Source: Bdellovibrionales bacterium RIFOXYD1_FULL_55_31 (GTDB lineage: Bacteria > Bdellovibrionota > UBA1018). From it: DNA of 64,000 nucleotides. Location of the stretch: NCBI GenBank assembly GCA_001770175.1, contig MEQK01000086.1:1521-65520 (forward strand), given 5' to 3'. The notes beneath the pieces were generated by a model that saw only the letters and a list, made by a program, of their open reading frames with translations, had not been told where the DNA came from and ran no database searches. The position numbers were made by a program, and so were the translations under genes. Numbering within the stretch: the first letter of the stretch is position 1; each line of letters opens with the position of its first letter. Shown piece by piece: positions 1 through 64,000 of the stretch.

Positions 1-1197
1 TACTTTCCAGATGGTCCAGCCGTACGGCGTTTTGAGATCAAAGGTGCGTGGGAAAAAATTGTAAAGAGCTTCGCGTGTGATCGGTCCGGGAGGCTGGTTC
101 GTACCGTAGTAGCCGCTGATGTCCAGGCCGATATCGGCCTTGGCGACTTCGCGAAGCGTGTCGGCGTAAAAAGTACCCCAGACCGTGGGGCCATGATCCG
201 GTCTGAGCATCGGGACCTGTGAGAACGCCACGGGTTCGCTCAACCAGTTCGCGCCGTACTGTTCCTCGAGCGAAAGGCGCGCTTTCTTCACCAAATCGTC
301 GACATGAGGGTCTCGCGGACCCCGGCTTTGAACCGGAATCAGCCGATACCGGATGATCTTGAGCGGCTGCCCGGGAACGAGGTCCACCAGAAGATCGCCG
401 ACGACTTCGCCATGCGCCCCCGCTTGAACGATCGGGACTGTTCGCGAATCCGGATCTTCCCGGTAAACGGGATCGTAAAGAAAGTCATGGGAATGAGAAC
501 CGATGACGAGATCGATTCCGCGAACTTTTTTGACGAAGTTTTTGTCTTTTCTATGACCCAGATGCGAAAGGAGAAATACGTAGTCCGTCTCTCGTTTCAG
601 CTTGGAAATGAGATCGGCGCCGACCTTCTTCGGTGAATCAATTCCGCCTTCGTTCATGCGCCAGCTGTAAATGAGGTCGCTGGTCGTGAGGCCGACGATT
701 CCGATTCGCGCGCCGGCGCGAGTGAGGACGGTATGACTCTCGATGTGACTTGCCAGGTACTTGGAGGAAGGGGGAATCGCGATGTTGGCGCCCAGATAGC
801 GGGTATGGGGCCGGACCATCCCGAAAATGCCGTCGAGTTGACTCGTTCCGATCAGCCAATCGTGATTTCCGATCGTCACGGCGTCGTAACCCATGGCATC
901 CATGAGCCGTAATGGCGCGCCGCCCTTCTCCGCGTAACGGTAGATGCTCCCGTCCGCAAAATCACCGGCATCGACGGTGAGTGTTTCAATCCCTTTCAGC
1001 GCGGCGGCGTCGCGAAGGCTGTCGATGAGCCCCTTTACCGCGGCATAGCCGCCTCTGCCGGGAGTGTCGGAGGAATCAAAATTGGCGTGAAGATCATTCG
1101 TGTGAATGATCTGGAGCAGTTTCGCCGAAACGTTCGCGGGACTGAATATCGCAAACCAAAATACAATCAGGCAATGCCAAAGCTGGGTGCTACGCAT
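1..1197 (-). CDS. 5'-nucleotidase / calcineurin-like metallophosphoesterase, signal-peptide bearing (3' part runs off window start)
   Basis: Minus-strand translation from ATG (complement of 1195-1197) gives MRSTQLWHCLIVFWFAIFS signal-like N-terminus followed by metallophosphatase motifs (DAGDF...; GYDAVTIGNHDW resembling the GNHEFD motif of 5'-nucleotidases; SHSHD). ORF continues past position 1. Not in supplied ORF track because it lacks a stop inside the window. Confidence 0.65.
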   Translation of the reverse strand, partial: MRSTQLWHCLIVFWFAIFSPANVSAKLLQIIHTNDLHANFDSSDTPGRGGYAAVKGLIDSLRDAAALKGIETLTVDAGDFADGSIYRYAEKGGAPLRLMDAMGYDAVTIGNHDWLIGTSQLDGIFGMVRPHTRYLGANIAIPPSSKYLASHIESHTVLTRAGARIGIVGLTTSDLIYSWRMNEGGIDSPKKVGADLISKLKRETDYVFLLSHLGHRKDKNFVKKVRGIDLVIGSHSHDFLYDPVYREDPDSRTVPIVQAGAHGEVVGDLLVDLVPGQPLKIIRYRLIPVQSRGPRDPHVDDLVKKARLSLEEQYGANWLSEPVAFSQVPMLRPDHGPTVWGTFYADTLREVAKADIGLDISGYYGTNQPPGPITREALYNFFPRTFDLKTPYGWTIWKV

Positions 1198-1214
1198 AGT
1201 CGATCAGGGCCGCA

Positions 1215-2582
1215 TCAGGATTTGGTCATCATGAAGACGGTTCTGAAGCTTTCGACAACACTGTACGAAAAGCCGTCAAAAACCTTTGCTTCCATCTCAC
1301 GAAGACAATCTAATGCGGGGTTCTCCTTTGATTTGACAACCAGTTTGATGAATTCGTCGCTGATACCGATGAGCTCTGCGATTCGATTGGTGTTGGAAGA
1401 CGTTACCTTACCGGGAAATCCTTTGTTGTTTCGCCGTTCGTGGTGCTGGGCGACAGCCTGAACCGTGACTTCGTCGATTCCTGGAATTCTGTTGAGCAGC
1501 TCGGCGCCGAGTGCAGGGTGCATTTCATAGATTTCCCGTTCATCGTGCGTCAGGCTGTTCTCATCCGTTTCGAGCTTGGCTTGGAGCCCCTTCGGGAGTT
1601 CATTAATGCCGATATCATGAAGCAGGGCCGCCACCCCAACCATGCGGAAAGCTGCTTCAGTTTCTATTTTCAACGGGAGCGCGAGCAATCCCGCGACCAT
1701 CGCGGTCCCGACGCCGTGATCATAGGCGGCGAGATTCGAAAGAAATGCCTGGATCTGGGAGTGACTGTCGAGCTTCGTCTGCCTCATCAGGGCGCGGACA
1801 TGCGCGAGATATGCCAGGATATAGTCGATGTGGATCGGGTTTAAACCTTCCTTTCGAATCGTTTCAACGACTGTTTGCCCTTTGTTAAAGAGGTCTGAAA
1901 CTTTCATTTCGAACGAAATGCCCGGGGCGTCCAAAAGATTCTCGGCCAATGCGTCACAATAGGTGAGGCACTGCTCATGACTGCGCTTGCCGATGAAAAA
2001 ATGCGAGACCCCCTTTTCCAAGTAAGAAAGCACGCGATGAGGGGCGAAAGTGTCATTTGCGCTGAGTACCTTGAGATATCCCGTCGAGGGCAGTCGAACG
2101 AAAACATCGAAAAAGCTGCAGGTGCCCGTCAAAAAATCGGTCGCGGGGACGGGCAGGTATTCCTGATCTTCCGGGTGGGGAGAAGAAAGATTGGGTTCGG
2201 CTGGAACGGGAACAAACGTGTACTCAAAGATCTCCGGGGCAAGGCGTTCTTTGATAGTCGAGGAAGAGAGGGGCAGGGGGACTGCATCATTCACCGCCAT
2301 CCGGCGAAGCTGTTCGTGAGAAAAGGGGAGCTCTTTGTCGTAAAGAACATACACCGGCGTTGCCGGCCTGAAGCGGTGTGCCAGGGTTATCAGGTCAATG
2401 CCGCCTGGCATGGCGTGCACTGGGTCCAAAAAAATAGCCGCGAACTTTTTTGTGAGATCCCTGATGAGGAGAGACGGCGAACCACCCGCTTTGACAAAGG
2501 TCAGCGGAATAGAAGACGAGACGCTTTGATAGCGGCTCGAATTGATGATGAGAGTTGAATAACCCGTCTGCTGTTCAGGCAA
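1215..2582 (-). CDS. HD-GYP domain protein (putative c-di-GMP phosphodiesterase) with N-terminal receiver-like domain
   Basis: 455 aa ORF; HD motif (LLHDIGI) and HHERRNNKGFPGK resembling the HHExxDGxGYP signature of HD-GYP proteins; N-terminal ~120 aa has receiver-like alternation. Confidence 0.7.
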   Translation of the reverse strand: MPEQQTGYSTLIINSSRYQSVSSSIPLTFVKAGGSPSLLIRDLTKKFAAIFLDPVHAMPGGIDLITLAHRFRPATPVYVLYDKELPFSHEQLRRMAVNDAVPLPLSSSTIKERLAPEIFEYTFVPVPAEPNLSSPHPEDQEYLPVPATDFLTGTCSFFDVFVRLPSTGYLKVLSANDTFAPHRVLSYLEKGVSHFFIGKRSHEQCLTYCDALAENLLDAPGISFEMKVSDLFNKGQTVVETIRKEGLNPIHIDYILAYLAHVRALMRQTKLDSHSQIQAFLSNLAAYDHGVGTAMVAGLLALPLKIETEAAFRMVGVAALLHDIGINELPKGLQAKLETDENSLTHDEREIYEMHPALGAELLNRIPGIDEVTVQAVAQHHERRNNKGFPGKVTSSNTNRIAELIGISDEFIKLVVKSKENPALDCLREMEAKVFDGFSYSVVESFRTVFMMTKS

Positions 2583-2658
2583 GAACTCCCTCCCTGGTCA
2601 ACGTCACGGCCGCTATCCTGCGGCCGCGTCCTGCGTCAAAGAAGAGTCTATCCAGAAC

Positions 2659-3309
2659 TTGGACTCCAGGCGAGTAAAAGTTTTTGGGGTGATAATTCCA
2701 ATCCAATTGACTCCGGTTTCGGAAGCAGTCTACACTTTTCCCATGGAAAACCACCCCTTCTACACGCCACTGGATCATGCACTTTTTGAAAATCGGATTA
2801 TTCAGCTCATGGGTTCCGTTGATTCCGACCTCGCCTATCATGTGAATAAGTCCTTGCTCGCAATGGAAAAAGCGAATCCGGATTTGCCCATTTACATTTA
2901 CATCAATAGCCCGGGCGGGGAGATCAATTCTGGTTTTTCGATTTACGATATGGCGAGATTCATTAAACCCGAGATCATCACGGTCGTGACCGGGTTGGCC
3001 GCAAGCATGGGGTCCTTAATCGCGCTCTGTGCAACGAAGAAGAATCGCCTGGCCTTTCCGAACAGCAAGTTCTTGATTCACCAGCCTTTGATTTCTGGTG
3101 TTCTCCAGGGTTCCGCGTCCGAGCTGGAAATCAATGCGAGGGAAATCCTGCGTACCAAGGAGAAGATCAACCGGATTTATTCCGAAGAAACCGGGAAGCC
3201 GGTCGAGGAGATCATCAAGCACACTGATCGGGACACCTGGATGACGGCTGAAGAAGCTCTGCAGTTCGGATTAATCAGCCGGATTGTCAAAACCCGAGCG
3301 GAAATCTAA
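2659..3309 (+). CDS. clpP: ATP-dependent Clp protease proteolytic subunit (ClpP family, S14 peptidase)
   Basis: 216 aa; INSPGGEINSGFSIYDMARFIKPEIITVVTGLAASMGSLIA and FLIHQPL match the ClpP active-site serine and histidine regions. Confidence 0.85.
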   Translation: MDSRRVKVFGVIIPIQLTPVSEAVYTFPMENHPFYTPLDHALFENRIIQLMGSVDSDLAYHVNKSLLAMEKANPDLPIYIYINSPGGEINSGFSIYDMARFIKPEIITVVTGLAASMGSLIALCATKKNRLAFPNSKFLIHQPLISGVLQGSASELEINAREILRTKEKINRIYSEETGKPVEEIIKHTDRDTWMTAEEALQFGLISRIVKTRAEI

Positions 3310-3965
3310 AACTCGATTTTTGTGATGTAGCATTCCACCCAGTCGAGCCTGCAATCCGGGAGATTCTGTCCGGGAGGGTAGCTATTCGGGTTACCGCCTG
3401 CTCCGCCAGGCAGCGGATGAATCCCGACGTCCCTAGGCCCGTCGGCATAAGGATAGTTGGAGGGAAATCCTGGGATGCTCATGTCCGGATAATTGGGATT
3501 CCTGCCTCCGCAATTCTCGGGTTGGAACCAAGTCGTGCAACTCACGTCCGCGCGGAGCACCCGTTCCCAGCCGGGGGGCATTCCGAATACCGGTCGAGCA
3601 TTCGGCGTTTCGCCAGAGACCCACACTTGGTGCTTGGAATAACCCATGGTCTTGTCCGGAGTGATGATCTGGCTCAGGGTCTTCGAGTTCTCGAGAATGA
3701 GTTGCGTGTATTCCGAGAGCCGCTGGCGCAAACCTTCTCGCTCATCGGTGATCGAATAACGTCGAAAGATTTCGCTGCCAGGTTCAAGGGTCTTCAGAAA
3801 CAGTTCGTCTTTTTTAGGGGTATTGGCCTGAAGCGATTCATAGGCAACGACGACGGCCTTTTCCGGGCTACTGAATGTCTTTTTACAACCCGAAACTGGC
3901 AGGGCAGCCAGAACGAGGCTGAGTAGGAAAGTTACCTGCGCTTTGGGAGTTTTGGGGTCAAACAT
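3306..3965 (-). CDS. hypothetical lipoprotein with Pro/Gly/Asn/Tyr-rich C-terminal region
   Basis: Likely start at complement of 3963-3965, preceded by AAAGGAG 7 nt upstream. Lipoprotein signal with lipobox LAALPVSGC. C-terminal NPNYP/GGAGGNPNSYPPG low-complexity tail. Confidence 0.5.
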   Translation of the reverse strand: MFDPKTPKAQVTFLLSLVLAALPVSGCKKTFSSPEKAVVVAYESLQANTPKKDELFLKTLEPGSEIFRRYSITDEREGLRQRLSEYTQLILENSKTLSQIITPDKTMGYSKHQVWVSGETPNARPVFGMPPGWERVLRADVSCTTWFQPENCGGRNPNYPDMSIPGFPSNYPYADGPRDVGIHPLPGGAGGNPNSYPPGQNLPDCRLDWVECYITKIEF

Positions 3966-4132
3966 AGATTGCTCCTTTAAGCCTGATCGTTTCGCTCTTA
4001 TATACAGAAAGCCCTGTTTCGGCAACTGTCAATTGCAGGAGCTGAGAGGGCCCGGGCGGCGCCGTGCGCGAGGTATTAAGTCCTCGAAACAATATGCTTT
4101 TCTTAAGCCTCTGATCGACCTATGATCGAGAG

Positions 4133-4801
4133 GTGAATCAGATCAATTCTCCCGTCGAATCCATGGTTCAAATTGATATGGCCAGCCTGGGTGTTACCCA
4201 GATTTACAAATTGCTGATCGGCTCCATCGTCCCGAGGCCAATTGCTTTAACGAGTACCATCGATTCCGACGGAATTACGAATCTCGCGCCTTTCAGTTTT
4301 TTTAGCGGAGTATCGAGCGATCCACCTTGCGTGATGCTCGCCATTACACGAAAACCGGATGGCGGGAAGAAAGATACGCTCAGGAATATTGAAGAGAACC
4401 GAGAGTTCGTCGTCAATACGGTCGCCCATTGGATGGCGGGTCCGATGAATCAGTGTTCCGCGGACTATCCTCCCGGTGAAAGCGAGTTCGAGAAAGTCGG
4501 ACTGACGCCGCTCCCTTCGGTCAAAGTGCGCCCGCCGAGAGTCAAGGAATCCCCCATTCACATGGAATGCGAACTCTTCAAAATGGTTGAAATCGGCGAT
4601 GGCTGCGTGGGTTCCTCCGTGATCGTGGTTGGCCGGATTCTAATGATGCACGTTCATGCCGCTGCTTATGAGAACGGCAAGATCAAGCTGGAAGCCATTG
4701 ATCCGGTCTCCCGGCTGTCGGGGATCAGCTATGGCAGGACGAGTGGGGTTTATGAAATTCCGAGAGCCCGGACTGACCAGGGGGGGGATTTTGGCGTTTA
4801 A
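4133..4801 (+). CDS. flavin reductase-like (FMN-binding split barrel) family protein
   Basis: 222 aa; PRPIALTSTIDSDGITNLAPFSFFSGVSSDPPCVMLAI matches the flavin reductase-like domain signature region. Confidence 0.65.
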   Translation: MNQINSPVESMVQIDMASLGVTQIYKLLIGSIVPRPIALTSTIDSDGITNLAPFSFFSGVSSDPPCVMLAITRKPDGGKKDTLRNIEENREFVVNTVAHWMAGPMNQCSADYPPGESEFEKVGLTPLPSVKVRPPRVKESPIHMECELFKMVEIGDGCVGSSVIVVGRILMMHVHAAAYENGKIKLEAIDPVSRLSGISYGRTSGVYEIPRARTDQGGDFGV

Positions 4802-4835
4802 GCGATTCCGGGGCTGGACCATTTTTTCAAAAATC

Positions 4836-7151
4836 ATGAGCCTTTCGATCGTCTCGATCGTTCTGAGCGCTTCGGTCATCCTGATTTACGTGCTCCCAGT
4901 GGTCGAAGAGAAGCTCATCACCGAGAAACGGGCGGCCGTGCAGGATCTCGTCAATGTCGCTCTCCGCATTCTCAGCGATTCGCAGGCGAGGGTCGAACGT
5001 GGTGAGTTGGACGTCACCGAGGCCAAAAGACTCGCCGCTTCGAATATCCGCGGTCTTCGTTACAAGCACATCGATTATATCTGGATCAATGATCTCTCCT
5101 CGCGGATGATCATGCATCCCACGATTCCCAGCCTGAACGGCCTCGATTTGAAGAGTTTTAAAGACGCGAGCGGAAAGTTTCTTTTTCAGGAGTTCACGGA
5201 AATCTGTGAAAGCAAAGGTGAAGGATTCGTTGAATACAACTGGCCGGTACCCGACGGGACCGAACCTGCCCCGAAGCTTTCATTCGTGAAGCTCTTCAAA
5301 CCGTGGGGCTGGATTCTGGGAAGTGGTATTTACGTGGACGACGTCAAACGGGACATCCGGATCGTCGCGGCCAGGATTCTGACGGCCACGGCCGGATTCG
5401 TCATTCTGGCGATCATCGTGAGTTTTCTGCTCGCGCAGAGAATTTCACGTCCTTTGCGTAACGCCGTGGGCACGTTGAACGAAATCGCGGCTGGCAACCT
5501 CGGAGTGAGAATCGCGTCTTCAGGCACGGATGAGACCGGCCAGCTACTTTCGGCTATGAAGAACATGGTCGAGAATCTCAGGCAAAGCGATGAAGCGCTT
5601 CGGGCAAGTCGGCTTCGTTATCAGATGCTTTTTGAGAGAATGCTGGACGGGTTTGCCCTGTACACGATGATTCGCGACGAAGGGGGCGTTGTTCGGGATT
5701 ACCGGTTCGTTGAGGTGAATCCCGCGTTTGAGCGCATGATCGGGCTGCCGAAGGACGAGCTTATCGGACAGACGGTCCAGGATGCCATGCCTTCGGATAA
5801 TAACCCATATTGGGTCAATCTTTACGAAAAAGCCGCCAGATCCGGCGGTAGCACGCGTTTCGAAACTTACGACCGGCGGCGCGACCGACATTACGAGGTT
5901 TCGGCATACAGCCCCGCCCCGGGCCAGTTTGCGACGATTTTCACCGACATTAGCGATCGAAAGCGGATGGAATCTGAAAAAGGAAAGATTCAGGACCAGC
6001 TTTTTCGGGCTTCCAAACTTGCCACGATCGGCACGCTTGCCGCCGGCGTGGCACACGAAATTAATAACCCGCTTACGATCATCGACGGGAATATCGGTAT
6101 CATTCGCGATCACCTTCTCGAAAAAGGTGGCGCCGCGGACGACCGAGTTTTCGATTTACTCCAGAAGCAGGAGAAGGGGGTCCGGAGAATAGCGAACATC
6201 GTGAATGGGTTGCGATCCTATGCGCGTGCCGACAACGATACGCTGCAAAATACGAATTTGAACAAAGTGATCACCGACACGGTGCTGCTGGTCGAGGAGA
6301 TTTATCGGAAAGCCGATATCGAGGTAACAACCCGACTTTCTTCCGAACCGCTTTTCGTGCGCGGAAATCCGGGGAAGCTCCAGCAGGTTTTGATGAATCT
6401 GGTCGCGAATGCAAAAGACGCCCTCTGCTCCCGGGATGGCGACCGGCGGATCACGATCGTGAGCGCGGCCGTGGGCGAAACGAGTGTCATGGAAGTCATC
6501 GATAACGGCGAAGGGATCTCCCCGAAGGACATCGATCACATTTTTGATCCGTTCTATACGACAAAGCCTGTCGGAGCGGGTACTGGCCTGGGGTTGGCGC
6601 TGACCTATTCGATCATTACCTCCATCGGCGGTAAAATCGAGGTCGAATCGAAACCGGGGCAGGGGTCCAAATTTACGGTGACGCTGAACGGTGCTGTTAA
6701 GGACGAAAAAATGGTGGAAGAAATCATGTTGCCGCAGGCCAAACCTGGCAAGCTCGAAGGCAGGGCTTTGTTGGTCGATGACGAAGATGGCGTGAGGGAT
6801 ATCGTGCGGAAGTACCTCGAAACTTTCGGACTTGAAGTCACTGAAGCCGAGAATGGCGCGGTCGCATTGGAAAAACTTAAATCCGGTATTTTTGATTTCG
6901 TCATCACCGACATGAAAATGCCGAAGATGAACGGCGATGTTTTGGTCACCGAAGCGAAAAAGCTGAACCTGCCCAAGTGCGTGCGCTACCTGGTCATCAC
7001 GGGGGGGCTCGCGGGAGACAACGAAGCGGATGACGACTCGGGGCTACGGGGCGAATACGGCGCGGACGGATATCTTCGCAAGCCGTTCAATCGAAAGGAT
7101 TTGCTTCACGCTTTAGAGAAAATATCAGAGCTAGCCCCGGTCTCGGACTAA
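4836..7151 (+). CDS. hybrid sensor histidine kinase (periplasmic Cache-like sensor, HAMP, PAS, HisKA, HATPase, C-terminal receiver)
   Basis: TM helix at N-terminus (MSLSIVSIVLSASVILIYVL) and a second TM before a HAMP-like segment. PAS-like block (FVEVNPAFERMIGL). H-box AAGVAHEINNPLT. N/G boxes (LMNLVANAKDA, DNGEGIS, GTGLGL). C-terminal REC (ALLVDDEDGVRD...FVITDMKMPKMNG...KPF). Start chosen at the ATG at 4836; the track ORF extends upstream to 4656 and overlaps the previous gene. Confidence 0.85.
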   Translation: MSLSIVSIVLSASVILIYVLPVVEEKLITEKRAAVQDLVNVALRILSDSQARVERGELDVTEAKRLAASNIRGLRYKHIDYIWINDLSSRMIMHPTIPSLNGLDLKSFKDASGKFLFQEFTEICESKGEGFVEYNWPVPDGTEPAPKLSFVKLFKPWGWILGSGIYVDDVKRDIRIVAARILTATAGFVILAIIVSFLLAQRISRPLRNAVGTLNEIAAGNLGVRIASSGTDETGQLLSAMKNMVENLRQSDEALRASRLRYQMLFERMLDGFALYTMIRDEGGVVRDYRFVEVNPAFERMIGLPKDELIGQTVQDAMPSDNNPYWVNLYEKAARSGGSTRFETYDRRRDRHYEVSAYSPAPGQFATIFTDISDRKRMESEKGKIQDQLFRASKLATIGTLAAGVAHEINNPLTIIDGNIGIIRDHLLEKGGAADDRVFDLLQKQEKGVRRIANIVNGLRSYARADNDTLQNTNLNKVITDTVLLVEEIYRKADIEVTTRLSSEPLFVRGNPGKLQQVLMNLVANAKDALCSRDGDRRITIVSAAVGETSVMEVIDNGEGISPKDIDHIFDPFYTTKPVGAGTGLGLALTYSIITSIGGKIEVESKPGQGSKFTVTLNGAVKDEKMVEEIMLPQAKPGKLEGRALLVDDEDGVRDIVRKYLETFGLEVTEAENGAVALEKLKSGIFDFVITDMKMPKMNGDVLVTEAKKLNLPKCVRYLVITGGLAGDNEADDDSGLRGEYGADGYLRKPFNRKDLLHALEKISELAPVSD

Positions 7152-7156
7152 GTTCA

Positions 7157-7543
7157 TCAAACCGCGATGTCGACATCGCGTTCGAGCTGTTTTGCAGCGT
7201 TTCGCGACCCGATTTTTCGGGACGAGTAGACGCCAAAAAGATAGCCGCTCATGAATACGATCATCCAGACCGTGAGAGGGCGCTCTTTCACCAGTCGCAG
7301 GCCTTCTTCTGTGGAACTTTGTACTTCATTCAGGATCCGCCCCGCGGAATCCTTCGCGCTATGAACGAATTCTTCCACCGATGTTCGCGTCTGTTCCGCG
7401 TAGGATTCCATCGTTTGGCGCTTTTCGTCGAGATAGGCTTCGGCAGACTGGATTCGGTCCTTAAGGTGGTCGAGTGCCTGCTCGAATTGTTTCGAGCTGT
7501 TCTGCATTGCCTCTTCGGCTCTTTTGATTTCGGTTTGACTCAT
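7157..7543 (-). CDS. DUF883/ElaB-YqjD-like membrane-anchored protein
   Basis: 128 aa, charged coiled-coil N-terminal part and a single C-terminal TM (LTVWMIVFMSGYLFGVY), architecture of ElaB/YqjD/YgaM family. Confidence 0.55.
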   Translation of the reverse strand: MSQTEIKRAEEAMQNSSKQFEQALDHLKDRIQSAEAYLDEKRQTMESYAEQTRTSVEEFVHSAKDSAGRILNEVQSSTEEGLRLVKERPLTVWMIVFMSGYLFGVYSSRKIGSRNAAKQLERDVDIAV

Positions 7544-7968
7544 GCAACCCTCCCTTTGGTCGTCTGCGCGACTTCATCCAGTTTCTTTTCCGTCACTGCT
7601 ACTTGCTGCTGCAAGCCGCGCCGCGTGTGAGGAAAACTCAGGTCTTCGTGTAAAACTTTGCGATAAGCCGAAAGGGCCAGTCCGCCGCCTACGGCCATGA
7701 ACCCGACACCCACGATCAGGGCACTCAGCCAGTAATTTTCCTGCAACAGGCGGCCGAGGCCGATCACCGCGAACGCGAGAATCGGCAGGATTCCCAACGC
7801 CGCGACTGCTCCGAAAAGCGCGGCTTGCAGCACGTGCTTACTCAGCTGGCCGGTGATGTCCGTCACCTCCGCGCGTGCAAGGCGGACTTCAGCCCGAAGT
7901 ATATCGCGTAAGCTTGACGCTAGCTCGGCGGCGATTCCCGATAACGAGCCCCCATTTTTTTTATCCAT
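7540..7968 (-). CDS. YqjE-like / phage-holin-family small membrane protein
   Basis: 142 aa with two TM helices (ALFGAVAALGILPILAFAVIGL; LSALIVGVGFMAVGGGLALSAY). 4-nt overlap with downstream DUF883 gene, mirroring the E. coli yqjD-yqjE pairing. Confidence 0.5.
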   Translation of the reverse strand: MDKKNGGSLSGIAAELASSLRDILRAEVRLARAEVTDITGQLSKHVLQAALFGAVAALGILPILAFAVIGLGRLLQENYWLSALIVGVGFMAVGGGLALSAYRKVLHEDLSFPHTRRGLQQQVAVTEKKLDEVAQTTKGRVA

Positions 7969-8039
7969 ACAGAGCGAGCCTCCGGGATCAGAGCTGCAAT
8001 CGCCAGGCCGTGTTCGGGGCCACTTGAGTGTGCTTTGGA

Positions 8040-8531
8040 TTACGGAGCGCTCGGAACTTGACCGTTAAAAAGCTCTTTATTGTAGTAGTCCTCGTATCGC
8101 GAATAGATATGACCGCTGATCAGGTAAGGATTCATGAGGCTGGCCGGAAGTCCGGAGCGGGTGACGTTGTTCACATGTGGGCGTCGCAAAACACAGTGTC
8201 CCATCTCGTGGAACATGAGGGCGGTCCGTTCGTTTTCGTCCATCAGTTCCCATCCTGATTCCAGAATGATGATGGTCGGAGGGGAGTCCGGTCCGATGTC
8301 GCAGATGGCCCGCTGACGCGGATTGTCCATGGGACCGAACTGAATGACAAGATCTTCCACCTTCAGATTTCCGCCATGATACTGCGCGCCCGCCTGAAAT
8401 TTTTCCACGTAGGGCACAAAAATTCCGAGATCAAGGACAGGTTCACGTTCTTGCTTGCCGCAAGAGATGAGGATCATACTCATCGTGATCATTAAACCTT
8501 TTAAGAGATGGATCGAAGTCATATTTGTCAC
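8040..8531 (-). CDS. small lipoprotein with HExxH zinc-metallopeptidase motif
   Basis: Signal/lipobox (MSMILISCGK), HEMGH motif at residues ~108-112; ~160 aa, too short for a classical protease. Confidence 0.45.
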   Translation of the reverse strand: MTNMTSIHLLKGLMITMSMILISCGKQEREPVLDLGIFVPYVEKFQAGAQYHGGNLKVEDLVIQFGPMDNPRQRAICDIGPDSPPTIIILESGWELMDENERTALMFHEMGHCVLRRPHVNNVTRSGLPASLMNPYLISGHIYSRYEDYYNKELFNGQVPSAP

Positions 8532-8660
8532 CGACGTTCAGCGGACGTAATACCTTAATTATGACACAAAGCGTTACAAAATCAAGGCATTGAGACTTTT
8601 CATTTATAGCTGGTCGGTGCTATGATGCCCGCAAATAAACCCTCGGGGAGGACTAAAATA

Positions 8661-9962
8661 ATGCAGAGAAAACGGATTCTTATTCTGTGTGGCGGTGTTG
8701 CCTTAACAGTTTTGTCCCTGTTGCCGAACGCGTTCGGTGGTGGGCTTGAAAAGGTCGTGAGCTGGTCAGGCCGTTACGCGGGGGTCGCCAATGCGGCAGT
8801 CGGGAATGTCGCAGGTGCGGAATCCTTATACTTCAACCCGGCCGGATTAGCGGCTGGGCAGAATGCCGATATTTCTCTGAACTTTTCACCGACTTTCGCC
8901 AGGTACTCGGGACCGGTGACTGCGGCAGGTACACAACTCGACTCTTCCCGAAAGTTCACCCCGCCTTTTGCCGTTCTTGCGAGGCACAAGGTTACGGACC
9001 AGCTGGGCGTCGGGATCGGAGCCTTCGCCAGCGGTGGTACGAAGGCGATTTACGAAGGAGTGGATTTCGGCTTCTCTGCGTTGAAGCCCACCGTAAAGGC
9101 GGATCTCAACATTATCGAGCTCTCGGCAGGCGCCGGCTATGAAATTTTGCCCCAGCTTCGTTTCGGAGTCGCTTGGCGAGCTGTCATGGTCCAGGCCACA
9201 CTGGGTTCTGCTCTGGTTCTGCCGAACGGAGGAGGCCTTCTCACGACTGTCGATATTCATGATCTGTCGGCCACTCGTTACAATGGCTTTCGAGTGGGCG
9301 CGCAATACGGAGCCGAAGACAATAGCTGGGGCTTGGGCGTGAACTGGCGCACCGAGGTTGGTTTTACGGCGAAGGGAACGAGCACGGGAAGTTCACAGCT
9401 GACTGGATCCACGGCCGCCCTGGCTTCGACTGGAGGCGATGTGACGGTTTCGAATGCGTTTCCGACCCAGATCGCTTTCGGCGGCTTTTATGACGTGAAT
9501 AAAGGTCTAAAGCTTTTCGGTGAATATGATTGGAGCCGTTATAACGTCAACCAGGCGCTCAGAATCAACGGCAACGTGATCCTTAACCCAGCCCTCGGCG
9601 GGTCGACTCTTGGGATACCTTCCATTCCCCAGAATTGGCAGAACATGCACAACTTAAAGTTTGGCCTTGAATGTACGCACGTTGAAACCTGGGCTTTCAG
9701 AGCCGGTTATGCGTTTACTTCTCCGGTAACGCCGAAGTCCTCGGCTCGCGCCACTTTCGTCGCTCCCGCCGTGGGGCATACTTTCACCTTGGGGGCAGGA
9801 AAGCTCATCGCGTCGAACTGGAATATCGACGGTGCTGTCGAATACAGCAGGGCGTCCGCAACGGTGACCGCGGACGATATCCTCCCGGGCGCCGCCACTC
9901 TGGCGGGCGATTACAAAGCCGATGTTTACGTCCTTCACACCGGCGTTTCTTACCGGTTTTAG
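8661..9962 (+). CDS. outer-membrane beta-barrel protein, FadL/OmpP1-like
   Basis: Start ATG at 8661 with GGGAGGA SD upstream. Signal peptide (ILILCGGVALTVLSLLPNAFG). Alternating amphipathic pattern throughout. C-terminal ...HTGVSYRF ending in Phe typical of OMP barrels. N-terminal region (VSWSGRYAGVANAA) resembles FadL family N-terminus. Confidence 0.5.
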   Translation: MQRKRILILCGGVALTVLSLLPNAFGGGLEKVVSWSGRYAGVANAAVGNVAGAESLYFNPAGLAAGQNADISLNFSPTFARYSGPVTAAGTQLDSSRKFTPPFAVLARHKVTDQLGVGIGAFASGGTKAIYEGVDFGFSALKPTVKADLNIIELSAGAGYEILPQLRFGVAWRAVMVQATLGSALVLPNGGGLLTTVDIHDLSATRYNGFRVGAQYGAEDNSWGLGVNWRTEVGFTAKGTSTGSSQLTGSTAALASTGGDVTVSNAFPTQIAFGGFYDVNKGLKLFGEYDWSRYNVNQALRINGNVILNPALGGSTLGIPSIPQNWQNMHNLKFGLECTHVETWAFRAGYAFTSPVTPKSSARATFVAPAVGHTFTLGAGKLIASNWNIDGAVEYSRASATVTADDILPGAATLAGDYKADVYVLHTGVSYRF

Positions 9963-9976
9963 CCGTGCGGAACTTG

Positions 9977-10022
9977 GCCGAGTCGCCGAATCAACGGTTG
10001 GCGACTCGGCATCTTTCCTTCG
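9977..10022 (+). terminator. rho-independent terminator-like hairpin downstream of OMP gene
   Basis: Perfect 11-bp inverted repeat GCCGAGTCGCC...GGCGACTCGGC (9977-9987 / 10000-10010) followed by ATCTTTCCTTC. Confidence 0.5.
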
Positions 10023-10123
10023 AAAGTGGCTGCTGAAGCGCTTAACCGTGATTTAACTTTTAAACTTCTTTGGCAAGAACTGTTCGGATATTGTCAAAAT
10101 CGGTGTATTGTCGGGCCATCGAA

Positions 10124-11758
10124 ATGAAACGATTTACTGATTCGATGTCACCCCTGACGACTTTTTTCGGGTTTATCGCGGTCTTGTGCCCCGTCTTGGT
10201 CGTCTTTCATCCGAGCCTTTCGGAGCTGGCCGTAGTTTACGCACTCGACTTCGTTGCGCTTTATATCGCTCATCTGATCGATCGTCGCACATTCCTGAAA
10301 CTCCACCCGGACACAGCTTTGTTTTTTCCTGAACCCGATCACGAGAAATTCAAAGCTCTCTCCCTCGACGGCAAGATCGCCCTTCTCAATTCGCTCATTC
10401 GGTTTCCCCAACGCAGAGCGCTTTATTTCTTCCTCGTCAGTTTTTTGAAAGTGACCCCCGTGATGTTGGTGATCACTTTCGCGTGGGAACCCGAGGTTTC
10501 GAGACTTGACCAAGCCCTGAAGATACTCACGATTGAACTCATCGTGAACGCGTACATTTACGGGTCCGTATTCATCGAATTTCATCGATTTGTGTCGACC
10601 CAAATCGCTGAATTTCATGAAAAGTATGACTGGAGCGACGCTTTCTCGAAAATCGACTACCCTGATCCGAAGCGGGAATTCGCGCTTCAGGAAAGCATTT
10701 CGCTGCTTTGTGTAATGGTATTCATGCTGGCTTTGCAGTGGCTCGTCGTGTGGAACGATCCGATCAGTGATTCACGCAAGGAAGCGGTCGAAGTGATTCT
10801 GGTCGGGGCTTCCGGCTTTCTCCTGTTCGCACGGATCTGGTACCTCGGCCGACACTATTTCACGGGCGGTCTTCAGGAACTTTTCAAAAGATTCGAATCT
10901 TTTGACTACGAAAGACGGGATATGAGCATCCCGCTGCATTCGTCGGCACTTCTGGCGCGTTTCGAAAGGACCTTCAATACGCTCACGGAACGGCTTCGCG
11001 CGAATGAACGCCAACTTTCGGAATGGTTGGTTCGAGAAGCCGAGCAGCACCGGTTCCGGGCGCTTGGCGAGGTTTCAGGGCTGATCGCGCATGATCTTGC
11101 CGGCCCTTTGCACGCGATTCAGTTTTGCGCGCAGGAACTCCAGGAAAATCCCGAACGCCTGAATAGCAGAAAATACCTCGAGCAGCTCACGCTTAACACG
11201 GACCGCTGCGTTGAACTTATCAAATCGCTCCGGGCGTATCTCAAGGAACCCGAGGTTCGGAAGTCTTCGGTGCTTTTCGGGGAGACGCACGATTACGTAT
11301 TGCGGCTCTTGAGGACCCAATTTCAGAACCAGGGGTTCGAGAAGATCCGCTTCATTCTGGAACCGGCTTTAGTGGAGGTCAGGTTTGCCGTCGCGCATGT
11401 TGACATGGTTCACATTCTCTACAATCTATATAAGAACAGCATCGAAAATTTCATCGCGCATGGAAACGGCGATCCCGAGATTCAAATTGGCGTCCTGGCG
11501 GACGCCGCTGAAACGTTGCAGCTGTTCATCAAAGATAACGGTTCCGGTTTGGGAGTCGCCGAATTCGAAGACCTGACGGCTTTTCAATTCTCCCGGCCTG
11601 CGCCGATGAAAAAATCAGAAAGTGTCGGGTTGCGGCTGACCCGCCGTTTGATTGAGCGAGGGGACGGGACTCTCAGTGTTGTTCCCGGTCCAGGCTTCGG
11701 GACGATGTTCAGCCTAACGCTTCGGAAAAAAGTAAATTTCACAAAGGCGGCTCTATGA
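10124..11758 (+). CDS. sensor histidine kinase with multi-TM N-terminal domain
   Basis: Several N-terminal hydrophobic helices. H-box GLIAHDLAGPLHAI. HATPase boxes (YNLYKNSIEN; IKDNGSGLG; GLRLT). Start uncertain (10070 or 10124). Confidence 0.8.
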   Translation: MKRFTDSMSPLTTFFGFIAVLCPVLVVFHPSLSELAVVYALDFVALYIAHLIDRRTFLKLHPDTALFFPEPDHEKFKALSLDGKIALLNSLIRFPQRRALYFFLVSFLKVTPVMLVITFAWEPEVSRLDQALKILTIELIVNAYIYGSVFIEFHRFVSTQIAEFHEKYDWSDAFSKIDYPDPKREFALQESISLLCVMVFMLALQWLVVWNDPISDSRKEAVEVILVGASGFLLFARIWYLGRHYFTGGLQELFKRFESFDYERRDMSIPLHSSALLARFERTFNTLTERLRANERQLSEWLVREAEQHRFRALGEVSGLIAHDLAGPLHAIQFCAQELQENPERLNSRKYLEQLTLNTDRCVELIKSLRAYLKEPEVRKSSVLFGETHDYVLRLLRTQFQNQGFEKIRFILEPALVEVRFAVAHVDMVHILYNLYKNSIENFIAHGNGDPEIQIGVLADAAETLQLFIKDNGSGLGVAEFEDLTAFQFSRPAPMKKSESVGLRLTRRLIERGDGTLSVVPGPGFGTMFSLTLRKKVNFTKAAL

Positions 11759-12438
11759 TCGCTGAAAAAAGAATTTGGATTTTGGAAGATGATCCCGGCG
11801 TGAAATTCGTTTACGACGAGATCCTCGGCATCCGTTACAAGCTTTTATATTTTACGGCGCTTGCGGAGTTCCGGAATGCCCTTCTCGAGAGCCCTGCGGC
11901 GGATAGACCGGAATTGGTGATCGCCGACATTACCTTGCCGGATGGCTGTTTTCTGCATTTCCTTTCTTCCGAGGAGGTAACGAGGCTCTTTGAGACTCCC
12001 TTTATCATCATTTCGTCGATGGATGACGTGGATGCGTTGCGGTTCTGTTTCGAAGAAGGCGCATTGGATTATATTATCAAGCCGTTTCAGAAATCAGAGC
12101 TGATCGTGAAAGTCGAACGTGCCTTGAAGCGGAATGCGGCCGAGCCGCCGATCGTCGAGGACCCCTGGGGCGATCGGATCCTTGAAAAACTTCCCGCGAC
12201 TTACGGGAAAGTGCCGCATCTCACGCTAAAAGAGCATGAGATTCTCTCCCTCTTTTTGGAGGCAAAAGATTACACTCTGTCCCGGCACGAGATCGTTAAG
12301 CGCGTCTGGGGTAATGTCAAAGTTTATCCCAAAACCCTGGACGTTCATCTTTATAATCTGCGGCGAAAGATCCACGAGACCGGAATGAAGATCAAGGCCA
12401 ACGGCCTGGGCCGTTGGACTCTGATTAAGAAGGCCTGA
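11755..12438 (+). CDS. OmpR/PhoB-family response regulator (REC + winged-helix)
   Basis: ATGA overlap with upstream kinase. REC features (ILEDD, VIADITLPDG, IIISSMDD, IIKPF). C-terminal trans_reg_C-like segment (TLKEHEILSLFLEAKDYTLSRHEIVKRVWG...LDVHLYNLRRKI). Confidence 0.8.
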   Translation: MIAEKRIWILEDDPGVKFVYDEILGIRYKLLYFTALAEFRNALLESPAADRPELVIADITLPDGCFLHFLSSEEVTRLFETPFIIISSMDDVDALRFCFEEGALDYIIKPFQKSELIVKVERALKRNAAEPPIVEDPWGDRILEKLPATYGKVPHLTLKEHEILSLFLEAKDYTLSRHEIVKRVWGNVKVYPKTLDVHLYNLRRKIHETGMKIKANGLGRWTLIKKA

Positions 12439-12459
12439 GCAATTGCCCTAAATGGTCGC

Positions 12460-13497
12460 TTAGGCGATGGGATGAATGAATAGCTCCGGCGAAAGCTGCG
12501 GAATCAGCTCTTGATAGCCGTGCCCGAAAATCAAGGGCAGGCGATCCGGTGCTATGGCTTTTGCCACCGCGAGCTTTCCAACGAGATTTTCTGGAGTGAT
12601 GTCGACAAAAAGAAATTCCTCTTTGTGCTTTGGCGCGGTCTCAAGCGGCGCCTTCCCCCGGTGCGCGCCGTCCAGCCAACAGCGGACCTTGGCCGCGCCT
12701 TCTTGGCCAAGAAAAACTTCCTGGTGGTAATTCGGGGTGGGCGAAAACGGAGGCGCTTCTGTCATTTGCTGGTCCCATAAAAAACCAAGCCGCTGCAGGC
12801 ACTCATTTTGCGCATGGCTGACAGCATCGGCAAGATTGGATCCCGAGCCGAATCCGAACACGAACAGGCGGTCCTTGTTTTTCGGGAAACAGAAAATTCC
12901 GACTACCTGAGCGGAATCAGGGGAGGACCTTGAGTCTTCAAAAAGGTAGGTTTCTGGCGAGTAATGCTGAGTCAGGTGATCGCGAATCTCCCAACCGGCA
13001 TGAATTGAATCGGGTAGCCTTTGCGGGATCGGTCCGCCGAACCAGGAGCGCAGTAGCCGGTCACGTTCGATGAGTTCGAGGGATGCGCGGTCACATGCTC
13101 CCGAAAAGTCGGAAAAAGTCGCCACACCATTGGATTTCGAGTAGCGGGACTTTTCGGGGGTTGTGTCCTCCGGAAAAACGGATTCAGCAATGACTTCGCG
13201 GAGCATCGCCCCGGCCGCCGTGCGAATGTGCAGCCGGTGCTTGTCGCGTTTCATTTTGGTGAGGATCTCAAGAACACTGACACGCTCGACCAGTTCGAAG
13301 AACGCCCGATCGACGGGAGGTGTGTTGATTTGGGCCGCGCTCGCGGTAACGATCCGGCCATCCTGGTGTCGAATGCTCAAGCCGACGAGATGGACGGGGC
13401 TACCGAGTTCGGAAAGGACTTCGTGAAAACTTTCCGGAACAGACCATTCGGGGGGGAGCGGGTAGTTGTTCAGGTATTCGTTGAGAAGTATTTTCAT
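12460..13497 (-). CDS. YcaO-domain protein (small, 345 aa)
   Basis: Two YcaO hallmark blocks: TASAAQINTPPVDRAFFELVERVSVLE and SNGVATFSDFSGACDRASLELIERDRLLRSWFG (the SA..E..ER and ElIERD ATP/Mg-binding motifs). Confidence 0.65.
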   Translation of the reverse strand: MKILLNEYLNNYPLPPEWSVPESFHEVLSELGSPVHLVGLSIRHQDGRIVTASAAQINTPPVDRAFFELVERVSVLEILTKMKRDKHRLHIRTAAGAMLREVIAESVFPEDTTPEKSRYSKSNGVATFSDFSGACDRASLELIERDRLLRSWFGGPIPQRLPDSIHAGWEIRDHLTQHYSPETYLFEDSRSSPDSAQVVGIFCFPKNKDRLFVFGFGSGSNLADAVSHAQNECLQRLGFLWDQQMTEAPPFSPTPNYHQEVFLGQEGAAKVRCWLDGAHRGKAPLETAPKHKEEFLFVDITPENLVGKLAVAKAIAPDRLPLIFGHGYQELIPQLSPELFIHPIA

Positions 13498-13533
13498 GTG
13501 AGGAATCTCGGAATCGGGGTGGCCGCGGGGGGC

Positions 13534-13575
13534 TAAAAAGAACCCCCCTTTCAGTGAAGAAAGGGGGGGTAAATC
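13534..13575 (-). terminator. rho-independent terminator between GNAT-like gene and YcaO gene (minus strand)
   Basis: CCCCCCTTT-CAGTGAAG-AAAGGGGGG hairpin (13545-13572). On the minus strand it is followed by a UUCUUUUUAGC tract (complement of 13534-13544). Confidence 0.55.
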
Positions 13576-13643
13576 TCACTCAATTAGAAGCAAATAAGTG
13601 CGAATTGCTTTTTCATAACATGACTCCTTTCATGTGGATTTCC

Positions 13644-14384
13644 CTATGATGTCCCCGATGGAGACCGTAAGGATCTTTTGAGCTGGTGCTGCATGCCCAG
13701 GCAAAATTGATTGAGGAAGGCTGTTTCGTGTTTTCGGCTGAAGTACTTGGTGAAGCGGGCCGTCGCGCCCCATCGTTCGGAGTTGGTCATGCCGGTGATG
13801 TTAAATCCGAGCTTGTTCAGGATATGGACCTGCCTCAGGTTTGATAGTGCGATATCAGCTTCAGCCCGTTCGACGTTGTTGTCGGCCAAAATCGAAAGAA
13901 GATGACCGAAGAAGGGCTGGAAAATATTCCGGTTCTGGTATTCGGGAAGAATCGAGACATTGCGAAGGTAGTAGGTGCTCCAGTCGAGTGGATTGCCGAC
14001 AAGAACGCCGATCGTTTTCTCTCCGTCTTTGAAGGCAAAGAAATCGGCGGCCTCGCGATAAAACCGGTTCTTTGCCTCGCTTGCCTCAAAGCACAGAAAA
14101 GGCGTGGTGTTCAGGTCTTCTTCATAGATACTGCCGAAGTTGGGAGCAAGGAAGTGCGCGACCGTTTCAAAGGAGCTGAGTTGAACCGTCAGATGAGGGG
14201 TTGCGGCTGAGGTCTCGCCCGGAATCTCGAAAGGGAAGTAGGTACTCCAATTCAAGTTCCAGATTCGAGTTGAAAGCCAGCCCTGCCAGGTGGAGTCTTG
14301 ATCCCAAGCGGCGTGTCTGTCGCTTTCAGCGGTTTCGGTCGGCCTTCCAAAATGGAAGGGCCGCCCCAATCCTCTCTCTTGCAT
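13644..14384 (-). CDS. GNAT-fold acyltransferase-like protein
   Basis: 246 aa; VSILPEYQNRNIFQPFFGHLL resembles GNAT motif A (V.PeyQg.Gig..L), preceded by beta-rich region. Assignment from motif resemblance only. Confidence 0.45.
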   Translation of the reverse strand: MQERGLGRPFHFGRPTETAESDRHAAWDQDSTWQGWLSTRIWNLNWSTYFPFEIPGETSAATPHLTVQLSSFETVAHFLAPNFGSIYEEDLNTTPFLCFEASEAKNRFYREAADFFAFKDGEKTIGVLVGNPLDWSTYYLRNVSILPEYQNRNIFQPFFGHLLSILADNNVERAEADIALSNLRQVHILNKLGFNITGMTNSERWGATARFTKYFSRKHETAFLNQFCLGMQHQLKRSLRSPSGTS

Positions 14385-14855
14385 TTCCCCTCCATGGGCG
14401 TTCCAGAAAACGTACTCTGATTCTGATCAAGGTGGCCGGCAGCGTCGACTTAAGTTATTTTAATCCGCTCGCCCGAGCGGTTAAGGAATGTTAAACGATC
14501 CCGCAGGGTTCCGGTCAGGGGGAAATTCTAAAAAGTTTTCTTGAGTAGTGCTCCCGGAAGAGTGGGGGATCTGTTTGGCGCGGCGCTCCGAAAGTGGTGG
14601 TCGCTCCGGTAGCTCGGCGGAAAGTTCGTACGAGCTAAACTAAAGTAGTGTCGAAGACCTTTCGTTAGCATCGGGTGGATGCGACGATCGGGTTCGTCCA
14701 TGCGCTCGACTTTGAACTGCTCGGTTTATGAGCGATAACCCTGGAATCTATTCAAAAATGTGAGTTTGAAACACGTCCTCTAACCTCCCGGTATTACTGA
14801 AAATAATTTGCGTTTGGAATGGTTCTATCATAAACTAAGTTGATAGGAGTTCGTC

Positions 14856-15125
14856 GTGACAGAAAAGGAAAAAGCTGCAGCTTCAAAAATTGCGAAGGTC
14901 ATCAAAACAGCGCGGAAGCATCGCGCGCTCACTCAGCACAATGTCGCTGAGCACTTGGGAGTTTCTCAAAGCGCGGTTTCAAAAATGGAGAATGGGTTGG
15001 TCATTCCCTCTGCCATCCAATGGTATGACTTCTGTGTTCTGACCGGCATCCGCGCAGAGAGTCTCTGTTCTGGTGAAATGGAATTTACTAATACGGGTCT
15101 TAAACGCCGCTCCGCGCGCGTCTAG
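14856..15125 (+). CDS. XRE-family helix-turn-helix protein with ~35 aa C-terminal extension
   Basis: GTG start with AGGAG 8 nt upstream. RKHRALTQHNVAEHLGVSQSAVSKMENG is a classic HTH_XRE segment. C-terminal tail contains two Cys (FCVLTG...SLCSGEMEF). Confidence 0.7.
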   Translation: MTEKEKAAASKIAKVIKTARKHRALTQHNVAEHLGVSQSAVSKMENGLVIPSAIQWYDFCVLTGIRAESLCSGEMEFTNTGLKRRSARV

Positions 15126-15182
15126 AGTTTAAGAAAAATTAAATCGCTCTGATCGCCTGAGCCTCGTAGCCTGACAGGTACG

Positions 15183-16904
15183 ATGTCACACGTTATTTTG
15201 GTTACGTACTCAGGATATATCAAAACTCCATCTTCTCTTGCGCTGGACAACGGCCTTGCGAATCTCGCGGGTGCGCTGATCCAGGCTGGTCACGAGGTCT
15301 TGATCGAGGACTACAACCGGCTGTCGATTCTCGAGAAAATGACGCCTCCGGGAATTTCTGAAATGGCGACAGAGGCGTTCAAAGCTGCAAACACGGCCAG
15401 TTCTGATTCCTTCGCGCGGATTCGTGAGCTTCAGGACAAACTCGATTCTTATCAGGAGAGAATCGTGGGCGAGATTTTCGAGGATCTCTCGCGCCTGATC
15501 GTTCAACATCGGACGTCCGTGATCGGCTTCAAATGCTGGGGAAGTGACGGGGCCGCGGCGGTGAAACGGTGGTGCGAGTTGATTCGCGGCCGATTCCCGG
15601 AGCTGAAGATTCTCCTGGGGGGCTCCTGCTGTTCGGTCGCGCCGGAGCACACCGCTCGTTATATCGGCAACTTTGATCTGATGGCGATCGGCGAGGCGGA
15701 AGAGAGCATTCTCGGAATGCTGGAACACTTTGAAGGTCGGCGTGCCCTTTCGGAAGTTTCGGGTGTGTTGTACCGCGATCCTCGGGTGCCGAAGGACGCG
15801 GAGCCACGATATATCAAGAATCCACCCGCGCTTCTCAAGGATCTCGATCAGCTGCCGTATCCGAACTACAGCCGCGAAGTTTATCCATCCGCCTGGACCG
15901 GCGAGAAGCTGAACATGGTCGTTCTCGACGAGAGCCGGGGCTGCCCCGTTCAGTGTAATTTCTGTGTTCATCCGACTTATGCCGGTTCCTGGAGAGTCAA
16001 ATCGGCTGCGCGCATCGTTGAAGAAATCAAAGCCATCCAGTCGCTCATGGGTACACGGTATTTCAGGCTAGCGGGTTCGAATACGCCTCCTTCGGTTTTG
16101 AAACAGATGGCGCGCAGGGTGCTTGATGAAGGCATTGACATGCGATTTTCCTGCTTTCTGCATGTCAACTCCGTTAAATCCGAGGACCTTCCTCCGTTGA
16201 GAGAGGCCGGACTCAGGTGCGTATTTTACGGAATAGAATCCGCTGATGATCGGCTGTTGAAGGAAGTCGCGAATAAGAAGACGAACGCGGACAGGATGTA
16301 CCGGGTTACGAAAGCCACGACGGAGCAGAGAATATTCACGACCGGAAGCTTTATCTATCCCATGCCGTTTGAAACGCCTGAGTCGCGGGAAAAGACCGTT
16401 ACGTTCATTAAAGATCTTTTTGGCGGCAACGCCTACGCGTCGGCGCAGTTTCTGAATCCCGCGCCGATGCCCGATACCGAGTGGTGGCGCGAACGTCGCA
16501 AGTACGGGTTTGAGTTCAATGATGCCGAGTACATTCTCAAGATGATTACGTCGCCCGTCAGGCATATGTTCCCGCCTGAGCTTCAGGAGCTTCTGCCTTA
16601 CCGTCTTCAGGGCAAGACGCATCGGGATCTTGCCAATGAACTCGGTGCTTTGATCGCCGAGCTCAAGAACGATAAGGTGATCTATAACATCAGCGACGAC
16701 GTTGCGATCATCGCGCACGGCTGCGGCATGCATCCAAGTCGACTCAAAGATGAGCTATTGCCTGCTTTCATGTTCGGTGATCTCCAAAAGATCCGGAAGA
16801 TGATCGAAGACTTCAACGCAAAACGCTGTCGCTCCGAGCGGCCGTTCGCTACGTTTAAAGAACCGAATCGACGATCGCCCGAGCTTCCTCTTGGATCTGC
16901 TTGA
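15183..16904 (+). CDS. B12-binding domain radical SAM protein
   Basis: 573 aa. N-terminal Rossmann-like B12-binding-type region (ILVTYSGY...[11 protein letters not shown]...[11 protein letters not shown]). Radical SAM CxxxCxxC motif CPVQCNFC at ~residue 255. No SPASM-type C-terminal Cys cluster seen. Confidence 0.8.
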
Positions 16905-18486
16905 GGTGGGGCTTGCCGTTGAAGCTCTCGGCGTAAATTTTGTAAACGTCTTCAGTTCCTGACGGACGAGCCGCGAACCAGCCGTTCTCGGTCACGACTT
17001 TCAGGCCGCCGATGGAAGCGTTGTTTCCCGGTGCACGAGTGAGTTTCGCGATGATCGGTTCGCCCGCCAGTTCCGAAGCTTTCACGGATTCGGGCGCGAG
17101 ATTGGCGAGCGCTGCCTTCTGCTTCGCCGTCGCCGGTGCGTCCATCCGTTCGTAAACCGGGCTTCCGAATTTCGCTTCCAGTTCACGATAGATTTCTCCC
17201 GGGTCGCGCTTCGAGCGAGCCGTGATTTCTGCGGCAAGCAGGTTCAAAATGATGCCATCCTTGTCCGTCGTCCAAACAGTTCCATCTCTTCTCAAGAAGG
17301 AAGCGCCCGCGCTTTCCTCGCCGCCAAAACCGAAGGTCCCGTCGATCAGGCCATCGACGAACCATTTGAAGCCAACCGGGACTTCACAAAGTTTCTTGCC
17401 GAGGTGGGCGGCGACGCGATCGATCATTGAGCTTGAAACCAGGGTTTTACCAATCGCGGAGGAGGGTTTCCAGCCGGGCCGATTTTGGAACAAGTACCAG
17501 ATCGCGACTGAGAGATAGTGATTCGGGTTGAGCAGGCCCGATGATTTTGTGACGATTCCGTGCCGATCGGTATCGGGGTCGTTTCCAAAGGCGATGCTGA
17601 AGCGATCTTTCAGCTGAATTAAGCCGGCCATCGCGTAAGGGGATGAACAATCCATCCGGATCTTCCCGTCTTTGTCCACGGTCATGAAAGAAAAGGTCGG
17701 GTCTACCGAGCGGTTAACGACTTCGATTTTCAGCCGATAGCGGTCGGCGATCGGGTCCCAGTAGTTGATCGCGGCGCCACCGAGCGGGTCGACGCCCAAA
17801 GTCAGCCCAGCCGAGGAGATCGCTTCGAGATCCACGATATTTGAAAGGTCCGCGACATAGGGGGCAATGAAATCATAACGGTGCGTGGTCGAACTCTGGA
17901 TGGCCTTCGAAAAGGGCGTCCGTTTGAGTCCGTTCAGACCATTCGCGAGCATTTCGTTCGCACGCTTCTCGATCGCCTGAGTCATCCGGGTGTCCGCTGG
18001 CCCTCCGTGTGGAGGATTGTATTTGATCCCTCCATCGCCGGGCGGGTTGTGCGAGGGTGTAATGATCAATCCGTCAGCCAAACGTGGAGGTTTGCTGCGG
18101 TTATAACTCAGAATCGCGTGGGAAATCACGGGAGTTGGAGTATAGCCGAGATCTGCTTGGATGTAGGTGTCGACCCCATTCGCGGCAAGCACTTCGAGAG
18201 CGCTGATCATTGCGGGCTCCGAAAGGGCGTGCGTGTCCATTCCCAGGTAAAGCGGTCCCGTTGTTCCTTGCACCGAGCGGAATTCGCAGACCGCCTGAAC
18301 AATCGCCAATAGGTGATCTTCATTGAAGCTGCTGTTGATTGAAGAACCGCGATGCCCCGATGTGCCAAATGCGACCCGTTGGTTCGGGTCCGAAGCGTCC
18401 GGCTTTTGGGAGTAGTACATGGCCACGAGTCGAGGGGTGTTGACGAGGATGTTTCTGGGTGCGGGTTTGCCTGCAAGCGGATTCAT
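16855..18486 (-). CDS. pgm: phosphoglucomutase (alpha-D-glucose phosphate-specific)
   Basis: 543 aa; GTSGHRG active-site serine loop, [14 protein letters not shown] and overall length typical of Pgm. Confidence 0.9.
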
Positions 18487-18564
18487 TACATTCTCCTTTT
18501 TTGCGAATTGGTATTCGCGAATTTAGCAAAATATGGGATCAAAAGCTATGTTTGGGGGTGGGTG

Positions 18565-19488
18565 ATGATTCGGTATAGGCGGTACGCGGCCATCGTGGCG
18601 GGGGCGTATTTATTTTTCGGCGCAATCTATATTCTCATTTCCGGTCAAATGGCGGCCGCGATTTCGAGTACAATCGGCGATTTCGCGAACATCGAGCGGA
18701 CCAAGGGAATCATTTTCATCGCATGCACCGCGATCGGGATTTATCTCTTTGTTTCTTGGCAGCTTCGCCTGGTGACCCGCGACGCCGCCGAACTTCTCCG
18801 GAATCGCGATTTTCTGCTCGCCTCCGAGCGAAAGACCTTGGCGAGTATTTTTGCGGTATCCATGGCGCATGATTCGAAGGACGCGATTGCGCCGTTGTTC
18901 GGGGTCATCGGGGAGCTCCGCGCGATCCGGCAAATGAGTGAAAGCGACCGCGCGAAGATCGCGGATCTCGAAAAAAGAGTTCATCAGCTTTTCGACAGGT
19001 TCGCGCGACTGAGTGAAGCGGGTCTGGGGAATCTTGCCGCGAAAAAAATGGAAGTCGAACTCGGAGCGTTGGTGAAAAGCACGATCGAGATGGCGAGGGG
19101 TAATCCGAAAGTCGCCGCGGTTTATCTTGAGTTGTCGACGCCTTCGCCGATCTGGATCACGGGCTACCCGACGTTGATCCATAAAATGCTGCTCAGTCTG
19201 CTCGATAACGCCGCCGAGGCGGCCGGAGTTCAGGGTAAAGTTGAAGTCAGACTCCGGCACGAGAATTCGTTGGTGACGTTCGAAGTTCACGACGATGGCC
19301 CGGGGGTTTTCCCGAATCATCGCGCGTTTATTTTTGAGCCATTCTTTACGATGAAGCAGGGTGCTCTTGGTTTGGGGCTTCTTGCCGTCAATACTTGCGC
19401 CGAAGCGCACCGCGGCCGCATCGAGATTTCCGAATCGGACCTCGGGGGGGCCTGTTTCAGAGTTGTATTTCCCGACGGGCGGGGCTGA
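18565..19488 (+). CDS. sensor histidine kinase (two N-terminal TM helices, HisKA-HATPase)
   Basis: Start ATG 18565 (track ORF begins 18352 but would overlap pgm). Two TM helices. H-box VSMAHDSKDAIAPL. HATPase boxes (LLDNAAEAAG; HDDGPGV; GLGLLAV). Confidence 0.75.
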   Translation: MIRYRRYAAIVAGAYLFFGAIYILISGQMAAAISSTIGDFANIERTKGIIFIACTAIGIYLFVSWQLRLVTRDAAELLRNRDFLLASERKTLASIFAVSMAHDSKDAIAPLFGVIGELRAIRQMSESDRAKIADLEKRVHQLFDRFARLSEAGLGNLAAKKMEVELGALVKSTIEMARGNPKVAAVYLELSTPSPIWITGYPTLIHKMLLSLLDNAAEAAGVQGKVEVRLRHENSLVTFEVHDDGPGVFPNHRAFIFEPFFTMKQGALGLGLLAVNTCAEAHRGRIEISESDLGGACFRVVFPDGRG

Positions 19489-19500
19489 GCGGCTGACTCG

Positions 19501-21120
19501 CTAGAATAGTGTCTTCGGCTGATAATTAATGATGATCTGGTCCGTGTTGGCCAAGCTGAGGAGGAAATCCAGATCGGTGATGGTCAGAACCTTTCCGCTC
19601 ACGGTGAACTGAGACGGCAAGAGGACGGTCAGGGTTCCATCGGCGTGCTTGATCGCGACCGTCATTTCTTCGGTTGTTGTTGGCGCGCGTTGAAGCTGGA
19701 AAATGGCCTTCTTGTTCAAGATCGCCATCCCGATCGCGTCGAGCATGGGCGAGTAGTCGGGGTTGTCGATTTCCATCACGCTCGAGCCGTTGGCGACGAG
19801 ATTGCCGAGTTCAATGAATCGATCGGCGCGGTCGAGCTCGTTCGAACTGCGCTGAGTCCTGAGATTTTGGACTGAGGCCGCCGTGGAGGCCACGATGGAT
19901 ACCACGAAGTAATTCGGGTTCTCTGTCGCGCCCGTTTGGTCCAAGGTGTGGAAAAAGGTGTCGATCTGACCTTTGATGTCGGCGACCGGGACCAGCTTGG
20001 TTGGATCCGGGCATGACGGTACCGTGAAAGAAACCCCGTCGATCAATTTCGTGCAGGTCGCCGCATCGGTCGTATAGTAACTGTTCGCCAAGAAACCGGT
20101 GTAAGGCGCCGGAGGAATGATCATGGTCTGATCTTCTTCGTCTCCGACGAGAACAATGACTCGAAGGGAATCCTTTCGAAAGAACGCCGTAGGCGAACCG
20201 GCAACTTCATTATCAGCAAGGAGTTGTTGCAGGGAAGCGAGTCCACGTTCGTAACCGATTCCCGTCACACCCACGCTCAAATTGACAAGAAAGTCCTGGA
20301 TCAGACGCGCGGTCCACGCGGCATCGGTGGGGGTTCCGGCGGGGGGAATAGTGGCGATGATCGATCTTCCGGAGTGCACGGTATCGTTCATCGGCGTATT
20401 CACGCACTGACTGGCGCTCGTTTCGCCGGAGCCTGGATACGCACAGCGTTCCGGGCCGGTGTTTCCGGTTTGATCGTCACGTATGTAGCACTTTGAAACG
20501 TCAGTGGCGGAAATGAAAAGCGCATTTGCCTCATGGCAAAGCGCAATCATGGGGCCGTCGTGGTTGCCGGGAAGAAGCTTTGCCCAATTCGGGCCGAGTT
20601 GCGGTCTGCCTTGGTTCACCTTGAGTCCTGCCGTGAATTTGCCGTAGTCCGGGCTTGCCGGGTTCATGTTCACGAGATTGGGCGCCCAGGGGGGGTTCAC
20701 GAACGGAGTGCTTCGGCCCGGAATGCCGTTCGCGGTGATTCCGCGAAGGTAGCTTGACTGTGCTGGGCTGCCGACGGGGACCTGGTAGAGGTTGAGGTAA
20801 TTAGTAAATGCAGGGTGCGCAAGGTACGTATCCGTTGTGATCACCGCGACCCGGATATCCCAGTTTGGCTTCATGTATTTTTGCGCAAAACCACTGAAGC
20901 CATCCCGGATTCGCTGCTGAGAGACGTCCATGCTTCCGGAGTTGTCGATCACCCAGAGCATATCGAGCTTGGTGTTGATTTCCTGGCTCGTGGCGAAAAC
21001 TTCCTCTTGTTGCGCCAGGCGAAAGGAGCCTGGCAGTTGGCCTGTGCAGCCCGAAAGGAGATTGATCCCGATGATGCTAACTGAACAAATCACCAGTTTT
21101 TTCAAACACCTTATCGTCAT
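19501..21120 (-). CDS. von Willebrand factor type A domain lipoprotein
   Basis: Signal/lipobox (LLSGCTGQ). MIDAS motif LDMLWVIDNSGSMDVSQQRI (DxSxS) and later VAVITTDT. 539 aa. Confidence 0.7.
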   Translation of the reverse strand: MTIRCLKKLVICSVSIIGINLLSGCTGQLPGSFRLAQQEEVFATSQEINTKLDMLWVIDNSGSMDVSQQRIRDGFSGFAQKYMKPNWDIRVAVITTDTYLAHPAFTNYLNLYQVPVGSPAQSSYLRGITANGIPGRSTPFVNPPWAPNLVNMNPASPDYGKFTAGLKVNQGRPQLGPNWAKLLPGNHDGPMIALCHEANALFISATDVSKCYIRDDQTGNTGPERCAYPGSGETSASQCVNTPMNDTVHSGRSIIATIPPAGTPTDAAWTARLIQDFLVNLSVGVTGIGYERGLASLQQLLADNEVAGSPTAFFRKDSLRVIVLVGDEEDQTMIIPPAPYTGFLANSYYTTDAATCTKLIDGVSFTVPSCPDPTKLVPVADIKGQIDTFFHTLDQTGATENPNYFVVSIVASTAASVQNLRTQRSSNELDRADRFIELGNLVANGSSVMEIDNPDYSPMLDAIGMAILNKKAIFQLQRAPTTTEEMTVAIKHADGTLTVLLPSQFTVSGKVLTITDLDFLLSLANTDQIIINYQPKTLF

Positions 21121-21249
21121 AGTGCCTCCACGGAGTCACTCCGGGTATCGTGATTGCCTATTGAACATTTTAACATCCGGTGACGCTCAACGTCAAAAAA
21201 ATTAATTCTATATAACTTTGTTAATAAAATTCGACCCGTTGGCATGATT

Positions 21250-23142
21250 TTAGGCCGCTTGTCCTTCACCAGGTTTTCTGAATGGAGGAGGCACGCTGAA
21301 AGGGGGTGGTATAACGACTTTTTCCGAGTGGGTGGGCTCGTAAGAGGAATAAGGCGTCTCGACAATGACCGGTTGTCCTTCAGATCCGATGTAGCCCGTC
21401 ACTTTGTACAGCTGAATCGGAGCGCTCTTCCCCTTGACCCGGACGCTTTGGCAAGCCTCGAAAATGAAGCGATCGCTGATTCGTTCGTAAACGTTTTGCG
21501 AGATGAGCAGGTCCGTGCCGTACTCTTTCGTGACCGATTCGACGCGTGAGGCGAGATTCGTGGAATCGCCGATCACGGTATATTCCATCTTTTCATCCGA
21601 CCCGATATTGCCGGCGATGACAGGCCCGGTGTTTAGACCCATGCCGATTTTGATCGGGTTCTGACCGCGCGACAGTCGAAGTTTGTTGAGCTTCGCAAGC
21701 TCCTCGCGCATTGCGAGGCATGCCCGGACCGCGTTGAAGGCATCGTCGGCATGTCCTATCGGAACACCCCAGAGCGCCATGATCGCATCCCCGACGTATT
21801 TATCGACGACTCCGCCGTAGCTTCGGATGATGCTCACCATGCGGGTCATGTACTCATTCAGCATTTCAACAACCTGCTCTGGTTCCAATGATTCGCTCAT
21901 GCCGGTAAAGCCGCGGATGTCGCTGAAGAAGATGGTCACTTCCTTACGTTCGCCGCCCAGGTTGACTGCGCCCGAAAGAAGCTTTTCAGCGATTTCCTTG
22001 TTGTGGAATTTATTGAAAACCTGCTTCACGCGATCGCGTTCGGCGAGGCCTTTGGCCATTTCGTTGAAGGCGAGGGCGAGCCTCGAGACTTCGTCACGGT
22101 TCTTTGGCCTCAGGTTCACGTCAAAATCGCCGCTCGCGATTCGTTGTGAAACGGCGACGAGTTGTTTGAGGGGCCAGGTGATTGTGCCGGAGTAGAGGTA
22201 GCCCGCCAGGAAGGCGAGCGAGAGAATCACCAGCCCGAGATACATCGATTTGTGCTCGACCCTTTTCGCGGCTTCGAAAGCTTTCGCTTCGGGCATCTCG
22301 GCGATCACACCGAGCCCTCCAAAGCCGACGAGATGAAAAGCCCCAAGCCGGGCGTCCTTGTTTTGAGGGTCGATGTACCGGGTTTGGCCGTTGCTCGACT
22401 TGCCAGATAGGAGTTGCTTCACGATCGGTAAGTATGAAACGTTTTCTCCTGCCGAGACGCGGCTTCCATCCGGATGAGCCAGGAGTTTGCCTTTGTAGTC
22501 CACCATGAAGCTCGTCACGAGATCGCTCTCGCCGAAAGCTTTCAAAAACCGATTCTGCCGCACGAGCGCGACCAGGAGATGAGTGAAATGGTCCCCTTGC
22601 TGGACAAAAGGGACGGCGATCGCGACGGCGGCACTCGAATCTTCGAGTTTAATCGTCGAAATCTGAACGGCTCCTTTGGCAACTTGGGGAATTGAGAGGT
22701 CCTTATCTCCCGCGATCGCGGTCAGGGCTTTCGCGCCGTCGCTATCTCCGAGATGCTGCATTTCGGGGGAGATGGCGCGTGATCGTACGGTCCAACCGCC
22801 CGCCGCCGACTGATACAGGTAAACGGCAAGGAAATCTTTGTCTTTGGCGAAGAATTCACGGACGATCGGGGTCTGGGATGGGGTGTTCGGCGTCGTTTCG
22901 AGGAGTGCTGTCCCGAGCACCCGCATTTTTTCGGTGATGCCGCCGAAGAGTTCCCTCATCTGGGTCGAAAGCCCGGCAGCCATATCCGCGTTCATGACTT
23001 GAATCAGACCCTTGTTGTCTTCGACAAACATGCGGGTCGAAATCAAGACGAGTGTCGTGATCGATCCCATGAGAAGAATCGCGATTAAAGCGATCAGTTT
23101 TGTTCCTACCGTCATTCCAAAAGGAGTTTTCAGCTTAGGCAC
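21250..23142 (-). CDS. class III adenylate/guanylate cyclase with extracytoplasmic sensor domain and HAMP
   Basis: N-terminal TM (LIALIAILLMGSITTLVLI), ~250 aa periplasmic region, second TM, HAMP-like segment (ITWPLKQLVAVSQRIASGDFDV). CHD motifs (VTIFFSDIRGFTGMSE; GDAIMALWGVP; GLNTGPVIAGNIG). Proline-rich C-terminal tail. Confidence 0.8.
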   Translation of the reverse strand: MPKLKTPFGMTVGTKLIALIAILLMGSITTLVLISTRMFVEDNKGLIQVMNADMAAGLSTQMRELFGGITEKMRVLGTALLETTPNTPSQTPIVREFFAKDKDFLAVYLYQSAAGGWTVRSRAISPEMQHLGDSDGAKALTAIAGDKDLSIPQVAKGAVQISTIKLEDSSAAVAIAVPFVQQGDHFTHLLVALVRQNRFLKAFGESDLVTSFMVDYKGKLLAHPDGSRVSAGENVSYLPIVKQLLSGKSSNGQTRYIDPQNKDARLGAFHLVGFGGLGVIAEMPEAKAFEAAKRVEHKSMYLGLVILSLAFLAGYLYSGTITWPLKQLVAVSQRIASGDFDVNLRPKNRDEVSRLALAFNEMAKGLAERDRVKQVFNKFHNKEIAEKLLSGAVNLGGERKEVTIFFSDIRGFTGMSESLEPEQVVEMLNEYMTRMVSIIRSYGGVVDKYVGDAIMALWGVPIGHADDAFNAVRACLAMREELAKLNKLRLSRGQNPIKIGMGLNTGPVIAGNIGSDEKMEYTVIGDSTNLASRVESVTKEYGTDLLISQNVYERISDRFIFEACQSVRVKGKSAPIQLYKVTGYIGSEGQPVIVETPYSSYEPTHSEKVVIPPPFSVPPPFRKPGEGQAA

Positions 23143-23304
23143 ACATCCCCCTGATGTGGTCTGTTCGGAATTTCTATTCCAAAGCCTGAGTCTTTATAGC
23201 GCTAGTCTTTATTCTCGACCGGGGGGGTGACGGGAGCTAACCCGGTGAATCGGGTCCAGATTTTCCAAAAGAATCGACCGGGTTTGACCGAAGAGTAAGA
23301 CGGC

Positions 23305-25314
23305 ATGGACTTAATCGCACCGAACCCATTGAATCGCCAATTCGAGGCGAAGACCCTCCTGGTCATTCTGCTCTGTTCAGGGCTGGCCGCCTTTGGTGGC
23401 TATCGACTCTATTCCGATCTCGATTCCGGCGGGTTGGTCCATCAAGGCAAAACGATGGCGAGAGTTGAGCGGCGCGAGGCAAGAGTACGGTACAAAACGC
23501 CCGCGAGTTTTGTATGGGAAACGGTCGAACAGGATCAAAGTCTTTATGAGCACGAGTCGGTTCAGACCGGCCACGCAAGCGCCGCGGTGATCCGCATGAG
23601 CGGCGGAGCCACTCTTGAGCTGGGCGAAAACAGCCTGATCGTTCTGAACGAAGTCGACAATCTCGCGCTCAACTTCGTGAAAGGATCGGCGGTCGTGCAC
23701 GAGTCTTCGGGCGATCGTCAGATCAGCATGAGCAAGGACGGCAAGGTGAGCGTCGAAAAGCTCAATATCCGCCTGCTCAATCCCGGTCCGCTGGCCGAGT
23801 ACTTCGTTTCGGGCGGCGAGGCGAAGTCGATTCAGTTCGAATGGGACAAGCCGGGTGAGTTTTTCGTCGAGGTTTCCAGGGATCGGACATTCAGCGCCGC
23901 GCGAACCGATCGGATTCCCGCGGATGCGGGCAAGAAAACTTTTGCGGCCAAGTCTCTCGCCGTAGGCAATTATTATTGGCGGGTGACCGGAGCCGAGGGG
24001 ACGCATAGCCAGGTCCGGGCTCTCCGTGTTTCGACGGCATCGCCGCTTCAGCTCCTGAGTCCCTCCGCGATGGAGAGAGTCCGTGCTTTTGGCGACGTCG
24101 CGGATCTGCAATTTCGTTGGATGCCTTCTCAGACCAGTCTTGCGACGAATCCCGATGTCCGGCATCAGCTGGAGATTTCGGCCGATCCGGCTTTCAAGAA
24201 GGTCGAGGAAACGCAAGACGTGTTCCCGAACAGTGGGAACGCAATTGTCCGGACCGCGGCTTCCGGCAGTCTTTTTTGGAGGATCAGAAGTCATTACGGA
24301 GATCTGGTTCTTTCGAGCCCGGTTGAGAAGTTCACGCTGGAGCGAACGGATAAGGTGCTCCTCGAACTGCTGCGACCGGCCGAGAATGATCAGCTGGCTC
24401 TCGGAGCTCCGGTTCGCTTTACCTGGAACGCGAATGCCGGTGATCTCGAGTACGCGTGGGAAATTCAGGATTCTAAAGGTACCCGGCTCGCGACTTCGAA
24501 GGGACCTGTTCCGGGTACTCTCTGGAAGGACACCGGCCCTGGGGCTTATCGCTGGCGCGTCGTCGCGTCGTGGAACGGGAAATCCGTCGGCGAGTCCTCC
24601 TGGCGCCCGTTCTCGATTTCGAGCGGAAGTCCTCTCGTTCTCTTGACCCCGGCCAAAGACGAGAAGTTTGTTTTTTGGGAAAAGGAATTGCCGCTCTCCT
24701 TTCGTTGGCAAAAGGACGCGCTTCTTGAGCGACCCGAATATTCCTACGTTATCGAAGTCGCGGCTGATCGCGAATTCAAAGGAACGCTCTTGACGAAGAC
24801 CTCCCGCGCTCCGCAGCTGGCCGAAGCGACGATTCCGCCCTCGGCTATTCCCGATGAGCCGCGGGCCTTCTTCTGGAAGGTGAAGGTCACCGATTCCTCC
24901 GGAAAAATCGTGAAAACGAGTGAACCTCTTTCCTTCTTCTATGGACGGTACCCCAGGCTTGCCGCGCCTCAGTCGGTGATGCCCGCGGCGATTTTCAATC
25001 TTCGTGACGATAAAAAGGTTCCCCTCATCGAGTGGGCAGCCGTCGAGGGTGCGAAGGGCTATGAGGTTTCGGTCTTCCGGATCGAGCCCAAAAATAATGG
25101 ACGCGGACCGGCCGCTGAGCAGGTCATTGTGAAACAGCTCGTTCCGGACGCGAAATTCGAGTTTTCGAAGCTCCCGGTCGGAAAGTATCACTGGAATGTC
25201 CGCGCGCTGGACCGGATCGACCGCCCCGGGCAGCCCAGCGCTCGCGGAGAGTTCGAGGTCAGTTACGGAAAACCCCTGCGCGCGCCCAAAGTTCGCAGCG
25301 CCGAGGTGCAGTAG
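23305..25314 (+). CDS. membrane-anchored FecR-domain protein with ~5 tandem Trp-containing Ig/FN3-like repeats
   Basis: N-terminal TM/signal anchor (LLVILLCSGLAAFGGYRLY). FecR-like block (SGGATLELGENSLIVLNEVDNLALNFVKGSAVV). Repeats each carrying a conserved aromatic-W motif (YYWRV, LFWRIRS, AYRWRVVA, FFWKVKV, YHWNVRA). A paralog occurs at 62720. Confidence 0.55.
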   Translation: MDLIAPNPLNRQFEAKTLLVILLCSGLAAFGGYRLYSDLDSGGLVHQGKTMARVERREARVRYKTPASFVWETVEQDQSLYEHESVQTGHASAAVIRMSGGATLELGENSLIVLNEVDNLALNFVKGSAVVHESSGDRQISMSKDGKVSVEKLNIRLLNPGPLAEYFVSGGEAKSIQFEWDKPGEFFVEVSRDRTFSAARTDRIPADAGKKTFAAKSLAVGNYYWRVTGAEGTHSQVRALRVSTASPLQLLSPSAMERVRAFGDVADLQFRWMPSQTSLATNPDVRHQLEISADPAFKKVEETQDVFPNSGNAIVRTAASGSLFWRIRSHYGDLVLSSPVEKFTLERTDKVLLELLRPAENDQLALGAPVRFTWNANAGDLEYAWEIQDSKGTRLATSKGPVPGTLWKDTGPGAYRWRVVASWNGKSVGESSWRPFSISSGSPLVLLTPAKDEKFVFWEKELPLSFRWQKDALLERPEYSYVIEVAADREFKGTLLTKTSRAPQLAEATIPPSAIPDEPRAFFWKVKVTDSSGKIVKTSEPLSFFYGRYPRLAAPQSVMPAAIFNLRDDKKVPLIEWAAVEGAKGYEVSVFRIEPKNNGRGPAAEQVIVKQLVPDAKFEFSKLPVGKYHWNVRALDRIDRPGQPSARGEFEVSYGKPLRAPKVRSAEVQ

Positions 25315-26984
25315 TGCGCGCCTTTATCGTGCTCATGGCTGTTTTGGTTTTTCCCGGTTTGGTCCATGCGAAATCGGTCGTTCTCGAATGGGAGCCGATC
25401 GAGGGTGCCGCGCAATATGATCTGAAGATCACACAAAAGGGGAAATCGATTCTTTCAAAATCGGTCGAAAAACCGAAGTGGAACGGATCCCTTCAGCCGG
25501 GACTCTATTCATGGCAACTCAGAGCCGTGGATCGGCTTAATAACCCGGGCGATTGGAGCGAAATTTCGAGTCTGGTGGTGCTTGCGCCCGCGCCGGAACC
25601 TCTCCTCCCGGAAGATGGCGAGAAATTCGTATTTTACGACCACGGCAAACGCACGCTTTTACGTTGGCAGGAGGTGTCCGGGGCCTCGGCCTACGCGGTC
25701 GAGGTTTTTCGAGGAAAGGACAAAATTTATTCATCGCTCGTGCGGAACGGGACGGAACTCGATCTCGGGGCGCTTGCGCCAGGCGACTACCGATGGAATC
25801 TGAAATCGGTGATCTCAGGCAACGAAGAAGGGGAGCGCAAGTGGGAGGGGAAGCCGAGCAGCCCGCGGGAATTCACAATCGTTCACGCCGCGCTCGAGCG
25901 GCCTCTCCCGGTCTTTCCGAAAGGTCCGATCGTGTCTCAGTCGGCAAAAGTGACCTTTAGCTGGAAGAAAGTCGAGGGTGCTGAAGGCTACGAACTCCGG
26001 CTTGTCAGAAAGCTCGAGGGGCAGGACCGGGCAGTGGCCAGTGATCTCGGCGTTTCCAATCCGCTCATTGTCAAGGAGAACACGGCTACGCTCGACCTCA
26101 TCGCCATTTCGAAGCTGAAGGGCAAGGGAACGATCGATGGCCAGTACGTCTGGCAAATTCGGGCACTCGCCAGTCTTGAAAAAGGTTCATCGATGGTAAC
26201 CGGGCCCGGCGCAATTACCGAGTTCATGGTCGATCACGCGAGCTATGGCCAGGGCGCGGGATTTGTCGCGCTTTCTTCGATCTTCGCGCCGTTTTCGTAT
26301 CAGATCATCAGCCCGCTCAGCGGTTATCGGGGGACCACTCAATCGACTGCCCTGACGGGGCGCTTGAGCGCGGAATACTGGCCGCGCCCGCGCGTCGCGA
26401 GCGGCGGGACACCCGGCTTGGCGAAGTGGGGGGTAGCTTCGGGGTTTGAAATGACGGGCATCACCTTCAATAACCAGAACTACGGCCGGCTCTCGTTTGA
26501 ACTCCTCGGAAAGTATCAGATCCCGCTCACGTCCAGCCGTTACGGCTGGGTTCTTTCGCCGAAGGCCGGGGTCGAAGGGCGCCAGTATCTTTCTTTGACA
26601 CCGGTCACGGGCGTGAGCCCGCTGAAGGTCGAGGCAACGACCCTGATGGCTCTGGGCGCGACGATCGGGCTGGATGTTCGCAAGCAGTTCTCGGCGCGCT
26701 GGAGTTTGGGGACGAAGTTCAGCTATTTCAGGCCGCTTTCGTTGTCTGGTGTCGCGGGAGCGGCGATCTCGCCCGAGGCCTCGTATCGTAATCTTAGCTT
26801 CGGCGCGCTTTGCATTTACTGGCTCACTCCTGACATTGGTCTGAGCGGCGGTACCTTTCTCGAGAAACGATCGATCAGTTATCTCCCCGTCGCCTCTGCC
26901 GCGCGCCCTCAGCCCCAGGCCGAGCAGGTCTATACGGACGGTTCATATTTTTACGGGAGTGTGATCTTCAATTTCGGGCGTTAG
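25314..26984 (+). CDS. secreted protein with Trp-containing Ig/FN3-like repeats and C-terminal putative beta-barrel-like domain
   Basis: GTG start overlapping the stop of the upstream gene (TAGTG at 25312-25316). Signal peptide (AFIVLMAVLVFPGLVHA). Repeats with YSWQLRA, YRWNLKS, YVWQIRA. C-terminal ~250 aa Gly/Ser/aromatic-rich alternating region ending ...GSVIFNFGR. Confidence 0.5.
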   Translation: MRAFIVLMAVLVFPGLVHAKSVVLEWEPIEGAAQYDLKITQKGKSILSKSVEKPKWNGSLQPGLYSWQLRAVDRLNNPGDWSEISSLVVLAPAPEPLLPEDGEKFVFYDHGKRTLLRWQEVSGASAYAVEVFRGKDKIYSSLVRNGTELDLGALAPGDYRWNLKSVISGNEEGERKWEGKPSSPREFTIVHAALERPLPVFPKGPIVSQSAKVTFSWKKVEGAEGYELRLVRKLEGQDRAVASDLGVSNPLIVKENTATLDLIAISKLKGKGTIDGQYVWQIRALASLEKGSSMVTGPGAITEFMVDHASYGQGAGFVALSSIFAPFSYQIISPLSGYRGTTQSTALTGRLSAEYWPRPRVASGGTPGLAKWGVASGFEMTGITFNNQNYGRLSFELLGKYQIPLTSSRYGWVLSPKAGVEGRQYLSLTPVTGVSPLKVEATTLMALGATIGLDVRKQFSARWSLGTKFSYFRPLSLSGVAGAAISPEASYRNLSFGALCIYWLTPDIGLSGGTFLEKRSISYLPVASAARPQPQAEQVYTDGSYFYGSVIFNFGR

Positions 26985-29077
26985 ATCGGCGCGGGATACT
27001 CGACGCGAACTTGTTCGGTGACGAATTCCCCTTTTGAATTACTGAATTTGACGGAATAGTCATATATCCCGTTCTCGGTGAGAACATCCCTCGTACCGGT
27101 TCTGGTCGCGTTCAGGGTTACGGAAATTTCGTCGTTCGTGACTTTTTGTCGATAGACCCTGATCGTTTCGGCATTTGCGATATACGGCCATTGAAGATGA
27201 ACAGTGTTGTCATCCCGTGTGGCCGTAACATTACTCGTCGCCTCGCTCTCCGGTGCTTCGATCGGAGGCGGGATCCTGTAAACACGAACGGTATTTTTCA
27301 GCGCCGAGTCTGAGGCTTCATTAGAGAAACTGATATAAAGCTTGTCGTTTCGAATGAAAACGTGCGATCCGCTTTCGAGCGGATTGGGCAAAAGGAACCG
27401 TTCGACCGTCCCGTTAGCTGAGTTCAATCGAACAAGTTCGGCGCGGTTGCTACCACTGCCTTGAAACAGATAGACCCGGTCCTCGTCGTCGACGAAGAGG
27501 TTAGTCGATGATGAATCGACAGTCCATTCGCTCGGATCGGTAGTGATCGTACCAGTTGTGATGTTGTCGAAAGCAAAAGCTTTGAGTTGTTTGGTGTCGG
27601 ACCCGACGGTTCCGAGAACATAGATTTTACTGAACGTGTCGATGGCTGTGTCGGAAACATTGGAAAAAGCAGCCCCAATCACGGACTTTGCGCTCGCGTG
27701 CACGGATCCGTTGAAGATCGTCCCATTCACTATGTTCATGGCGAAATAGGGCAGATTAAATGCATTTGACTCCAACGTCAAAAGATCGGAACCGAGGGTT
27801 GCTCGATTCAGAATTTCGTCCGACATTTCGAAAACTCGCGGCCCGTTCAGTCCATCCGCGTCGCTGCCGAAAATTTTCGAACCGAAGGTGGTAGGAAGAG
27901 AGCCGGGCTGACTGGGTCTTTCGAAGTTGTTCCAAACCGTGTTAAATCCGAAAAACGTCGTGTCAGGCCACTCGGGGTGAAGCTTAGTCATGTCATAACG
28001 AAGCATCCAATGGCGGTTCCAGTCCGTTACATAGAGCTTTTCGAGTTCATTGACGAAAAGTCCTCCGCCGGCGTTGGCTGTACCGGGAGCGCCGAAAAAG
28101 AATCGATCTTTCCAGGGTGCTTCAGTCGCGCCCTCGAATTGTCCTGTGAGTGCCAGGCAGCTCCCCTCGTGCTTCAGGCAAGTCACTTCGGTATCTCCGA
28201 CCTTGATTCTGAGCGGGGTCGATATCGAACCGCCGCTATTCGTGGCCGTAACTGTATAAACAGCTTGATCGACTGGCCCACTCGGGGTTCCGGAAATCAC
28301 CCCCGTCGTGCTGTCCAGGGTGATTCCCGGCGGCAGAGGCGGCGCTACTGAATAGGAATCGATCCCGATCGAGTATACAGGCGCCGTGGCAGTTGGGTGA
28401 TTGGCCGGGAATGTTGCCCCTTTGAGGTAGACTGCCCATGAATATTCGTAACTCAGCGCTGAAGGAGGGATCTCCTTTACGAGAAGGCTGAGGCTTTTTT
28501 GAAAGGAGCCGCCGGAGTTGACGGCGGTCACGGTAAAGACTTGCTCTTTCAGGGCCACAGTCGGCTTGCCCGAGAGAACCCCGGTACTCGCATCAAAGAC
28601 GATTCCGGCGGGAGGTGCCGGGCTGATGAGATAAGTAATTACGGCGCCTCCGCTCGGAGCGGTCGGTCCAACGGCGGTCATCGCGACTTCCCGATTCAGC
28701 ACGATCGTGCTTGGAAAGGTGAACTCCGGCGGGCGATCTACGACCGTAATCACGGTTTCACTGATCGATCCCGCCGCGTCCGTGACCCGAATGGTAGCGG
28801 TACCGAGTGAGCTCGTGGGCGCCGTGAAAATTCCGTCTTCGGTGACTTCGCCCAGTCCGGAGATCTTTGAATATTTGAACGGCGCCGCGCCTCCGATCGT
28901 CTGGAGCGTCATGCTTTGACCGACGGTGATCCGGGTGCTGGGTGAACTGATGGTCACGCCCATGCTTTCCCAAACGATGTCGGCGTTGAAGCAGGCGGGC
29001 AGGAACAGGAGCATCGCTCCAGAGGCCAGAACTCGGCGCAAAAGCAGGATATGATCACTGCGCAGCAAACGGACCAT
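26981..29077 (-). CDS. large secreted protein with putative-Ig (He_PIG-like) repeats and C-terminal beta-rich region
   Basis: Signal peptide (GAMLLFLPACFNA). Multiple motifs of the type PPLPPGITLDSTTGVISGTPSG / PAGIVFDASTGVLSGKPT characteristic of He_PIG putative Ig domains. 698 aa. Confidence 0.55.
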   Translation of the reverse strand: MVRLLRSDHILLLRRVLASGAMLLFLPACFNADIVWESMGVTISSPSTRITVGQSMTLQTIGGAAPFKYSKISGLGEVTEDGIFTAPTSSLGTATIRVTDAAGSISETVITVVDRPPEFTFPSTIVLNREVAMTAVGPTAPSGGAVITYLISPAPPAGIVFDASTGVLSGKPTVALKEQVFTVTAVNSGGSFQKSLSLLVKEIPPSALSYEYSWAVYLKGATFPANHPTATAPVYSIGIDSYSVAPPLPPGITLDSTTGVISGTPSGPVDQAVYTVTATNSGGSISTPLRIKVGDTEVTCLKHEGSCLALTGQFEGATEAPWKDRFFFGAPGTANAGGGLFVNELEKLYVTDWNRHWMLRYDMTKLHPEWPDTTFFGFNTVWNNFERPSQPGSLPTTFGSKIFGSDADGLNGPRVFEMSDEILNRATLGSDLLTLESNAFNLPYFAMNIVNGTIFNGSVHASAKSVIGAAFSNVSDTAIDTFSKIYVLGTVGSDTKQLKAFAFDNITTGTITTDPSEWTVDSSSTNLFVDDEDRVYLFQGSGSNRAELVRLNSANGTVERFLLPNPLESGSHVFIRNDKLYISFSNEASDSALKNTVRVYRIPPPIEAPESEATSNVTATRDDNTVHLQWPYIANAETIRVYRQKVTNDEISVTLNATRTGTRDVLTENGIYDYSVKFSNSKGEFVTEQVRVEYPAPI

Positions 29078-29237
29078 AGTTTTAATTATAGTAGTTTCGC
29101 CAGCGTACGTCAGTGCGTCCTTCGTGACATTCTGGCTGATTTCAAAGGCTTTTTGAGAGGTTGTATTTCAGTTGAAAATTGCGCGACGCAACAACGTGTG
29201 GTATTCGGGTGGCATCCAACGGGTCACGGGGGTGAAC

Positions 29238-30593
29238 ATGCGTAACGGGATGATGGTCGGTGCGTTCTTCGCGATGCAGGTTTCAGTTCAAGCGGCTATT
29301 CCGCCGGTCCTGCTTTCTCCGGTTTCAGACATCAAAATTGCCAATCCCAACCTGGCTCTCTCGGCAGACCTCAACGGAGACCATAAAAAAGATCTCGTCG
29401 TCTTGAACGCCGATAACGGCAGCATCTCTGTTCTGCTCGGAGATGGGGACGGTGCGTTTCAGAATTTCCAGGTAAGTCCGAACGTGACTTCAGCGGCTTC
29501 CGCCGTTCTTGAGGATTTCAATGGTGACGTGAAAGTCGATCTCGCGGTGACGGTGAATTCGCGCCTTCAGGTCTTTCTTGGAAACGGCGATGGAACCTTT
29601 CAAGGTGCGCTCGAAACTCAAATCGGTTCGAGCGCGAGTTCAATCGTGACCGGTGATTTCAACCGCGATCGATTCCCTGATCTCGCAGTCCTTACGGCAG
29701 GCACGAAGGGATTCGCGATTCTTCTCGGAAATGGAAACGGGACGTTTCTGCCCGCCGTCAATTATTCCCTCAATAGCGCGGTTTACGCGCTCGTCTCGGG
29801 CGACTGGAATCGTGATGGAATCGAAGACCTCGCGACCACGGCTTATGGCAGCAAAGTCATCCTGTCTCTTGGGAATGGCGACGGAACATTTCGCCCGGGG
29901 AGCAGCGTGCCTTCGGGGAGCGGAACTCCATACGGAATCGTGAAAGGTGATTTCAATCTCGACGGCAAGCTCGACTTCGCGATTTCCAAATATCAGCCGA
30001 ATGCCGTTCTTATTTTGACTGGAAATGGCGATGGAACCTTTCGGACCGGATCGCAAATCGGGATTTCGGGCGATGCTTATCGGGTTGTCGCGGCGGATCT
30101 GAATGTGGATGGCAGAACGGATCTTGCCGTTCCGGTCTATTCCACAAACACTGTTTCTGTTTTTCTTTCGAACGGAAACGGGAGCTTTCAACCGGCGACT
30201 CAGTTCGCGGTCGGCAATGGTCCTTTCGGCGTGCTTGCGGCCGATTTCAACGGAGATCGCAAAGCCGATCTCGTGACCGCGAATTACGGGGGCGGTTCAT
30301 TATCCGTTCTCTTGAACACTTCGCCGTACAACTGGCCCGTCAGGATCGAAGCAAATCCTCCCGTGTTTTACCCCGATCTTCAATCCGCCTATGACAACGC
30401 CCCGAGTGGGAGCATCATTAAGGCGATGGTGTTTCCGTTCCATGAAACGCTGAGCTGCCATCGCAATATCTCCGTCACCCTCAAGGGGGGCTATGATGAG
30501 GGTTACGGGAGTGTCGTCGGCATGACCACTTTACGAGGCGAACTCCTGCTTCTGAACGGGAGAGTCGTCATCGAAGGGTTCACGATCGAATAA
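29238..30593 (+). CDS. FG-GAP/VCBS repeat protein (integrin-alpha-like beta-propeller repeats), secreted
   Basis: Start at 29238 gives signal peptide MRNGMMVGAFFAMQVSVQA. At least 7 repeats of DxNGDxxxDL(V/A)V...G-x-x-x-LLGNGDGTF type (DLNGDHKKDLVV, DFNGDVKVDLAV, DFNRDRFPDLAV, DWNRDGIEDLAT, DFNLDGKLDFAI, DLNVDGRTDLAV, DFNGDRKADLVT). Confidence 0.7.
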   Translation: MRNGMMVGAFFAMQVSVQAAIPPVLLSPVSDIKIANPNLALSADLNGDHKKDLVVLNADNGSISVLLGDGDGAFQNFQVSPNVTSAASAVLEDFNGDVKVDLAVTVNSRLQVFLGNGDGTFQGALETQIGSSASSIVTGDFNRDRFPDLAVLTAGTKGFAILLGNGNGTFLPAVNYSLNSAVYALVSGDWNRDGIEDLATTAYGSKVILSLGNGDGTFRPGSSVPSGSGTPYGIVKGDFNLDGKLDFAISKYQPNAVLILTGNGDGTFRTGSQIGISGDAYRVVAADLNVDGRTDLAVPVYSTNTVSVFLSNGNGSFQPATQFAVGNGPFGVLAADFNGDRKADLVTANYGGGSLSVLLNTSPYNWPVRIEANPPVFYPDLQSAYDNAPSGSIIKAMVFPFHETLSCHRNISVTLKGGYDEGYGSVVGMTTLRGELLLLNGRVVIEGFTIE

Positions 30594-30599
30594 GCGGCT

Positions 30600-31160
30600 T
30601 CAAGCTGCCTGTCTTTTATCATCGCGTTCCCCGCCGAGAGCTGAATCGTCCGCGCGGACGGCTTTTGCGGGACTCTCGAGGATTTCAAAGCTGCTTCCCA
30701 GGAGCGCGCCAAAGACGAGGTGCATGAGAAGGAGCCACCCGATCTGCGCGGTTCCGGCAGCAGTCTCGAAAGGAGGGTCGGCGGGGAGAAAGCCGAGCAT
30801 TTGAGGGTAGCGCATCGCGAGCTGACCGATCGCGAGTCCGCTTAAAAACCAATGAAGGAGCCCGAGCGCCATGCCAAAACGCCAACCCGCGGCTCCGGTA
30901 ATTCTGAAAATGACGGCGTAAACGATTCCAAAAACTCCGCCAAAAAAAATGTGCGCGGCGAAGCCGTAGCTCCCCGCGCTGCTGGTATCGCCGTTCGCCA
31001 GCCAATCGCTCAGCCAGATACCGAGCGCCCCGATCAGGTCGACTTCAAAAACGCCGGCGCTGCTGAAGAAACCGGTGAGAAAGCTGACGAGAATGGCTCC
31101 CACCATTCCGAGGAGCATTGCTTCGAAGTAATATTTCAGTCGGGGTCTTTTCGCTCGCAT
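30600..31160 (-). CDS. hypothetical polytopic membrane protein
   Basis: 186 aa, 4-5 hydrophobic helices (LLGMVGAILVSFLTGFF; IFFGGVFGIVYAVIF; LLMHLVFGALLG). No recognisable motif. Confidence 0.4.
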   Translation of the reverse strand: MRAKRPRLKYYFEAMLLGMVGAILVSFLTGFFSSAGVFEVDLIGALGIWLSDWLANGDTSSAGSYGFAAHIFFGGVFGIVYAVIFRITGAAGWRFGMALGLLHWFLSGLAIGQLAMRYPQMLGFLPADPPFETAAGTAQIGWLLLMHLVFGALLGSSFEILESPAKAVRADDSALGGERDDKRQAA

Positions 31161-31166
31161 GTCCGC

Positions 31167-31886
31167 TCAAGGAGCAAGGAAGAGACCGTGCTTCGGCGCG
31201 TTCATGCGGGCGACGGTGAGATACCAATCATTCCAAATCGTGAGCGCAAAATCAAAATGGAGCTTCCCGATGACGGCCTTGCCGGAATTTGTTTCAGGGT
31301 CGAAGTCGCGAATTCGATGTTCGGTGACCGCTGATCCCGCGTTGAATCGGTTCGCCTTGAAGCAGGCCTCCTTAATCGTCCAGACTTGAAGTGCATGGAG
31401 GCCGAAGCGGCGTTCCTCGTGCTCGGTGATTCGCTCGAGCAGGTTCGGGATGAGCTTCCGATTTCTGAATTCGAGGTCTATTCCGATTCCTTCTTCGCGC
31501 TGGCCGTCCCGGGCGACTCGTCCAAGAGCGACGGCGAGATTCTGTGAGTGCGTGAGGCTCAGCTGAAGTTCCGAAATCGAAGATTCAGGGGCATCCTTCG
31601 ACAAACTTCCCCAGAGATCGAGCAGGCAGAGATCTCCGGCAAGTCTCTCGCGCATGCGCCGCGTATGCGCCGGGGGAGGCTGTTTCCGCGGCGGGTTTTG
31701 CCGCGGGTTCGAGAAGCCATTCAGCTGTCCGCGAAGTGCGACAAGGGCGGTCTTCGCGGTTTCGCTCAATTCCTCCCGAGCGGAATCCTCGAGGTCTCTC
31801 GACGCGACGGACCAAGTCCCGAGTTGAAGCGGATGGATCGAAATTCCAAGGGCGGCTCTGAGCGATTCCCAATCTTTTTTGAGCAT
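31167..31886 (-). CDS. 4'-phosphopantetheinyl transferase superfamily protein (Sfp-type)
   Basis: GIGIDLEF (GxDxE) and WTIKEACFKA (W..KEA..KA) PPTase signature motifs in correct order/spacing. Confidence 0.6.
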   Translation of the reverse strand: MLKKDWESLRAALGISIHPLQLGTWSVASRDLEDSAREELSETAKTALVALRGQLNGFSNPRQNPPRKQPPPAHTRRMRERLAGDLCLLDLWGSLSKDAPESSISELQLSLTHSQNLAVALGRVARDGQREEGIGIDLEFRNRKLIPNLLERITEHEERRFGLHALQVWTIKEACFKANRFNAGSAVTEHRIRDFDPETNSGKAVIGKLHFDFALTIWNDWYLTVARMNAPKHGLFLAP

Positions 31887-31945
31887 TCAGTGTTCCTGAT
31901 TTCGCATGGGCGGGGCTGAACTGCAAGCCGACAGGAGGGCTTTCG

Positions 31946-33274
31946 TCAAAAGCTGCAATAGACGTGTAGGACGTCCCCCGTGCGGCAGGTAAATCGATCG
32001 GTTATTTCTTCATTGCGAAGACGACCGTTTTCTCGAACGAGCCTGAAAAAGCGGAGAGAATCAATCCTGAACGCGGTCTTGTCCAATGACAGAAGAGGAA
32101 ATCTTACCTGGCCGTGAAGGAGGTCGCCCAGGCCGAGCAGGGAAGTGCCGTCGAAAGGAATCGACGTGTACGACTCATGCATCCAGAGATCCTCACCCAG
32201 CCGATCGAAGCGGCCTTTGCCGAAACCGCTGGTTCGAACAGTTCCATCGAGAGTCGTTACTTCGGTTAATACTGCGGCATCGCGCAATTCTCCCGAGATG
32301 AGGATAAAAAGATGGTCTTCGATCGGGCGGGGGAGCTTGCCTTCGCGGCGACATTCCGCATCACTGGCTTCGAGCATCCAGGGCTGGTCAAAAAGGATCT
32401 GCTCGCGCGCGTTCGGGTGCGGAATCTCATAGGTCGGTACGAGGTGATACCCGACGCGTTTCTTTTTTTGACGACTCGAGTGGGGGTGGTCGTCAAAAAC
32501 GTTATGGCGCGATTCATTGTAAAGAACAGGATGGTCCGTCCCCGGGAGAAACGAGCCTTCGAAATCCGATTTCGAATGGCCGATTCCGAGCCACCAGTCC
32601 CCATGGAATTTTCGGGCGACCACGTTCGAAAACGGATCGACTTCAACTTCATAGATCCATTCCACATCCACGTGTCTTCCGTAACGGGTGAGCAGGGCGT
32701 TCAGCCCGCCGCCGAGGGGCGGGAGCTTGTCTTCATTGGTGAAGTAGATCGTATAGCGGATTCGGACGTTTTCGCCCCGGCCACGAAGGGCTGAATAAGC
32801 CAACGCGAGCGGCAGGTCAGTCAAACGGTTTCGGTATTGATCCGTACGGACCACGAGAAAGGGCGAATGCCGAATCGCGAGCTGGCGATAAAACGCGGCG
32901 TTCGGGCTGGAGTCCGAATGGGTACTATCACCCGCCGGCAGCAGAGCATGCGAAAGTGAAATCAGCTGACAGGCGGGGTTCGGGTCGAGGCGAATGGCGT
33001 TGTTCGCGATCAAAAATTCTGAAGACTGGGCCGGAAGCAGGACCTGCATCTTATTGATGTACTTCAGGAGTTCGAACCGAATCTGCCTGTCAGGAAGTTC
33101 GATCGAACCCGTCAGGCCGGGAAAGGCCATCGGGTCGGGGTCGCAAACAACCTCGTAGTCAAACTGAAGGATCTGATCTGGATTCGGGGCCGCGTACACC
33201 ACGGACAAAGGTGCGGTGACAAAAAGGGCCGCGAGGCAGGAAATGCGAATCGTCCCAAATCTCTGATGACCCAT
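31946..33274 (-). CDS. secreted hypothetical protein
   Basis: Start placed at Met giving signal peptide MGHQRFGTIRISCLAALFVTAPLSVVYAAP (track ORF extends to 33349). No recognisable domain; Trp/His/Asp-rich. Confidence 0.4.
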   Translation of the reverse strand: MGHQRFGTIRISCLAALFVTAPLSVVYAAPNPDQILQFDYEVVCDPDPMAFPGLTGSIELPDRQIRFELLKYINKMQVLLPAQSSEFLIANNAIRLDPNPACQLISLSHALLPAGDSTHSDSSPNAAFYRQLAIRHSPFLVVRTDQYRNRLTDLPLALAYSALRGRGENVRIRYTIYFTNEDKLPPLGGGLNALLTRYGRHVDVEWIYEVEVDPFSNVVARKFHGDWWLGIGHSKSDFEGSFLPGTDHPVLYNESRHNVFDDHPHSSRQKKKRVGYHLVPTYEIPHPNAREQILFDQPWMLEASDAECRREGKLPRPIEDHLFILISGELRDAAVLTEVTTLDGTVRTSGFGKGRFDRLGEDLWMHESYTSIPFDGTSLLGLGDLLHGQVRFPLLSLDKTAFRIDSLRFFRLVRENGRLRNEEITDRFTCRTGDVLHVYCSF

Positions 33275-33360
33275 GATGGGCCAACTATCCCCAGGGTTAT
33301 TTCGCAAGTCAAGAAAGCAAAAGGCTTTGATATACCAGGATTTATCCATTATCCTTTTGA

Positions 33361-33948
33361 TTGATGATACAAAAAATACCGCTTATTGGCGTTGTTTACG
33401 TCCTGGGGATAGCGCTTGCGAACTGCGCACTTTGTGAAGAACCGAAAGCGGAGATGCGCCTTTCCGGAATCGCCGGCGGCATGAGTTATTCGACCGCGAT
33501 GGGCGACAACTACCAAGCCTATACGCAGCCACGCGGGGCGGTCGCCGAGGCATGGATCGCCGAGCCGCATTTGCTCGGACCTGTTTTTGATTTGCACGCG
33601 ACGGTGAATTATCTGCCCTATCAAGTTCGCGGTTTGACTGATTCGACGCTGAATCAGTGGTCATTTCTTCTCGGAATCGAGACCGGGCGCGGAGCAAACG
33701 CAAATTGGGTGAAGCCTTTTGTTTCGTTGGATATCGGCGGGGTTTATTCGAAGTTGAGCATCCCCGCTGCCGTGACGAGCCCGACCCAGAATTCGTCGTT
33801 TCTTTTCGCCGGTCAGGTGAGGGGAGGCGTGGACATTCCGATCTGGGGCAAGCTGAGTGTGCAGTTCGCATCGCCGCTGAAGGTGGTGTTTAGCGCGAAA
33901 AAATTCGTCACTCTGAATGGCGATGTCTCGCTGAGATGGGCGCTATGA
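33361..33948 (+). CDS. small outer-membrane beta-barrel-like protein (OmpW/OmpA-barrel-sized)
   Basis: Signal peptide (PLIGVVYVLGIALANCALC). Alternating hydrophobic pattern. C-terminus ...DVSLRWAL. 195 aa. Confidence 0.35.
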   Translation: MMIQKIPLIGVVYVLGIALANCALCEEPKAEMRLSGIAGGMSYSTAMGDNYQAYTQPRGAVAEAWIAEPHLLGPVFDLHATVNYLPYQVRGLTDSTLNQWSFLLGIETGRGANANWVKPFVSLDIGGVYSKLSIPAAVTSPTQNSSFLFAGQVRGGVDIPIWGKLSVQFASPLKVVFSAKKFVTLNGDVSLRWAL

Positions 33949-34457
33949 ATTCCAAGCTGACTTTTGCTTTCACGATCTTGTTGGCCGTGACTCTCTTCGC
34001 CGGATGCGGCGAAGGCAAGGATCCTTACGAAATATTCGGTAATTCGCAGGCGATTCCGACGATCGCGCTCCCGATGGACGTTTCCAACGTCGGCGGCGCG
34101 GCGATTTCGCCGGCAAAAGATCGACTGGATATCACGGTTGCCGGGACGACGGCCACGGTTCCCCTGGTTTCGCCCGTGAACGGCATCGTGACCGCGATCG
34201 ATGGCGTCGGTCCTTATACACTCACCATTTTTCATAATAGCCGTTTCAGCATTCAAATCGGTAATCTCGGGACGCTCCCGGGAGTTCGCGTCGGAGATGC
34301 CGTCATCGAGGGTCAGATTCTCGCGGCGGTGTATACGATCAGTCCCCTGATTTATTTCAGCGTCTTCCAGAACGGAGCGGCAGTGTGCCCGCTTGTCGCC
34401 TTTAACGCGACGGCGCGCGATCGAATTCGTGCCTTTACCCCCGTACCTTGTCCGTAA
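33936..34457 (+). CDS. hypothetical lipoprotein
   Basis: Lipobox LFAGCGEG after signal peptide; 173 aa; no motif recognised. Confidence 0.4.
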   Translation: MGAMNSKLTFAFTILLAVTLFAGCGEGKDPYEIFGNSQAIPTIALPMDVSNVGGAAISPAKDRLDITVAGTTATVPLVSPVNGIVTAIDGVGPYTLTIFHNSRFSIQIGNLGTLPGVRVGDAVIEGQILAAVYTISPLIYFSVFQNGAAVCPLVAFNATARDRIRAFTPVPCP

Positions 34458-35920
34458 CAGGCGATTTTATGCCGGCTGGTTGTTCGAGCCCACTTTCAGG
34501 ATCTTCGGAAGAGAAGGAAAGCGTCCTGTCTCGTATTGCCCTCCAGTTCACGAGCTGGAGTGAACGGTATATTCCGGATGCATATATTTTCGCTTTGCTC
34601 GCAACGCTTTTCATTTTTGCCGTGAGCATGACCGTTGCTCCCGCGGACATCGTGTTGACGAGCTGGGGAACGGGATTTTGGGAGCTGATTCCGTTCACGA
34701 TGCAGATGTCCCTGATCATCATCACGGGGTATGTGCTCGCGACGGCGAAGCCGGTGTTCTTGCTCATCGTGCGGCTCGCGGAGTTGCCGAAATCCCCGAG
34801 GGGCGCGGTGCTGCTCGTCGCGCTTTTTTCGATGCTCACTTCCTGGTTCAACTGGGGGTTCAGCCTGATCATCAGCGCGATTCTGGCGAGGGAGGTCGGA
34901 AGGCGCAATTCACGCGCTGATTACCGCGCGCTCGCGGCCGCGAGCTTTCTCGGCCAGGGGAGTATGTGGGCGCAGGGGCTTTCAGGTTCGGCTAATCTGC
35001 AGATGTGCACGAAAGAAGCGCTGCAGCCGGGAATACGCGAAGTCGTCGCGCGCGGCGGGTTGATTCCATCCGGTCTTATCGGCTTGGAACATACGGTTTT
35101 TCTTTGGCAGACTTTGCTGACCGTTGTCGTCGAAATCGTGCTGGTCGGGCTGGTGGTCTGGTGGTTCGCGCCCAGTGAGGCTTTCGCGAAGAACGCGAAA
35201 GCCTTGAATATCAACCTGGGTGAGTTTGAAGCGGTTGATTCGAAGAGCGAGAGTTTGCGAAAGAAAACCCCGGGGGAATGGCTGGAATATTCCCCTTTGT
35301 TGAATATCCTGATCGGCGGCATTGGCCTTCTCTATCTTCTCGTGACTCTGGCCAGGGCGCCGAGCCTGATTTCGGGGATCACGCTGAATAACCTGAATTT
35401 CTTCTTCATGATGATCGGTATTCTGCTCCATTGGACGCCTCATCGCCTGATGCGGGCATTCAAAGATGCGACTCCTTCGGTCTGGGGCGCGATTCTGCAG
35501 TTTCCTTTTTATGCCGGAATCGCGGGGATGATCACAGGAACCGGCCTGAACGAGAAAATCGCCGGCTTTTTCGTCTCGATTTCGAATCAGGTGACTTTCG
35601 CGCCGATTATCGCCATTTACTCGACGATTCTCGGGGTGTTCGTCCCGTCCGGCGGTTCGAAGTGGGTGATCGAAGCTCCGTACGTGCTCACGGCGGCCCA
35701 CGATCTGAAGGTGCACCTGGGGTGGGTCGTTTCGGTCTACAATCTCGGCGAAGCGCTCGCGAACCTGATCCAGCCTTTCTGGATGGTTCCGGTCCTCGCG
35801 ATACTCGGTCTCAAGGCGCGCGACGTGATGGGCTACACCGCAGTCGTGTTCCTGGTTCTGCTCCCGGCCGTTTTGATCATGGTGACGGTCCTCGGGATGA
35901 CGCTTCCTTACCCGTTATGA
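34448..35920 (+). CDS. short-chain fatty acid transporter (AtoE family)
   Basis: 490 aa polytopic membrane protein; N-terminal region (TSWGTGFWELIPFTMQMSLIIITGYVLATAKP) and overall length match AtoE/SCFA transporter family. Confidence 0.65.
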   Translation: MSVTGDFMPAGCSSPLSGSSEEKESVLSRIALQFTSWSERYIPDAYIFALLATLFIFAVSMTVAPADIVLTSWGTGFWELIPFTMQMSLIIITGYVLATAKPVFLLIVRLAELPKSPRGAVLLVALFSMLTSWFNWGFSLIISAILAREVGRRNSRADYRALAAASFLGQGSMWAQGLSGSANLQMCTKEALQPGIREVVARGGLIPSGLIGLEHTVFLWQTLLTVVVEIVLVGLVVWWFAPSEAFAKNAKALNINLGEFEAVDSKSESLRKKTPGEWLEYSPLLNILIGGIGLLYLLVTLARAPSLISGITLNNLNFFFMMIGILLHWTPHRLMRAFKDATPSVWGAILQFPFYAGIAGMITGTGLNEKIAGFFVSISNQVTFAPIIAIYSTILGVFVPSGGSKWVIEAPYVLTAAHDLKVHLGWVVSVYNLGEALANLIQPFWMVPVLAILGLKARDVMGYTAVVFLVLLPAVLIMVTVLGMTLPYPL

Positions 35921-35932
35921 TCAGGGTTGCGT

Positions 35933-37672
35933 TCAGACTTCTTTGAAGCCCGGGTCGTTCTCCCTTGGAACGTCGGCCTCGGGAGCTGGGGCAGCGAGGA
36001 CCGGTTCACCTGGCACCTTCTTGGCTTTAACCGTAAGGGTCTCGTGCTTACTCGCTTTGTGTTCAGAATGTCCCGGAGTCTCTGGAGCGCGGACTGATAC
36101 GGTTTGAGTATGAGTAGCGTGCTCACCCCAGACCAGGATTTCGAGGTTTCCGACCACGTTCGCCATGGTTTGTGACTGACTGTTCAGACTTTCGGCGGCA
36201 GCCGCGATCTGCTGTGACGCGGATGAATTCTGGTTCGTGACCTGATCCATCTGGTTCATGGCTTTGTTGATCTCGGCGATCCCCTGGGCCTGTTCCCGGG
36301 TCGCGGTCGTGATTTCGTTCACCATCGTGCTGACCTCGTTTACCTCGCTCACGATTTCTTCGAGTACTTTGCCCGTTTTTTGCGCGATCACGGTGCCAGC
36401 CTCGACTTTTTTCCGACCCTCGCTGACGAGGTGTTCGACTTTGGTCTTGGTCTGGGTCACGATGTCCTCGACCTTGCGGATGCTGCCTTCGAGCATTTCG
36501 GCGATTTCCTTGGCGGCATTACCGCTCATCTGGGCAAGATTTCCGACCTCTTCGGCCACGACCGCGAAACCCTTTCCGTGCTCGCCAGCCCGGGCTGCTT
36601 CGACCGAGGCGTTGAAGGAGAGGAGCTTCGTTTGAAACACGATGTCGTTAATGACCTTTGTCTTGTTCCCGATCTCGGCGATCACCTTTGTGATGTCGGA
36701 GATTTGCTGATTGCTTTCCTCGATCTGTTTCATGATCGAGGCATTGCTGAGATTGATGTCATTAATGGCTTGAATCATCTGTTCCGAGGCCTGCTTTCCT
36801 TTATTGGCCACTTCGGAACTGTTCCGGGCGGCGGTCCCCGACTTTGCGGCATTGTCCGCGTTCTTCGTGATCATCGCGCTCATTTCTTCGATCGAAGACG
36901 CGGTTTCCTGAAGGGCAGAAGCCTGCTCGGTTGCCGACTGCGCGAGCTGATGCGAGGCGGAGGCGATGTTCTGGGATGAGTCATTCGCCTCTTTTGACTC
37001 GCGGCGCAGGTTTGCGATGACGTTTTCAAGCGGACGCGCGATGGCGCCGCCGACAATAAATGCGGCGACAAGGCTGAGCAGAATCATGAGGACGAGCGTT
37101 GCGGCGATGGTCAGGGCCCCGCTGATGGATTTCTCTTTTTGCCGTGCATACGTTCCTTCGAGTTCCTTTTCGGTTTCAGCCTGAACTTCAGTTAAAGCTT
37201 TATTGAATTGCTCCATGGCGGGGACGTAACGGTCAGCGTACCAGGCCAGGAGTTCTTCTTTGCTCTTCTTCGCAAGGACGAAGGATTTCAATTTTTCGTC
37301 GAGCGGCGCGAAAACTTTTTCATCAAAGCCGCTCAACTCCTGAACCCGGGCCAACAGCCCGGGGGGCATCGGGATTTTTTTCAATTCTGCGAAATGGTGA
37401 ACCGCTGCTTCGTCCGCTTTGATCTTTTCAGCCCATTCCGTTTCCTTGGATGTGCTCATGTAGTGGACGATCGCATTCCCCATGTCGGCGACGTCGCCTT
37501 CGATCTCTCCCAGGATTCGGCTGATTTCGCCGTCATGCCGCGCCTCCGTCTGGAGATCAAAGAAGGTTTTCATCGTGACGCCGTAAACGCCGAGGATGAC
37601 GACGGCTCCGATTGTCACGCCGATCCCGAAGCTCATGATTTTTCTCTTGAGTGACCAGGATTTATAGCTCAT
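35933..37672 (-). CDS. methyl-accepting chemotaxis protein with unusual ~65 aa charged/His-rich C-terminal extension
   Basis: N-terminal TM, periplasmic ~160 aa region, second TM, HAMP, then signalling domain with the highly conserved [32 protein letters not shown] block. C-terminal tail ...[31 protein letters not shown]... Confidence 0.85.
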
Positions 37673-37702
37673 ACAACGCCCTCCTTTGGCGAAAACCGCA
37701 AT

Positions 37703-38215
37703 TTACACCGGTTTCAGTGAAGCGGTTGCGTTCTTGATTGAAGTTTGTTCGGTCAGATTGAAAAGTTTTGAAACATCCAGGAGGAGGATGAGTTTTTTTC
37801 CGCTGTGAGCGACGCCCATGATGTACTCGGCGGGTTTGTCGCTCTGGATCGCGGGGCGGGGGCTGATCTCGCTCTCCTCCATAGCTAAAACGCTGTTGAT
37901 CGAAGTCACGACGAGCCCAACCGGCTGTTCGGCAATTTCACAGATGATCACGGCGGTTTCGGCAGTGCGATCTGCTTTAATCCCGAACTTGAGTCGAAGG
38001 TCGATGACGCTAAGAACCTGACCTCGCAGATTCATCAAGCCCAGGTAATGGGACGGCAGCTGAGGGATGGAGGTAATTTCTGGAATCGCGATGACTTCGC
38101 GAACCGAAGGAAGTGGCATCGCATACTGCTCGGAGCCCAGGGAGAAGCCTAGAAATCGTTGGGCCTGCGGTCCCGCTTTGGTTCCCTTTCCTTGCTCGAT
38201 TTCATCTCGGGTCAT
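37703..38215 (-). CDS. cheW: chemotaxis coupling protein CheW
   Basis: 170 aa; YAMPLPSVREVIAIPEITSIPQLPSHYLGLMNLRGQVLSVIDLR matches CheW domain core. Confidence 0.85.
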   Translation of the reverse strand: MTRDEIEQGKGTKAGPQAQRFLGFSLGSEQYAMPLPSVREVIAIPEITSIPQLPSHYLGLMNLRGQVLSVIDLRLKFGIKADRTAETAVIICEIAEQPVGLVVTSINSVLAMEESEISPRPAIQSDKPAEYIMGVAHSGKKLILLLDVSKLFNLTEQTSIKNATASLKPV

Positions 38216-38468
38216 GTTTGTCTCCTCCTGAGTGATCTCGCCGTATTCCTTGCGGCGTATTGCTATACGTCTCTCAAAAAAATACTAGAGCAGGATAGTC
38301 AGAAGTTGGTTAAGAGCGTGCTTAAAAATTCTTAAGCTAAAAGTTTATCTTAATAAATAGTGACATAGCTCGTTTGAGATTACAACTAGACTGCTTGAGT
38401 TCTTGAAGATTCTTAAACGCGCAAACCCGTGCTATGGTCATGAGATCAATTTTCAAGGGGCATGTTCC

Positions 38469-39980
38469 ATGGCAGATCAGAAAAAGTACAATCCATACGA
38501 AGAGTTCGAGTCATCTCAGGAATCCGGTGATGGCGAGGAATCTGAAAAGAAGAAGGGCTCTTCTGAATTCGCGCGAATGCTGGACGAATCGTTCAAGAGT
38601 CCGCGCAAGAAGCTGAGCGTCGGGGACAAGATCAAAGGTGAGGTCCTGGTTGTAGGAAAGGAAGATGTTTTCGTATCGACCGGCACGATGACGGACGGCC
38701 TGGTCCCGCGAAAAGAGCTTCTCGATGCTGAAGGCAATCTAACAATCAAAAAAGGTGATCAGATCGAGCTTTATGTCAGCCAGCTTCGCGGATCGGAGGT
38801 TCGCCTTTCGACCTCGAAGACGGGGAAGAATATCGCCGACGACCTTGAGGACGCGTTGGACATGATGTTGCCGGTCGAAGGTCGCATCGTCGAAGTTTGC
38901 AAAGGCGGCGTTCGCGTTTCCATCATGGGCAAACTCGCTTTTTGCCCGGTCAGCCAGATCGACATCAAACGCGTCGAAAACCCCGAAGAATACGTCGGGA
39001 AAAAATTCGAGTTTCGAATCACCCAGCTGACGGAAAACGGGCGCAACATCGTTGTCTCCCGCCGAAAACTTCTGGAAGACGAGCGTGAGCTCTCGACCGG
39101 GTCGTTTCTCGAAGAGCATAAGGCGGGGGACGTCGTCACCGGACGCGTCGCGAAGCTCGAGAAGTTCGGGGCTTTCGTGGAGCTTGCTCCCGGTATTGAC
39201 GGGCTCGCGCACATTTCGGAGCTGAGCTGGTCGCGTGTCGCCGATCCCGCCGAAGTCGTGAAAGTCGGCGACGAAGTCAGGGTCAAGGTTCTGAAAGTAG
39301 AAAACAAAGGGGAGGGGATTCGCATATCCCTGTCCCTGAAACAGGCTGGACCGGAACCCTGGGAAAATCTGCCGCCCGATGTGAAACCGGGGGGCATCGT
39401 GATCGGCAGGGTGACGAAATGCATGAAGTTCGGCGCTTTTGTCGAACTCGTGCCGGGGATCGAGGGGCTGGTCCCGCTCTCGGAGATGAGCTACACGAAG
39501 CGGGTCATGCGATCGGATGAAATCGCCAAAGAGGGTGACCGCGTCGAGGTGATGATCAAGGAAATCAACCTGGAAACGCGGAAGATTCTTCTGTCCTTCA
39601 AGGACGCAGGCGCGGATCCATGGGCGCTGGTTTCGCAGAAGTTCCCGGTCGGGACGATTGTTTTGGGGAAAGTCGAAAGACGCGAGCCGTACGGGCTTTT
39701 CATTCAGCTCGAAGAGGGTGTGACGGGGCTGCTTCCGAAATCAAAGGCAATGGAGCATCCTGAGTTCAACTTCGAAAAATTCAGGATCGGTGATCAGGCA
39801 ACCATTCAGGTGGCCGAAATCAGGCGCGAAGAACGCAGGATTTCGCTCGATATTCCCAAAGATCCGGGCAGTGAGGATTGGAAATCCTTTCAGACCGGAG
39901 AGGGGGCGCGCTCTTTCGGCACGCTCGGTGGCGCGCTTGGAAATCAGCTGCAACGCGCTCTCGAAAAAAAGAAGAAGTAA
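38469..39980 (+). CDS. rpsA: 30S ribosomal protein S1
   Basis: Start at ATG 38469 (MADQKKY). Repeated S1 domains with G-x-V/I-x-G-x-V signature (GDKIKGEVLVVGKEDVFV; GRIVEVCKGGVRV; GDVVTGRVAKLEKFGAFVEL; GGIVIGRVTKCMKFGAFVEL; GTIVLGKVERREPYGLFIQL). Acidic N-terminus. Confidence 0.85.
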   Translation: MADQKKYNPYEEFESSQESGDGEESEKKKGSSEFARMLDESFKSPRKKLSVGDKIKGEVLVVGKEDVFVSTGTMTDGLVPRKELLDAEGNLTIKKGDQIELYVSQLRGSEVRLSTSKTGKNIADDLEDALDMMLPVEGRIVEVCKGGVRVSIMGKLAFCPVSQIDIKRVENPEEYVGKKFEFRITQLTENGRNIVVSRRKLLEDERELSTGSFLEEHKAGDVVTGRVAKLEKFGAFVELAPGIDGLAHISELSWSRVADPAEVVKVGDEVRVKVLKVENKGEGIRISLSLKQAGPEPWENLPPDVKPGGIVIGRVTKCMKFGAFVELVPGIEGLVPLSEMSYTKRVMRSDEIAKEGDRVEVMIKEINLETRKILLSFKDAGADPWALVSQKFPVGTIVLGKVERREPYGLFIQLEEGVTGLLPKSKAMEHPEFNFEKFRIGDQATIQVAEIRREERRISLDIPKDPGSEDWKSFQTGEGARSFGTLGGALGNQLQRALEKKKK

Positions 39981-39992
39981 CCGCGTCGCTGA

Positions 39993-41555
39993 TCAGCTCG
40001 TCTGTAACTCGTCGGCCGCGACCAGCTCGGGATCGTTGAAGCCGTTGCGGATCGGTTTCAGCGCTTTTTGCATGATCAATTCTATCGCGGGATCCGAGGT
40101 CAAACGATCGATATCGATGAGACGTGGCCTCTCCTGGCGATGACGATACGCTCGGATCGGTTCGATCGCGTGCTTCACGGCTGCCTCGAGCATATGTTCG
40201 TAAAGTTCGATGATCGCGAGAACCTTTTCGGGCCCTTTGGGAATATTCGTTTGGGTGAAGCCGTGGGTCGCCGCGATCAGCTTCCCGATCAGCGTGCCCT
40301 GACGCATTTGTCTGATGGCCCATCGGTTCAACGCAAACATGACCGGCAGCTTCGCGAGTTCCAGTTCAAAATTCCTGAAAATCTTAACGAAATGGCGTTC
40401 GGCGATTTCACGAGCGATGTTCCGGTCGAAATGATGATTGTCAACCGCACCCACCATCCGCATTCTTTTGTCCGTGAGGAAATCAGTGGGAGAGAGGAAA
40501 GCCGGAAGCACGAAATCGAAAACCGCGAGGTTTCTCTGGATGCGTGGTTCTCCCAGGTATTTGCTTCGCGCCAAGATGGCCGGTGCGCCCGCTGACTCGA
40601 ACATCTGCGAACCCACGGTCGTGCAAGCCATGTAGCTGCGGTCGGGATCTTCGGTATCGAAGTTATAGCCTTTTACGGTTCCAGGAACGGTATTGGCCAG
40701 ACGATTGATCGCCGCGTAGAAACCCGTCGGGATCTCTCTCAGCCGGCAGACCTCGGCGTACGAGATACAATTCGTGGACAGGAAGGTGCTGAGCGGAATG
40801 GCCCGTACTCCGGTTCGGTAGGTTTCGATGACCACCGGCAGCTCGCGTCCTTCCCTCTGCATCATGGAAAAAATGCCGATGTGATAGCCGTACGCCCGAG
40901 GGGTGCAGAGGGCGGTATAGATGCCGTTCCCATCGCGATTGACGGTGCAGATCAGGACGTCTCCGGGCAGAAACCGGATGCCACGAAACAGAACACCTTC
41001 GCCGTCGCGCTGATAGGAAGCGAATTCAGGATCTTTGGACCATTTCTCGACGGTACAGCGCGAGACGAGATTGGCGAAAATCGGGAGTTTGGTCGCGGGT
41101 CCGGCAAGCCGGACAAGATCTTGATCCGTGAGCTTTGTCTTGCGAAGGAACTCGTGCTCTCCGACGGTCGCGAAATAACGGCCTGCGGAGGCACGGAGGG
41201 GGGCGGTCGCCGGGGAAGACCCACCGTTTTGTTCAACCCAGTCTGAAAGCCAACTGAGGACGGTTCTTTCTGGTTTGAGCTCCAGAATCGAAAGTGTCTC
41301 AAAACCGAGGGCTGCGTCTTCAAGGGAGGGGCCGTTCGAGAGATATTTCGTGACTAGGTCGAGAACGCGCTCTCTCCAGTGCTGCATTCGGAACTTGAGC
41401 GATACGAGCTCATCGGCCTGGATCTCGTGTCTGGGGAGCAGCCTGAACCCGTTCTGAATCTCGTCGATCTCGCGATGGAAATCCTCGATCCCGGATCTGA
41501 TCTCGGGCATTCGTACGACAGATTCCAGGCGATCTACCAACGTATTAAGATCCAT
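39993..41555 (-). CDS. hypothetical cytoplasmic protein; central region weakly resembles YiiX/YaeF permuted-papain (DUF830) fold
   Basis: 520 aa, no TM. Block PGDVLICTVNRDGNGIYTALCTPRAYGYHIGIF resembles the GD(L/V)(L/I)F...YSHVGI motif of the C92/YiiX family. Resemblance only, not verified. Confidence 0.35.
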   Translation of the reverse strand: MDLNTLVDRLESVVRMPEIRSGIEDFHREIDEIQNGFRLLPRHEIQADELVSLKFRMQHWRERVLDLVTKYLSNGPSLEDAALGFETLSILELKPERTVLSWLSDWVEQNGGSSPATAPLRASAGRYFATVGEHEFLRKTKLTDQDLVRLAGPATKLPIFANLVSRCTVEKWSKDPEFASYQRDGEGVLFRGIRFLPGDVLICTVNRDGNGIYTALCTPRAYGYHIGIFSMMQREGRELPVVIETYRTGVRAIPLSTFLSTNCISYAEVCRLREIPTGFYAAINRLANTVPGTVKGYNFDTEDPDRSYMACTTVGSQMFESAGAPAILARSKYLGEPRIQRNLAVFDFVLPAFLSPTDFLTDKRMRMVGAVDNHHFDRNIAREIAERHFVKIFRNFELELAKLPVMFALNRWAIRQMRQGTLIGKLIAATHGFTQTNIPKGPEKVLAIIELYEHMLEAAVKHAIEPIRAYRHRQERPRLIDIDRLTSDPAIELIMQKALKPIRNGFNDPELVAADELQTS

Positions 41556-41781
41556 AAAACACCTTCAGTATTGAACTTTCATACGTCTAATTGAGTCGAG
41601 TTTCAAGCCTGCCCCGGTGGTGCGGCAAAGGCGTCAAAAACTTGGCCCGTCGAACAGGGTTCGAATTCGTTTTTGCTGTAAAATTAGGGAATATCGGATG
41701 AAAATTGATTTGGCGGCGTAAAAAACCGGCGTCTTATGCCGAAAAGTATTTAGGCTTCGCAGTCCATTGGAGGGAACGCTT

Positions 41782-42576
41782 ATGAGCAAACTGGTCCCGT
41801 TTTCAGTAAAAACTTCATCGGATTCCATCAGTATCGTGATGCCGGCCTATAATGAGGAGGCCTGCATTGAGCGAGTGGTTACCTCCTGGCTCGAAATTCT
41901 AAAAATAATTCCAGGGACACTGATCGTCGTCGATGACGGATCGCGAGACCGAACGGGGGCGATTCTTGATCAGCTGGCGGCGACGATTCCACAGCTTAAA
42001 GTGATTCATCAGCCCAACGCGGGTCACGGCGCAGCCGTTGTCCGCGGGTATCGCGAGGCGATTCAGCTGAACGCGAATTACGTTTTTCAAACGGATAGTG
42101 ATGATCAATTCAGACCCGAGGACTTTTGGAACCTGTGGAATAACCGAATGCACTCCTTATTTCTCCTGGGTTACCGAAAGGAACGCCACGATGCTTTGCA
42201 TCGATTGGTGATCACGCGATTCGTTCGCGTTTTGCTCCTGGTTCTTTTCGGTGTCTGGGTGAAGGACTCGAACATCCCGTTCAGGCTCATTCGGAGGGAT
42301 TTTCTCGCAAGCGCGATGGAGGTCCTGCCGGCTCACGCGTTTGCCCCGAATATTTTTCTCTCGGTTATCGCGGCGAAAAACGGTTGCGATTTGTTCAGCA
42401 TTCCGATCGGACATGTCGAACGAAAAACGGGCACCGTGAGCATTGTGCGCTGGAAGCTGGTAAAAATCTGTTTCAGGTGCGTCTCGGAACTATGGGCCTT
42501 CCGGAATCATCTTGTCATCTCGATCGGGCGGATGAACGAGCATTCGGCGGCGGAGCGGTTGAAGAAAGTCGGTTGA
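41782..42576 (+). CDS. family 2 glycosyltransferase (DPM1-like)
   Basis: ISIVMPAYNEEACIERVV, VVDDGSRDRTGAIL (DxD-type) and QTDSDD motifs typical of GT2. Start at 41782 with GGAGGG SD. Confidence 0.75.
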   Translation: MSKLVPFSVKTSSDSISIVMPAYNEEACIERVVTSWLEILKIIPGTLIVVDDGSRDRTGAILDQLAATIPQLKVIHQPNAGHGAAVVRGYREAIQLNANYVFQTDSDDQFRPEDFWNLWNNRMHSLFLLGYRKERHDALHRLVITRFVRVLLLVLFGVWVKDSNIPFRLIRRDFLASAMEVLPAHAFAPNIFLSVIAAKNGCDLFSIPIGHVERKTGTVSIVRWKLVKICFRCVSELWAFRNHLVISIGRMNEHSAAERLKKVG

Positions 42577-42580
42577 TTCA

Positions 42581-43945
42581 GTGGTCGCGTTCAAATACCT
42601 GATCATAGGCGCGGGTCCCGCTGGACTCGCGGCAGCGCATCGCTTGGCCGAGCTTGGGATCAAGGATTTTCTGGTCTGTGAGGCACAGTCCCACGTCGGC
42701 GGTCTGTCCGCGAGCTTCAAGGATGATCACGGCTTTGTCTGGGATATCGGCGGGCATGTGCTGTTTTCGCATTACGAATATTTCGATACCTTGATGACGC
42801 AGCTCATAAGCGCGGAGAACTGGCTCAAACACGAACGCGAATCCTGGGTTTGGATTCGCGATCGTTTTGTTCCCTATCCGCTTCAGAACAATATCCGGCA
42901 CTTGCCCAGGGATGATGCCTGGAAATGCCTGAGCGGGCTTGTGGAACTTTCTCGAAGCGCACCGCAGGCGGCTCCGAAGTCATTCGCGGAGTGGATTGAC
43001 GCGACCTTCGGAAAAGGGCTGCGCGAGATTTTCATGGAGCCTTACAATTTCAAAGTCTGGGCGCATTCTCTCGACCAGTTGTCCTCGGAGTGGATCGGAG
43101 AGAGAGTGGCCGTGACCGACTTGGCTCGGGTGCTTCACAATTATATCTACGAAAAAGACGACCTGTCTTGGGGGCCCAATCATGTTTTTCAGTTTCCGCG
43201 TCACGGCGGAACGGGTGCGATCTGGCGGTCGCTTGCCGATCGGGTAGGACCTGGCAAGATCCGCTTGGGAACCGAGGTTCTGACGATCCATGCGCGCGAA
43301 AAACGGGTCATGGTGAGTGGCGGCGAAACGTTTGAATATGAGTCTCTCTTGAACACGATGCCGATTGACCGGCTATTCAGCTCGATCGAAGATGCTCCTT
43401 CGGAGATGCGGCAGATTTCGCAAAACATGAAATACTCCTCGTCGAACATCGTGGGCGTCGGGATTCGGGGAAAAATTCCGGAGCATTTGAAGACGAAATG
43501 TTGGATGTATTTTCCGGAATCGAACTGTCCGTTTTATCGCGTGACCGTCTTTTCGAACTATTCTCCGAACAACGTCCCCGAACCCGGAAACCAGTGGTCC
43601 TTGATGGCCGAAGTTTCAGAATCTCCCTTCAAGCCAGTGGAACAGTCGCGTCTCCTTGATGACGTGATTCAGGGCCTCCGCGCGACAAACCTCATCGGGC
43701 CAACGACGGAAGTCTTGTCGACGTGGCGTCATCGAGCGGAGTATGGGTATCCGACACCGTTTCTGGGGCGTGACGCGGCACTGCGCGCGCTCCATGGCTA
43801 TCTCGAACCGCTATCCATCTTCAGTCGAGGTCGGTTCGGCGGCTGGAAGTATGAAGTCGCCAATCAGGACCACTCGGTCATGCAGGGCGTGGAATGGGTG
43901 AATCGGATCGTCCTGAACGAGCCTGAGACGACGTATCACTCCTGA
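42581..43945 (+). CDS. FAD-dependent oxidoreductase (amine-oxidase / protoporphyrinogen-oxidase-like fold)
   Basis: GTG start; dinucleotide-binding motif YLIIGAGPAGLAAAHRLAELG at N-terminus; 454 aa. Confidence 0.6.
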   Translation: MVAFKYLIIGAGPAGLAAAHRLAELGIKDFLVCEAQSHVGGLSASFKDDHGFVWDIGGHVLFSHYEYFDTLMTQLISAENWLKHERESWVWIRDRFVPYPLQNNIRHLPRDDAWKCLSGLVELSRSAPQAAPKSFAEWIDATFGKGLREIFMEPYNFKVWAHSLDQLSSEWIGERVAVTDLARVLHNYIYEKDDLSWGPNHVFQFPRHGGTGAIWRSLADRVGPGKIRLGTEVLTIHAREKRVMVSGGETFEYESLLNTMPIDRLFSSIEDAPSEMRQISQNMKYSSSNIVGVGIRGKIPEHLKTKCWMYFPESNCPFYRVTVFSNYSPNNVPEPGNQWSLMAEVSESPFKPVEQSRLLDDVIQGLRATNLIGPTTEVLSTWRHRAEYGYPTPFLGRDAALRALHGYLEPLSIFSRGRFGGWKYEVANQDHSVMQGVEWVNRIVLNEPETTYHS

Positions 43946-46164
43946 ACTTTGTAGATCTTGACTCCATCCCGGTCGTAAATCACTTGGGCGAGGGCCGAAA
44001 ATTTGTCTTCTTTGAGGCCCGGGTATTTGTCCCGTTCCAGCGCTCCCAGGTAAATGTAAGCGACGCCATATTTTTGCAGCAGCTGCCGGGCGATTTCCAC
44101 GTTTTCCGTTTCGTAAAGAACTCGCACGTCCTCACGCCGGATATCGACGGTATCGGGTTGGCCGGTTTTCTTCTGCAACCGGGAAGTGGGCCGGAGTGGC
44201 AGCGATGAACTTCCACGCCAGAGCCACTCGTGAGCGGGCCAGCCGAGTATCGTGGGGAATGCCGTGAACGATGCGACTCGTGAATAGAGCGTATAACTTT
44301 CGCCGACGGCTTCAACGATGAGCGGCTGCCCGGGAATATTCGCGTTCATCCATTGGATCGCCTTTGAATCCGCGGGAACCGCTGAATCGAGAAACCTGGT
44401 GCCGTCGATGCCGATCCTGGTCTTCACGCCGCCGATCGTCTGGTTGACGGCCCGGCAGGAGTATAGCCCGCCGGCAGCAATGAGAACCACGGTGAGTGCC
44501 CGGAAGCCAAAGCTCCAGGTCGATTTCAGCTTTCTTAAGTCCGTCCAGAGCAACGCAATCGAACAGCCCGCAACAATTCCCAGCATGATCCAGGCTTGGT
44601 AATAGAATTTGAAGACCGTATTCGCACGCGGATGTCCCGGATAAATGTCTTTAAAATAAATCAGTTCGGGGATGAGGATCAGGAGCGCGGAAAGGGTGAT
44701 CAGTATCTCGGGGAAGCTGAAGGGGCTGGAATTGTCGTTTTCGGCGACTGACCTCTTTTTCGGTTTTTCCGGATGACGGCTGGAGTGCAGCAGAAGAGCC
44801 TGACGCTTTCGATCGAGGTGCCGATACAGCAAATAGCCGATGACGAAAAATCCTTGCAGGCCCCACACCAGGGCCAGCTTGGCAGGAGGAGAGTGCATGC
44901 CCCACGTGACGAGCCCGATCCCCTGCGCCGGAGGCTTCATGGTGAACCAGTGAGGAAGCCAAAAAAGGATCGCAACGCCGACCACGAGAACTGATCCCAG
45001 CGCGGTCCGGACCAGGGTCGCAAGCGTGAAGAAGCTTCGCCGCAAGGAAGCTCCCGTTCCTTCTTTTAGGTTGATCGCATGGGCGGTCCAGAGGGATAGC
45101 CCGTAAAGCACGAGGTAAATGGCGAATTCCCAGGAGCTGACGACATAGCACGCGCCGATCGAGAAAGCCGTCAGGACATAAAGGGTGAGTTTTTCAGTGC
45201 GTTCCGCTGGTGGTTTTTTAGCGGTGATCGCAAAGAAGAGAGAGAAGGTGAGCGCTATTGACAGGAGCACCAGGGGAATATCAGAGACATGTCCATGGAG
45301 GTCGTTGACGATAAAACTGTAGAACGGGAATTCATGAATGGTGGCTGGGATATATCGTGTGGCATCCGGATACCAATAGGAGCCGCCGACGAACGGCAGG
45401 TGAACGGCGTAATGCAGGTTTCCGAGAAGCATCACGAAAGTCGCCGAAACCAGTCCGGACGCCATACTTCGCGCTCGCAAGCTCATTCGGGCAATGCCCG
45501 GAAGCAGCCAGAAGAGGCCCGCCCCCAGCGAGAATGACTCGATCAGGCCCAGGGCCAGAAGATTGGACATCTGGAGATTGTAGCCCATTCCGGGAACAAC
45601 ACCGCTGAGTTGAACGAGGAGCGCTGCAATCGTATGGCCGAGGTAATAATAGTTGATCGTCTCTCCGGCCAGAAAATGGTCAAGCGGCGGGAAGTATTCC
45701 GTCTTTAACGACGACAGCATGAAACCGTAATCCATGAACTTCTCGAGGTCCTGAAGGTCTGGTTTGAAGCTGCGCGCGTCGGTCCAGAAAAAAAACGAGG
45801 CCGCGAAAACGATCTCGCCCGTGATGATGAACCAGTTACGATCGGGACCGAAAAATGACGTCCACAGCCGGGCGCTGAAATTTCGCAGTTCGTTTTTGCC
45901 GTGAAGAGCTCTCCATCCCCAGCATGCGGCGGCGAGGGCCAGGGTCAAAAGCAGGGTGTTGCCCCGGCGAAAAGCCAGGATATGCAGGGACGAGAGCATC
46001 CAAGCACACCAGGTCACCGACAGGATCCCGAATATCTTGGAAAATGCCCAACCTTCGTCCGGAAATCTCCGAAAAATCCTGCTGATCAAGGGCCAGGTGA
46101 CCAGGCCCAAGAGCTCGACCGCGACGAAAAAACGCACTGCTGCAGTGATATCTTCCATGATCAA
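43936..46164 (-). CDS. large polytopic membrane protein, putative glycosyltransferase-C/DUF2298-like
   Basis: 742 aa with more than 12 predicted TM helices in the N-terminal 500 aa and a soluble C-terminal ~180 aa domain. Architecture recalls ArnT/PMT/DUF2298 proteins frequently adjacent to GT2 genes. Confidence 0.4.
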   Translation of the reverse strand: MIMEDITAAVRFFVAVELLGLVTWPLISRIFRRFPDEGWAFSKIFGILSVTWCAWMLSSLHILAFRRGNTLLLTLALAAACWGWRALHGKNELRNFSARLWTSFFGPDRNWFIITGEIVFAASFFFWTDARSFKPDLQDLEKFMDYGFMLSSLKTEYFPPLDHFLAGETINYYYLGHTIAALLVQLSGVVPGMGYNLQMSNLLALGLIESFSLGAGLFWLLPGIARMSLRARSMASGLVSATFVMLLGNLHYAVHLPFVGGSYWYPDATRYIPATIHEFPFYSFIVNDLHGHVSDIPLVLLSIALTFSLFFAITAKKPPAERTEKLTLYVLTAFSIGACYVVSSWEFAIYLVLYGLSLWTAHAINLKEGTGASLRRSFFTLATLVRTALGSVLVVGVAILFWLPHWFTMKPPAQGIGLVTWGMHSPPAKLALVWGLQGFFVIGYLLYRHLDRKRQALLLHSSRHPEKPKKRSVAENDNSSPFSFPEILITLSALLILIPELIYFKDIYPGHPRANTVFKFYYQAWIMLGIVAGCSIALLWTDLRKLKSTWSFGFRALTVVLIAAGGLYSCRAVNQTIGGVKTRIGIDGTRFLDSAVPADSKAIQWMNANIPGQPLIVEAVGESYTLYSRVASFTAFPTILGWPAHEWLWRGSSSLPLRPTSRLQKKTGQPDTVDIRREDVRVLYETENVEIARQLLQKYGVAYIYLGALERDKYPGLKEDKFSALAQVIYDRDGVKIYKVQE

Positions 46165-46178
46165 AGTGCTCCGTCACG

Positions 46179-47072
46179 CTAGAAGCGGTAGAAAAGTCCG
46201 CCGCCAAATTTCAGTCCCGAGAGGCTGAGGTTAGCCGAGACGCGCTGCCCTCCGTAGAGCCCCGGAACATCGCTGATGCTGAGAGAGGTGTAGGTGGCGT
46301 TCCCTTCAATTCCGAAACGGTAACCAAAAAGGGACTTCTTGGCGCTGATTCCGGCGGAAAGAAAGAAGGTCATCATGTTTTCGGTGACGATCGCCTTCTC
46401 GAGAGTCGTGTGCGTGACAGCGGCCCGAACGACTCCGGGGCCGGCCGTTACGGCGACCATGAAACCTGGAGTGCTGAAGAGAGTTTGAGCGTAGAGAAAG
46501 GATGTATAAAGAAGTGAAAGGTCGTAGGACCCGGAAGCGCCTGACGCGAGCAATTTGTCTGAGAACGAGAGTTTTCCGAGCCCGAGGGCGAGGCTTGATG
46601 AACGTCCCAGGCGTTGTCCGAGTTCAAGGCCGAAGCCCATGGATCCGACTGTTCGAGCGGATTCTCCGATCGCTTGTTGGAAATCCGCCGGGCTCACGCT
46701 CAAAAGCCCCGCTCCGAGGCCGAGCCAATACTCAAGTCGAGGCTCCCTTCGCGAACCTGAACGCCCTGATGGCGAAGAATTCGACCGCCGTCCCGCGGGT
46801 TGCGCGGCAATCTGGACAGAATCGGCTCTGACCCAGGCAGAATCATGTCCTTTCCAGGGACGCGAGAAAAAAACTTTGTACCAGCCGTCTTCCGGACCCT
46901 CCACCATCACGGCATTGCCGATCTGGTAACGACCGAGGATCTGACTGCGAGGGTTGGGTTCCACATGCACGGCTGCGGGACGGGAAATCCTTCCGCGCAT
47001 AGACTCGGCGAATGCCAAACGGGGAATGAGTCCCAGCGAGAGCGCCAGGATGAAGAGCTTGGCGGCTTTCAT
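46179..47072 (-). CDS. outer-membrane protein with N-terminal SH3b-like domain and C-terminal beta-barrel
   Basis: Signal peptide (KLFILALSLGLIPRLAFA). SH3b-like segment (RYQIGNAVMVEGPEDGWYKVFF...AWVRADSV). C-terminal barrel-like region ending GGGLFYRF. Confidence 0.45.
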   Translation of the reverse strand: MKAAKLFILALSLGLIPRLAFAESMRGRISRPAAVHVEPNPRSQILGRYQIGNAVMVEGPEDGWYKVFFSRPWKGHDSAWVRADSVQIAAQPAGRRSNSSPSGRSGSRREPRLEYWLGLGAGLLSVSPADFQQAIGESARTVGSMGFGLELGQRLGRSSSLALGLGKLSFSDKLLASGASGSYDLSLLYTSFLYAQTLFSTPGFMVAVTAGPGVVRAAVTHTTLEKAIVTENMMTFFLSAGISAKKSLFGYRFGIEGNATYTSLSISDVPGLYGGQRVSANLSLSGLKFGGGLFYRF

Positions 47073-48139
47073 CGAGTACCTCGTTTCCAGGATTCGGAGA
47101 ATGTGAGTATTCCGTCAGTCTCCCGCACGAACCCGAAAGGATCATCTTTGATGAGAAGAAATCCGTCGAGGTCAGCGTAGTCGACCAATGAGCAGAGGCT
47201 CATGGCTGAGGCAATCCCCAAGGATGTTTCGACCATGCATCCCAGCATGGTCCGCATGCCATGGGCCCTCGCTTTTCTGAGGAGGTCGATCGCCGTTAGA
47301 TAACCGCCGGATTTCATTAATTTGACGTTCACGCCAGAAAAAAGCGATTTTAGCTCATCGAAATCCGCGGTGTTCTCGATCGACTCATCAGCGATCAGCG
47401 GAAAGGGCATACGCGGTAGGATTTCCCGATAAGCTTCTTTCATCGACGAAGGAAGCGGTTGTTCGACGAATTCGATATTCTTGCCCTTGAGGCTTTCGAC
47501 GAATCGCATGAAATCGGAGGGGTCCGTCCAGGATTCGTTCGCATCAATCCGGAGTTTTTGGTTGCTGAGCCGCGCGACGGCGTCGATCGTGTCCTTGCCG
47601 GTTTCGGCATCCACCTTGATCTTGAGCGAAGGAAAGCGGCCAAGCGGACGCATGAATGCCTCGAGCTCGGATTCATCCATGATCGGCACGGAAAAGGAAG
47701 TCGCGATTTGGGTAGCGGCCGGAAGCTTGAGAAAGCGATTCACGGCGACTCCGAGCTTTTCACTTTGGAGATGGACCCAGGCGGACTCAATGCCGAATCG
47801 AAGGGCGTTACACAGGTTCAGCTCATTCAGCCAACTGTTGAACTCGACCAGAGTCATGGAAGACAACGCTTTGGCCGACGCGGCCTTTTCGAACGTCGCG
47901 AATTGGGCTTCGATGACTTCAGGGGTGTTGTTGTAACGGGTGTTAGGGGCTATTTCGCCCATCGCGCTTTTTGTGCCGTCGTCCAACGTCAGAAAGTAGC
48001 TCTCCTTGCAATCGAGAGAGCCCCTCGAGATTCTCCACAAGAACCGAAGAGGTAAAGTTTTTTTCTCAAGCTTCCAGTGCAGCTCGTCGGGCTTTGGCGT
48101 TTTTGGCATCCCTGAAATGATAGCAGCGAAATGTGGCAA
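47069..48139 (-). CDS. enolase-superfamily enzyme (L-Ala-D/L-Glu epimerase / o-succinylbenzoate synthase-like)
   Basis: 356 aa; KIDANESW (metal-binding Asp region), FVEQPLP and ADES motifs in the order seen in the MR/MLE subgroup; 4-nt overlap with downstream SH3b-OMP gene. Confidence 0.6.
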   Translation of the reverse strand: MPHFAAIISGMPKTPKPDELHWKLEKKTLPLRFLWRISRGSLDCKESYFLTLDDGTKSAMGEIAPNTRYNNTPEVIEAQFATFEKAASAKALSSMTLVEFNSWLNELNLCNALRFGIESAWVHLQSEKLGVAVNRFLKLPAATQIATSFSVPIMDESELEAFMRPLGRFPSLKIKVDAETGKDTIDAVARLSNQKLRIDANESWTDPSDFMRFVESLKGKNIEFVEQPLPSSMKEAYREILPRMPFPLIADESIENTADFDELKSLFSGVNVKLMKSGGYLTAIDLLRKARAHGMRTMLGCMVETSLGIASAMSLCSLVDYADLDGFLLIKDDPFGFVRETDGILTFSESWKRGTR

Positions 48140-48162
48140 AGCAAAGCCCGCCTGCTTGCGTT

Positions 48163-49104
48163 TTAACCCCAGTCCAGCAGGTCATTGTGGATTTCAGTCG
48201 CCGCGACGGCCGCCTGCCCGGCCGCGACCGAGATCTGACCGAGCAGGTTCACGCAATCACCGACGGCAAAGAGTCCCGGGATCGAAAGCCGCTGTTCGAT
48301 CGAGGTGACAAGGTACCCTTCGGTGCTCCTGTGAAGCCCCTTCAGATGGGCAAAAGCGGAGTCCCTGACCCTGCTTCCAAGTTCAACATAAGCGACTCGG
48401 CAGAATCTCGAAGGACCATGCTCCGGATGTATCCAGAGCCCATGGGGAGCTTTGGAAGCCTGAAGTCGGAAATGATTGCAGCGCGTGATCCTGATTCTCG
48501 CTTTTTTGAGCTGGTTCGACCGTTCCGTGGATATCAAGAAATCTTCAGGAATAATGAGGCGGGTTCGTTCCGTCCAATGGCGAATGAACAGTGCCTTCTG
48601 GATGCCCGTGTCGTCGGCGGCGATAACGGCCACTTCCTGGTCCCTGAATTCGTAGGCATCGCAAATTGAACAATAGCGAAGCAGTCCTTTTTCACGCAAC
48701 TCGACCAGATTCTCGATTGCGGGCTGGTTGTCTTCAATCCCCGTGGCGAGAATCACGGTACGGGCGATGAAGCTCGGAATTCGATTGACGGAAACCGAAA
48801 ACCCCGTCGTGACCGGATCGATCCGAGCTTGTCCCTTGATGACGGGAACGTGCAGGGCGGTGATTTGGCGGCGCAAACGCTTCAGGAGAAGGTCGCCCGA
48901 AATTCCGCGTTCTTGGCCGAGAATGTTGTGACTTTTTGGAATCCAGGCGGCCCGCGGTTTGCCATCGTTGATGAGGACGACTTTGCGTCTGAAGCGTGCC
49001 AGGTACAGTGCTGACACGAGGCCTCCCGGACCGCCGCCGATCACCGCGCAATCGAGTTTGGAAATCACGCTTCGTGCCATCGTGTATGCTTTTGCTAACT
49101 GCAA
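48163..49104 (-). CDS. thioredoxin-reductase-like NAD(P)/FAD-dependent oxidoreductase
   Basis: CAVIGGGPGGLVSALYLAR FAD-binding motif. Second dinucleotide motif (VAVIAADDTG). CSIC in place of canonical CATC redox dithiol. C-terminal GDCVN motif. Confidence 0.55.
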   Translation of the reverse strand: MQLAKAYTMARSVISKLDCAVIGGGPGGLVSALYLARFRRKVVLINDGKPRAAWIPKSHNILGQERGISGDLLLKRLRRQITALHVPVIKGQARIDPVTTGFSVSVNRIPSFIARTVILATGIEDNQPAIENLVELREKGLLRYCSICDAYEFRDQEVAVIAADDTGIQKALFIRHWTERTRLIIPEDFLISTERSNQLKKARIRITRCNHFRLQASKAPHGLWIHPEHGPSRFCRVAYVELGSRVRDSAFAHLKGLHRSTEGYLVTSIEQRLSIPGLFAVGDCVNLLGQISVAAGQAAVAATEIHNDLLDWG

Positions 49105-50098
49105 AAGAAGTACCCCGTCGCGAGGTCAAATTGACGGGGCGACTGCGGTCCTTTATGCTCAAGCTACTTTGGAATCCCTCAGGGTTATCAGCATCGGGGA
49201 TTGCGCTCGCCCCGGCGACTATGTGCTTCATTCGCGATTTGAACGAGTGCTGAATTTTGAGCGCCTTGGCGATGGCGGTGAATTGGTTTCGCTTGTTTCC
49301 GAGTCCATCGGGAATGGCCCGGGTAATATCGTGCTCGATGAACTCCCGAACCTGCCGGAGCGATGCGAGCCGGCGCTTCTCAAGATTCGAAGCAATCGCA
49401 TGACGCTCGAGAGCCGGAGCTGGGCGATTCCGGATTCGTGTTTTTACGATTCAAAGTTTCAGCTTTCCGGACCAGACGGGTTTTCTGGATTCAGAAATGC
49501 CTGGGCATGTTTTAAAAAAGAACTCCTCAGCTCGGCTCCCGAGAAGTGCCTTGTTTTCTTGCTTGAGCCCGCTCGGGAGGCCGCATTTCGCACCCGTTTC
49601 GATGCCGCGGTCGTGGCACGTTTTAAACAGGCGGCCGAATTCATCCGAGCGGATACACGCGGGGATGAGCCGTTGCTGGAAAAGGGGCTTGCGCTCGTGC
49701 AGCGGCTGGGGTGGGGGTTGACGCCGAGCGGGGATGATTTCGTGGCCGGGCTTTTGATCGGCGCTTATGCCCTGGGCGAGTTGACGCGATGGGGTTATGA
49801 GATCGATCGAGAATGGCTGTCACGCCTGGCCCGAGCGGAACGAAAGCCGGCGAACTTGATCTCGGGACAGTTTCAAACCTTCGCCGAGAACGGTTGTCTC
49901 TGTTGGCGCTGGAAAGCTTTGTTCGAGACTCTTTTCGGGAGTGCGGGCCTTCAGGCCTCCGCTGGAATCGAAGCGGCCACACGACGGATACTTGAAATCG
50001 GATCGAGTTCCGGCGCCGACACGGCCGCGGGAGTCGTATTGGCGATCGAGCGTGGGATGAAAATGACAGAAGGAGACCGAAATGGCAGCGCATTGTGA
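49082..50098 (+). CDS. DUF2877 (YlbF-like) protein
   Basis: Frame of track ORF 48959..50098. Start uncertain (no in-frame ATG after the convergent upstream gene; GTG at 49082 proposed). Gene order DUF2877-FdrA-DUF1116 matches the fdrA-ylbE-ylbF association known from E. coli. Confidence 0.45.
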   Translation: MYAFANCKRSTPSRGQIDGATAVLYAQATLESLRVISIGDCARPGDYVLHSRFERVLNFERLGDGGELVSLVSESIGNGPGNIVLDELPNLPERCEPALLKIRSNRMTLESRSWAIPDSCFYDSKFQLSGPDGFSGFRNAWACFKKELLSSAPEKCLVFLLEPAREAAFRTRFDAAVVARFKQAAEFIRADTRGDEPLLEKGLALVQRLGWGLTPSGDDFVAGLLIGAYALGELTRWGYEIDREWLSRLARAERKPANLISGQFQTFAENGCLCWRWKALFETLFGSAGLQASAGIEAATRRILEIGSSSGADTAAGVVLAIERGMKMTEGDRNGSAL

Positions 50099-51641
50099 GG
50101 TCAGAAAAGGGGAGTATCACGATTCCGTCACCCTCATGCGGGTCGCGAAGTTTTTGTCGCAACAGGACGGGGTCACGGACTCCGCGGTCGTCATGGCGAC
50201 GGAAGAAAACAAACTGATCCTCAAGGTTGCGGGGCTTTTCGGCCCGGAGGTCGCGAAGGCCACCGAGGTCGACCTCGTGATCGGTGTTCAGGCCGCTTCT
50301 GGAGAGCTGGCCGCGAAGCTGGTTCAGGCAGCGGTTCAGGAGTTGAAGAAAAAATCGAGAACCGGAGCAGGCGGCCCACGGCCGAGGAGTCTTGATTCGG
50401 CGCTTGAGTTACAACCGGCCGCGAACCTGGCCCTGATTTCGATCGCCGGTCGCTACGCCGCTGCTGAAGCACGAAAAGCCCTGGAACGCGGGCTTCATGT
50501 GATGTTGTTCTCGGACAACATTCCCCTTGAGGCTGAAGTGGCGCTGAAGAAATTCGGCGCTTCCCGCGGACTCCTCGTCATGGGCCCGGACGCCGGTACC
50601 GCGATTATAGGCGGGGTTCCGCTTGCGTTCGCGAATCACGTCAGCGCCGGAAAAATCGGAATCGTAGCCGCTTCCGGAACGGGTCTTCAGGAGGCATCCT
50701 GCCTGATCTCGAATCTGGGTCAGGGGATTTCGCAGGCGATCGGCACGGGTGGTCGGGACGTCAAAAAAGAAGTCGGGGGAATCATGTTCCTCCACGCCAT
50801 CGACAGCTTGCTGAGGGACCCCGGTACCGAGGTTCTGCTTCTCATTTCGAAGCCGCCTCATCCCGAGGTTTTGGAAAAGATCCTCGACAAAGTTCGCGGC
50901 GCGAAAAAGCCGGTGATTGCGACGTTCCTGGGCTCTCCAGCCGCCGATCCGGCGGGAAATGTGATCGCTACGGCGACCCTCGAGGACGGGGCGCTGAAGG
51001 CGGTTTGTGCCGTATCCGGACGCGACCTCCGCGAAGCCGATGAAGAACTCGCGAAGGCGGCGATCGCCCGCGAAGGGCGCGCGAGGGCCGAAGCGGGCCG
51101 GCTCTCCGAAGGACAGAAGTATTTAAGGGGACTTTATACGGGGGGAACTTTTGTCGCCGAAACGCAGGTCCTCGCCGCGACCAGGTTGCGCGACCTTCAT
51201 TCGAACGCTCCTTTCGGCTCGTCAAAGGCAGCAAGCGATCCGCTCCGGAGCCGTGCTCACACCGTCATCGACTTCGGCGAAGACGAGTTCACCCTGGGGC
51301 GCCCTCACCCGATGATTGATTTCTCCCTTCGCAATAAACGGATATTGGAAGAGGCACGTGATCCTGAAACGGCGGTTCTTCTGCTCGACCTCGTGCTGGG
51401 CTGGGGCGCGAATCGCGATCCGCTCCCGGAGCTTCTTCCGGTCTTGAACCAGGCGCGAGCGACCGCGCGCGCGGCGGGACGGTATTTGCCGATTGTCATT
51501 TCCGTGACCGGCACGGACTCCGACCCGCAGTGCCGCTCGAAAATCGTAAAAGCACTGAACGAAGCTCAGGTCATCGTGGAGAATTCAAACGCCGCGGCTG
51601 CTGATCTTGCCATCAAGATCGCCGAATTCGCGGGGAGGTGA
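50082..51641 (+). CDS. fdrA: FdrA-family protein (acyl-CoA synthetase/succinyl-CoA-synthetase-alpha-like)
   Basis: Strong collinear similarity to E. coli FdrA as recalled: ANLALISIAGRYAAAEARKAL, LHVMLFSDNIPLEAEVALK, GLLVMGPDAGTAIIGGVPLAFAN, GIVAASGTGLQE, FTLGRPHPMID, GTDSDPQCRS. Confidence 0.8.
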   Translation: MAAHCEVRKGEYHDSVTLMRVAKFLSQQDGVTDSAVVMATEENKLILKVAGLFGPEVAKATEVDLVIGVQAASGELAAKLVQAAVQELKKKSRTGAGGPRPRSLDSALELQPAANLALISIAGRYAAAEARKALERGLHVMLFSDNIPLEAEVALKKFGASRGLLVMGPDAGTAIIGGVPLAFANHVSAGKIGIVAASGTGLQEASCLISNLGQGISQAIGTGGRDVKKEVGGIMFLHAIDSLLRDPGTEVLLLISKPPHPEVLEKILDKVRGAKKPVIATFLGSPAADPAGNVIATATLEDGALKAVCAVSGRDLREADEELAKAAIAREGRARAEAGRLSEGQKYLRGLYTGGTFVAETQVLAATRLRDLHSNAPFGSSKAASDPLRSRAHTVIDFGEDEFTLGRPHPMIDFSLRNKRILEEARDPETAVLLLDLVLGWGANRDPLPELLPVLNQARATARAAGRYLPIVISVTGTDSDPQCRSKIVKALNEAQVIVENSNAAAADLAIKIAEFAGR

Positions 51642-53059
51642 TTGCCATGGGAGAAATTTTTGAACAAAAGCTGTCTGTCATCAATATCGGTCTTGAATCT
51701 TTTACCGAGCCCTTCAGGAATCGCGGGGTGCCCTTTGTTCAAGTCGATTTCAAGCCCGGTTTGAATCTGCCCCCGGAGCTCAGGGAGAGGCTTGCCGCGA
51801 ATTCGCAAGTGATCGAACTCGCGAATCGCGTCGCAATGGACCGGATTCTCTCCGCGCGTCCCGCCCTTGTCGGCATGGGGTTGGCGGGCGACCTGATACC
51901 CGGTATGCGGAAAACGCGCATTCTCCATGCGGGGCCGCCCATCGAGTGGGATCGGATGTGCGGACCGATGAAAGGCGGGATTATCGGCGCGCTGATGTAT
52001 GAAGGGCTTGCCGCAAGTCCGGAGGAAGCCGAACGGCTTGCCGGGAGCAGGGAGATCGAGTTCTCGCCGTGCCATGAACATGCTTCAGTCGGTCCGATGG
52101 CCGGAATTATTTCAGCTTCCATGCCGGTCTTTATCGTCAAGAACGAGGCTTTCGGGAATGTGGCCTACGCGACCCAAAATGAGGGGCTCGGGAAGGTACT
52201 TCGTTACGGAGCTTACGGCGAAGAGGTGATCCGGCGGCTCAAATGGATGGATGCAACCCTGTATCCCGTTCTGAAGCGAGCGATAGAGAAGTTGGGCAAA
52301 GTCGATTTAAAGGCAATCATAGCTCAGGCTCTGCACATGGGAGACGAGGTTCACAACAGAAATCGCGCGGCAACCTCGTTGCTCTATCGCGCGCTCGCGC
52401 CCGCGATCGCCGAAACGGCCGAAAGCCCATCCCAGGCGGCCGCGGTTTTGAATTTCATCAACGGGAACGATCATTTCTTTTTGAATCTTTCGATGGCCGC
52501 TTCCAAGGCGACGCTTCAGGCGGCACAGCTCGGGGAGGGTGTCGAGCACTCCAGCCTCGTGCTGACGATGGCCCGGAACGGTACCGAGTTCGGTATTCAG
52601 CTCGTCGGTACCGGGAGTACCTGGTATACGGGGCCCGCTCCCGTTCCGGACGCGCTCTTCTTCAAGGGCTATACGAAAGCCGACGCGAATCCCGACATCG
52701 GCGACAGCGCGATCACCGAGACGGCCGGATTGGGCGGTTTCGCGATCGCGGCCTCGCCCGCGATCGTGCAGTTCGTGGGAGGAGAAGCGCAGGACGCGAC
52801 CAACTATACTCTTCAGATGTACGAGATCACGGCCGCGGAAAATAATGTTTACCAGATTCCGTTTCTCGATTTCAGGGGTACTCCGACCGGAATCGACGTC
52901 CGCAAGGTCGTCGAAAAGAACATTTTGCCTTTCATCGATACCGGCGTGGCTCACAAAAAACCGGGAATCGGGCAGGTGGGCGCGGGAGTCCTGAGCGCGC
53001 CTCCGGAGCCGTTTCTCAAGGCGGCGGAGGGATTGGCGAGGGGAATTCGCTCTTCTTGA
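51638..53059 (+). CDS. DUF1116 (YlbE-like) protein
   Basis: ATGA-type overlap with fdrA. N-terminus LSVINIGLESF matches the segment following FdrA in the E. coli fdrA-ylbE region. 473 aa. Confidence 0.65.
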   Translation: MIAMGEIFEQKLSVINIGLESFTEPFRNRGVPFVQVDFKPGLNLPPELRERLAANSQVIELANRVAMDRILSARPALVGMGLAGDLIPGMRKTRILHAGPPIEWDRMCGPMKGGIIGALMYEGLAASPEEAERLAGSREIEFSPCHEHASVGPMAGIISASMPVFIVKNEAFGNVAYATQNEGLGKVLRYGAYGEEVIRRLKWMDATLYPVLKRAIEKLGKVDLKAIIAQALHMGDEVHNRNRAATSLLYRALAPAIAETAESPSQAAAVLNFINGNDHFFLNLSMAASKATLQAAQLGEGVEHSSLVLTMARNGTEFGIQLVGTGSTWYTGPAPVPDALFFKGYTKADANPDIGDSAITETAGLGGFAIAASPAIVQFVGGEAQDATNYTLQMYEITAAENNVYQIPFLDFRGTPTGIDVRKVVEKNILPFIDTGVAHKKPGIGQVGAGVLSAPPEPFLKAAEGLARGIRSS

Positions 53060-53166
53060 CGCGGCGCCAATATTGTTTCGAATCTCCGCGTTTCGTCAAT
53101 GCCCGCTACCCCCTGCCTGAAATTTCGATTAGTCTATGCGAATAAAACGGTGAAAGGGAAAGTCCG

Positions 53167-54024
53167 ATGAAACGTAAAGTTAAAAAGTCCGCACCACGAA
53201 AGTCTTCGCAAGAAGCCGAGTTTCTCAACTTCATGAGTCGTCTTAAAATGTACGACCTCACGCAAAGACTGAGTGTCCACACGCCGCCTTGGCCGAGCTA
53301 TATCCCTCTCAGTATCCAGTACTTCAAGCGAATCGCGGGCGCGCACATGGGACAGGGGGCGAACGGCCAGGTCATCACGACGAGCAATCACGTCGGGACC
53401 CACATTGATGGCGAAATTCATTTTCATGCCTCCGGCCGTTCCATCGGTCAGGTCCCGATGCATGAATGGGTCGGGCCGGGTGTGGTCGCTGATATTTCAG
53501 ACGCGGTTTCGGATTACAGCCTTTACACGCCGAAAATGATCACCGACCGGGTTGAGGTGAAAAAGGGCGATATTCTGCTCATCAACACCGGTTATCACAA
53601 ATATGCCTGGGACCAGAAGCAGAGTGACGAAGTCCGCTATTTCGTTCGCCATCCGGGACCGTCACCTGAATTTCACAAATGGGCTCTCAAGATGAAAATC
53701 AAATGGATCGGCGTGGATTGTGGCAGTGCCGATCACCCGATGAACACGATCATCCGGAAGTGGCATCCCGACGCGTTTCTCGCGGCCGAGCAGAAGCTCA
53801 AGGAACAGTTCAACGGAAAGAGCTGGGACGAGGTTTTTCCGCAGGACGAGTATTATCAAGTCATGCATCTGAAGCTTTTCCCGAAGCGGCTCGTTCATGC
53901 GGAGAACGTTGGCGGTGAAATCGCGAAGCTCTCGAATCGGCGCGTGTACATCGGGCTCTTTCCCGTAAAGGGGATCGAGCTTGAGTCGGCCTTCTGCCGC
54001 ATTGTCGCCTGGGATGCACCGTAG
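53167..54024 (+). CDS. cyclase-family protein (kynurenine formamidase-like metal-dependent hydrolase)
   Basis: 285 aa; HxGTHxD-type motif (HVGTHIDGEIHF) near N-terminus characteristic of putative cyclase/arylformamidase family. Confidence 0.55.
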   Translation: MKRKVKKSAPRKSSQEAEFLNFMSRLKMYDLTQRLSVHTPPWPSYIPLSIQYFKRIAGAHMGQGANGQVITTSNHVGTHIDGEIHFHASGRSIGQVPMHEWVGPGVVADISDAVSDYSLYTPKMITDRVEVKKGDILLINTGYHKYAWDQKQSDEVRYFVRHPGPSPEFHKWALKMKIKWIGVDCGSADHPMNTIIRKWHPDAFLAAEQKLKEQFNGKSWDEVFPQDEYYQVMHLKLFPKRLVHAENVGGEIAKLSNRRVYIGLFPVKGIELESAFCRIVAWDAP

Positions 54025-54044
54025 GCTTCGGAAAGGAGAACTCG

Positions 54045-54944
54045 TTGCCCATCACTCATTCGTTTGATTATCAGAAACCCGGCTCCCTCAGGGAGGCGCT
54101 CGCGCTGCTCGCGCGAAAAAGTGCGGTCGCACTCGCGGGCGGGACTGACCTGATCGGGCATCTCAAGGAGGGACTTGTTTCGCCCGAGCTTCTCGTGGAC
54201 CTCAAGGGGCTGAAAGAACTGAAAAAGATCGAGCACCGGGGTGGCGCGCTTCACATCGGCGCGCTCGTGACTTTTGCCGAGGTGATCGACTCGAAGGTGA
54301 TCGGCAAGAAACTGCCGGTTCTCGCGGAGATCGCAAGAAAGGTCGCTTCGGTTGGCATTCGCAATCGGGCCACACTGGTGGGAAATCTCTGCTCGGCCGT
54401 CCCTTGTCTCGACACGGGCCCGATCCTCGTCGCGATGGACGCTCTCGTTCTCGTGAAGGGGAAAAGGGGAAGCCGGAAAATTCCGGCGGAAAAGTGGTTC
54501 ATCGCTCCTCGAAAGACGGCACGAAAGCCGGGCGAACTCGTGACAGGGATTTCGATACCGCTCCCGCGCGGAAAGGCCGCGGCCTGCTACCTCAAGCTTG
54601 GCCGTTACCGGGGCGAGGATCTTGCGCAAGCGAGCGTGTTCGTTTCGATAGAACAGAGTTCGCGCGGTGCAAAGGCCCGGAACTTCCGGGTCGCCTTTGG
54701 TTCCGTCGGCCCTGTTCCGTGCCGCGCGCGAAAAATCGAGAAGGCGCTCGCTGCGGGCGGTGCTTTGATCGACATGGTTGCTCTGAAGAAGCTTGTCCCA
54801 GCCGAGATCTCGCCGATTACAGACATCCGGGCTTCGAAGGAATACCGGCTTCACATGTGCCAGGTGATGCTTGAACGTGCTCTGGCCGCGGCCGATGGAC
54901 GGCTGAACGGAACGGGACCGGCTTACGGCGCCAGCCTTCTTTGA
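54045..54944 (+). CDS. molybdenum hydroxylase FAD-binding (medium) subunit, CoxM/XdhB-like
   Basis: 299 aa; FxYxxPxSLxEA start (FDYQKPGSLREAL), AGGTDL FAD-binding motif, CO-dehydrogenase-flavoprotein C-terminal segment. Confidence 0.75.
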   Translation: MPITHSFDYQKPGSLREALALLARKSAVALAGGTDLIGHLKEGLVSPELLVDLKGLKELKKIEHRGGALHIGALVTFAEVIDSKVIGKKLPVLAEIARKVASVGIRNRATLVGNLCSAVPCLDTGPILVAMDALVLVKGKRGSRKIPAEKWFIAPRKTARKPGELVTGISIPLPRGKAAACYLKLGRYRGEDLAQASVFVSIEQSSRGAKARNFRVAFGSVGPVPCRARKIEKALAAGGALIDMVALKKLVPAEISPITDIRASKEYRLHMCQVMLERALAAADGRLNGTGPAYGASLL

Positions 54945-54980
54945 CCCCTTTTGGGACCCCTTTTGGGAGATGGAGATCGC

Positions 54981-55472
54981 GTGAAAAAAAGAATTCGTTT
55001 TGTCCTGAACGGTGAAAAGAGGGCGATCGATGTCGCGCCTCAAGAAACCCTGCTCGAAGCTCTGCGGGATGGGCTCGGCGTGAAGAGTCCGAAGTGCGGC
55101 TGTGACCGCGGGGATTGCGGCACGTGCACGGTCATGATCGACGGGCGAACGGTCCGTAGCTGCCTCGTTCTGGGGGTTGAAGTCGACGGGGCGGTCGTGA
55201 CGACCCTCGAAGGCGTCATGGAAAACGGCGAGCTCAGCCCGCTCCAGCAGGCTTTTCTGGATCGTAATGCGTTTCAATGCGGGTTTTGCGCACCGGGAAT
55301 GATCATGTCGGCCACGGAACTCCTTGCGAGGAATGAACAGCCCACGCGGGAAGAGGTGCAGGAAGGACTTGCCGGGAACCTATGCCGCTGCACGGGCTAT
55401 TCCCCGATCATCGATGCGGTGCTCGAGACGGCGGGAGTTGTGCCGAAGGGGGGCAGAGATGAGCGGCCATAA
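54981..55472 (+). CDS. molybdenum hydroxylase (2Fe-2S) small subunit, CoxS/XdhC-like
   Basis: GTG start after GGAGATGGAG. IRFVLNGEK N-terminus. Ferredoxin-type CGCDRGDCGTCTV cluster and second cluster QCGFCAPGMIMS ... CRCTGY. Confidence 0.8.
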   Translation: MKKRIRFVLNGEKRAIDVAPQETLLEALRDGLGVKSPKCGCDRGDCGTCTVMIDGRTVRSCLVLGVEVDGAVVTTLEGVMENGELSPLQQAFLDRNAFQCGFCAPGMIMSATELLARNEQPTREEVQEGLAGNLCRCTGYSPIIDAVLETAGVVPKGGRDERP

Positions 55473-57795
55473 GTTTATCGGCAAGTCCGTCGTGCGCGTT
55501 GATGGCAAAGCGAAACTCACCGGAGCGGCCGCTTTCGTGGATGACCTTGAGTTCGGGCCAGGGCTTCTTCATGCCGTGATCATAGAGAGCCCGCATGCCT
55601 ATGCGAAGATCAGGAAAATCGATTTCGCAAAAGCACTGGACGTCGAAGGCGTCGTGAAGGTCGTCACGGGCAAGGAGTTTCCTTACCGGTTTGGTCTCTA
55701 CATGCATGATCGGTATGTCTTCGCCCAGGATCACGTCCGGTTTGTCGGCGAGCAAGTGGCGGCCGTGATCGCGAGAACCCCTGCAGTCGCGAAAAAAGCG
55801 GCCGGGCTCGTCAAGGTCGAGTACGAAGTCTTGAAGCCGGTTTTGGACGTCGAGACCGCGCTTAAGGAGGATGCGCGACTCATTCATCCCGAACTGGGAA
55901 ATTATCATCATGTGCCCTGGTTTTTTCCGAAGAAGGACACGAATATCGCGCATTTTCGCAAGGTGCGGAAAGGTGACGCGGAACAGGGTTTCAGGGAGGC
56001 CGATCATGTGTTCGAGGACACTTACACGGTCCCGCGCTATGCGCACTGTTCGATCGAAACTCATGGCGCCATCGGCTTGTTCGATCATTCACGAAGACTG
56101 ACCGTCTGGGCGGCGTCGCAATCGCCGCATACCCAACGGCATCTTTTCGCCGAGGCGCTTGCGCCGCTCGGCCTGAAGCACAAAGATATCCGCGTGATCG
56201 CGCCATCGGTGGGCGGGGGCTTCGGAGGCAAGGCGGGCGTATCGATGGAGATTCTCGCCGCCGCGCTCGCGACCACCGTTCAGGGGAGCCCCGTGAAGGT
56301 GCACTGGACCCGGGAGCAGGAATTCTATAACACCTATCAGCGGCAGGGCGTCGTCGCGAAGATGCGGGTCGGGGTAAAAAATGACGGCACGATTACCGCG
56401 CTCGAACAGAAGCTTTACTGGGATGCCGGAGCTTATGTTGAATACGGCGCGAACGTCGTCAACGCGGCCGGGCTCTCGGCTTCGGGGCCGTATCGCATTC
56501 CCAATGTCCATATCGATTCCGTCTGCGTTTACACGAATCTCCCGCCGGGCGGGCCGTATCGCGGTTTCGGTTATTCCGAATTCCTTTTCGGACTTGAATC
56601 CCATTTCAACGAAGTCGCGAAAAAGCTCGGAATTGATCCGGTCGAGTTCCGACGCAAAAACGCGATCTGCACGGGGGATGTTCTCAATTACGGCGGAAAG
56701 ATGAATCCTTCAGGGCTCCTCGAATGCATCGACAAAGTCGCGCGTGAGATCGACTGGGGGAAGAAGCGCGTTTCAGCTGATCCGCGAAAAGCGATCGGGA
56801 AAGGTTTTGCGCTTTTCTGGAAGGCGCCGGCCATGCCGCCGAATGCCTCCTCGACCGCGTTTCTGAAGTTCAACGAGGACGGAAGTCTGAATATTCTCGT
56901 TTCCGCCATGGAGATCGGACAGGGCTTTCTCACGGTGATGGCTCAGATCGCGGCCGAGGTGTTGAGTGTTCCGCCGGAAAAAATCCGGGTTGAAACACCG
57001 GACACCGATCGCAATCCGTATGAATGGCAGACTGTCGCTTCGCATATCACCTGGGGCACCGGGAACGCAGTGAAGAAGGCGGCGATCGACGCGCGCGAGC
57101 AGATCCTTGACATTGTCTCCTCCGCGCTCGGCCAACCGCGCGAGTCTCTCTATCTCGACGACGAGCAGGTCAGATCGCGAAGTGATGCCGGTTTTGCTCT
57201 CCCTCTCCGTGATTTCGTGATCAATGGGATCATGATGAAGGATGGCACTTTTCGCGGCGGGCCGATTATCGGGCGCGGGATGTTCATGCCGGAATTCGCC
57301 TCGGCGCTCAGCGATCCCGAGACGAGTCAGGGTGGGAAACCGAATGTTCATTACACGGTGGGTGCAAGCGCAATCGAAATCGAAGTCGACCGTGAGACCG
57401 GCAAAATCACTATTCCGAAGGTGGTTCTCGGGGTCGATTGCGGAAAGGTGCTGAATCCGGATCTTCTGAAAGGGCAGGTGACCGGCGGCATGGTTCAGGG
57501 CCTCGCGACGGTTCTTTACGAGGACATGCGCTTTGACGAGAAGGGCCGGCTTTTGAATCCCAATTTCACGGATTACAAAATCCCTACCGCGCTCGATACA
57601 CCGGAAGAAATCGTTTCGATTTTTGTCGAGCACGAGCAGCCGGACGGGCCGTTCGGGGCGAGGGGGGTGGGTGAACACACGATGATTCCCGCCGCCCCGA
57701 TCATCGCGAACGCGATCGAAGATGCTCTTGGAATCCGCATCCGATCCATGCCGATTACCGCTGAAAAGATTGCGCTCGCGATCAAGGACTCTTGA
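55459..57795 (+). CDS. molybdopterin-binding large subunit of xanthine-dehydrogenase-family molybdenum hydroxylase (CoxL/XdhA-like)
   Basis: Start ATG 55459 (MSGHKFIGKSVVRVDGKAKLTG), overlapping small-subunit stop. Ald_Xan_dh domain features (GGGFGGK; ARGVGE in C-terminal region). 778 aa. Confidence 0.85.
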   Translation: MSGHKFIGKSVVRVDGKAKLTGAAAFVDDLEFGPGLLHAVIIESPHAYAKIRKIDFAKALDVEGVVKVVTGKEFPYRFGLYMHDRYVFAQDHVRFVGEQVAAVIARTPAVAKKAAGLVKVEYEVLKPVLDVETALKEDARLIHPELGNYHHVPWFFPKKDTNIAHFRKVRKGDAEQGFREADHVFEDTYTVPRYAHCSIETHGAIGLFDHSRRLTVWAASQSPHTQRHLFAEALAPLGLKHKDIRVIAPSVGGGFGGKAGVSMEILAAALATTVQGSPVKVHWTREQEFYNTYQRQGVVAKMRVGVKNDGTITALEQKLYWDAGAYVEYGANVVNAAGLSASGPYRIPNVHIDSVCVYTNLPPGGPYRGFGYSEFLFGLESHFNEVAKKLGIDPVEFRRKNAICTGDVLNYGGKMNPSGLLECIDKVAREIDWGKKRVSADPRKAIGKGFALFWKAPAMPPNASSTAFLKFNEDGSLNILVSAMEIGQGFLTVMAQIAAEVLSVPPEKIRVETPDTDRNPYEWQTVASHITWGTGNAVKKAAIDAREQILDIVSSALGQPRESLYLDDEQVRSRSDAGFALPLRDFVINGIMMKDGTFRGGPIIGRGMFMPEFASALSDPETSQGGKPNVHYTVGASAIEIEVDRETGKITIPKVVLGVDCGKVLNPDLLKGQVTGGMVQGLATVLYEDMRFDEKGRLLNPNFTDYKIPTALDTPEEIVSIFVEHEQPDGPFGARGVGEHTMIPAAPIIANAIEDALGIRIRSMPITAEKIALAIKDS

Positions 57796-57797
57796 AA

Positions 57798-57874
<77 letters not shown>

Positions 57875-57933
57875 GTACTCATGGCGTAGCATAAAAAAAT
57901 CCAGGGTGCCAGCGGGACCTGTCTTTCTTGCCT

Positions 57934-58614
57934 TTAAGGACGGGACCCGAAGAGGGCAGTTCCGACGCGAATATGAGTGGCGCCTGCCCGAATCGCCTTT
58001 TCGAAATCGTCCGACATTCCCATCGAAAGGCCACCTTTGCTCCAGGGACGGCAGGTCAGTTCGAGTTTCCTGAGCAGATGGAACGGGTGGGTTTCAGAAT
58101 CCTGGTGTTCAGGATCGGGGATGCACATCAGTCCTTGAAGGTCGAGATCGGGAATAGCCGCCACTTTCGCGGCCAGCTCCGCCGTGGAACCGGGGCGAGC
58201 TCCCGATTTGCCCACCTCGTCATCAATATTGACTTCAATGAACACGGGAAGCCGGCCCGGGCGAGAGGAGCTTTTCCAGCGTTTGGCCAATTCCAGTGCT
58301 AGCCTTTCGGAATCGACGGTGTGGACACAATAAACGTGCGGGATCAGGAGCTTTACTTTGTTCGTCTGAAGATGTCCGATCATATGCCAGCGAATTCCGC
58401 TGCAACCCCGGTCGGCCATTTCGACGGCCTTTCTCACAAGCTCCTGGACGTAGTTTTCACCGAAATCGCGGTGCCCGAGCCGGTAAAGCTCTTCGATCGC
58501 GCTGATCGGTTGCATTTTGCTGACCGCGATTAACATCGGAACCGCGCCCGGTGCCTTGAAAGCCCTCATTTGAATTTCATCGTAGCGGGCCGCGAGCGAC
58601 GCTTCGCTGTTCAT
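57934..58614 (-). CDS. YggS-family pyridoxal-phosphate homeostasis protein
   Basis: 226 aa; LIAVSKMQPISAIEELYRLGHRDFGENYVQEL (PLP-binding Lys in VSK) typical of YggS/PROSC family. Confidence 0.8.
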   Translation of the reverse strand: MNSEASLAARYDEIQMRAFKAPGAVPMLIAVSKMQPISAIEELYRLGHRDFGENYVQELVRKAVEMADRGCSGIRWHMIGHLQTNKVKLLIPHVYCVHTVDSERLALELAKRWKSSSRPGRLPVFIEVNIDDEVGKSGARPGSTAELAAKVAAIPDLDLQGLMCIPDPEHQDSETHPFHLLRKLELTCRPWSKGGLSMGMSDDFEKAIRAGATHIRVGTALFGSRP

Positions 58615-59234
58615 TTCGGAGATCTCCCGAAGAGGGCAATGCCGAAAATCGAGTCCAGATCACTTAAAAGCTGCGCCATGGGAAGCCCGACAACGTTTGT
58701 GTAGCTTCCGGAGATCCCTTCGATCAGGGCCATTCCGAGTCCCTGGGCGGCGTAAGCTCCGGCTTTGTCGTTGGGTTCGCCGGAATCGATATAGCGCGCG
58801 ATCTGCTGTTTTGAAAGGGGTCGCATCCGAACTTTCGAATTCACGACGCGCGTGTGCGTCTTCGGCTTTCGCGAGATCTCGAGGATGCAATATCCGGTCA
58901 GAACCGTATGCGTTTTCCCGGCGAGCGCGCGCAACATTCTGGTCGCGTCTTTTCGGTTACGCGGTTTGCCGAAGATGGACTTGCCATCCGGGGCGACGAC
59001 GGTCGTATCGGCTCCGATGATGAGGGTGCGGGATCGAGGAGAGGCCGTTTCAGGATCAGCGGGAGCCAGCGACAGCGCTTTCTCACGCGCAAGGCGCGCG
59101 ACCATCTTTCTCGGGCTTTCGTGCCGAAGAACGGTCTCGTCAGCGACTGGCCGCAAACTATCGACCTCGAGACCGACTTGGCTCATCAGTTCGATGCGTC
59201 TCGGGGAACTCGAGGCGAGAATGATGCGGAACAT
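58611..59234 (-). CDS. maf: Maf-family nucleoside triphosphate pyrophosphatase
   Basis: 207 aa; ILASSSPRRIELM N-terminus and IIGADTVV motif; 4-nt overlap with YggS gene. Confidence 0.8.
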   Translation of the reverse strand: MFRIILASSSPRRIELMSQVGLEVDSLRPVADETVLRHESPRKMVARLAREKALSLAPADPETASPRSRTLIIGADTTVVAPDGKSIFGKPRNRKDATRMLRALAGKTHTVLTGYCILEISRKPKTHTRVVNSKVRMRPLSKQQIARYIDSGEPNDKAGAYAAQGLGMALIEGISGSYTNVVGLPMAQLLSDLDSIFGIALFGRSPK

Positions 59235-59252
59235 GGACTCAGTACACCCTTA

Positions 59253-60227
59253 CTAAAAATAGAACTGCGTTGAGAGAAAGCGGAACTGATCCTTGAATTC
59301 ACGAAAATTATCCGTCCGTTTGAAAAAAACGGTCACTTCCGTGCGAACTCCTGATTCGCTCACGAAAAAGAAGCTCCCTCCGGAACGGAAAACAGTCGCC
59401 AATCCGATCCCGGCGCCTGCAACGGATGTCCGGATCTTGTATTCCTCTTCTGTATAGATTTTCGTTATGTGCGTGAGTAGCTTCACCTTGTCGAGGCTGC
59501 CGAAAAGATCGACCGCGGTGATCGCCGCATAATGACCGTCATACCCGACGTGCATTTCAATGGATTGACGCCCGATGAGCGCCATCGACGTGCTCCGAAC
59601 CATGCTGTTGAAAAGGGGTCTCCCCGCCTCGTCCACCGGAGCGTCGAACATCGCGTTCATGAGAAGTTCGTCAACGGCGTTGGCGATGACCGTGGCCATA
59701 CGGCTCTGAAACTTGGCCGCGATGAAGAAATTCTTGACCGCTTCGACGGCATCCTGCTTTTGCGTCGTTTTCTGCAGCTTCACGATCTGGACCTTCGCGT
59801 TCGGGAGCAGCGTGTTCAGGCCGAACGCTCGTTCCGAGAGCGTCGCTTTCAGGATTTTTCCGTAATAGAGACCGGTCGCAACGGGATCGTGGTAGTTTCT
59901 CATGATGAAGTGCCCGAACAGCGGGCTCTCGATGAGATACTGGACTTTCTCAATGTTCGAGGAAGTCAGAAAATGAATCGCGTTCGCGTTGATTTTATCG
60001 GAGAAGAGTCCGACGGTTTCCTGAATGGCTGTTTCGAATTCCTTGTACTGCGCTTCAGAGGATGCGTCGAGGAATATCACTCGAGGTTCTTTTTCGGCAA
60101 CAATGGTCGCGCCCTCTTTCGCGGTGGTCGCCGTGATGAGAGTGAGACCCGCGGATTCTGCCGCACTCGCGGCGAAAGCCCGGTCTTCAGGAAGGGTTGA
60201 AATGAGGAGAAAATCGGTATTAGCCAA
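59253..60227 (-). CDS. receiver-like domain fused to RsbW-like HATPase (putative partner-switching serine kinase)
   Basis: N-terminal ~120 aa receiver-like fold without clear phospho-acceptor context. C-terminal AVDELLMNAMFDAP (N-box-like) and GAGIGLATV (G-box-like). Assignment tentative. Confidence 0.4.
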   Translation of the reverse strand: MANTDFLLISTLPEDRAFAASAAESAGLTLITATTAKEGATIVAEKEPRVIFLDASSEAQYKEFETAIQETVGLFSDKINANAIHFLTSSNIEKVQYLIESPLFGHFIMRNYHDPVATGLYYGKILKATLSERAFGLNTLLPNAKVQIVKLQKTTQKQDAVEAVKNFFIAAKFQSRMATVIANAVDELLMNAMFDAPVDEAGRPLFNSMVRSTSMALIGRQSIEMHVGYDGHYAAITAVDLFGSLDKVKLLTHITKIYTEEEYKIRTSVAGAGIGLATVFRSGGSFFFVSESGVRTEVTVFFKRTDNFREFKDQFRFLSTQFYF

Positions 60228-60238
60228 GATAATCCCCG

Positions 60239-60703
60239 TCAGCGCATTAAAAAGCTGAAGTATTCCTCTGGAATATCATCGAAGGAGGCCTGTCCGCTGC
60301 ATTTCGTGCACTTCAACGGAGGGAGCTTGAATTCCAGTTTTTTCAAATCGTCCGTTTTGAAAAGTCCGACCAACTCGCTTTTGCAGGTCGCGCATGAAAA
60401 AGGCACGTAAATCGATTCAACACAGCCTTCGGGGATGAAATTCGAGATCAGGTTGATCTGTTCGACGATCGCCGTTGAGCATTCAATGAAATGCAATTTG
60501 ATGTTCTTGGCCTGGAGTGACTGAAAATACTTGATCCAGGCTTTCACGCCAACCGAGTTGATCCTGGGTACGTCCCGGCAATTAACGATAAGTTCCGGAG
60601 ACGTTAAACCGATGATCTGTTCGAAGTTGACACTTTCTTCAATCGAACCGGTAAGCCGGACGAGCAAAGAGTTGCCCTTCTGCTCCTTGACGACATTGAT
60701 CAT
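60239..60703 (-). CDS. STAS-domain anti-sigma-factor antagonist-like protein with C-terminal Cys4 zinc-ribbon
   Basis: 154 aa; STAS-like N-terminal (LLVRLTGSIEESVNFEQI...LIVNCRDVPRINSVGVKAWIKYF). C-terminal CATCKS...CTKCSG pairs. Confidence 0.5.
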   Translation of the reverse strand: MINVVKEQKGNSLLVRLTGSIEESVNFEQIIGLTSPELIVNCRDVPRINSVGVKAWIKYFQSLQAKNIKLHFIECSTAIVEQINLISNFIPEGCVESIYVPFSCATCKSELVGLFKTDDLKKLEFKLPPLKCTKCSGQASFDDIPEEYFSFLMR

Positions 60704-60717
60704 TATTTCACCTCACC

Positions 60718-62733
60718 GTGATGCTCGTATGGAAGTTGGTTGAATTCATAGAAAATGTTAGTGAAAATGGCGGAATGGAGCAACATCAATTTAAGCTTTC
60801 TTTGACCGTGGGAACCAAGCTCCTTATCGGCGGGGTTCTGCTGCTGGTCATGGTGATCGGATTTTTGAATTTTTCGGCCATTTTTCTGCTGAAAGAAGAC
60901 AAAAAAGCCTACGTTTACGAGTCCCAGGCCAGAGAGTCTGTGCTTGCTGGTCGGGGATTCGCGAATTCGATCCGGCGTGTATTGGACACCTTGCGCCTTT
61001 CACTCGCCGCCATCGATCCTGCAAAACTCGGCTCAGGTACGCAGGAAACCGCTCAGTCGCTCTTTAGCTCCGAAAAGCGTTTGCTGCAGCCTATTGCTGA
61101 AAATCAGTCGGATGTTCCGGTCATTTCGCTAGGCCTTTTCAGGCCTGAAACCGGGGCTGCGATTTCGGCGATTCAGGTTTTCAACAAAAGAGCCGTTGAG
61201 GAGGCAGAGCTGAAGGTTCCCGAGAATATGATGGGGACTATTCCGGCTGAGTCGATCAAGGAAGTGAGTCCTGAGCTTACGGCCAAAGGATATGCTTTCC
61301 TGAACCTCTCGAAAATCGGCGAGGCCCCCGTGCTTGGCGTGATCGCCGCTGATACGAAGTTTCGTGCCGGTGCCCAGGGACTTCCGGTCGCGATCGGTTT
61401 TGTTCCGATGCAGGAGTTTGTAAAACAACTGGCCGGCATGAATATGACCATCGCGACCCGGTCGGGACGCGTGCTCTTTGACTCGGACCCGGCGGTCTTC
61501 TTTACGGTCAGTAATATCGGCGGAGATCCTCTCTTCCAGGCCGCTCTGGGAAGCCAGCTCTCCTCGGGCGCCGTTGAATACGAACTGGCGAATGTTCGCT
61601 ACCTGGGGAGCTACCTCAACACCGGGCTTGACCTCGTTGTCACGAATCGGATGCCGTGGCAGAAAGCAATGAAGGCGACCTATGCCTTGACCGAGAAGTT
61701 TGTTCTCCTCGGCCTGATGGCGGTTGCCGTCGCCGTGATTTTCACGATCCTGTTTTCGAAGACGCTGACCGCGCCGATCAACCGGCTTTATCTGGCGACA
61801 CAGGAAGTCGCGAAGGGAAATTTCAAACTGAATCTGAAAGCCCAGAGCCGTGACGAGATTGGCGCCTTGACGTCGTCCTTCAACGTCATGTCGGAGCAGA
61901 TCAGCGAGCTGATTCAGGAAAAAATGCGGAAGATCCAGATCGAGAACGATCTGGCGATCGCGGCTACCGTGCAGCAGACGCTGATTCCTCCAGCCGCATT
62001 TGTCGGAGACAGACTGCGAATTCAGAGTCTCTACCAATCGGCTGACGAATGTGGCGGTGACTGGTGGGGTTTTTTCGGAGCTGGCGACAAGATGGCGATC
62101 ATGATCGCGGACGCGACGGGACATGGTTTGCCCTCAGCCTTGATCACGGCTTCGGCTCGAAGTTGTTTCAGCGTTCTCAGCAAATTCGCGCAAGACGACC
62201 CGAAGTTCAGTTTTTCGCCCAAGGAGATGCTCGCCTACGCCAATCGCGTGATTTACGATGCGTCACAGGGTAAAATCATGATGACCTTTTTCGCCGGAAC
62301 GATCGATTTTTCGGCTATGACTTTGACCTACGCGAGCGCCGGGCACACGCCGCCCTGGCTTTTCCGAAAAGAAGGGGCTTCGCACGCGCTGAAGAGCCTG
62401 GTTTCACGGGGCGTCCGCCTCGGTGAAGTCAGGGATTGCGACAATTTTGACGAAAAGGTCGAACCGCTTCGCAAGAACGATATTCTCTTCCTCTACACCG
62501 ACGGACTGCTCGAGGGCACGAACAAGGAAGGCGTCATGTACGGGAAAAAGAGGGCTCGTGAGCTTTTCGAACGGACGCTGATCGGGGCCACGGAGAACCC
62601 GCTCGAGCGCGTGATCGAAGACCTGAAAAAGGATTTCATGCTTCACAACACTGGCAAATCACTTGATGACGATCTCACGCTGGCTGCCATGATGATCGAT
62701 CCTGAGGGCCCCGGGGGCTATGCAAAGGTTTGA
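60718..62733 (+). CDS. membrane sensor PP2C-family serine phosphatase (extracytoplasmic domain, HAMP, SpoIIE/RsbU-like PP2C)
   Basis: TM (LLIGGVLLLVMVIGFL), ~290 aa periplasmic region, second TM, HAMP (NRLYLATQEVAKGNFKLNL), PP2C motifs (GGDWWGFF; IADATGHGLPSALI; LYTDGL). True start may be ATG 60775. Confidence 0.8.
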   Translation: MMLVWKLVEFIENVSENGGMEQHQFKLSLTVGTKLLIGGVLLLVMVIGFLNFSAIFLLKEDKKAYVYESQARESVLAGRGFANSIRRVLDTLRLSLAAIDPAKLGSGTQETAQSLFSSEKRLLQPIAENQSDVPVISLGLFRPETGAAISAIQVFNKRAVEEAELKVPENMMGTIPAESIKEVSPELTAKGYAFLNLSKIGEAPVLGVIAADTKFRAGAQGLPVAIGFVPMQEFVKQLAGMNMTIATRSGRVLFDSDPAVFFTVSNIGGDPLFQAALGSQLSSGAVEYELANVRYLGSYLNTGLDLVVTNRMPWQKAMKATYALTEKFVLLGLMAVAVAVIFTILFSKTLTAPINRLYLATQEVAKGNFKLNLKAQSRDEIGALTSSFNVMSEQISELIQEKMRKIQIENDLAIAATVQQTLIPPAAFVGDRLRIQSLYQSADECGGDWWGFFGAGDKMAIMIADATGHGLPSALITASARSCFSVLSKFAQDDPKFSFSPKEMLAYANRVIYDASQGKIMMTFFAGTIDFSAMTLTYASAGHTPPWLFRKEGASHALKSLVSRGVRLGEVRDCDNFDEKVEPLRKNDILFLYTDGLLEGTNKEGVMYGKKRARELFERTLIGATENPLERVIEDLKKDFMLHNTGKSLDDDLTLAAMMIDPEGPGGYAKV

Positions 62734-64000
62734 ACTGAAAAACTGGGAGAAGGCTCTTGTCGCCTTTTCCACCGTTCTTTTCTGCCTGTCGGCAACCGTC
62801 TATGCGACGAACTTTCCGTTGTGGAAATATTTTTACGGTTATGACACGGAAACCGAACGGGAGAAAATCGGACGGCTTTCTACGAAACAGGGGACCGTTC
62901 GTCGCGAAATCCTCGGCGAAGCGGAGTTCAAGTTCATCGATCTGGAAGCCGCGCTGTACGATCAGGACACGATTGTCACCGGCTCCGGGAGTGTCGCTCA
63001 TCTGGAACTCGATGAAGGTAACACGATCGAGCTTGGGGCGAATGCGATGGTTCGGCTCGCGTTCGAGTCGCAGCTATCGTTCGGTCGAATCGCGCGGACG
63101 CCCCGGATCGATGTCGTGGCCGGAGCGGTCGTTGGACGCGCGAAGAAGAAGCCCATGATTATCCGGTCGGGGCAAAAGACGATTGAAATCGCCAAGGACG
63201 CGACGCGGGTACTCGAACCGCTCCCGCCGCCCATCCCATCCCCCGTTCCCCGGCCGCTCCCTTCGCCGAGTCCTTCGGCGAGCCCGTCTCCGCTTCCTTT
63301 GCCGAGTCCATCAGCGAGCCCGTCTCCGCTTCCTTTGCCCAGTTCTTCAGCGAGTCCGTCTCCAGTTCCGCCCGCCTTTTCCCTAAGACGACTGGAGGTC
63401 ATTTCACCGCTTCCGGGCGCGTCGTTCGGCGTAAAGAAGTGGAGCCCAACGCAGGAAGTTCCCGTCCGGTTCGAGTGGAAAGTCGACCCGCCCGACGTTT
63501 CTTTGTTGCTGGCGATCAGAGCAGCCGGGCGCGGCAAGTCGTTGCACGAAGAAGTCGTGCCAGCGCGGCGGGGCAAAGCCAGTTTCGTCTGGATCGCGCG
63601 TAAGCCCGGAAATTTCGAATGGGAGCTTCTGACCTCCAAACGCGAGCGTCTTACTTTCGGCGAGAAGAAGGCCGAGTTTGTGATCCCGCCTGAATTCGAG
63701 GGCATTCAGATTTTAAGTCCGCTGATCGCGGGTGAAAGTACGGCTTCCAATCTCATCAAAGACCGCGTGTTGAAGAAGTCCTTGGAGATCACGTTGCGAT
63801 GGCAACCCCTCCCAGGAATCCGGGAATACCGTATTGAAATCGCGAAAACCACTGGAGGTAAGCCTGACCTGGTGGATGAAACCGAGAATCCGAGTTTCAC
63901 GCTCGTTCGAGAAAAAATCATCAACTCGGGGCGGATCTTTTATCGGGTGAGCGCGGAGCTGGAGAATGGATTCATCGCCGTCTCGGAAACCAATCCGTTC
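62720..64000 (+). CDS. FecR-domain protein with Pro/Ser-rich linker and Trp-containing Ig/FN3-like repeats (5' partial; continues beyond window end)
   Basis: ATG at 62720 overlaps the last 14 nt of the PP2C gene in another frame. Signal peptide MQRFELKNWEKALVAFSTVLFCLSATVYA. FecR-like block TIVTGSGSVAHLELDEGNTIELGANAMVRLAFE, paralogous to the 23305 gene. Repeats with FEWKV, FEWELL, IFYRVSAELENG. Absent from the ORF track because no stop occurs before position 64000. Confidence 0.6.
   Translation, partial: MQRFELKNWEKALVAFSTVLFCLSATVYATNFPLWKYFYGYDTETEREKIGRLSTKQGTVRREILGEAEFKFIDLEAALYDQDTIVTGSGSVAHLELDEGNTIELGANAMVRLAFESQLSFGRIARTPRIDVVAGAVVGRAKKKPMIIRSGQKTIEIAKDATRVLEPLPPPIPSPVPRPLPSPSPSASPSPLPLPSPSASPSPLPLPSSSASPSPVPPAFSLRRLEVISPLPGASFGVKKWSPTQEVPVRFEWKVDPPDVSLLLAIRAAGRGKSLHEEVVPARRGKASFVWIARKPGNFEWELLTSKRERLTFGEKKAEFVIPPEFEGIQILSPLIAGESTASNLIKDRVLKKSLEITLRWQPLPGIREYRIEIAKTTGGKPDLVDETENPSFTLVREKIINSGRIFYRVSAELENGFIAVSETNPF
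63266..63370 (+). repeat. 36-nt tandem repeat (x~3) encoding PSPSASPSPLPL linker
   Basis: CCGAGTCCTTCGGCGAGCCCGTCTCCGCTTCCTTTG at 63266, a near-identical copy at 63302 and a diverged partial copy at 63338. Confidence 0.7.

Follow-up and report, generated by a model that had tools for sequence, protein, structure and literature searches.

The YcaO gene in the window, as we call the whole 64-kb stretch of Bdellovibrionales DNA analysed here, probably belongs to a compact biosynthetic gene cluster whose product would be a very short ribosomal peptide, modified after translation and carrying a YcaO-dependent azoline at its penultimate Cys, Ser or Thr. The most likely peptide substrate of the neighbouring enzymes is MKKQFALICF, encoded by a micro-ORF between the GNAT and YcaO genes, where the first-pass annotation had reported a terminator only and no precursor. 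The conserved core of the cluster consists of the peptide, the YcaO and either a B12 radical SAM enzyme, as in the window, or a di-iron haem-oxygenase-like oxidase. If the micro-ORF encodes the substrate, predatory bacteria would possess in these clusters a family of tiny modified peptides that has not been described before; no published description of such a peptide cluster was found in the literature.

The four genes that the first-pass annotation had placed in this locus are all present, and their domain assignments were upheld by ORF check and Pfam. Two of them lie on the minus strand and encode the YcaO-like protein (12460-13497; 345 aa; Pfam YcaO 44.3 bits, gathering score 25.7) and a GNAT protein (13644-14384; 246 aa; Acetyltransf_1 30.1 bits against 20.7). 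The GNAT gene is directly upstream of the micro-ORF (13584-13616, minus strand, read from the sequence). A non-coding gap, previously given as about 470 bp and measured at 471 bp (14385-14855), is followed on the plus strand by genes for an XRE-type helix-turn-helix protein (14856-15125; 89 aa; HTH_3 38.5 bits) and a class B B12-binding radical SAM enzyme with the motif CPVQCNFC (15183-16904; 573 aa; Radical_SAM 58 bits, B12-binding 42 bits; Pfam and NCBIfam). The adjoining histidine kinase/OmpR-type regulator pair was likewise confirmed by Pfam. It comprises a polytopic membrane histidine kinase (10070-11758, plus strand; the gene callers' start at 10145 gives 537 aa) and its partner, an OmpR-family response regulator (11755-12438, plus strand), whose gene is convergent with that of the YcaO at a distance of 21 nt. 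A consensus scan yielded a candidate sigma-70-like promoter, TTAACC-16-TAAAAT (14457-14484, minus strand), which might drive a transcript of GNAT, micro-ORF and possibly YcaO; its TAAAATAACTTAAGTCGAC block is kept in related locus L007.

The 345-aa protein had been described as far shorter than E. coli YcaO, but its length is nothing unusual: an entire YcaO domain is seen in the AlphaFold model (pLDDT 93.5), and McbD (396 aa) and M. kandleri YcaO (377 aa) are of similar size. All of the top 39 PDB matches in a fold search with this model are YcaO structures. The protein has both signature motifs, FELVERVS (residues 66-73) and LELIERDRLL (140-149), and the family shows no variation in them, nor in E68/E71/R72, E141/E144/R145, E232 or the HP[IV]A at the C-terminus. 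The subfamily numbers 471 representatives at 50% identity (E <= 1e-30). Since the acidic ATP/Mg motifs are invariant and the confident model matches YcaO structures, the enzyme looks catalytically competent. We regard it as a minimal stand-alone YcaO-domain enzyme, predicted to perform ATP-dependent backbone-amide activation.

The micro-ORF reads ATG AAA AAG CAA TTC GCA CTT ATT TGC TTC TAA, with a Shine-Dalgarno sequence AAAGGAG (13624-13630, minus strand) 7 nt 5' of its ATG. Nowhere else in the window does the family pattern match. ORFs of 9-10 codons with the consensus M-K-K-(x)-F-A-x-x-[C/S/T]-[hydrophobic] were found in 29 listed loci of Bdellovibrionota and Myxococcota, amounting to 27 distinct peptides; YcaO proteins of these loci, spread over the two phyla, are 28-42% identical to that of the window. 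The N-terminal MKK-x-FA of the peptides is conserved, with two invariant lysines; the four C-terminal residues vary and end in [Cys/Ser/Thr]-[hydrophobic]. The penultimate residue is Cys in 13, Thr in 9 and Ser in 7 copies, that is C/S/T in 29/29, and 25 of the copies had been chosen by ATG-AAR-AAR and length alone, not by this residue. The last residue varies (F/L/V/M/Y).

Several observations show that selection acts on the peptide sequence and that the micro-ORF is a real gene. A pattern scan of 633 kb of non-redundant related loci gave 28 matches, against none in the reversed sequence and none in each of five shuffles. Codon positions 1 and 2 of invariant residues are fixed and position 3 is free (mean nucleotide entropy 0.05, 0.05 and 1.11 bits), a signature of protein-coding sequence; Ser is encoded by both of its codon families, and each of the three stop codons occurs. 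In nearly all loci a purine-rich Shine-Dalgarno sequence (AGGAG, GGAGG or AAGGA) stands before the micro-ORF. In 20 of the 29 loci it begins at most 31 nt after a long upstream ORF (GNAT where detected) or overlaps its stop, and nine show an ATGA overlap of GNAT stop and micro-ORF start. It is on account of the empty pattern controls, the cluster linkage, the strong Shine-Dalgarno sequence, the ATGA overlaps and the codon-position entropy that we consider the gene real. Gene order varies (pep-YcaO, pep-oxidase-YcaO, YcaO...GNAT-pep-oxidase, divergent, convergent), the micro-ORF always being in the cluster; because it accompanies diverged YcaOs in two phyla whatever the order, it is tied to the YcaO. 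Sorangium sp. So ce1128, the only cultured genome found, has a micro-ORF that lacks a stop codon. No peptide, GNAT or oxidase was detectable nearby in 11 of about 45 loci with a homologous YcaO.

Cys, Ser and Thr are the nucleophiles of YcaO cyclodehydration, and the closest sequence matches of the window YcaO, the nearest solved relatives by sequence profile, are the azoline-forming heterocyclases TruD, MusD and LynD (E 1e-8 to 2e-6). Similarity to characterised families is marginal, and the score is far under the SagD/TOMM cyclodehydratase cutoff (44 against 219 bits). The same peptide could instead undergo other YcaO chemistry, for which there is precedent: thioamide formation by TfuA-independent archaeal YcaOs, amidine or macroamidine formation in bottromycin and streptamidine, here via the N-terminal or a Lys amine, or ATP-dependent cleavage by MusD. 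The best fold matches are the thioamide-forming YcaOs of M. kandleri and M. jannaschii, MusD ranks with the closest sequence matches, no cyclodehydratase partner is present, the C-terminus is HP[IV]A and not the PxPxP of azoline-forming YcaOs, and both lysines and the free N-terminus could serve as nucleophiles. We nevertheless consider such chemistry unlikely: a residue that is C/S/T in every copy is best explained as the nucleophile, the conserved gene set holds no TfuA or sulfur-transfer gene, and the nearest sequences are those of heterocyclases.

The minus-strand terminator noted earlier between the GNAT and YcaO genes is indeed there. Its hairpin, a terminator or attenuator (13533-13568, minus strand; CCCCCCTTTC-loop-GAAAGGGGGG, then a T-tract; z = -2.8), has a 10-bp stem at 13543-13568 followed by TTCTTTTT, and is separated by 15 nt from the stop of the micro-ORF and by 35 nt from the start of YcaO. 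Strong hairpins unrelated in sequence are found 3' of the micro-ORF in nearly all loci, and the terminator is thus part of a conserved unit of micro-ORF and hairpin. A short ORF, a terminator-like hairpin and an enzyme gene form the classical attenuator layout, and the micro-ORF might be a cis-acting leader whose translation sets termination, with YcaO, GNAT and radical SAM enzyme acting on an unlinked peptide or protein. YcaOs that modify proteins are known from MCR thioglycine; such enzymes are the best fold matches, and the micro-ORF shows no leader/core split, nor the cluster a protease or exporter typical of RiPPs. The gene 3' of the micro-ORF is however inconstant: YcaO in eight radical SAM-type loci, oxidase in most others (including Oligoflexus-type loci), and nothing in L034, where micro-ORF and YcaO are convergent. 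What stays constant is the GNAT upstream, in many cases with the ATGA overlap. Moreover, high-GC Myxococcota hairpins often lack the T-tract, the micro-ORF has no runs of a regulatory codon, and amino-acid-level conservation over two phyla with a strict C/S/T is unlike amino-acid-sensing leaders. A leader function is therefore quite improbable.

The GNAT, the previous assignment of which holds, is usual in the clusters and linked to YcaO across two phyla. The family alignment displays DWS[TS]YY.R and, as a C-terminal extension, RWG...TKFL...FL.QFC.G; a structural model and a fold search point to single-domain amine N-acetyltransferases, with small-amine and N-terminal acetyltransferases among the matches, and the acetyl-CoA pyrophosphate-binding loop is non-canonical. 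Such a fold, together with the absence of GNAT from Oligoflexus-type loci, where it is dispensable, would also suit a role in immunity. The product would then be a Trojan-horse toxin of the microcin C or trifolitoxin type: the cationic N-terminus would carry it into prey, peptidases would release the modified C-terminal dipeptide as warhead, and GNAT would protect the producer by acetylating the processed warhead and take no part in biosynthesis. Carriers belong to predatory lineages, the C-terminal residue is variable, and tiny ORF, hairpin and GNAT recall the microcin C layout. For trifolitoxin it has been proposed that a YcaO-like enzyme makes the thiazoline, which lies near the C-terminus of a short core; immunity comes from the GNAT of the cluster, TfxH, which acetylates the processed toxin (bioRxiv 10.64898/2025.12.02.691738). 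On the other hand, neither an MccB/ThiF-like adenylyltransferase, TfxB/C-type dehydrogenases, an exporter nor a resistant target copy (e.g. aaRS) was seen in the loci, and translational coupling of GNAT to the peptide gene suits a biosynthetic partner at least equally. We thus hold this toxin to be rather improbable.

Radical SAM enzyme and di-iron oxidase never occur together in one locus and alternate between sister YcaO lineages. The oxidase retains its full EExGH / E / HxxxDxxH ligand set. Record titles trace the radical SAM variants to groundwater, Black Sea 150 m, fen and 'Zod' samples; those with the oxidase belong to Sorangium, Oligoflexus and Labilithrix. Close relatives of the radical SAM enzyme (47-60% identity) sit in the same module instead of among lipid or cofactor genes; other contexts are found only for the wider family (~32% identity). 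Its best profile matches are C-methyltransferases, and we propose that it is the tailoring enzyme of an 'anaerobic' cluster variant. The XRE-type protein was correctly recognised but had been counted as part of the locus: its gene is present in L007, and the slot 5' of the radical SAM gene is filled by small diverged ORFs in L008, L052 (222 aa) and L053 (99 aa), the latter two having no recorded Pfam match. The gene is lineage-specific, not a conserved core member, and probably encodes a local regulator.

In Bdellovibrionota, the kinase and response regulator belong to the module. Radical SAM-GNAT-YcaO together with the pair recurs there with YcaOs 35-40% identical to that of the window. Full-length kinase homologues (27-41% identity) stand beside YcaO in ten related Bdellovibrionota/Oligoflexia loci besides the window, and regulator homologues (33-46%) hold the same position; genes flanking the module differ from locus to locus. 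The kinase has at least five hydrophobic segments and no large periplasmic domain. The first-pass proposal of a candidate uncharacterised peptide/protein modification locus is supported by these comparisons. It withstood the four outcomes named beforehand as refuting it: the 345-aa protein matches YcaO models, its neighbourhood is conserved in relatives, the radical SAM gene keeps to the module, and no S12/RimO context was seen in any locus compared.

Genes, their conservation and their linkage are observed directly; from these we infer the chemical steps and biological role as follows. GNAT and the ten-codon gene would be co-transcribed, the hairpin passing part of the transcripts into the YcaO gene, so that much peptide and little enzyme are made. 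Direct binding of the peptide by the stand-alone YcaO is most likely; with ATP, the enzyme would activate the backbone amide before the penultimate Cys, the side chain of which cyclises to a thiazoline; relatives with Ser or Thr would yield an oxazoline or methyloxazoline. A second enzyme may then modify the peptide, here the B12-dependent radical SAM enzyme, with C-methylation as the default expectation, and in aerobic relatives the O2-dependent di-iron oxidase. GNAT might acetylate or acylate an amine of the cationic N-terminus, or acetylate the product for self-protection. The membrane kinase and OmpR-type regulator could control the cluster or sense its product. The loci compared share no conserved RRE or E1-like partner, no FMN dehydrogenase, no protease and no exporter, and the cluster itself therefore does not explain peptide recognition, release and export.

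Individual features of this organization have counterparts in known systems. Bottromycin also combines stand-alone YcaOs (BotC/BotCD), which have no E1-like/RRE partner, with B12-radical SAM methyltransferases, a precursor that has no N-terminal leader and modification near a peptide terminus. Its precursor, however, has a follower of more than 30 residues recognised by the enzymes, compared with 9-10 residues for the whole precursor here, and its cluster includes proteases, a P450 and a transporter, none of which is conserved in ours. With TruD, LynD and MusD the window YcaO shares the SNG..(A)..ELxERD ATP/Mg region and a Cys/Ser/Thr nucleophile in the substrates; those enzymes are ~780 aa long with E1-like and RRE parts fused to YcaO and require a leader peptide, whereas ours is a bare 345-aa domain of ~12-15% identity to them. 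Minimal precursor genes that escape annotation, in compact clusters of one to three enzymes, are known from biarylitides (5-aa MxYxH, cross-linked by a P450) and microcin C (7-aa MccA, its tiny gene followed by a hairpin, with a GNAT domain in the cluster), although the enzyme families there are P450 and the MccB adenylyltransferase; the literature searched yielded no YcaO-dependent system whose precursor is so short. Trifolitoxin and the tiarins share a YcaO-like enzyme and a cluster-associated GNAT, but have a 42-aa precursor with leader and the defining TfxB/TfxC dehydrogenases and exporter that are missing here. Mutual exclusion of B12 radical SAM enzyme and di-iron oxidase in otherwise equivalent clusters resembles the replacement of anaerobic BchE by aerobic AcsF; these two perform the same step, whereas methylation, to which the radical SAM profile matches point, and oxidation would give different products. 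Finally, although kinase and regulator are of the HisKA and OmpR types, respectively, rather than HPK10/LytTR, a processing or export protein is missing and peptide sensing is hypothetical, the peptide gene, modifying enzyme(s), polytopic membrane kinase and regulator are kept together as in the nisRK and agrCA autoinduction circuits.

Between the genes for GNAT and YcaO, the minus strand contains a ten-codon gene (13584-13616; ATG AAA AAG CAA TTC GCA CTT ATT TGC TTC TAA) that encodes the peptide MKKQFALICF. The first-pass annotation had read this region as a candidate peptide or protein modification locus and named no precursor; this micro-ORF, situated before the terminator, is a candidate that it had overlooked. 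A strong ribosome-binding site (AAAGGAG-N7-ATG) is present between the GNAT stop codon and the terminator, whose hairpin begins 15 nt past the micro-ORF stop. The terminator itself, already noted between the two long genes, is real, with a 10-bp stem and a T-tract. Since an Rfam scan of 12000-17500 returned sub-threshold chance matches over the terminator only, no known riboswitch or leader is found there. Two other possible precursors were rejected. The small protein with the Cys-containing tail (14856-15125, plus strand, 89 aa), confirmed as HTH_3/XRE, is encoded by a gene that is unconserved beyond close relatives, and ORFs of at least 20 aa in the 471-bp divergent gap (14385-14855) are neither conserved nor preceded by a convincing Shine-Dalgarno sequence, so that the ten-codon ORF was preferred.

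The long ORFs named in the first-pass annotation are present, and its domain calls were upheld by profile matches. The 345-aa product of 12460-13497 (minus strand) matches Pfam YcaO PF02624 at residues 113-317 with 44.3 bits (gathering score 25.7). Its AlphaFold (AF2) model (pLDDT 93.5) comprises a complete YcaO domain, and the top 39 Foldseek matches in the PDB are YcaO proteins only (TM 0.5-0.59). The protein is indeed shorter than its E. coli counterpart, lacking the extra ~240 C-terminal residues of E. coli-type YcaO; this is no anomaly, because the modelled domain is complete and several of the matched YcaOs are of similar length. Among solved structures, the best sequence matches are TruD, MusD and LynD (E 1e-8 to 2e-6), followed by archaeal thioamide YcaOs, and the fold ranking places archaeal enzymes first. 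Residues E68/E71/R72, S122, E141/E144/R145, E232/Q235 and a C-terminal H-P are invariant in 32 family sequences. In alignments, their central block corresponds to the ATP/Mg region of TruD, MusD and LynD (the SNG...ELVERD block in TruD and MusD). Following published YcaO structures, we take E68/E71/R72, E141/E144/R145 and E232 to form the ATP-Mg2+ site.

The enzyme scores far below the cutoff of TIGR03604, the SagD family of TOMM/cyanobactin cyclodehydratases (44.1 bits, cutoff 219). As previously noticed, it has no fused E1-like or TfuA partner. It is a bare domain; genes for E1-like, Ocin-ThiF or RRE partners and for an FMN-dependent McbC-type dehydrogenase, which would yield azoles, are absent from the Pfam-annotated neighbourhoods, and TfuA is absent from every annotated locus. 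A ribosomal protein S12 or RimO context, which the first-pass annotation had considered to speak against its reading, occurs in none of 45 loci. Azoline-forming TOMM/cyanobactin cyclodehydratases carry a C-terminal PxPxP motif. This motif is absent here; the family ends in invariant H-P-[I/V]-[A/T/V] with a single proline, possibly an analogous element. Exhaustive profile search retrieved 471 representatives at 50% identity (E <= 1e-30). Nearly all of the 150 best-scoring ones are 315-365 aa long, which points to a discrete subfamily. One YcaO of this subfamily, P0309 (515 aa) of the representative library, carries a 180-residue N-terminal extension; it may be a fusion of YcaO with the di-iron oxidase described below or a gene-calling artefact, and its co-linear similarity to that oxidase is weak (E = 8e-4) and was not used as evidence.

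The peptide MKKQFALICF is unchanged in an 83%-identical relative, with a synonymous TGC>TGT in its gene. On a Bacteriovoracaceae contig (YcaO 37% identical) the micro-ORF reads MKKKFALLSF and on a Polyangiaceae contig MKKKYATGTL. The comparison set consisted of 41 loci from one-genome-per-species collections, obtained via the YcaO family alignment, and three obtained via the radical SAM protein. With ATG-AAR-AAR and 7-16 codons as the only requirements, micro-ORFs were found beside cluster genes in 25 listed loci, with few remaining matches elsewhere. Three extra loci were added when GTG and TTG starts were permitted, and two by the loci derived from the radical SAM search. The total including the window is 29 listed copies, representing 27 distinct peptides. 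Their consensus is M-K-K-(K/R/Q/L or absent)-F-A-x-x-[C13/T9/S7]-[F17/L8/V2/M1/Y1], with Cys, Ser or Thr as penultimate residue in 29/29. This family pattern has 28 matches in 633 kb of non-redundant loci, none in reversed sequence and none in any of five shuffles; in the whole 64-kb window it occurs once.

Mean nucleotide entropy at the four invariant residues K2, K3, F5 and A6 is 0.05, 0.05 and 1.11 bits for codon positions 1, 2 and 3, respectively. In addition, Ala is encoded by each of its four codons and Ser by both codon families (TCN, AGY), and each of the three stop codons occurs. Both features indicate that selection acts on the encoded peptide rather than on a motif in RNA or DNA. 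The ATG overlaps the GNAT stop codon (ATGA) in 9/29 loci and lies within 31 nt of the preceding long ORF in 11 more. A strong hairpin follows ~5-30 nt past the micro-ORF stop in nearly all loci; hairpin sequences are unrelated and only some possess a T-tract. Such a layout of upstream ORF and terminator would also fit an attenuator, the micro-ORF being a leader peptide that acts in cis. This explanation is very unlikely, since the downstream gene varies (YcaO, oxidase, or nothing in locus L034), the neighbour that stays constant is the GNAT gene upstream, and what is conserved is the amino-acid sequence, without runs of a regulatory codon. We are highly confident that the micro-ORF is a true gene and functionally linked. 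Judged from these comparisons, a translated-looking gene of 9-10 codons is under peptide-level selection within a YcaO cluster in two phyla and, as RiPP clusters require, this candidate precursor gene adjoins that of the predicted modifying enzyme. Its product comprises six conserved N-terminal residues followed by four variable C-terminal ones, which could serve as mini-leader and core.

A single cultured, complete genome is represented in the set of loci, that of Sorangium sp. So ce1128 (CP181432.1), with the gene order micro-ORF, oxidase, YcaO, GNAT. Its motif (L029 7138-7164; ATG AAG AAG TAC GCC ACT CTC TGT GCA, MKKYATLCA) has no stop codon and continues in frame as part of the di-iron oxidase ORF (7138-7959). 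Possible explanations are a gene fusion, decay of this copy or an error in the sequence.

The GNAT-like protein (13644-14384, minus strand, 246 aa) passes Acetyltransf_1 with 30.1 bits against 20.7. The core of its model (pLDDT 80-95) resembles the single-domain amine N-acetyltransferases HP0935, PaiA, SpeG and RimI. Direct homologue search yielded six proteins, and the family was assembled from the fetched loci. Strongly conserved are DWS[T/S]YY.R and a C-terminal helix RWG...TKFL...FL.QFC.G. The pyrophosphate-loop position reads [Y/H]-Q-G/N-R-x-hydrophobic and lacks the second Gly of canonical Q/R-x-x-G-x-G/A. The GNAT gene is located upstream of the micro-ORF in most loci and was not detected in Oligoflexus-type ones. 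Residues 1 to ~33 of the window protein are unconserved beyond the closest relative and modelled as disordered (pLDDT <50); the true start may be further downstream than annotated.

Gene sets were compared by tblastn, with proteins of the window and of diverged loci as queries against all loci. The core set consists of the micro-ORF, YcaO and either a B12 radical SAM enzyme or a di-iron oxidase. In the window the former (15183-16904, plus strand, 573 aa) was confirmed as B12-binding (42.3 bits) and Radical_SAM (58.3 bits), both above threshold, with CPVQCNFC as the CxxxCxxC motif. It falls below the cutoffs of all characterised equivalogs compared (ApyD, rSAM_ocin_1, HpnJ, BchE, PhpK and others); the best scores were 122 bits for ApyD (cutoff 750) and 113 bits for rSAM_ocin_1 (cutoff 282). 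Its relatives at 47-60% identity reside inside the same module and a 32%-identical one in an unrelated context. Loci of the radical SAM type are the window, L007, L008/L013, L012, L016, L025, L052 and L053. The remaining loci encode a ~220-aa haem-oxygenase-like protein, whose match to Pfam Haem_oxygenas_2 is weak and whose family retains every ligand of a di-iron site (EExGH / E / HxxxDxxH). No locus of the set encodes both the radical SAM enzyme and the oxidase.

On the YcaO tree the radical SAM type arises at least twice, the radical SAM locus L008 being sister to the oxidase locus L028. Cluster-linked radical SAM proteins form two clades, and clade 1 scores higher against members of a widespread family of ~550-aa B12 radical SAM proteins that lie outside such clusters than against clade 2. 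Record titles of radical SAM variants refer to groundwater, Black Sea 150 m, fen and 'Zod' samples, those of oxidase variants to Sorangium, Oligoflexus and Labilithrix. These origins fit an anaerobic/aerobic replacement, and we infer that the swap may be of the BchE/AcsF kind. The eight loci of the radical SAM type have only Cys or Ser, and no Thr, as penultimate residue of the peptide and always an aromatic last residue (7 Phe, 1 Tyr), whereas oxidase-type loci have Thr, Cys or Ser followed by F, L, V or M; in this small, phylogenetically non-independent sample, the difference could hint at the site of radical SAM action. Two further features of these genes were observed. Locus L008 (Bacteriovoracaceae) has, besides the cluster gene, a second, unrelated B12 radical SAM gene (11442-12878, 478 aa) just past the histidine kinase gene. 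The 3' end of the window radical SAM gene overlaps a convergent phosphoglucomutase gene by 50 bp (16855-16904), as is also the case in L001 and L007.

Homologous YcaO genes with no partner nearby were found in 11 loci, and a relaxed-pattern search for diverged micro-ORFs in these loci gave none. As most of them are scattered among complete clusters on the YcaO tree, the partner genes may have been lost or may reside elsewhere in the genome. The genes found beside these YcaOs are of unrelated kinds (APS/PAPS reductase, DUF1697, OmpA). One clade of such orphans (L031, L032, L039, L047) shows neither peptide nor GNAT nor oxidase. In the two members checked (L031 6848-7945, L047 6907-7962) an ordinary APS/PAPS reductase gene (NF002537, 272 bits) immediately precedes YcaO; this adjacency may be a coincidence or a sulfur-related link.

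Conservation of the neighbourhood, proposed as a check in the first-pass annotation, holds for the core of micro-ORF, YcaO and radical SAM enzyme or oxidase. It also extends to the histidine kinase and OmpR-type regulator, correctly placed at the other border of the locus: apart from the window, 10 related loci of Bdellovibrionota/Oligoflexia have full-length homologues of both proteins flanking the cluster, with identities of 27-41% for the kinase and 33-46% for the regulator. The HTH gene is the exception, kept only in close relatives, and genes outside the module vary from locus to locus. The kinase is polytopic, with at least five hydrophobic segments, and lacks a large periplasmic domain. 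No OmpR-type direct repeats emerged when the intergenic region was scanned for repeats and promoters. In L052 and L053 the divergent promoter region that separates the GNAT operon from the radical SAM operon contains the same 16-nt near-palindrome, AGTAAAGTTTTCTTTA. An 11-mer common to the window, L052 and L053, AAAGTTTTCTT, lies at 14532-14542 in the equivalent gap of the window, and the element may be a candidate operator; the second window copy of the 11-mer (23932-23942) is inside a coding sequence and therefore probably due to chance. A 539-aa ORF with lipoprotein-like N-terminus and no recorded Pfam match (19501-21120, minus strand) is conserved beside the module in L001 and L007, which are close relatives, and not in diverged loci. 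Contigs identical to that of the window, which derives from a metagenome-assembled genome of Bdellovibrionota, are present in GCA_001770075.1 and in JGI/ENA groundwater assemblies. PADLOC returned no defence-model match for YcaO, GNAT and oxidase, only generic matches for HTH and one weak match for the radical SAM protein; the locus does not correspond to any known defence system.

The proposed modification locus is thus supported and extended by a conserved micro-ORF and a conserved gene set, and we rate it as a putative pathway for a ribosomal peptide that depends on YcaO, in which the precursor is leaderless and shorter than any precedent and the set of partners is unusual. The micro-ORF peptide is probably the YcaO substrate. 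By established YcaO chemistry, YcaO would use ATP to activate the residue-8 amide carbonyl, and attack by the residue-9 side chain would then give a thiazoline or (methyl)oxazoline. That the modification is an azoline is close to an even call. Other YcaO chemistry, i.e. thioamide or amidine formation or cleavage, is unlikely, as it gives a poorer account of the invariant Cys/Ser/Thr. Because this YcaO has no RRE, MKK-x-FA would be its recognition handle; AAA/AAG codons past the start may also aid translation of so short an ORF. The hairpin would ensure a high peptide-to-enzyme ratio, as with other precursor genes. A second modification would be introduced by the radical SAM enzyme, with C-methylation as default expectation, or by the di-iron oxidase. 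GNAT would acetylate or acylate an amine of the cationic N-terminus or provide immunity, and the two-component system would control the cluster or sense the product.

Immunity conferred by GNAT is also the premise of a Trojan-horse toxin of the microcin C or trifolitoxin kind, an attractive possibility for predatory lineages. The enzymes that define those systems are absent: no ThiF-family gene, and hence no MccB (ThiF-like) adenylyltransferase, is found in the annotated loci, and neither a protease nor a transporter is conserved in the loci. Such a toxin is thus quite unlikely.

If the ten-residue peptide is the substrate of YcaO, it is the smallest known precursor for such an enzyme, and a bare YcaO domain would be shown to be able to recognise a peptide without leader, RRE or partner protein. 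This would be useful for studies of substrate recognition and for engineering of backbone-modified short peptides. The recurrent swap of oxidase and B12 radical SAM enzyme allows oxygen-dependent and oxygen-independent tailoring to be compared in a natural experiment. Chemical communication of predatory bacteria is poorly known, and the tight two-component link in Bdellovibrionota suggests that the peptide is a signal or weapon there. A far-reaching and doubtful version would be a new class of leaderless 9-10-residue YcaO peptides, the shortest YcaO substrates known. In Bdellovibrionota they would be diffusible signals read by the co-conserved polytopic kinase and OmpR regulator, an agr/nisin-like autoinduction in Gram-negative predators, with the last four residues defining specificity groups and an essential second step by the O2-dependent di-iron oxidase in aerobes or the B12 radical SAM enzyme in anaerobes. 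Since the system is small (three to four genes and a synthesisable peptide), it is directly testable.

As far as found in full-text literature, subscription journals being outside its coverage, neither the gene set nor the peptide has been described, in agreement with the earlier impression of a novel combination. Of previous genome-mining surveys, one was restricted to Actinobacteria and another filtered for Cys/Ser/Thr-rich candidates. RiPPER and similar tools set a minimum peptide length of ~20 aa. The micro-ORF would be missed by both that filter and this minimum, which leaves a blind spot of genome mining despite ~470 subfamily representatives at 50% identity. None of the known systems most similar to the locus has the combination present in the window: bottromycin is a close analogue with its stand-alone YcaOs and B12 radical SAM enzymes, cyanobactin heterocyclases are close analogues by sequence, and biarylitides (5 aa) and microcin C (7 aa) are analogues with respect to a minimal precursor.

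What the first reader, a model, noticed from the sequence alone, without database searches (positions are those of the whole stretch)
21250..26984. Divergent module: periplasmic-sensor class III cyclase facing a translationally coupled pair of repeat proteins (FecR-anchor + Trp-motif Ig/FN3 repeats; repeats + C-terminal barrel-like domain)
The cyclase at 21250-23142 has a TM-flanked ~250-aa extracytoplasmic domain and a HAMP segment ahead of a canonical CHD catalytic domain. Transcribed the other way is a membrane-anchored protein whose first globular unit is FecR-like (LELGENSLIVLNEVDN...GSAVV), a fold normally seen in sigma-regulator periplasmic sensors. It is followed by about five ~90-aa repeats with an invariant aromatic-Trp motif. 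Its stop overlaps the GTG start (TAGTG at 25312-25316) of a second secreted protein with three to four of the same repeats and a Gly/Ser/aromatic-rich ~250-aa C-terminus that ends with FNFGR. This end is not a clear OMP signature. The arrangement suggests a two-protein envelope-spanning surface or sensing complex coupled to cNMP signalling. A paralogous FecR-repeat gene recurs at 62720. I do not recognise these repeats as a named family.
Basis: partly seen in the sequence, partly recalled or inferred. Interest (0 to 1): 0.6.

Follow-up and report, generated by a model that had tools for sequence, protein, structure and literature searches.

The report
Envelope-spanning accessory pair for a cyclase
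A predatory-bacterium-type genome (Bdellovibrionota) carries a strictly conserved, uncharacterised three-gene unit in which an inner-membrane FecR-like protein and an outer-membrane barrel protein, linked by eight fibronectin-like domains, probably connect the outer membrane to a membrane-bound cAMP-making sensor enzyme.

Summary
The coordinates 21250-26984 hold three genes. The first is a TM / dCache-like sensor / TM / HAMP / class IIIb adenylate cyclase on the minus strand. Protein A is a divergent, N-terminally anchored FecR-like protein with 5 repeats. Protein B is translationally coupled to A (TAGTG) and has a signal peptide, 3 of the same repeats and a 250-aa C-terminal domain.

- The repeats are divergent FN3-type beta-sandwiches.
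- The C-terminal domain is an OmpA/OmpW-clan outer-membrane beta-barrel. This rests on family-level Pfam hits, a beta-signal-like end and amphipathic strands.
- The trio is conserved in layout in every Bdellovibrionota locus with enough DNA. It also occurs as a same-strand operon in distant spirochaete-like relatives.
- A and B exist as natural single-chain fusions in other organisms.
- FecR-plus-repeat partners accompany the same sensor-HAMP input module whether the output is a cyclase, a PP2C phosphatase (second copy at 60718-64000) or a histidine kinase.

Best reading: a periplasm-spanning accessory that relays an outer-membrane or envelope cue to the cyclase's sensor domain. The signal and all protein contacts are inferred, not shown. 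All members are annotated "hypothetical", and I found no paper on this module. I rate it a new variant of FecR-type or NsrA-type trans-envelope signalling.

The parts
21250..23142 (-). Membrane-bound class IIIb adenylate cyclase: TM1 (23041-23097), dCache-like periplasmic sensor (22249-23040), TM2 (22192-22248), HAMP (22045-22191), catalytic domain (21421-21945)
   Evidence: Pfam gives Guanylate_cyc 1.1e-28, HAMP 7.9e-13, and weak dCache_1/dCache_3. dCache_1 matches 6 of 14 family members, best 1.2e-6. Hydropathy gives the two TM segments. The closest solved catalytic domains are Cya2 (2W01) and CyaB (3R5G), about 1e-41; the Lys448/Thr522 pair indicates ATP.
23143..23304 (.). Divergent intergenic region between the cyclase and gene A (162 bp)
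   Evidence: The layout is conserved in Bdellovibrionota loci. No sigma-70-like promoter was found by the simple scan.
23305..25314 (+). Protein A (669 aa): 16-aa cytoplasmic tail, signal-anchor helix (23353-23409), FecR-like domain (about 23452-23799), five FN3-like repeats (23818-24027, 24103-24294, 24406-24618, 24673-24936, 25003-25260)
   Evidence: The AlphaFold2 model has pLDDT 75.6: helix 8-41, then all-beta domains. Foldseek matches chains of Ig/FN3 domains at E 1e-13 to 1e-16. FecR matches the same position in all relatives.
25303..25316 (+). Translational coupling signal: GAGG Shine-Dalgarno inside A's last codons, with the TAG stop overlapping the GTG start of B (TAGTG)
   Evidence: In 9 of the 10 Bdellovibrionota-type loci examined the stop and start overlap or lie 0-4 nt apart, behind a conserved GGAGGTGCA(A/G)TA(A/G). 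No start was resolved for the tenth (L013).
25314..26984 (+). Protein B (556 aa): signal peptide (25314-25370), three FN3-like repeats (25365-25577, 25632-25880, 25929-26231), C-terminal outer-membrane beta-barrel domain (about 26241-26981)
   Evidence: There are 100 cluster representatives with this C-terminal domain, and all 62 members of 500-620 aa have 3 repeats. OMP_b-brl_2 and OMP_b-brl match at family level. Foldseek returns only OM barrels. Amphipathic strands are present. A beta-signal-like end is conserved.
60718..62733 (+). Second, paralogous input module: TM / periplasmic sensor / TM / HAMP / PP2C (SpoIIE) phosphatase
   Evidence: Pfam gives SpoIIE 7.4e-36 and HAMP 6.2e-13. It is 30% identical to the cyclase over the proximal sensor half, TM2 and HAMP, E 6e-16.
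62720..64000 (+). Protein D (cut by the window end; full length 548 aa): anchor, FecR-like domain, Pro-rich linker, three of the same repeats, no barrel
   Evidence: Its start overlaps the PP2C gene end by 14 nt. The next gene in the full contig is a convergent TatA.

Best explanation
The three genes encode one trans-envelope signalling unit.

B is inserted in the outer membrane by its C-terminal beta-barrel and hangs three FN3-like domains into the periplasm. A is held in the inner membrane by an N-terminal signal-anchor. Its FecR-like domain sits next to the membrane, and its five FN3-like domains reach outward to join B end to end. Together they form a chain of eight beta-sandwich domains from outer to inner membrane.

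The membrane-proximal part of A (anchor plus FecR-like domain) contacts the dCache-like sensor/TM/HAMP input of the cyclase. A change at or in the outer membrane would then be passed through HAMP to the catalytic domain and change cAMP synthesis. That change could be ligand binding to the barrel, loss or strain of the tether, or a change in envelope spacing.

Shown by computation:
- the domain architectures and topology signals;
- the FN3 and barrel assignments;
- strict gene linkage and translational coupling;
- the A-B fusions;
- association of the FecR-repeat partner with the input module regardless of output.

Inferred: the A-B contact, the A-cyclase contact, the direction of signalling, the nature of the signal, and the product being cAMP.
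For: 1. Linkage.
- Divergent cyclase | A | B is found in 7 of 7 Bdellovibrionota genome loci with enough DNA and in L001.
- L023, L024, L026, L028 and L029 show the same layout as far as each contig reaches.
- The order cyclase, A-like, repeat-plus-barrel-like protein occurs on one strand in L002, L003 (a Treponema MAG) and L004.
- Flanking genes are not conserved, so the trio is a self-contained unit.

2. A-B coupling.
- Stop and start overlap or lie 0-4 nt apart, with a conserved SD inside A's last codons.
- Single-chain A-B fusions exist: P0032 (1171 aa, 8 repeats) and P0035 (1084 aa, 6 repeats). P0035 has six cluster members from several assemblies.
- Repeat totals are constant at 5+3 in the window and nine other loci, and at 8 in the P0032 fusion.

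3. Topology.
- A has only 16 residues before its single hydrophobic helix.
- B has a cleavable signal peptide with an invariant Lys at +1.
- The barrel is supported.

4. The partner follows the input, not the output.
- The window's second copy pairs a FecR-repeat protein with a sensor-HAMP-PP2C whose proximal sensor, TM2 and HAMP are 30% identical to the cyclase's.
- L016, L030 and L037 also pair with PP2C. L031, L033 and L035 pair with histidine kinases.

5. Precedent.
- FecR's periplasmic domain receives a signal from an outer-membrane protein (PMC9249621).
- CHASE2 adenylate cyclases cluster with FecR-domain proteins (PMC9239204).
- In S. meliloti those cyclases need the OM barrel NsrA (PMC13001267).
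Against: - There is no experimental or structural evidence for any of the proposed contacts.
- The B model is poor (pLDDT 38), so the barrel rests on family-level sequence evidence and weak fold matches.
- B's end (F-G-R) is not the canonical terminal Phe that other OMPs of this organism have.
- Repeat totals are not universal: 6 in P0035 and 3+1 in L004.
- D has no adjacent barrel gene, and an orphan B paralogue exists without A or a cyclase. The barrel partner is therefore not obligatory for every FecR-repeat protein.
- No cAMP receptor gene lies nearby.
- Divergent gene order alone would also fit plain co-regulation.
Confidence: 0.6

Rival explanations
1. Mechanical or 'ruler' version. The eight-domain FN3 chain is a fixed-length tether between the two membranes. 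The cyclase reads tension in it or rupture of it, for example on prey or surface contact, osmotic change of periplasm width, or outer-membrane damage. It does not read a chemical ligand.
For: - The number of repeats is conserved (5+3 in ten loci, 8 in the fusion P0032).
- The barrel is small and has no recognisable ligand-binding or plug domain.
- From general knowledge, FN3 chains are classical force-bearing elements, and eight domains of about 3.5 nm roughly match periplasm width.
- The lineage is Bdellovibrionota.
Against: - This is pure inference, and no data here bear on force.
- P0035 has 6 repeats and L004 has 4.
- The sensor is dCache-like, a fold that usually binds small ligands.
Confidence: 0.2
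2. There is no signalling link. A and B form a structural envelope tether or adhesin that is merely co-regulated with the cyclase, or is a target of it, through the shared divergent promoter region.
For: - The divergent arrangement suits shared regulation.
- Neighbouring genes in the window encode other surface-type proteins: He_PIG, FG-GAP and a MIDAS-like lipoprotein.
- An orphan B paralogue exists.
Against: - Neighbouring surface genes are not conserved with the trio.
- In distant relatives the genes are overlapping same-strand operons with the cyclase first.
- FecR-repeat partners track the shared sensor-HAMP module across three unrelated outputs. That is hard to explain by regulation through cAMP.
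Confidence: 0.12
3. Classical cell-surface signalling. A is a FecR-type anti-sigma factor that is cleaved and controls an ECF sigma factor, and the cyclase is incidental.
For: The FecR-like domain sits at the right membrane-proximal position.
Against: - The cytoplasmic tail is only 16 aa, whereas E. coli FecR has about 85 (PMC9249621).
- Pfam matched no sigma-factor, TonB-dependent-receptor or other FecR-associated family on any protein scanned at the locus.
- There is no Gly-Thr dipeptide in aa 40-170 of A (read directly from the sequence).
Confidence: 0.03
4. B is an autotransporter-like surface protein. Its FN3 repeats, and in the fusions the whole FecR-FN3 chain, are exported through or beside the barrel and displayed outside the cell.
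For: - A C-terminal barrel of about 250 aa preceded by repeats resembles type V architecture.
- The NalP translocator appears among the weak fold matches.
Against: - There is no Pfam Autotransporter hit; the hits are to the OmpA/OmpW-type OMP_b-brl families.
- Only about 10 residues and no helical linker lie between repeat 3 and the first predicted strand.
- Split A has no barrel of its own and keeps an uncleaved-looking anchor.
Confidence: 0.05

Closest known systems
FecA-FecR-FecI cell-surface signalling (E. coli; PupB-PupR, FoxA-FoxR in Pseudomonas)
   Same: A bitopic inner-membrane protein with a periplasmic FecR-family domain links an outer-membrane beta-barrel protein to a cytoplasmic output (PMC9249621).
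   Different: - There is no anti-sigma N-domain (16-aa tail), no ECF sigma, no TonB-dependent transporter or STN domain, and no Gly-Thr self-cleavage motif.
- Pfam matched only the FecR family (PF04773) on A, and no other FecR-associated domain.
- The gap between the membranes is bridged by eight FN3-like domains split over two proteins.
- The output is a separate sensor-HAMP cyclase.
CHASE2 adenylate cyclases with FecR-domain and outer-membrane partners (Campylobacterota cluster; S. meliloti CyaD1/CyaD2/CyaK with NsrA and SMc02177)
   Same: A class III membrane cyclase is genetically linked to a FecR-domain protein (PMC9239204, PMC5498481). An outer-membrane barrel is required for signal perception (PMC13001267).
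   Different: - The sensor here is dCache-like plus HAMP, not CHASE2.
- There is no TPR protein or phosphodiesterase in the cluster.
- The FecR protein carries five FN3 repeats.
- The barrel protein carries the same repeats and is translationally coupled to A, and in some organisms fused to it.
LIC11435 family (NCBIfam NF047756, Leptospira predicted outer-membrane protein)
   Same: The third-gene products of the spirochaete-like relatives match its N-terminal half (E 3.5e-17 to 7e-9). Window B matches its first repeat weakly (5.4e-6).
   Different: All scores are far below the family cut-off of 380 bits. B's C-terminal domain does not match it. The family itself has no known function and appears only in a reverse-vaccinology list (PMC5348505).
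SiaA-type HAMP-PP2C phosphatases (SiaABCD partner-switching, Pseudomonas)
   Same: The window's second module has the same TM-sensor-TM-HAMP-PP2C build, with a STAS-like gene beside it. The cyclase's sensor-HAMP part gives a weak SiaA hit (9.5e-10).
   Different: The score is far below the SiaA cut-off (37.6 versus 700 bits). As far as I know, no FecR-repeat partner has been described for SiaA.

Membership tests
Class III adenylate cyclase (subclass IIIb) | Catalytic domain matches PF00211 above the curated cut-off | tested here: met
   100.5 bits against a cut-off of 21.9, aa 400-574.
Class III adenylate cyclase (subclass IIIb) | Two metal-binding Asp residues, and transition-state Asn and Arg | tested here: met
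   D408, D452, N529 and R533 are located by motif and by alignment to 2W01 and 6FHT.
Class III adenylate cyclase (subclass IIIb) | Adenine-specifying Lys with Thr (IIIb) rather than the Glu/Gly-type pair of guanylate cyclases | tested here: met
   K448 aligns with the Glu of the guanylate cyclase Cya2 (2W01), which is Lys in the engineered AC 6FHT. T522 lies in EYTVIGD. Product specificity itself was not measured.
FecR-type anti-sigma factor (cell-surface signalling) | Periplasmic FecR domain (PF04773) | tested here: inconclusive
   A alone gives 16.3 bits against a cut-off of 24. The same region matches in all relatives, with L002's above the cut-off (29.3 bits) and L030/L031 at 1e-9 to 4e-9. 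It is homologous at family level and below threshold for this protein.
FecR-type anti-sigma factor (cell-surface signalling) | Cytoplasmic N-terminal anti-sigma domain of about 85 aa that binds an ECF sigma factor | tested here: not met
   Only 16 residues precede the hydrophobic helix. No sigma-factor family matched any protein scanned in the window.
FecR-type anti-sigma factor (cell-surface signalling) | A partner TonB-dependent transporter with an STN signalling domain, and a further FecR-associated C-terminal domain | tested here: not met
   No such Pfam hits appear on A, B or the neighbours. FN3-like repeats follow the FecR domain instead.
FecR-type anti-sigma factor (cell-surface signalling) | Gly-Thr self-cleavage site in the periplasmic domain (PMC9249621) | tested here: not met
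   No GT dipeptide occurs in aa 40-170 of A (sequence).
Fibronectin type III / Ig-like beta-sandwich repeats | Beta-sandwich fold of about 90-100 aa in tandem | tested here: met
   The AF2 model of A has pLDDT 75.6 and all-beta units. Foldseek matches tandem Ig/FN3 chains at E down to 5.6e-16.
Fibronectin type III / Ig-like beta-sandwich repeats | Sequence match to fn3 (PF00041) with its conserved core residues; by my own recollection of the FN3 pattern these are a strand-B Trp, a strand-C Tyr and a strand-F Y-x-aromatic-x-V-x-A | tested here: inconclusive
   fn3 matches 7 of 49 B-family members at E <= 0.05, best 1.7e-5. PDB FN3 domains match at 9e-4 to 0.06. Window A and B themselves have no fn3 hit above threshold. 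The motif positions were read from the alignments.
Outer-membrane beta-barrel (Pfam OMP_b-brl / OMP_b-brl_2, OmpA/OmpW-like) | Sequence match to the barrel families | tested here: inconclusive
   Window B itself has no hit. 25 of 49 relatives match OMP_b-brl_2 (best 2.3e-6) and 10 of 49 match OMP_b-brl (2.5e-6). P0008 gives 0.0041.
Outer-membrane beta-barrel (Pfam OMP_b-brl / OMP_b-brl_2, OmpA/OmpW-like) | Closed antiparallel barrel of amphipathic strands | tested here: inconclusive
   The AF2 model has about 10 long strands but pLDDT 38. All top-50 Foldseek matches are OM barrels, but E is no better than 4.6e-4 and rmsd is large. A period-2 hydrophobic pattern is present and there is no TM helix.
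Outer-membrane beta-barrel (Pfam OMP_b-brl / OMP_b-brl_2, OmpA/OmpW-like) | Signal peptide and a C-terminal beta-signal ending in an aromatic residue | tested here: inconclusive
   A signal peptide is present. The motif G-S-h-h-Y-x-F is conserved in 55 members, but a further 2-4 residues follow it in 48 of them (F-G-R in the window) and only 7 end at the aromatic residue.
dCache sensor domain | Match to dCache_1, dCache_2 or dCache_3 above the cut-off | tested here: inconclusive
   The window cyclase gives dCache_3 at 0.0079 and dCache_1 at 0.035, both below the cut-offs. 6 of 14 family members match dCache_1, best 1.2e-6.

The most novel reading that the evidence does not exclude
The FecR-FN3 chain plus barrel is a physical tether of defined length between the outer and inner membranes, and it works as a mechanosensor. 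dCache-like/HAMP receptors read pulling, slackening or breakage of the eight-domain chain, for example on prey attachment or envelope deformation. They convert this into cAMP, or in paralogous modules into PP2C or histidine-kinase signalling. This would be a general, previously unrecognised way for diderm bacteria to sense envelope mechanics.
Probability: 0.15. Interest if true: 0.85.

Novelty: new variant of a known kind. Interest (0 to 1): 0.6.

Why it matters
How diderm bacteria carry information from the outer membrane to cytoplasmic second-messenger enzymes is known for only a few systems: FecA/FecR/FecI, RcsF/IgaA and NsrA/CHASE2 cyclases.

This module offers a compact, genetically self-contained case. 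It has three genes, no conserved neighbours and natural fusions. It lies in a lineage of predatory or predator-related bacteria whose cAMP signalling is essentially unexplored.

The same FecR-plus-FN3 accessory accompanies one sensor-HAMP input fused to a cyclase, a PP2C phosphatase or a histidine kinase. That suggests a reusable 'outer-membrane antenna' for dCache-type receptors. It also assigns a testable role to about 100 protein clusters now labelled hypothetical.

Tried and rejected
- Structure prediction of B with a 2-sequence alignment gave pLDDT 38.
- Profile searches of the B and A families against PDB sequences found only weak FN3 hits. Nothing matched the barrel or the FecR region.
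- Promoter and terminator scans of the divergent region and of the 3' end of B were uninformative.
- Literature searches for this module returned nothing specific. The terms were FecR with cyclase, Bdellovibrio with cyclase and FecR, LIC11435, and FecR domain with HAMP.
- I considered and rejected a classical anti-sigma role for A and an autotransporter reading of B (see rivals).
- I tested whether the orphan B paralogue P0009 is the missing barrel partner of D, using similarity to the PP2C-coupled fusion P0035. The result was not decisive.
- I looked for a nearby cAMP receptor or phosphodiesterase and found none. An HD-domain protein at 1215-2582 is 20 kb away.

Full report
**1. What is in the sequence**

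Cyclase, 21250-23142, minus strand, 630 aa:
- Hydrophobic segments at aa 16-34 and 299-317 enclose about 264 extracytoplasmic residues.
- A HAMP domain (Pfam E 7.9e-13) and a class III catalytic domain (E 1.1e-28) follow.
- The extracytoplasmic part gives only weak dCache_3 and dCache_1 hits. dCache_1 recurs in 6 of 14 members of the sensor family, best E 1.2e-6, so I call it dCache-like.
- The closest solved catalytic domains are Cya2 (2W01) and P. aeruginosa CyaB (3R5G), at about 1e-41.
- The catalytic set is complete: D408, D452, N529, R533 and K572. The specificity pair is Lys448/Thr522, the class IIIb adenylate-cyclase pattern. cAMP as product is inferred from these residues and was not measured.

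Protein A, 23305-25314, plus strand, 669 aa:
- It has a 16-residue tail and a single hydrophobic helix at aa 17-35. AlphaFold2 extends this to a helix spanning 8-41.
- A beta-rich region at aa 50-165 matches Pfam FecR.
- Five beta-sandwich repeats follow.
- The FecR match is sub-threshold for A itself (E 0.013). The same position matches in every relative scanned, once above the curated cut-off. More distant members match at 1e-9 to 4e-9.

Protein B, 25314-26984, 556 aa:
- It starts at a GTG that overlaps A's TAG (TAGTG), with GAGG 7 nt upstream.
- It has a signal peptide (VHA|KS), three repeats and a 250-aa Ser/Gly/aromatic-rich C-terminal domain.

**2. The repeats**

- A profile built from the repeats finds 5 in A and 3 in B. 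All 62 B-type proteins of 500-620 aa have 3.
- The A model (pLDDT 75.6) matches chains of Ig/FN3 domains in the PDB at E down to 5.6e-16.
- Family members hit Pfam fn3 (7 of 49, best 1.7e-5) and several Ig-like families.
- A family profile hits solved FN3 domains weakly, at 9e-4 to 0.06.
The upstream 'x-W' and 'A-x-x-Y-E' would correspond to the strand-B Trp and strand-C Tyr. This mapping rests on my recollection of the canonical FN3 pattern, set against the alignments.

The repeats are therefore a divergent FN3-like subfamily. That is a generic scaffold fold, not a family with a known function of its own.

**3. The C-terminal domain of B**

An exhaustive HMMER scan of 1.84 billion representatives found only 100 clusters with this domain. 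Nearly all have the same architecture of signal peptide, 3 repeats and C-terminal domain.

Evidence that it is an outer-membrane barrel:
- OMP_b-brl_2 matches 25 of 49 members (best 2.3e-6) and OMP_b-brl matches 10 of 49 (2.5e-6).
- The family alignment shows period-2 hydrophobicity in 8-10 segments and no TM helix.
- The AlphaFold2 model is poor (pLDDT 38) but contains about ten long hairpin strands. Every one of its top-50 Foldseek matches is an OM barrel, including OmpA, OmpW, NspA, Pla, a COG4313 channel and NalP. The E-values are weak.
- A conserved end, MDGxYFFGSxIYSF, resembles a beta-signal.

The last aromatic residue is followed by 2 residues (G-R or G-K) in 37 of 55 members, and is terminal in 7. 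Other OMPs of this organism end in a terminal Phe. I put the barrel assignment at about 85%.

**4. Conservation of the trio**

- Relatives found through A (only 6 hits in 5.8 billion proteins) all sit beside a HAMP cyclase. L001 has the same divergent layout. L002, L003 (a Treponema MAG) and L004 have the order cyclase, A-like, repeat-bearing third gene on one strand.
- Relatives found independently through B in 185,579 species genomes were nine loci, all Bdellovibrionota. All seven with enough upstream DNA have divergent cyclase | A | B.
- A metagenome scan added L023, L024, L026, L028 and L029. Each shows the same layout as far as the contig reaches. L029's third gene has 3 repeats but did not match my barrel model.
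- Only these three genes are conserved; the flanks are not. The cyclase is 54-63% identical across the loci, A 33-41% and B 29-41%.
- The A stop and B start overlap or lie 0-4 nt apart in 9 of the 10 Bdellovibrionota-type loci examined, with a conserved GGAGGTGCA(A/G)TA(A/G). No start was resolved for L013.

**5. Fusions**

Two cluster representatives are single-chain A-B fusions with anchor, FecR domain, repeats and barrel:
- P0032, 1171 aa, 8 repeats.
- P0035, 1084 aa, 6 repeats.

The P0035 cluster has six members from several assemblies, so this fusion is not a one-off error. A chain that begins at an inner-membrane anchor and ends in an outer-membrane barrel places all the repeats in the periplasm. 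It also argues that the split proteins join end to end.

Repeat totals are 5+3 in the window, L007, L008, L011-L014, L023, L024 and L029, and 8 in P0032. They are 7+1 in L002 and L003. Exceptions are P0035 with 6 and L004 with 3+1.

**6. The partner follows the input module**

- The window holds a second pair: a TM-sensor-TM-HAMP-PP2C phosphatase (60718-62733), whose end is overlapped by the start of protein D (62720 onward). D has an anchor, a FecR domain, a Pro-rich linker and 3 repeats. Its full length is 548 aa and it has no barrel.
- The phosphatase and the cyclase share 30% identity across the membrane-proximal sensor half, TM2 and HAMP (E 6e-16).
- The P0035 fusion sits divergent to a sensor-HAMP-PP2C rather than a cyclase. 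L030 and L037 are further PP2C cases.
- In L031, L033 and L035 a FecR-plus-Ig protein precedes the same sensor-HAMP fused to a histidine kinase.

One accessory type accompanying one input type across three unrelated outputs is the strongest argument that A acts on the periplasmic/TM/HAMP side of the receptor. It argues against A being merely co-expressed with cAMP signalling.

**7. Mechanism proposed, and what is shown or inferred**

*Shown by computation:* the architectures, topology signals, fold classes, linkage, coupling, fusions and output swapping.

*Inferred:*
- B's barrel sits in the outer membrane with its repeats in the periplasm.
- A's repeats join B's.
- A's anchor and FecR domain contact the cyclase's sensor and TM region.
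- An outer-membrane or envelope cue changes cAMP synthesis.

The cue is unknown. A ligand at the barrel (as with FecA or NsrA) and a mechanical or spacing signal through the fixed-length FN3 chain are both open.

*Rejected:*
- A classical anti-sigma role. The tail is 16 aa, there is no sigma factor and no TonB-dependent receptor, and there is no Gly-Thr site (PMC9249621).
- An autotransporter reading. There is no helical linker and no Autotransporter hit.

**8. Comparison with what is known**

The logic resembles FecA-FecR-FecI signalling (PMC9249621). It also resembles the CHASE2-cyclase clusters that include a FecR-domain protein (PMC9239204, PMC5498481) and, in S. meliloti, depend on the OM barrel NsrA (PMC13001267).

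It differs in four respects:
- the sensor type (dCache-like plus HAMP);
- the FN3 chain split over two proteins;
- a dedicated barrel that carries the same repeats;
- the absence of sigma, TPR and phosphodiesterase partners.

The third-gene products of the spirochaete-like relatives match the N-terminal half of the uncharacterised Leptospira LIC11435 family, far below its cut-off.

All public copies are named 'hypothetical protein'. No paper in the searchable library describes the module.

**9. Origin**

Protein D is 100% identical to a protein of the MAG 'Bdellovibrionales bacterium RIFOXYC1_FULL_54_43'. The window's G+C content of about 55% fits that name.

**10. Verdict**

- It is a new variant of a known kind of system.
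- Interest is 0.6. The module is well defined, conserved, uncharacterised and directly testable. Its logic has precedents, however, and every protein contact is still inferred.

Noticed in passing
window 59253-60703 (-), beside 60718-62733: A STAS-like protein (154 aa, Pfam STAS 5.9e-4) and a 324-aa protein with no confident family lie divergent to the sensor-HAMP-PP2C gene. The layout recalls partner-switching systems such as SiaABCD.
   Followed up: partly
L021 10001-11626 and L022 2481-4106 (protein P0009; cluster member P0108, tag A2428_15180, is from the same MAG that matches window protein D): This is an orphan B-type paralogue with signal peptide, 3 repeats and barrel, 53% identical to B's barrel. 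It has no A-like or cyclase gene beside it; a TIG/CUB/PKD protein lies divergent. It might serve the barrel-less protein D, but a similarity test was not decisive.
   Followed up: partly
L004 12454-13536 and L017 3762-4514: A PilZ-domain protein (E 5.5e-10 and 5.8e-6) follows the module in two distant relatives. It is absent from the window's locus. PilZ usually binds c-di-GMP, so its link to a cyclase module is unexplained.
   Followed up: no
L029 3766-6900 (-): In this locus the orthologous cyclase ORF is 1045 aa and carries a C-terminal GYF_2 domain (1.5e-16). A GYF_2 match also appeared in one member of the cyclase set that includes the similarly long L014 ORF. The window's cyclase ends in a short Pro-rich tail instead.
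   Followed up: no
window 12460-16904: A YcaO-domain protein (12460-13497, E 2e-11), a GNAT acetyltransferase (13644-14384) and a B12-binding radical SAM protein (15183-16904) lie close together. This may be a peptide-modification cluster.
   Followed up: no
window 19501-21120 (-), 26981-29077 (-), 29172-30593 (+): The module is flanked by other surface-type proteins: a lipoprotein with weak MIDAS-adhesin/CglD hits, a He_PIG Ig-domain protein whose stop overlaps B's stop by 4 nt (convergent), and an FG-GAP repeat protein. None is conserved next to the trio in other genomes.
   Followed up: yes
window 18352-19488 (+) versus L006 2498-3478: The longest ORF for the HATPase_c protein (378 aa from an upstream ATG) overlaps the phosphoglucomutase gene end. 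The near-identical contig was called with a shorter 326-aa product, so the true start is probably internal.
   Followed up: no
window 4656-7151 (+), 35933-37672 (-): The window is rich in other envelope sensors. There is an sCache/dCache_2-HAMP-PAS hybrid histidine kinase and a methyl-accepting chemotaxis protein. Neither has a FecR-repeat neighbour.
   Followed up: no
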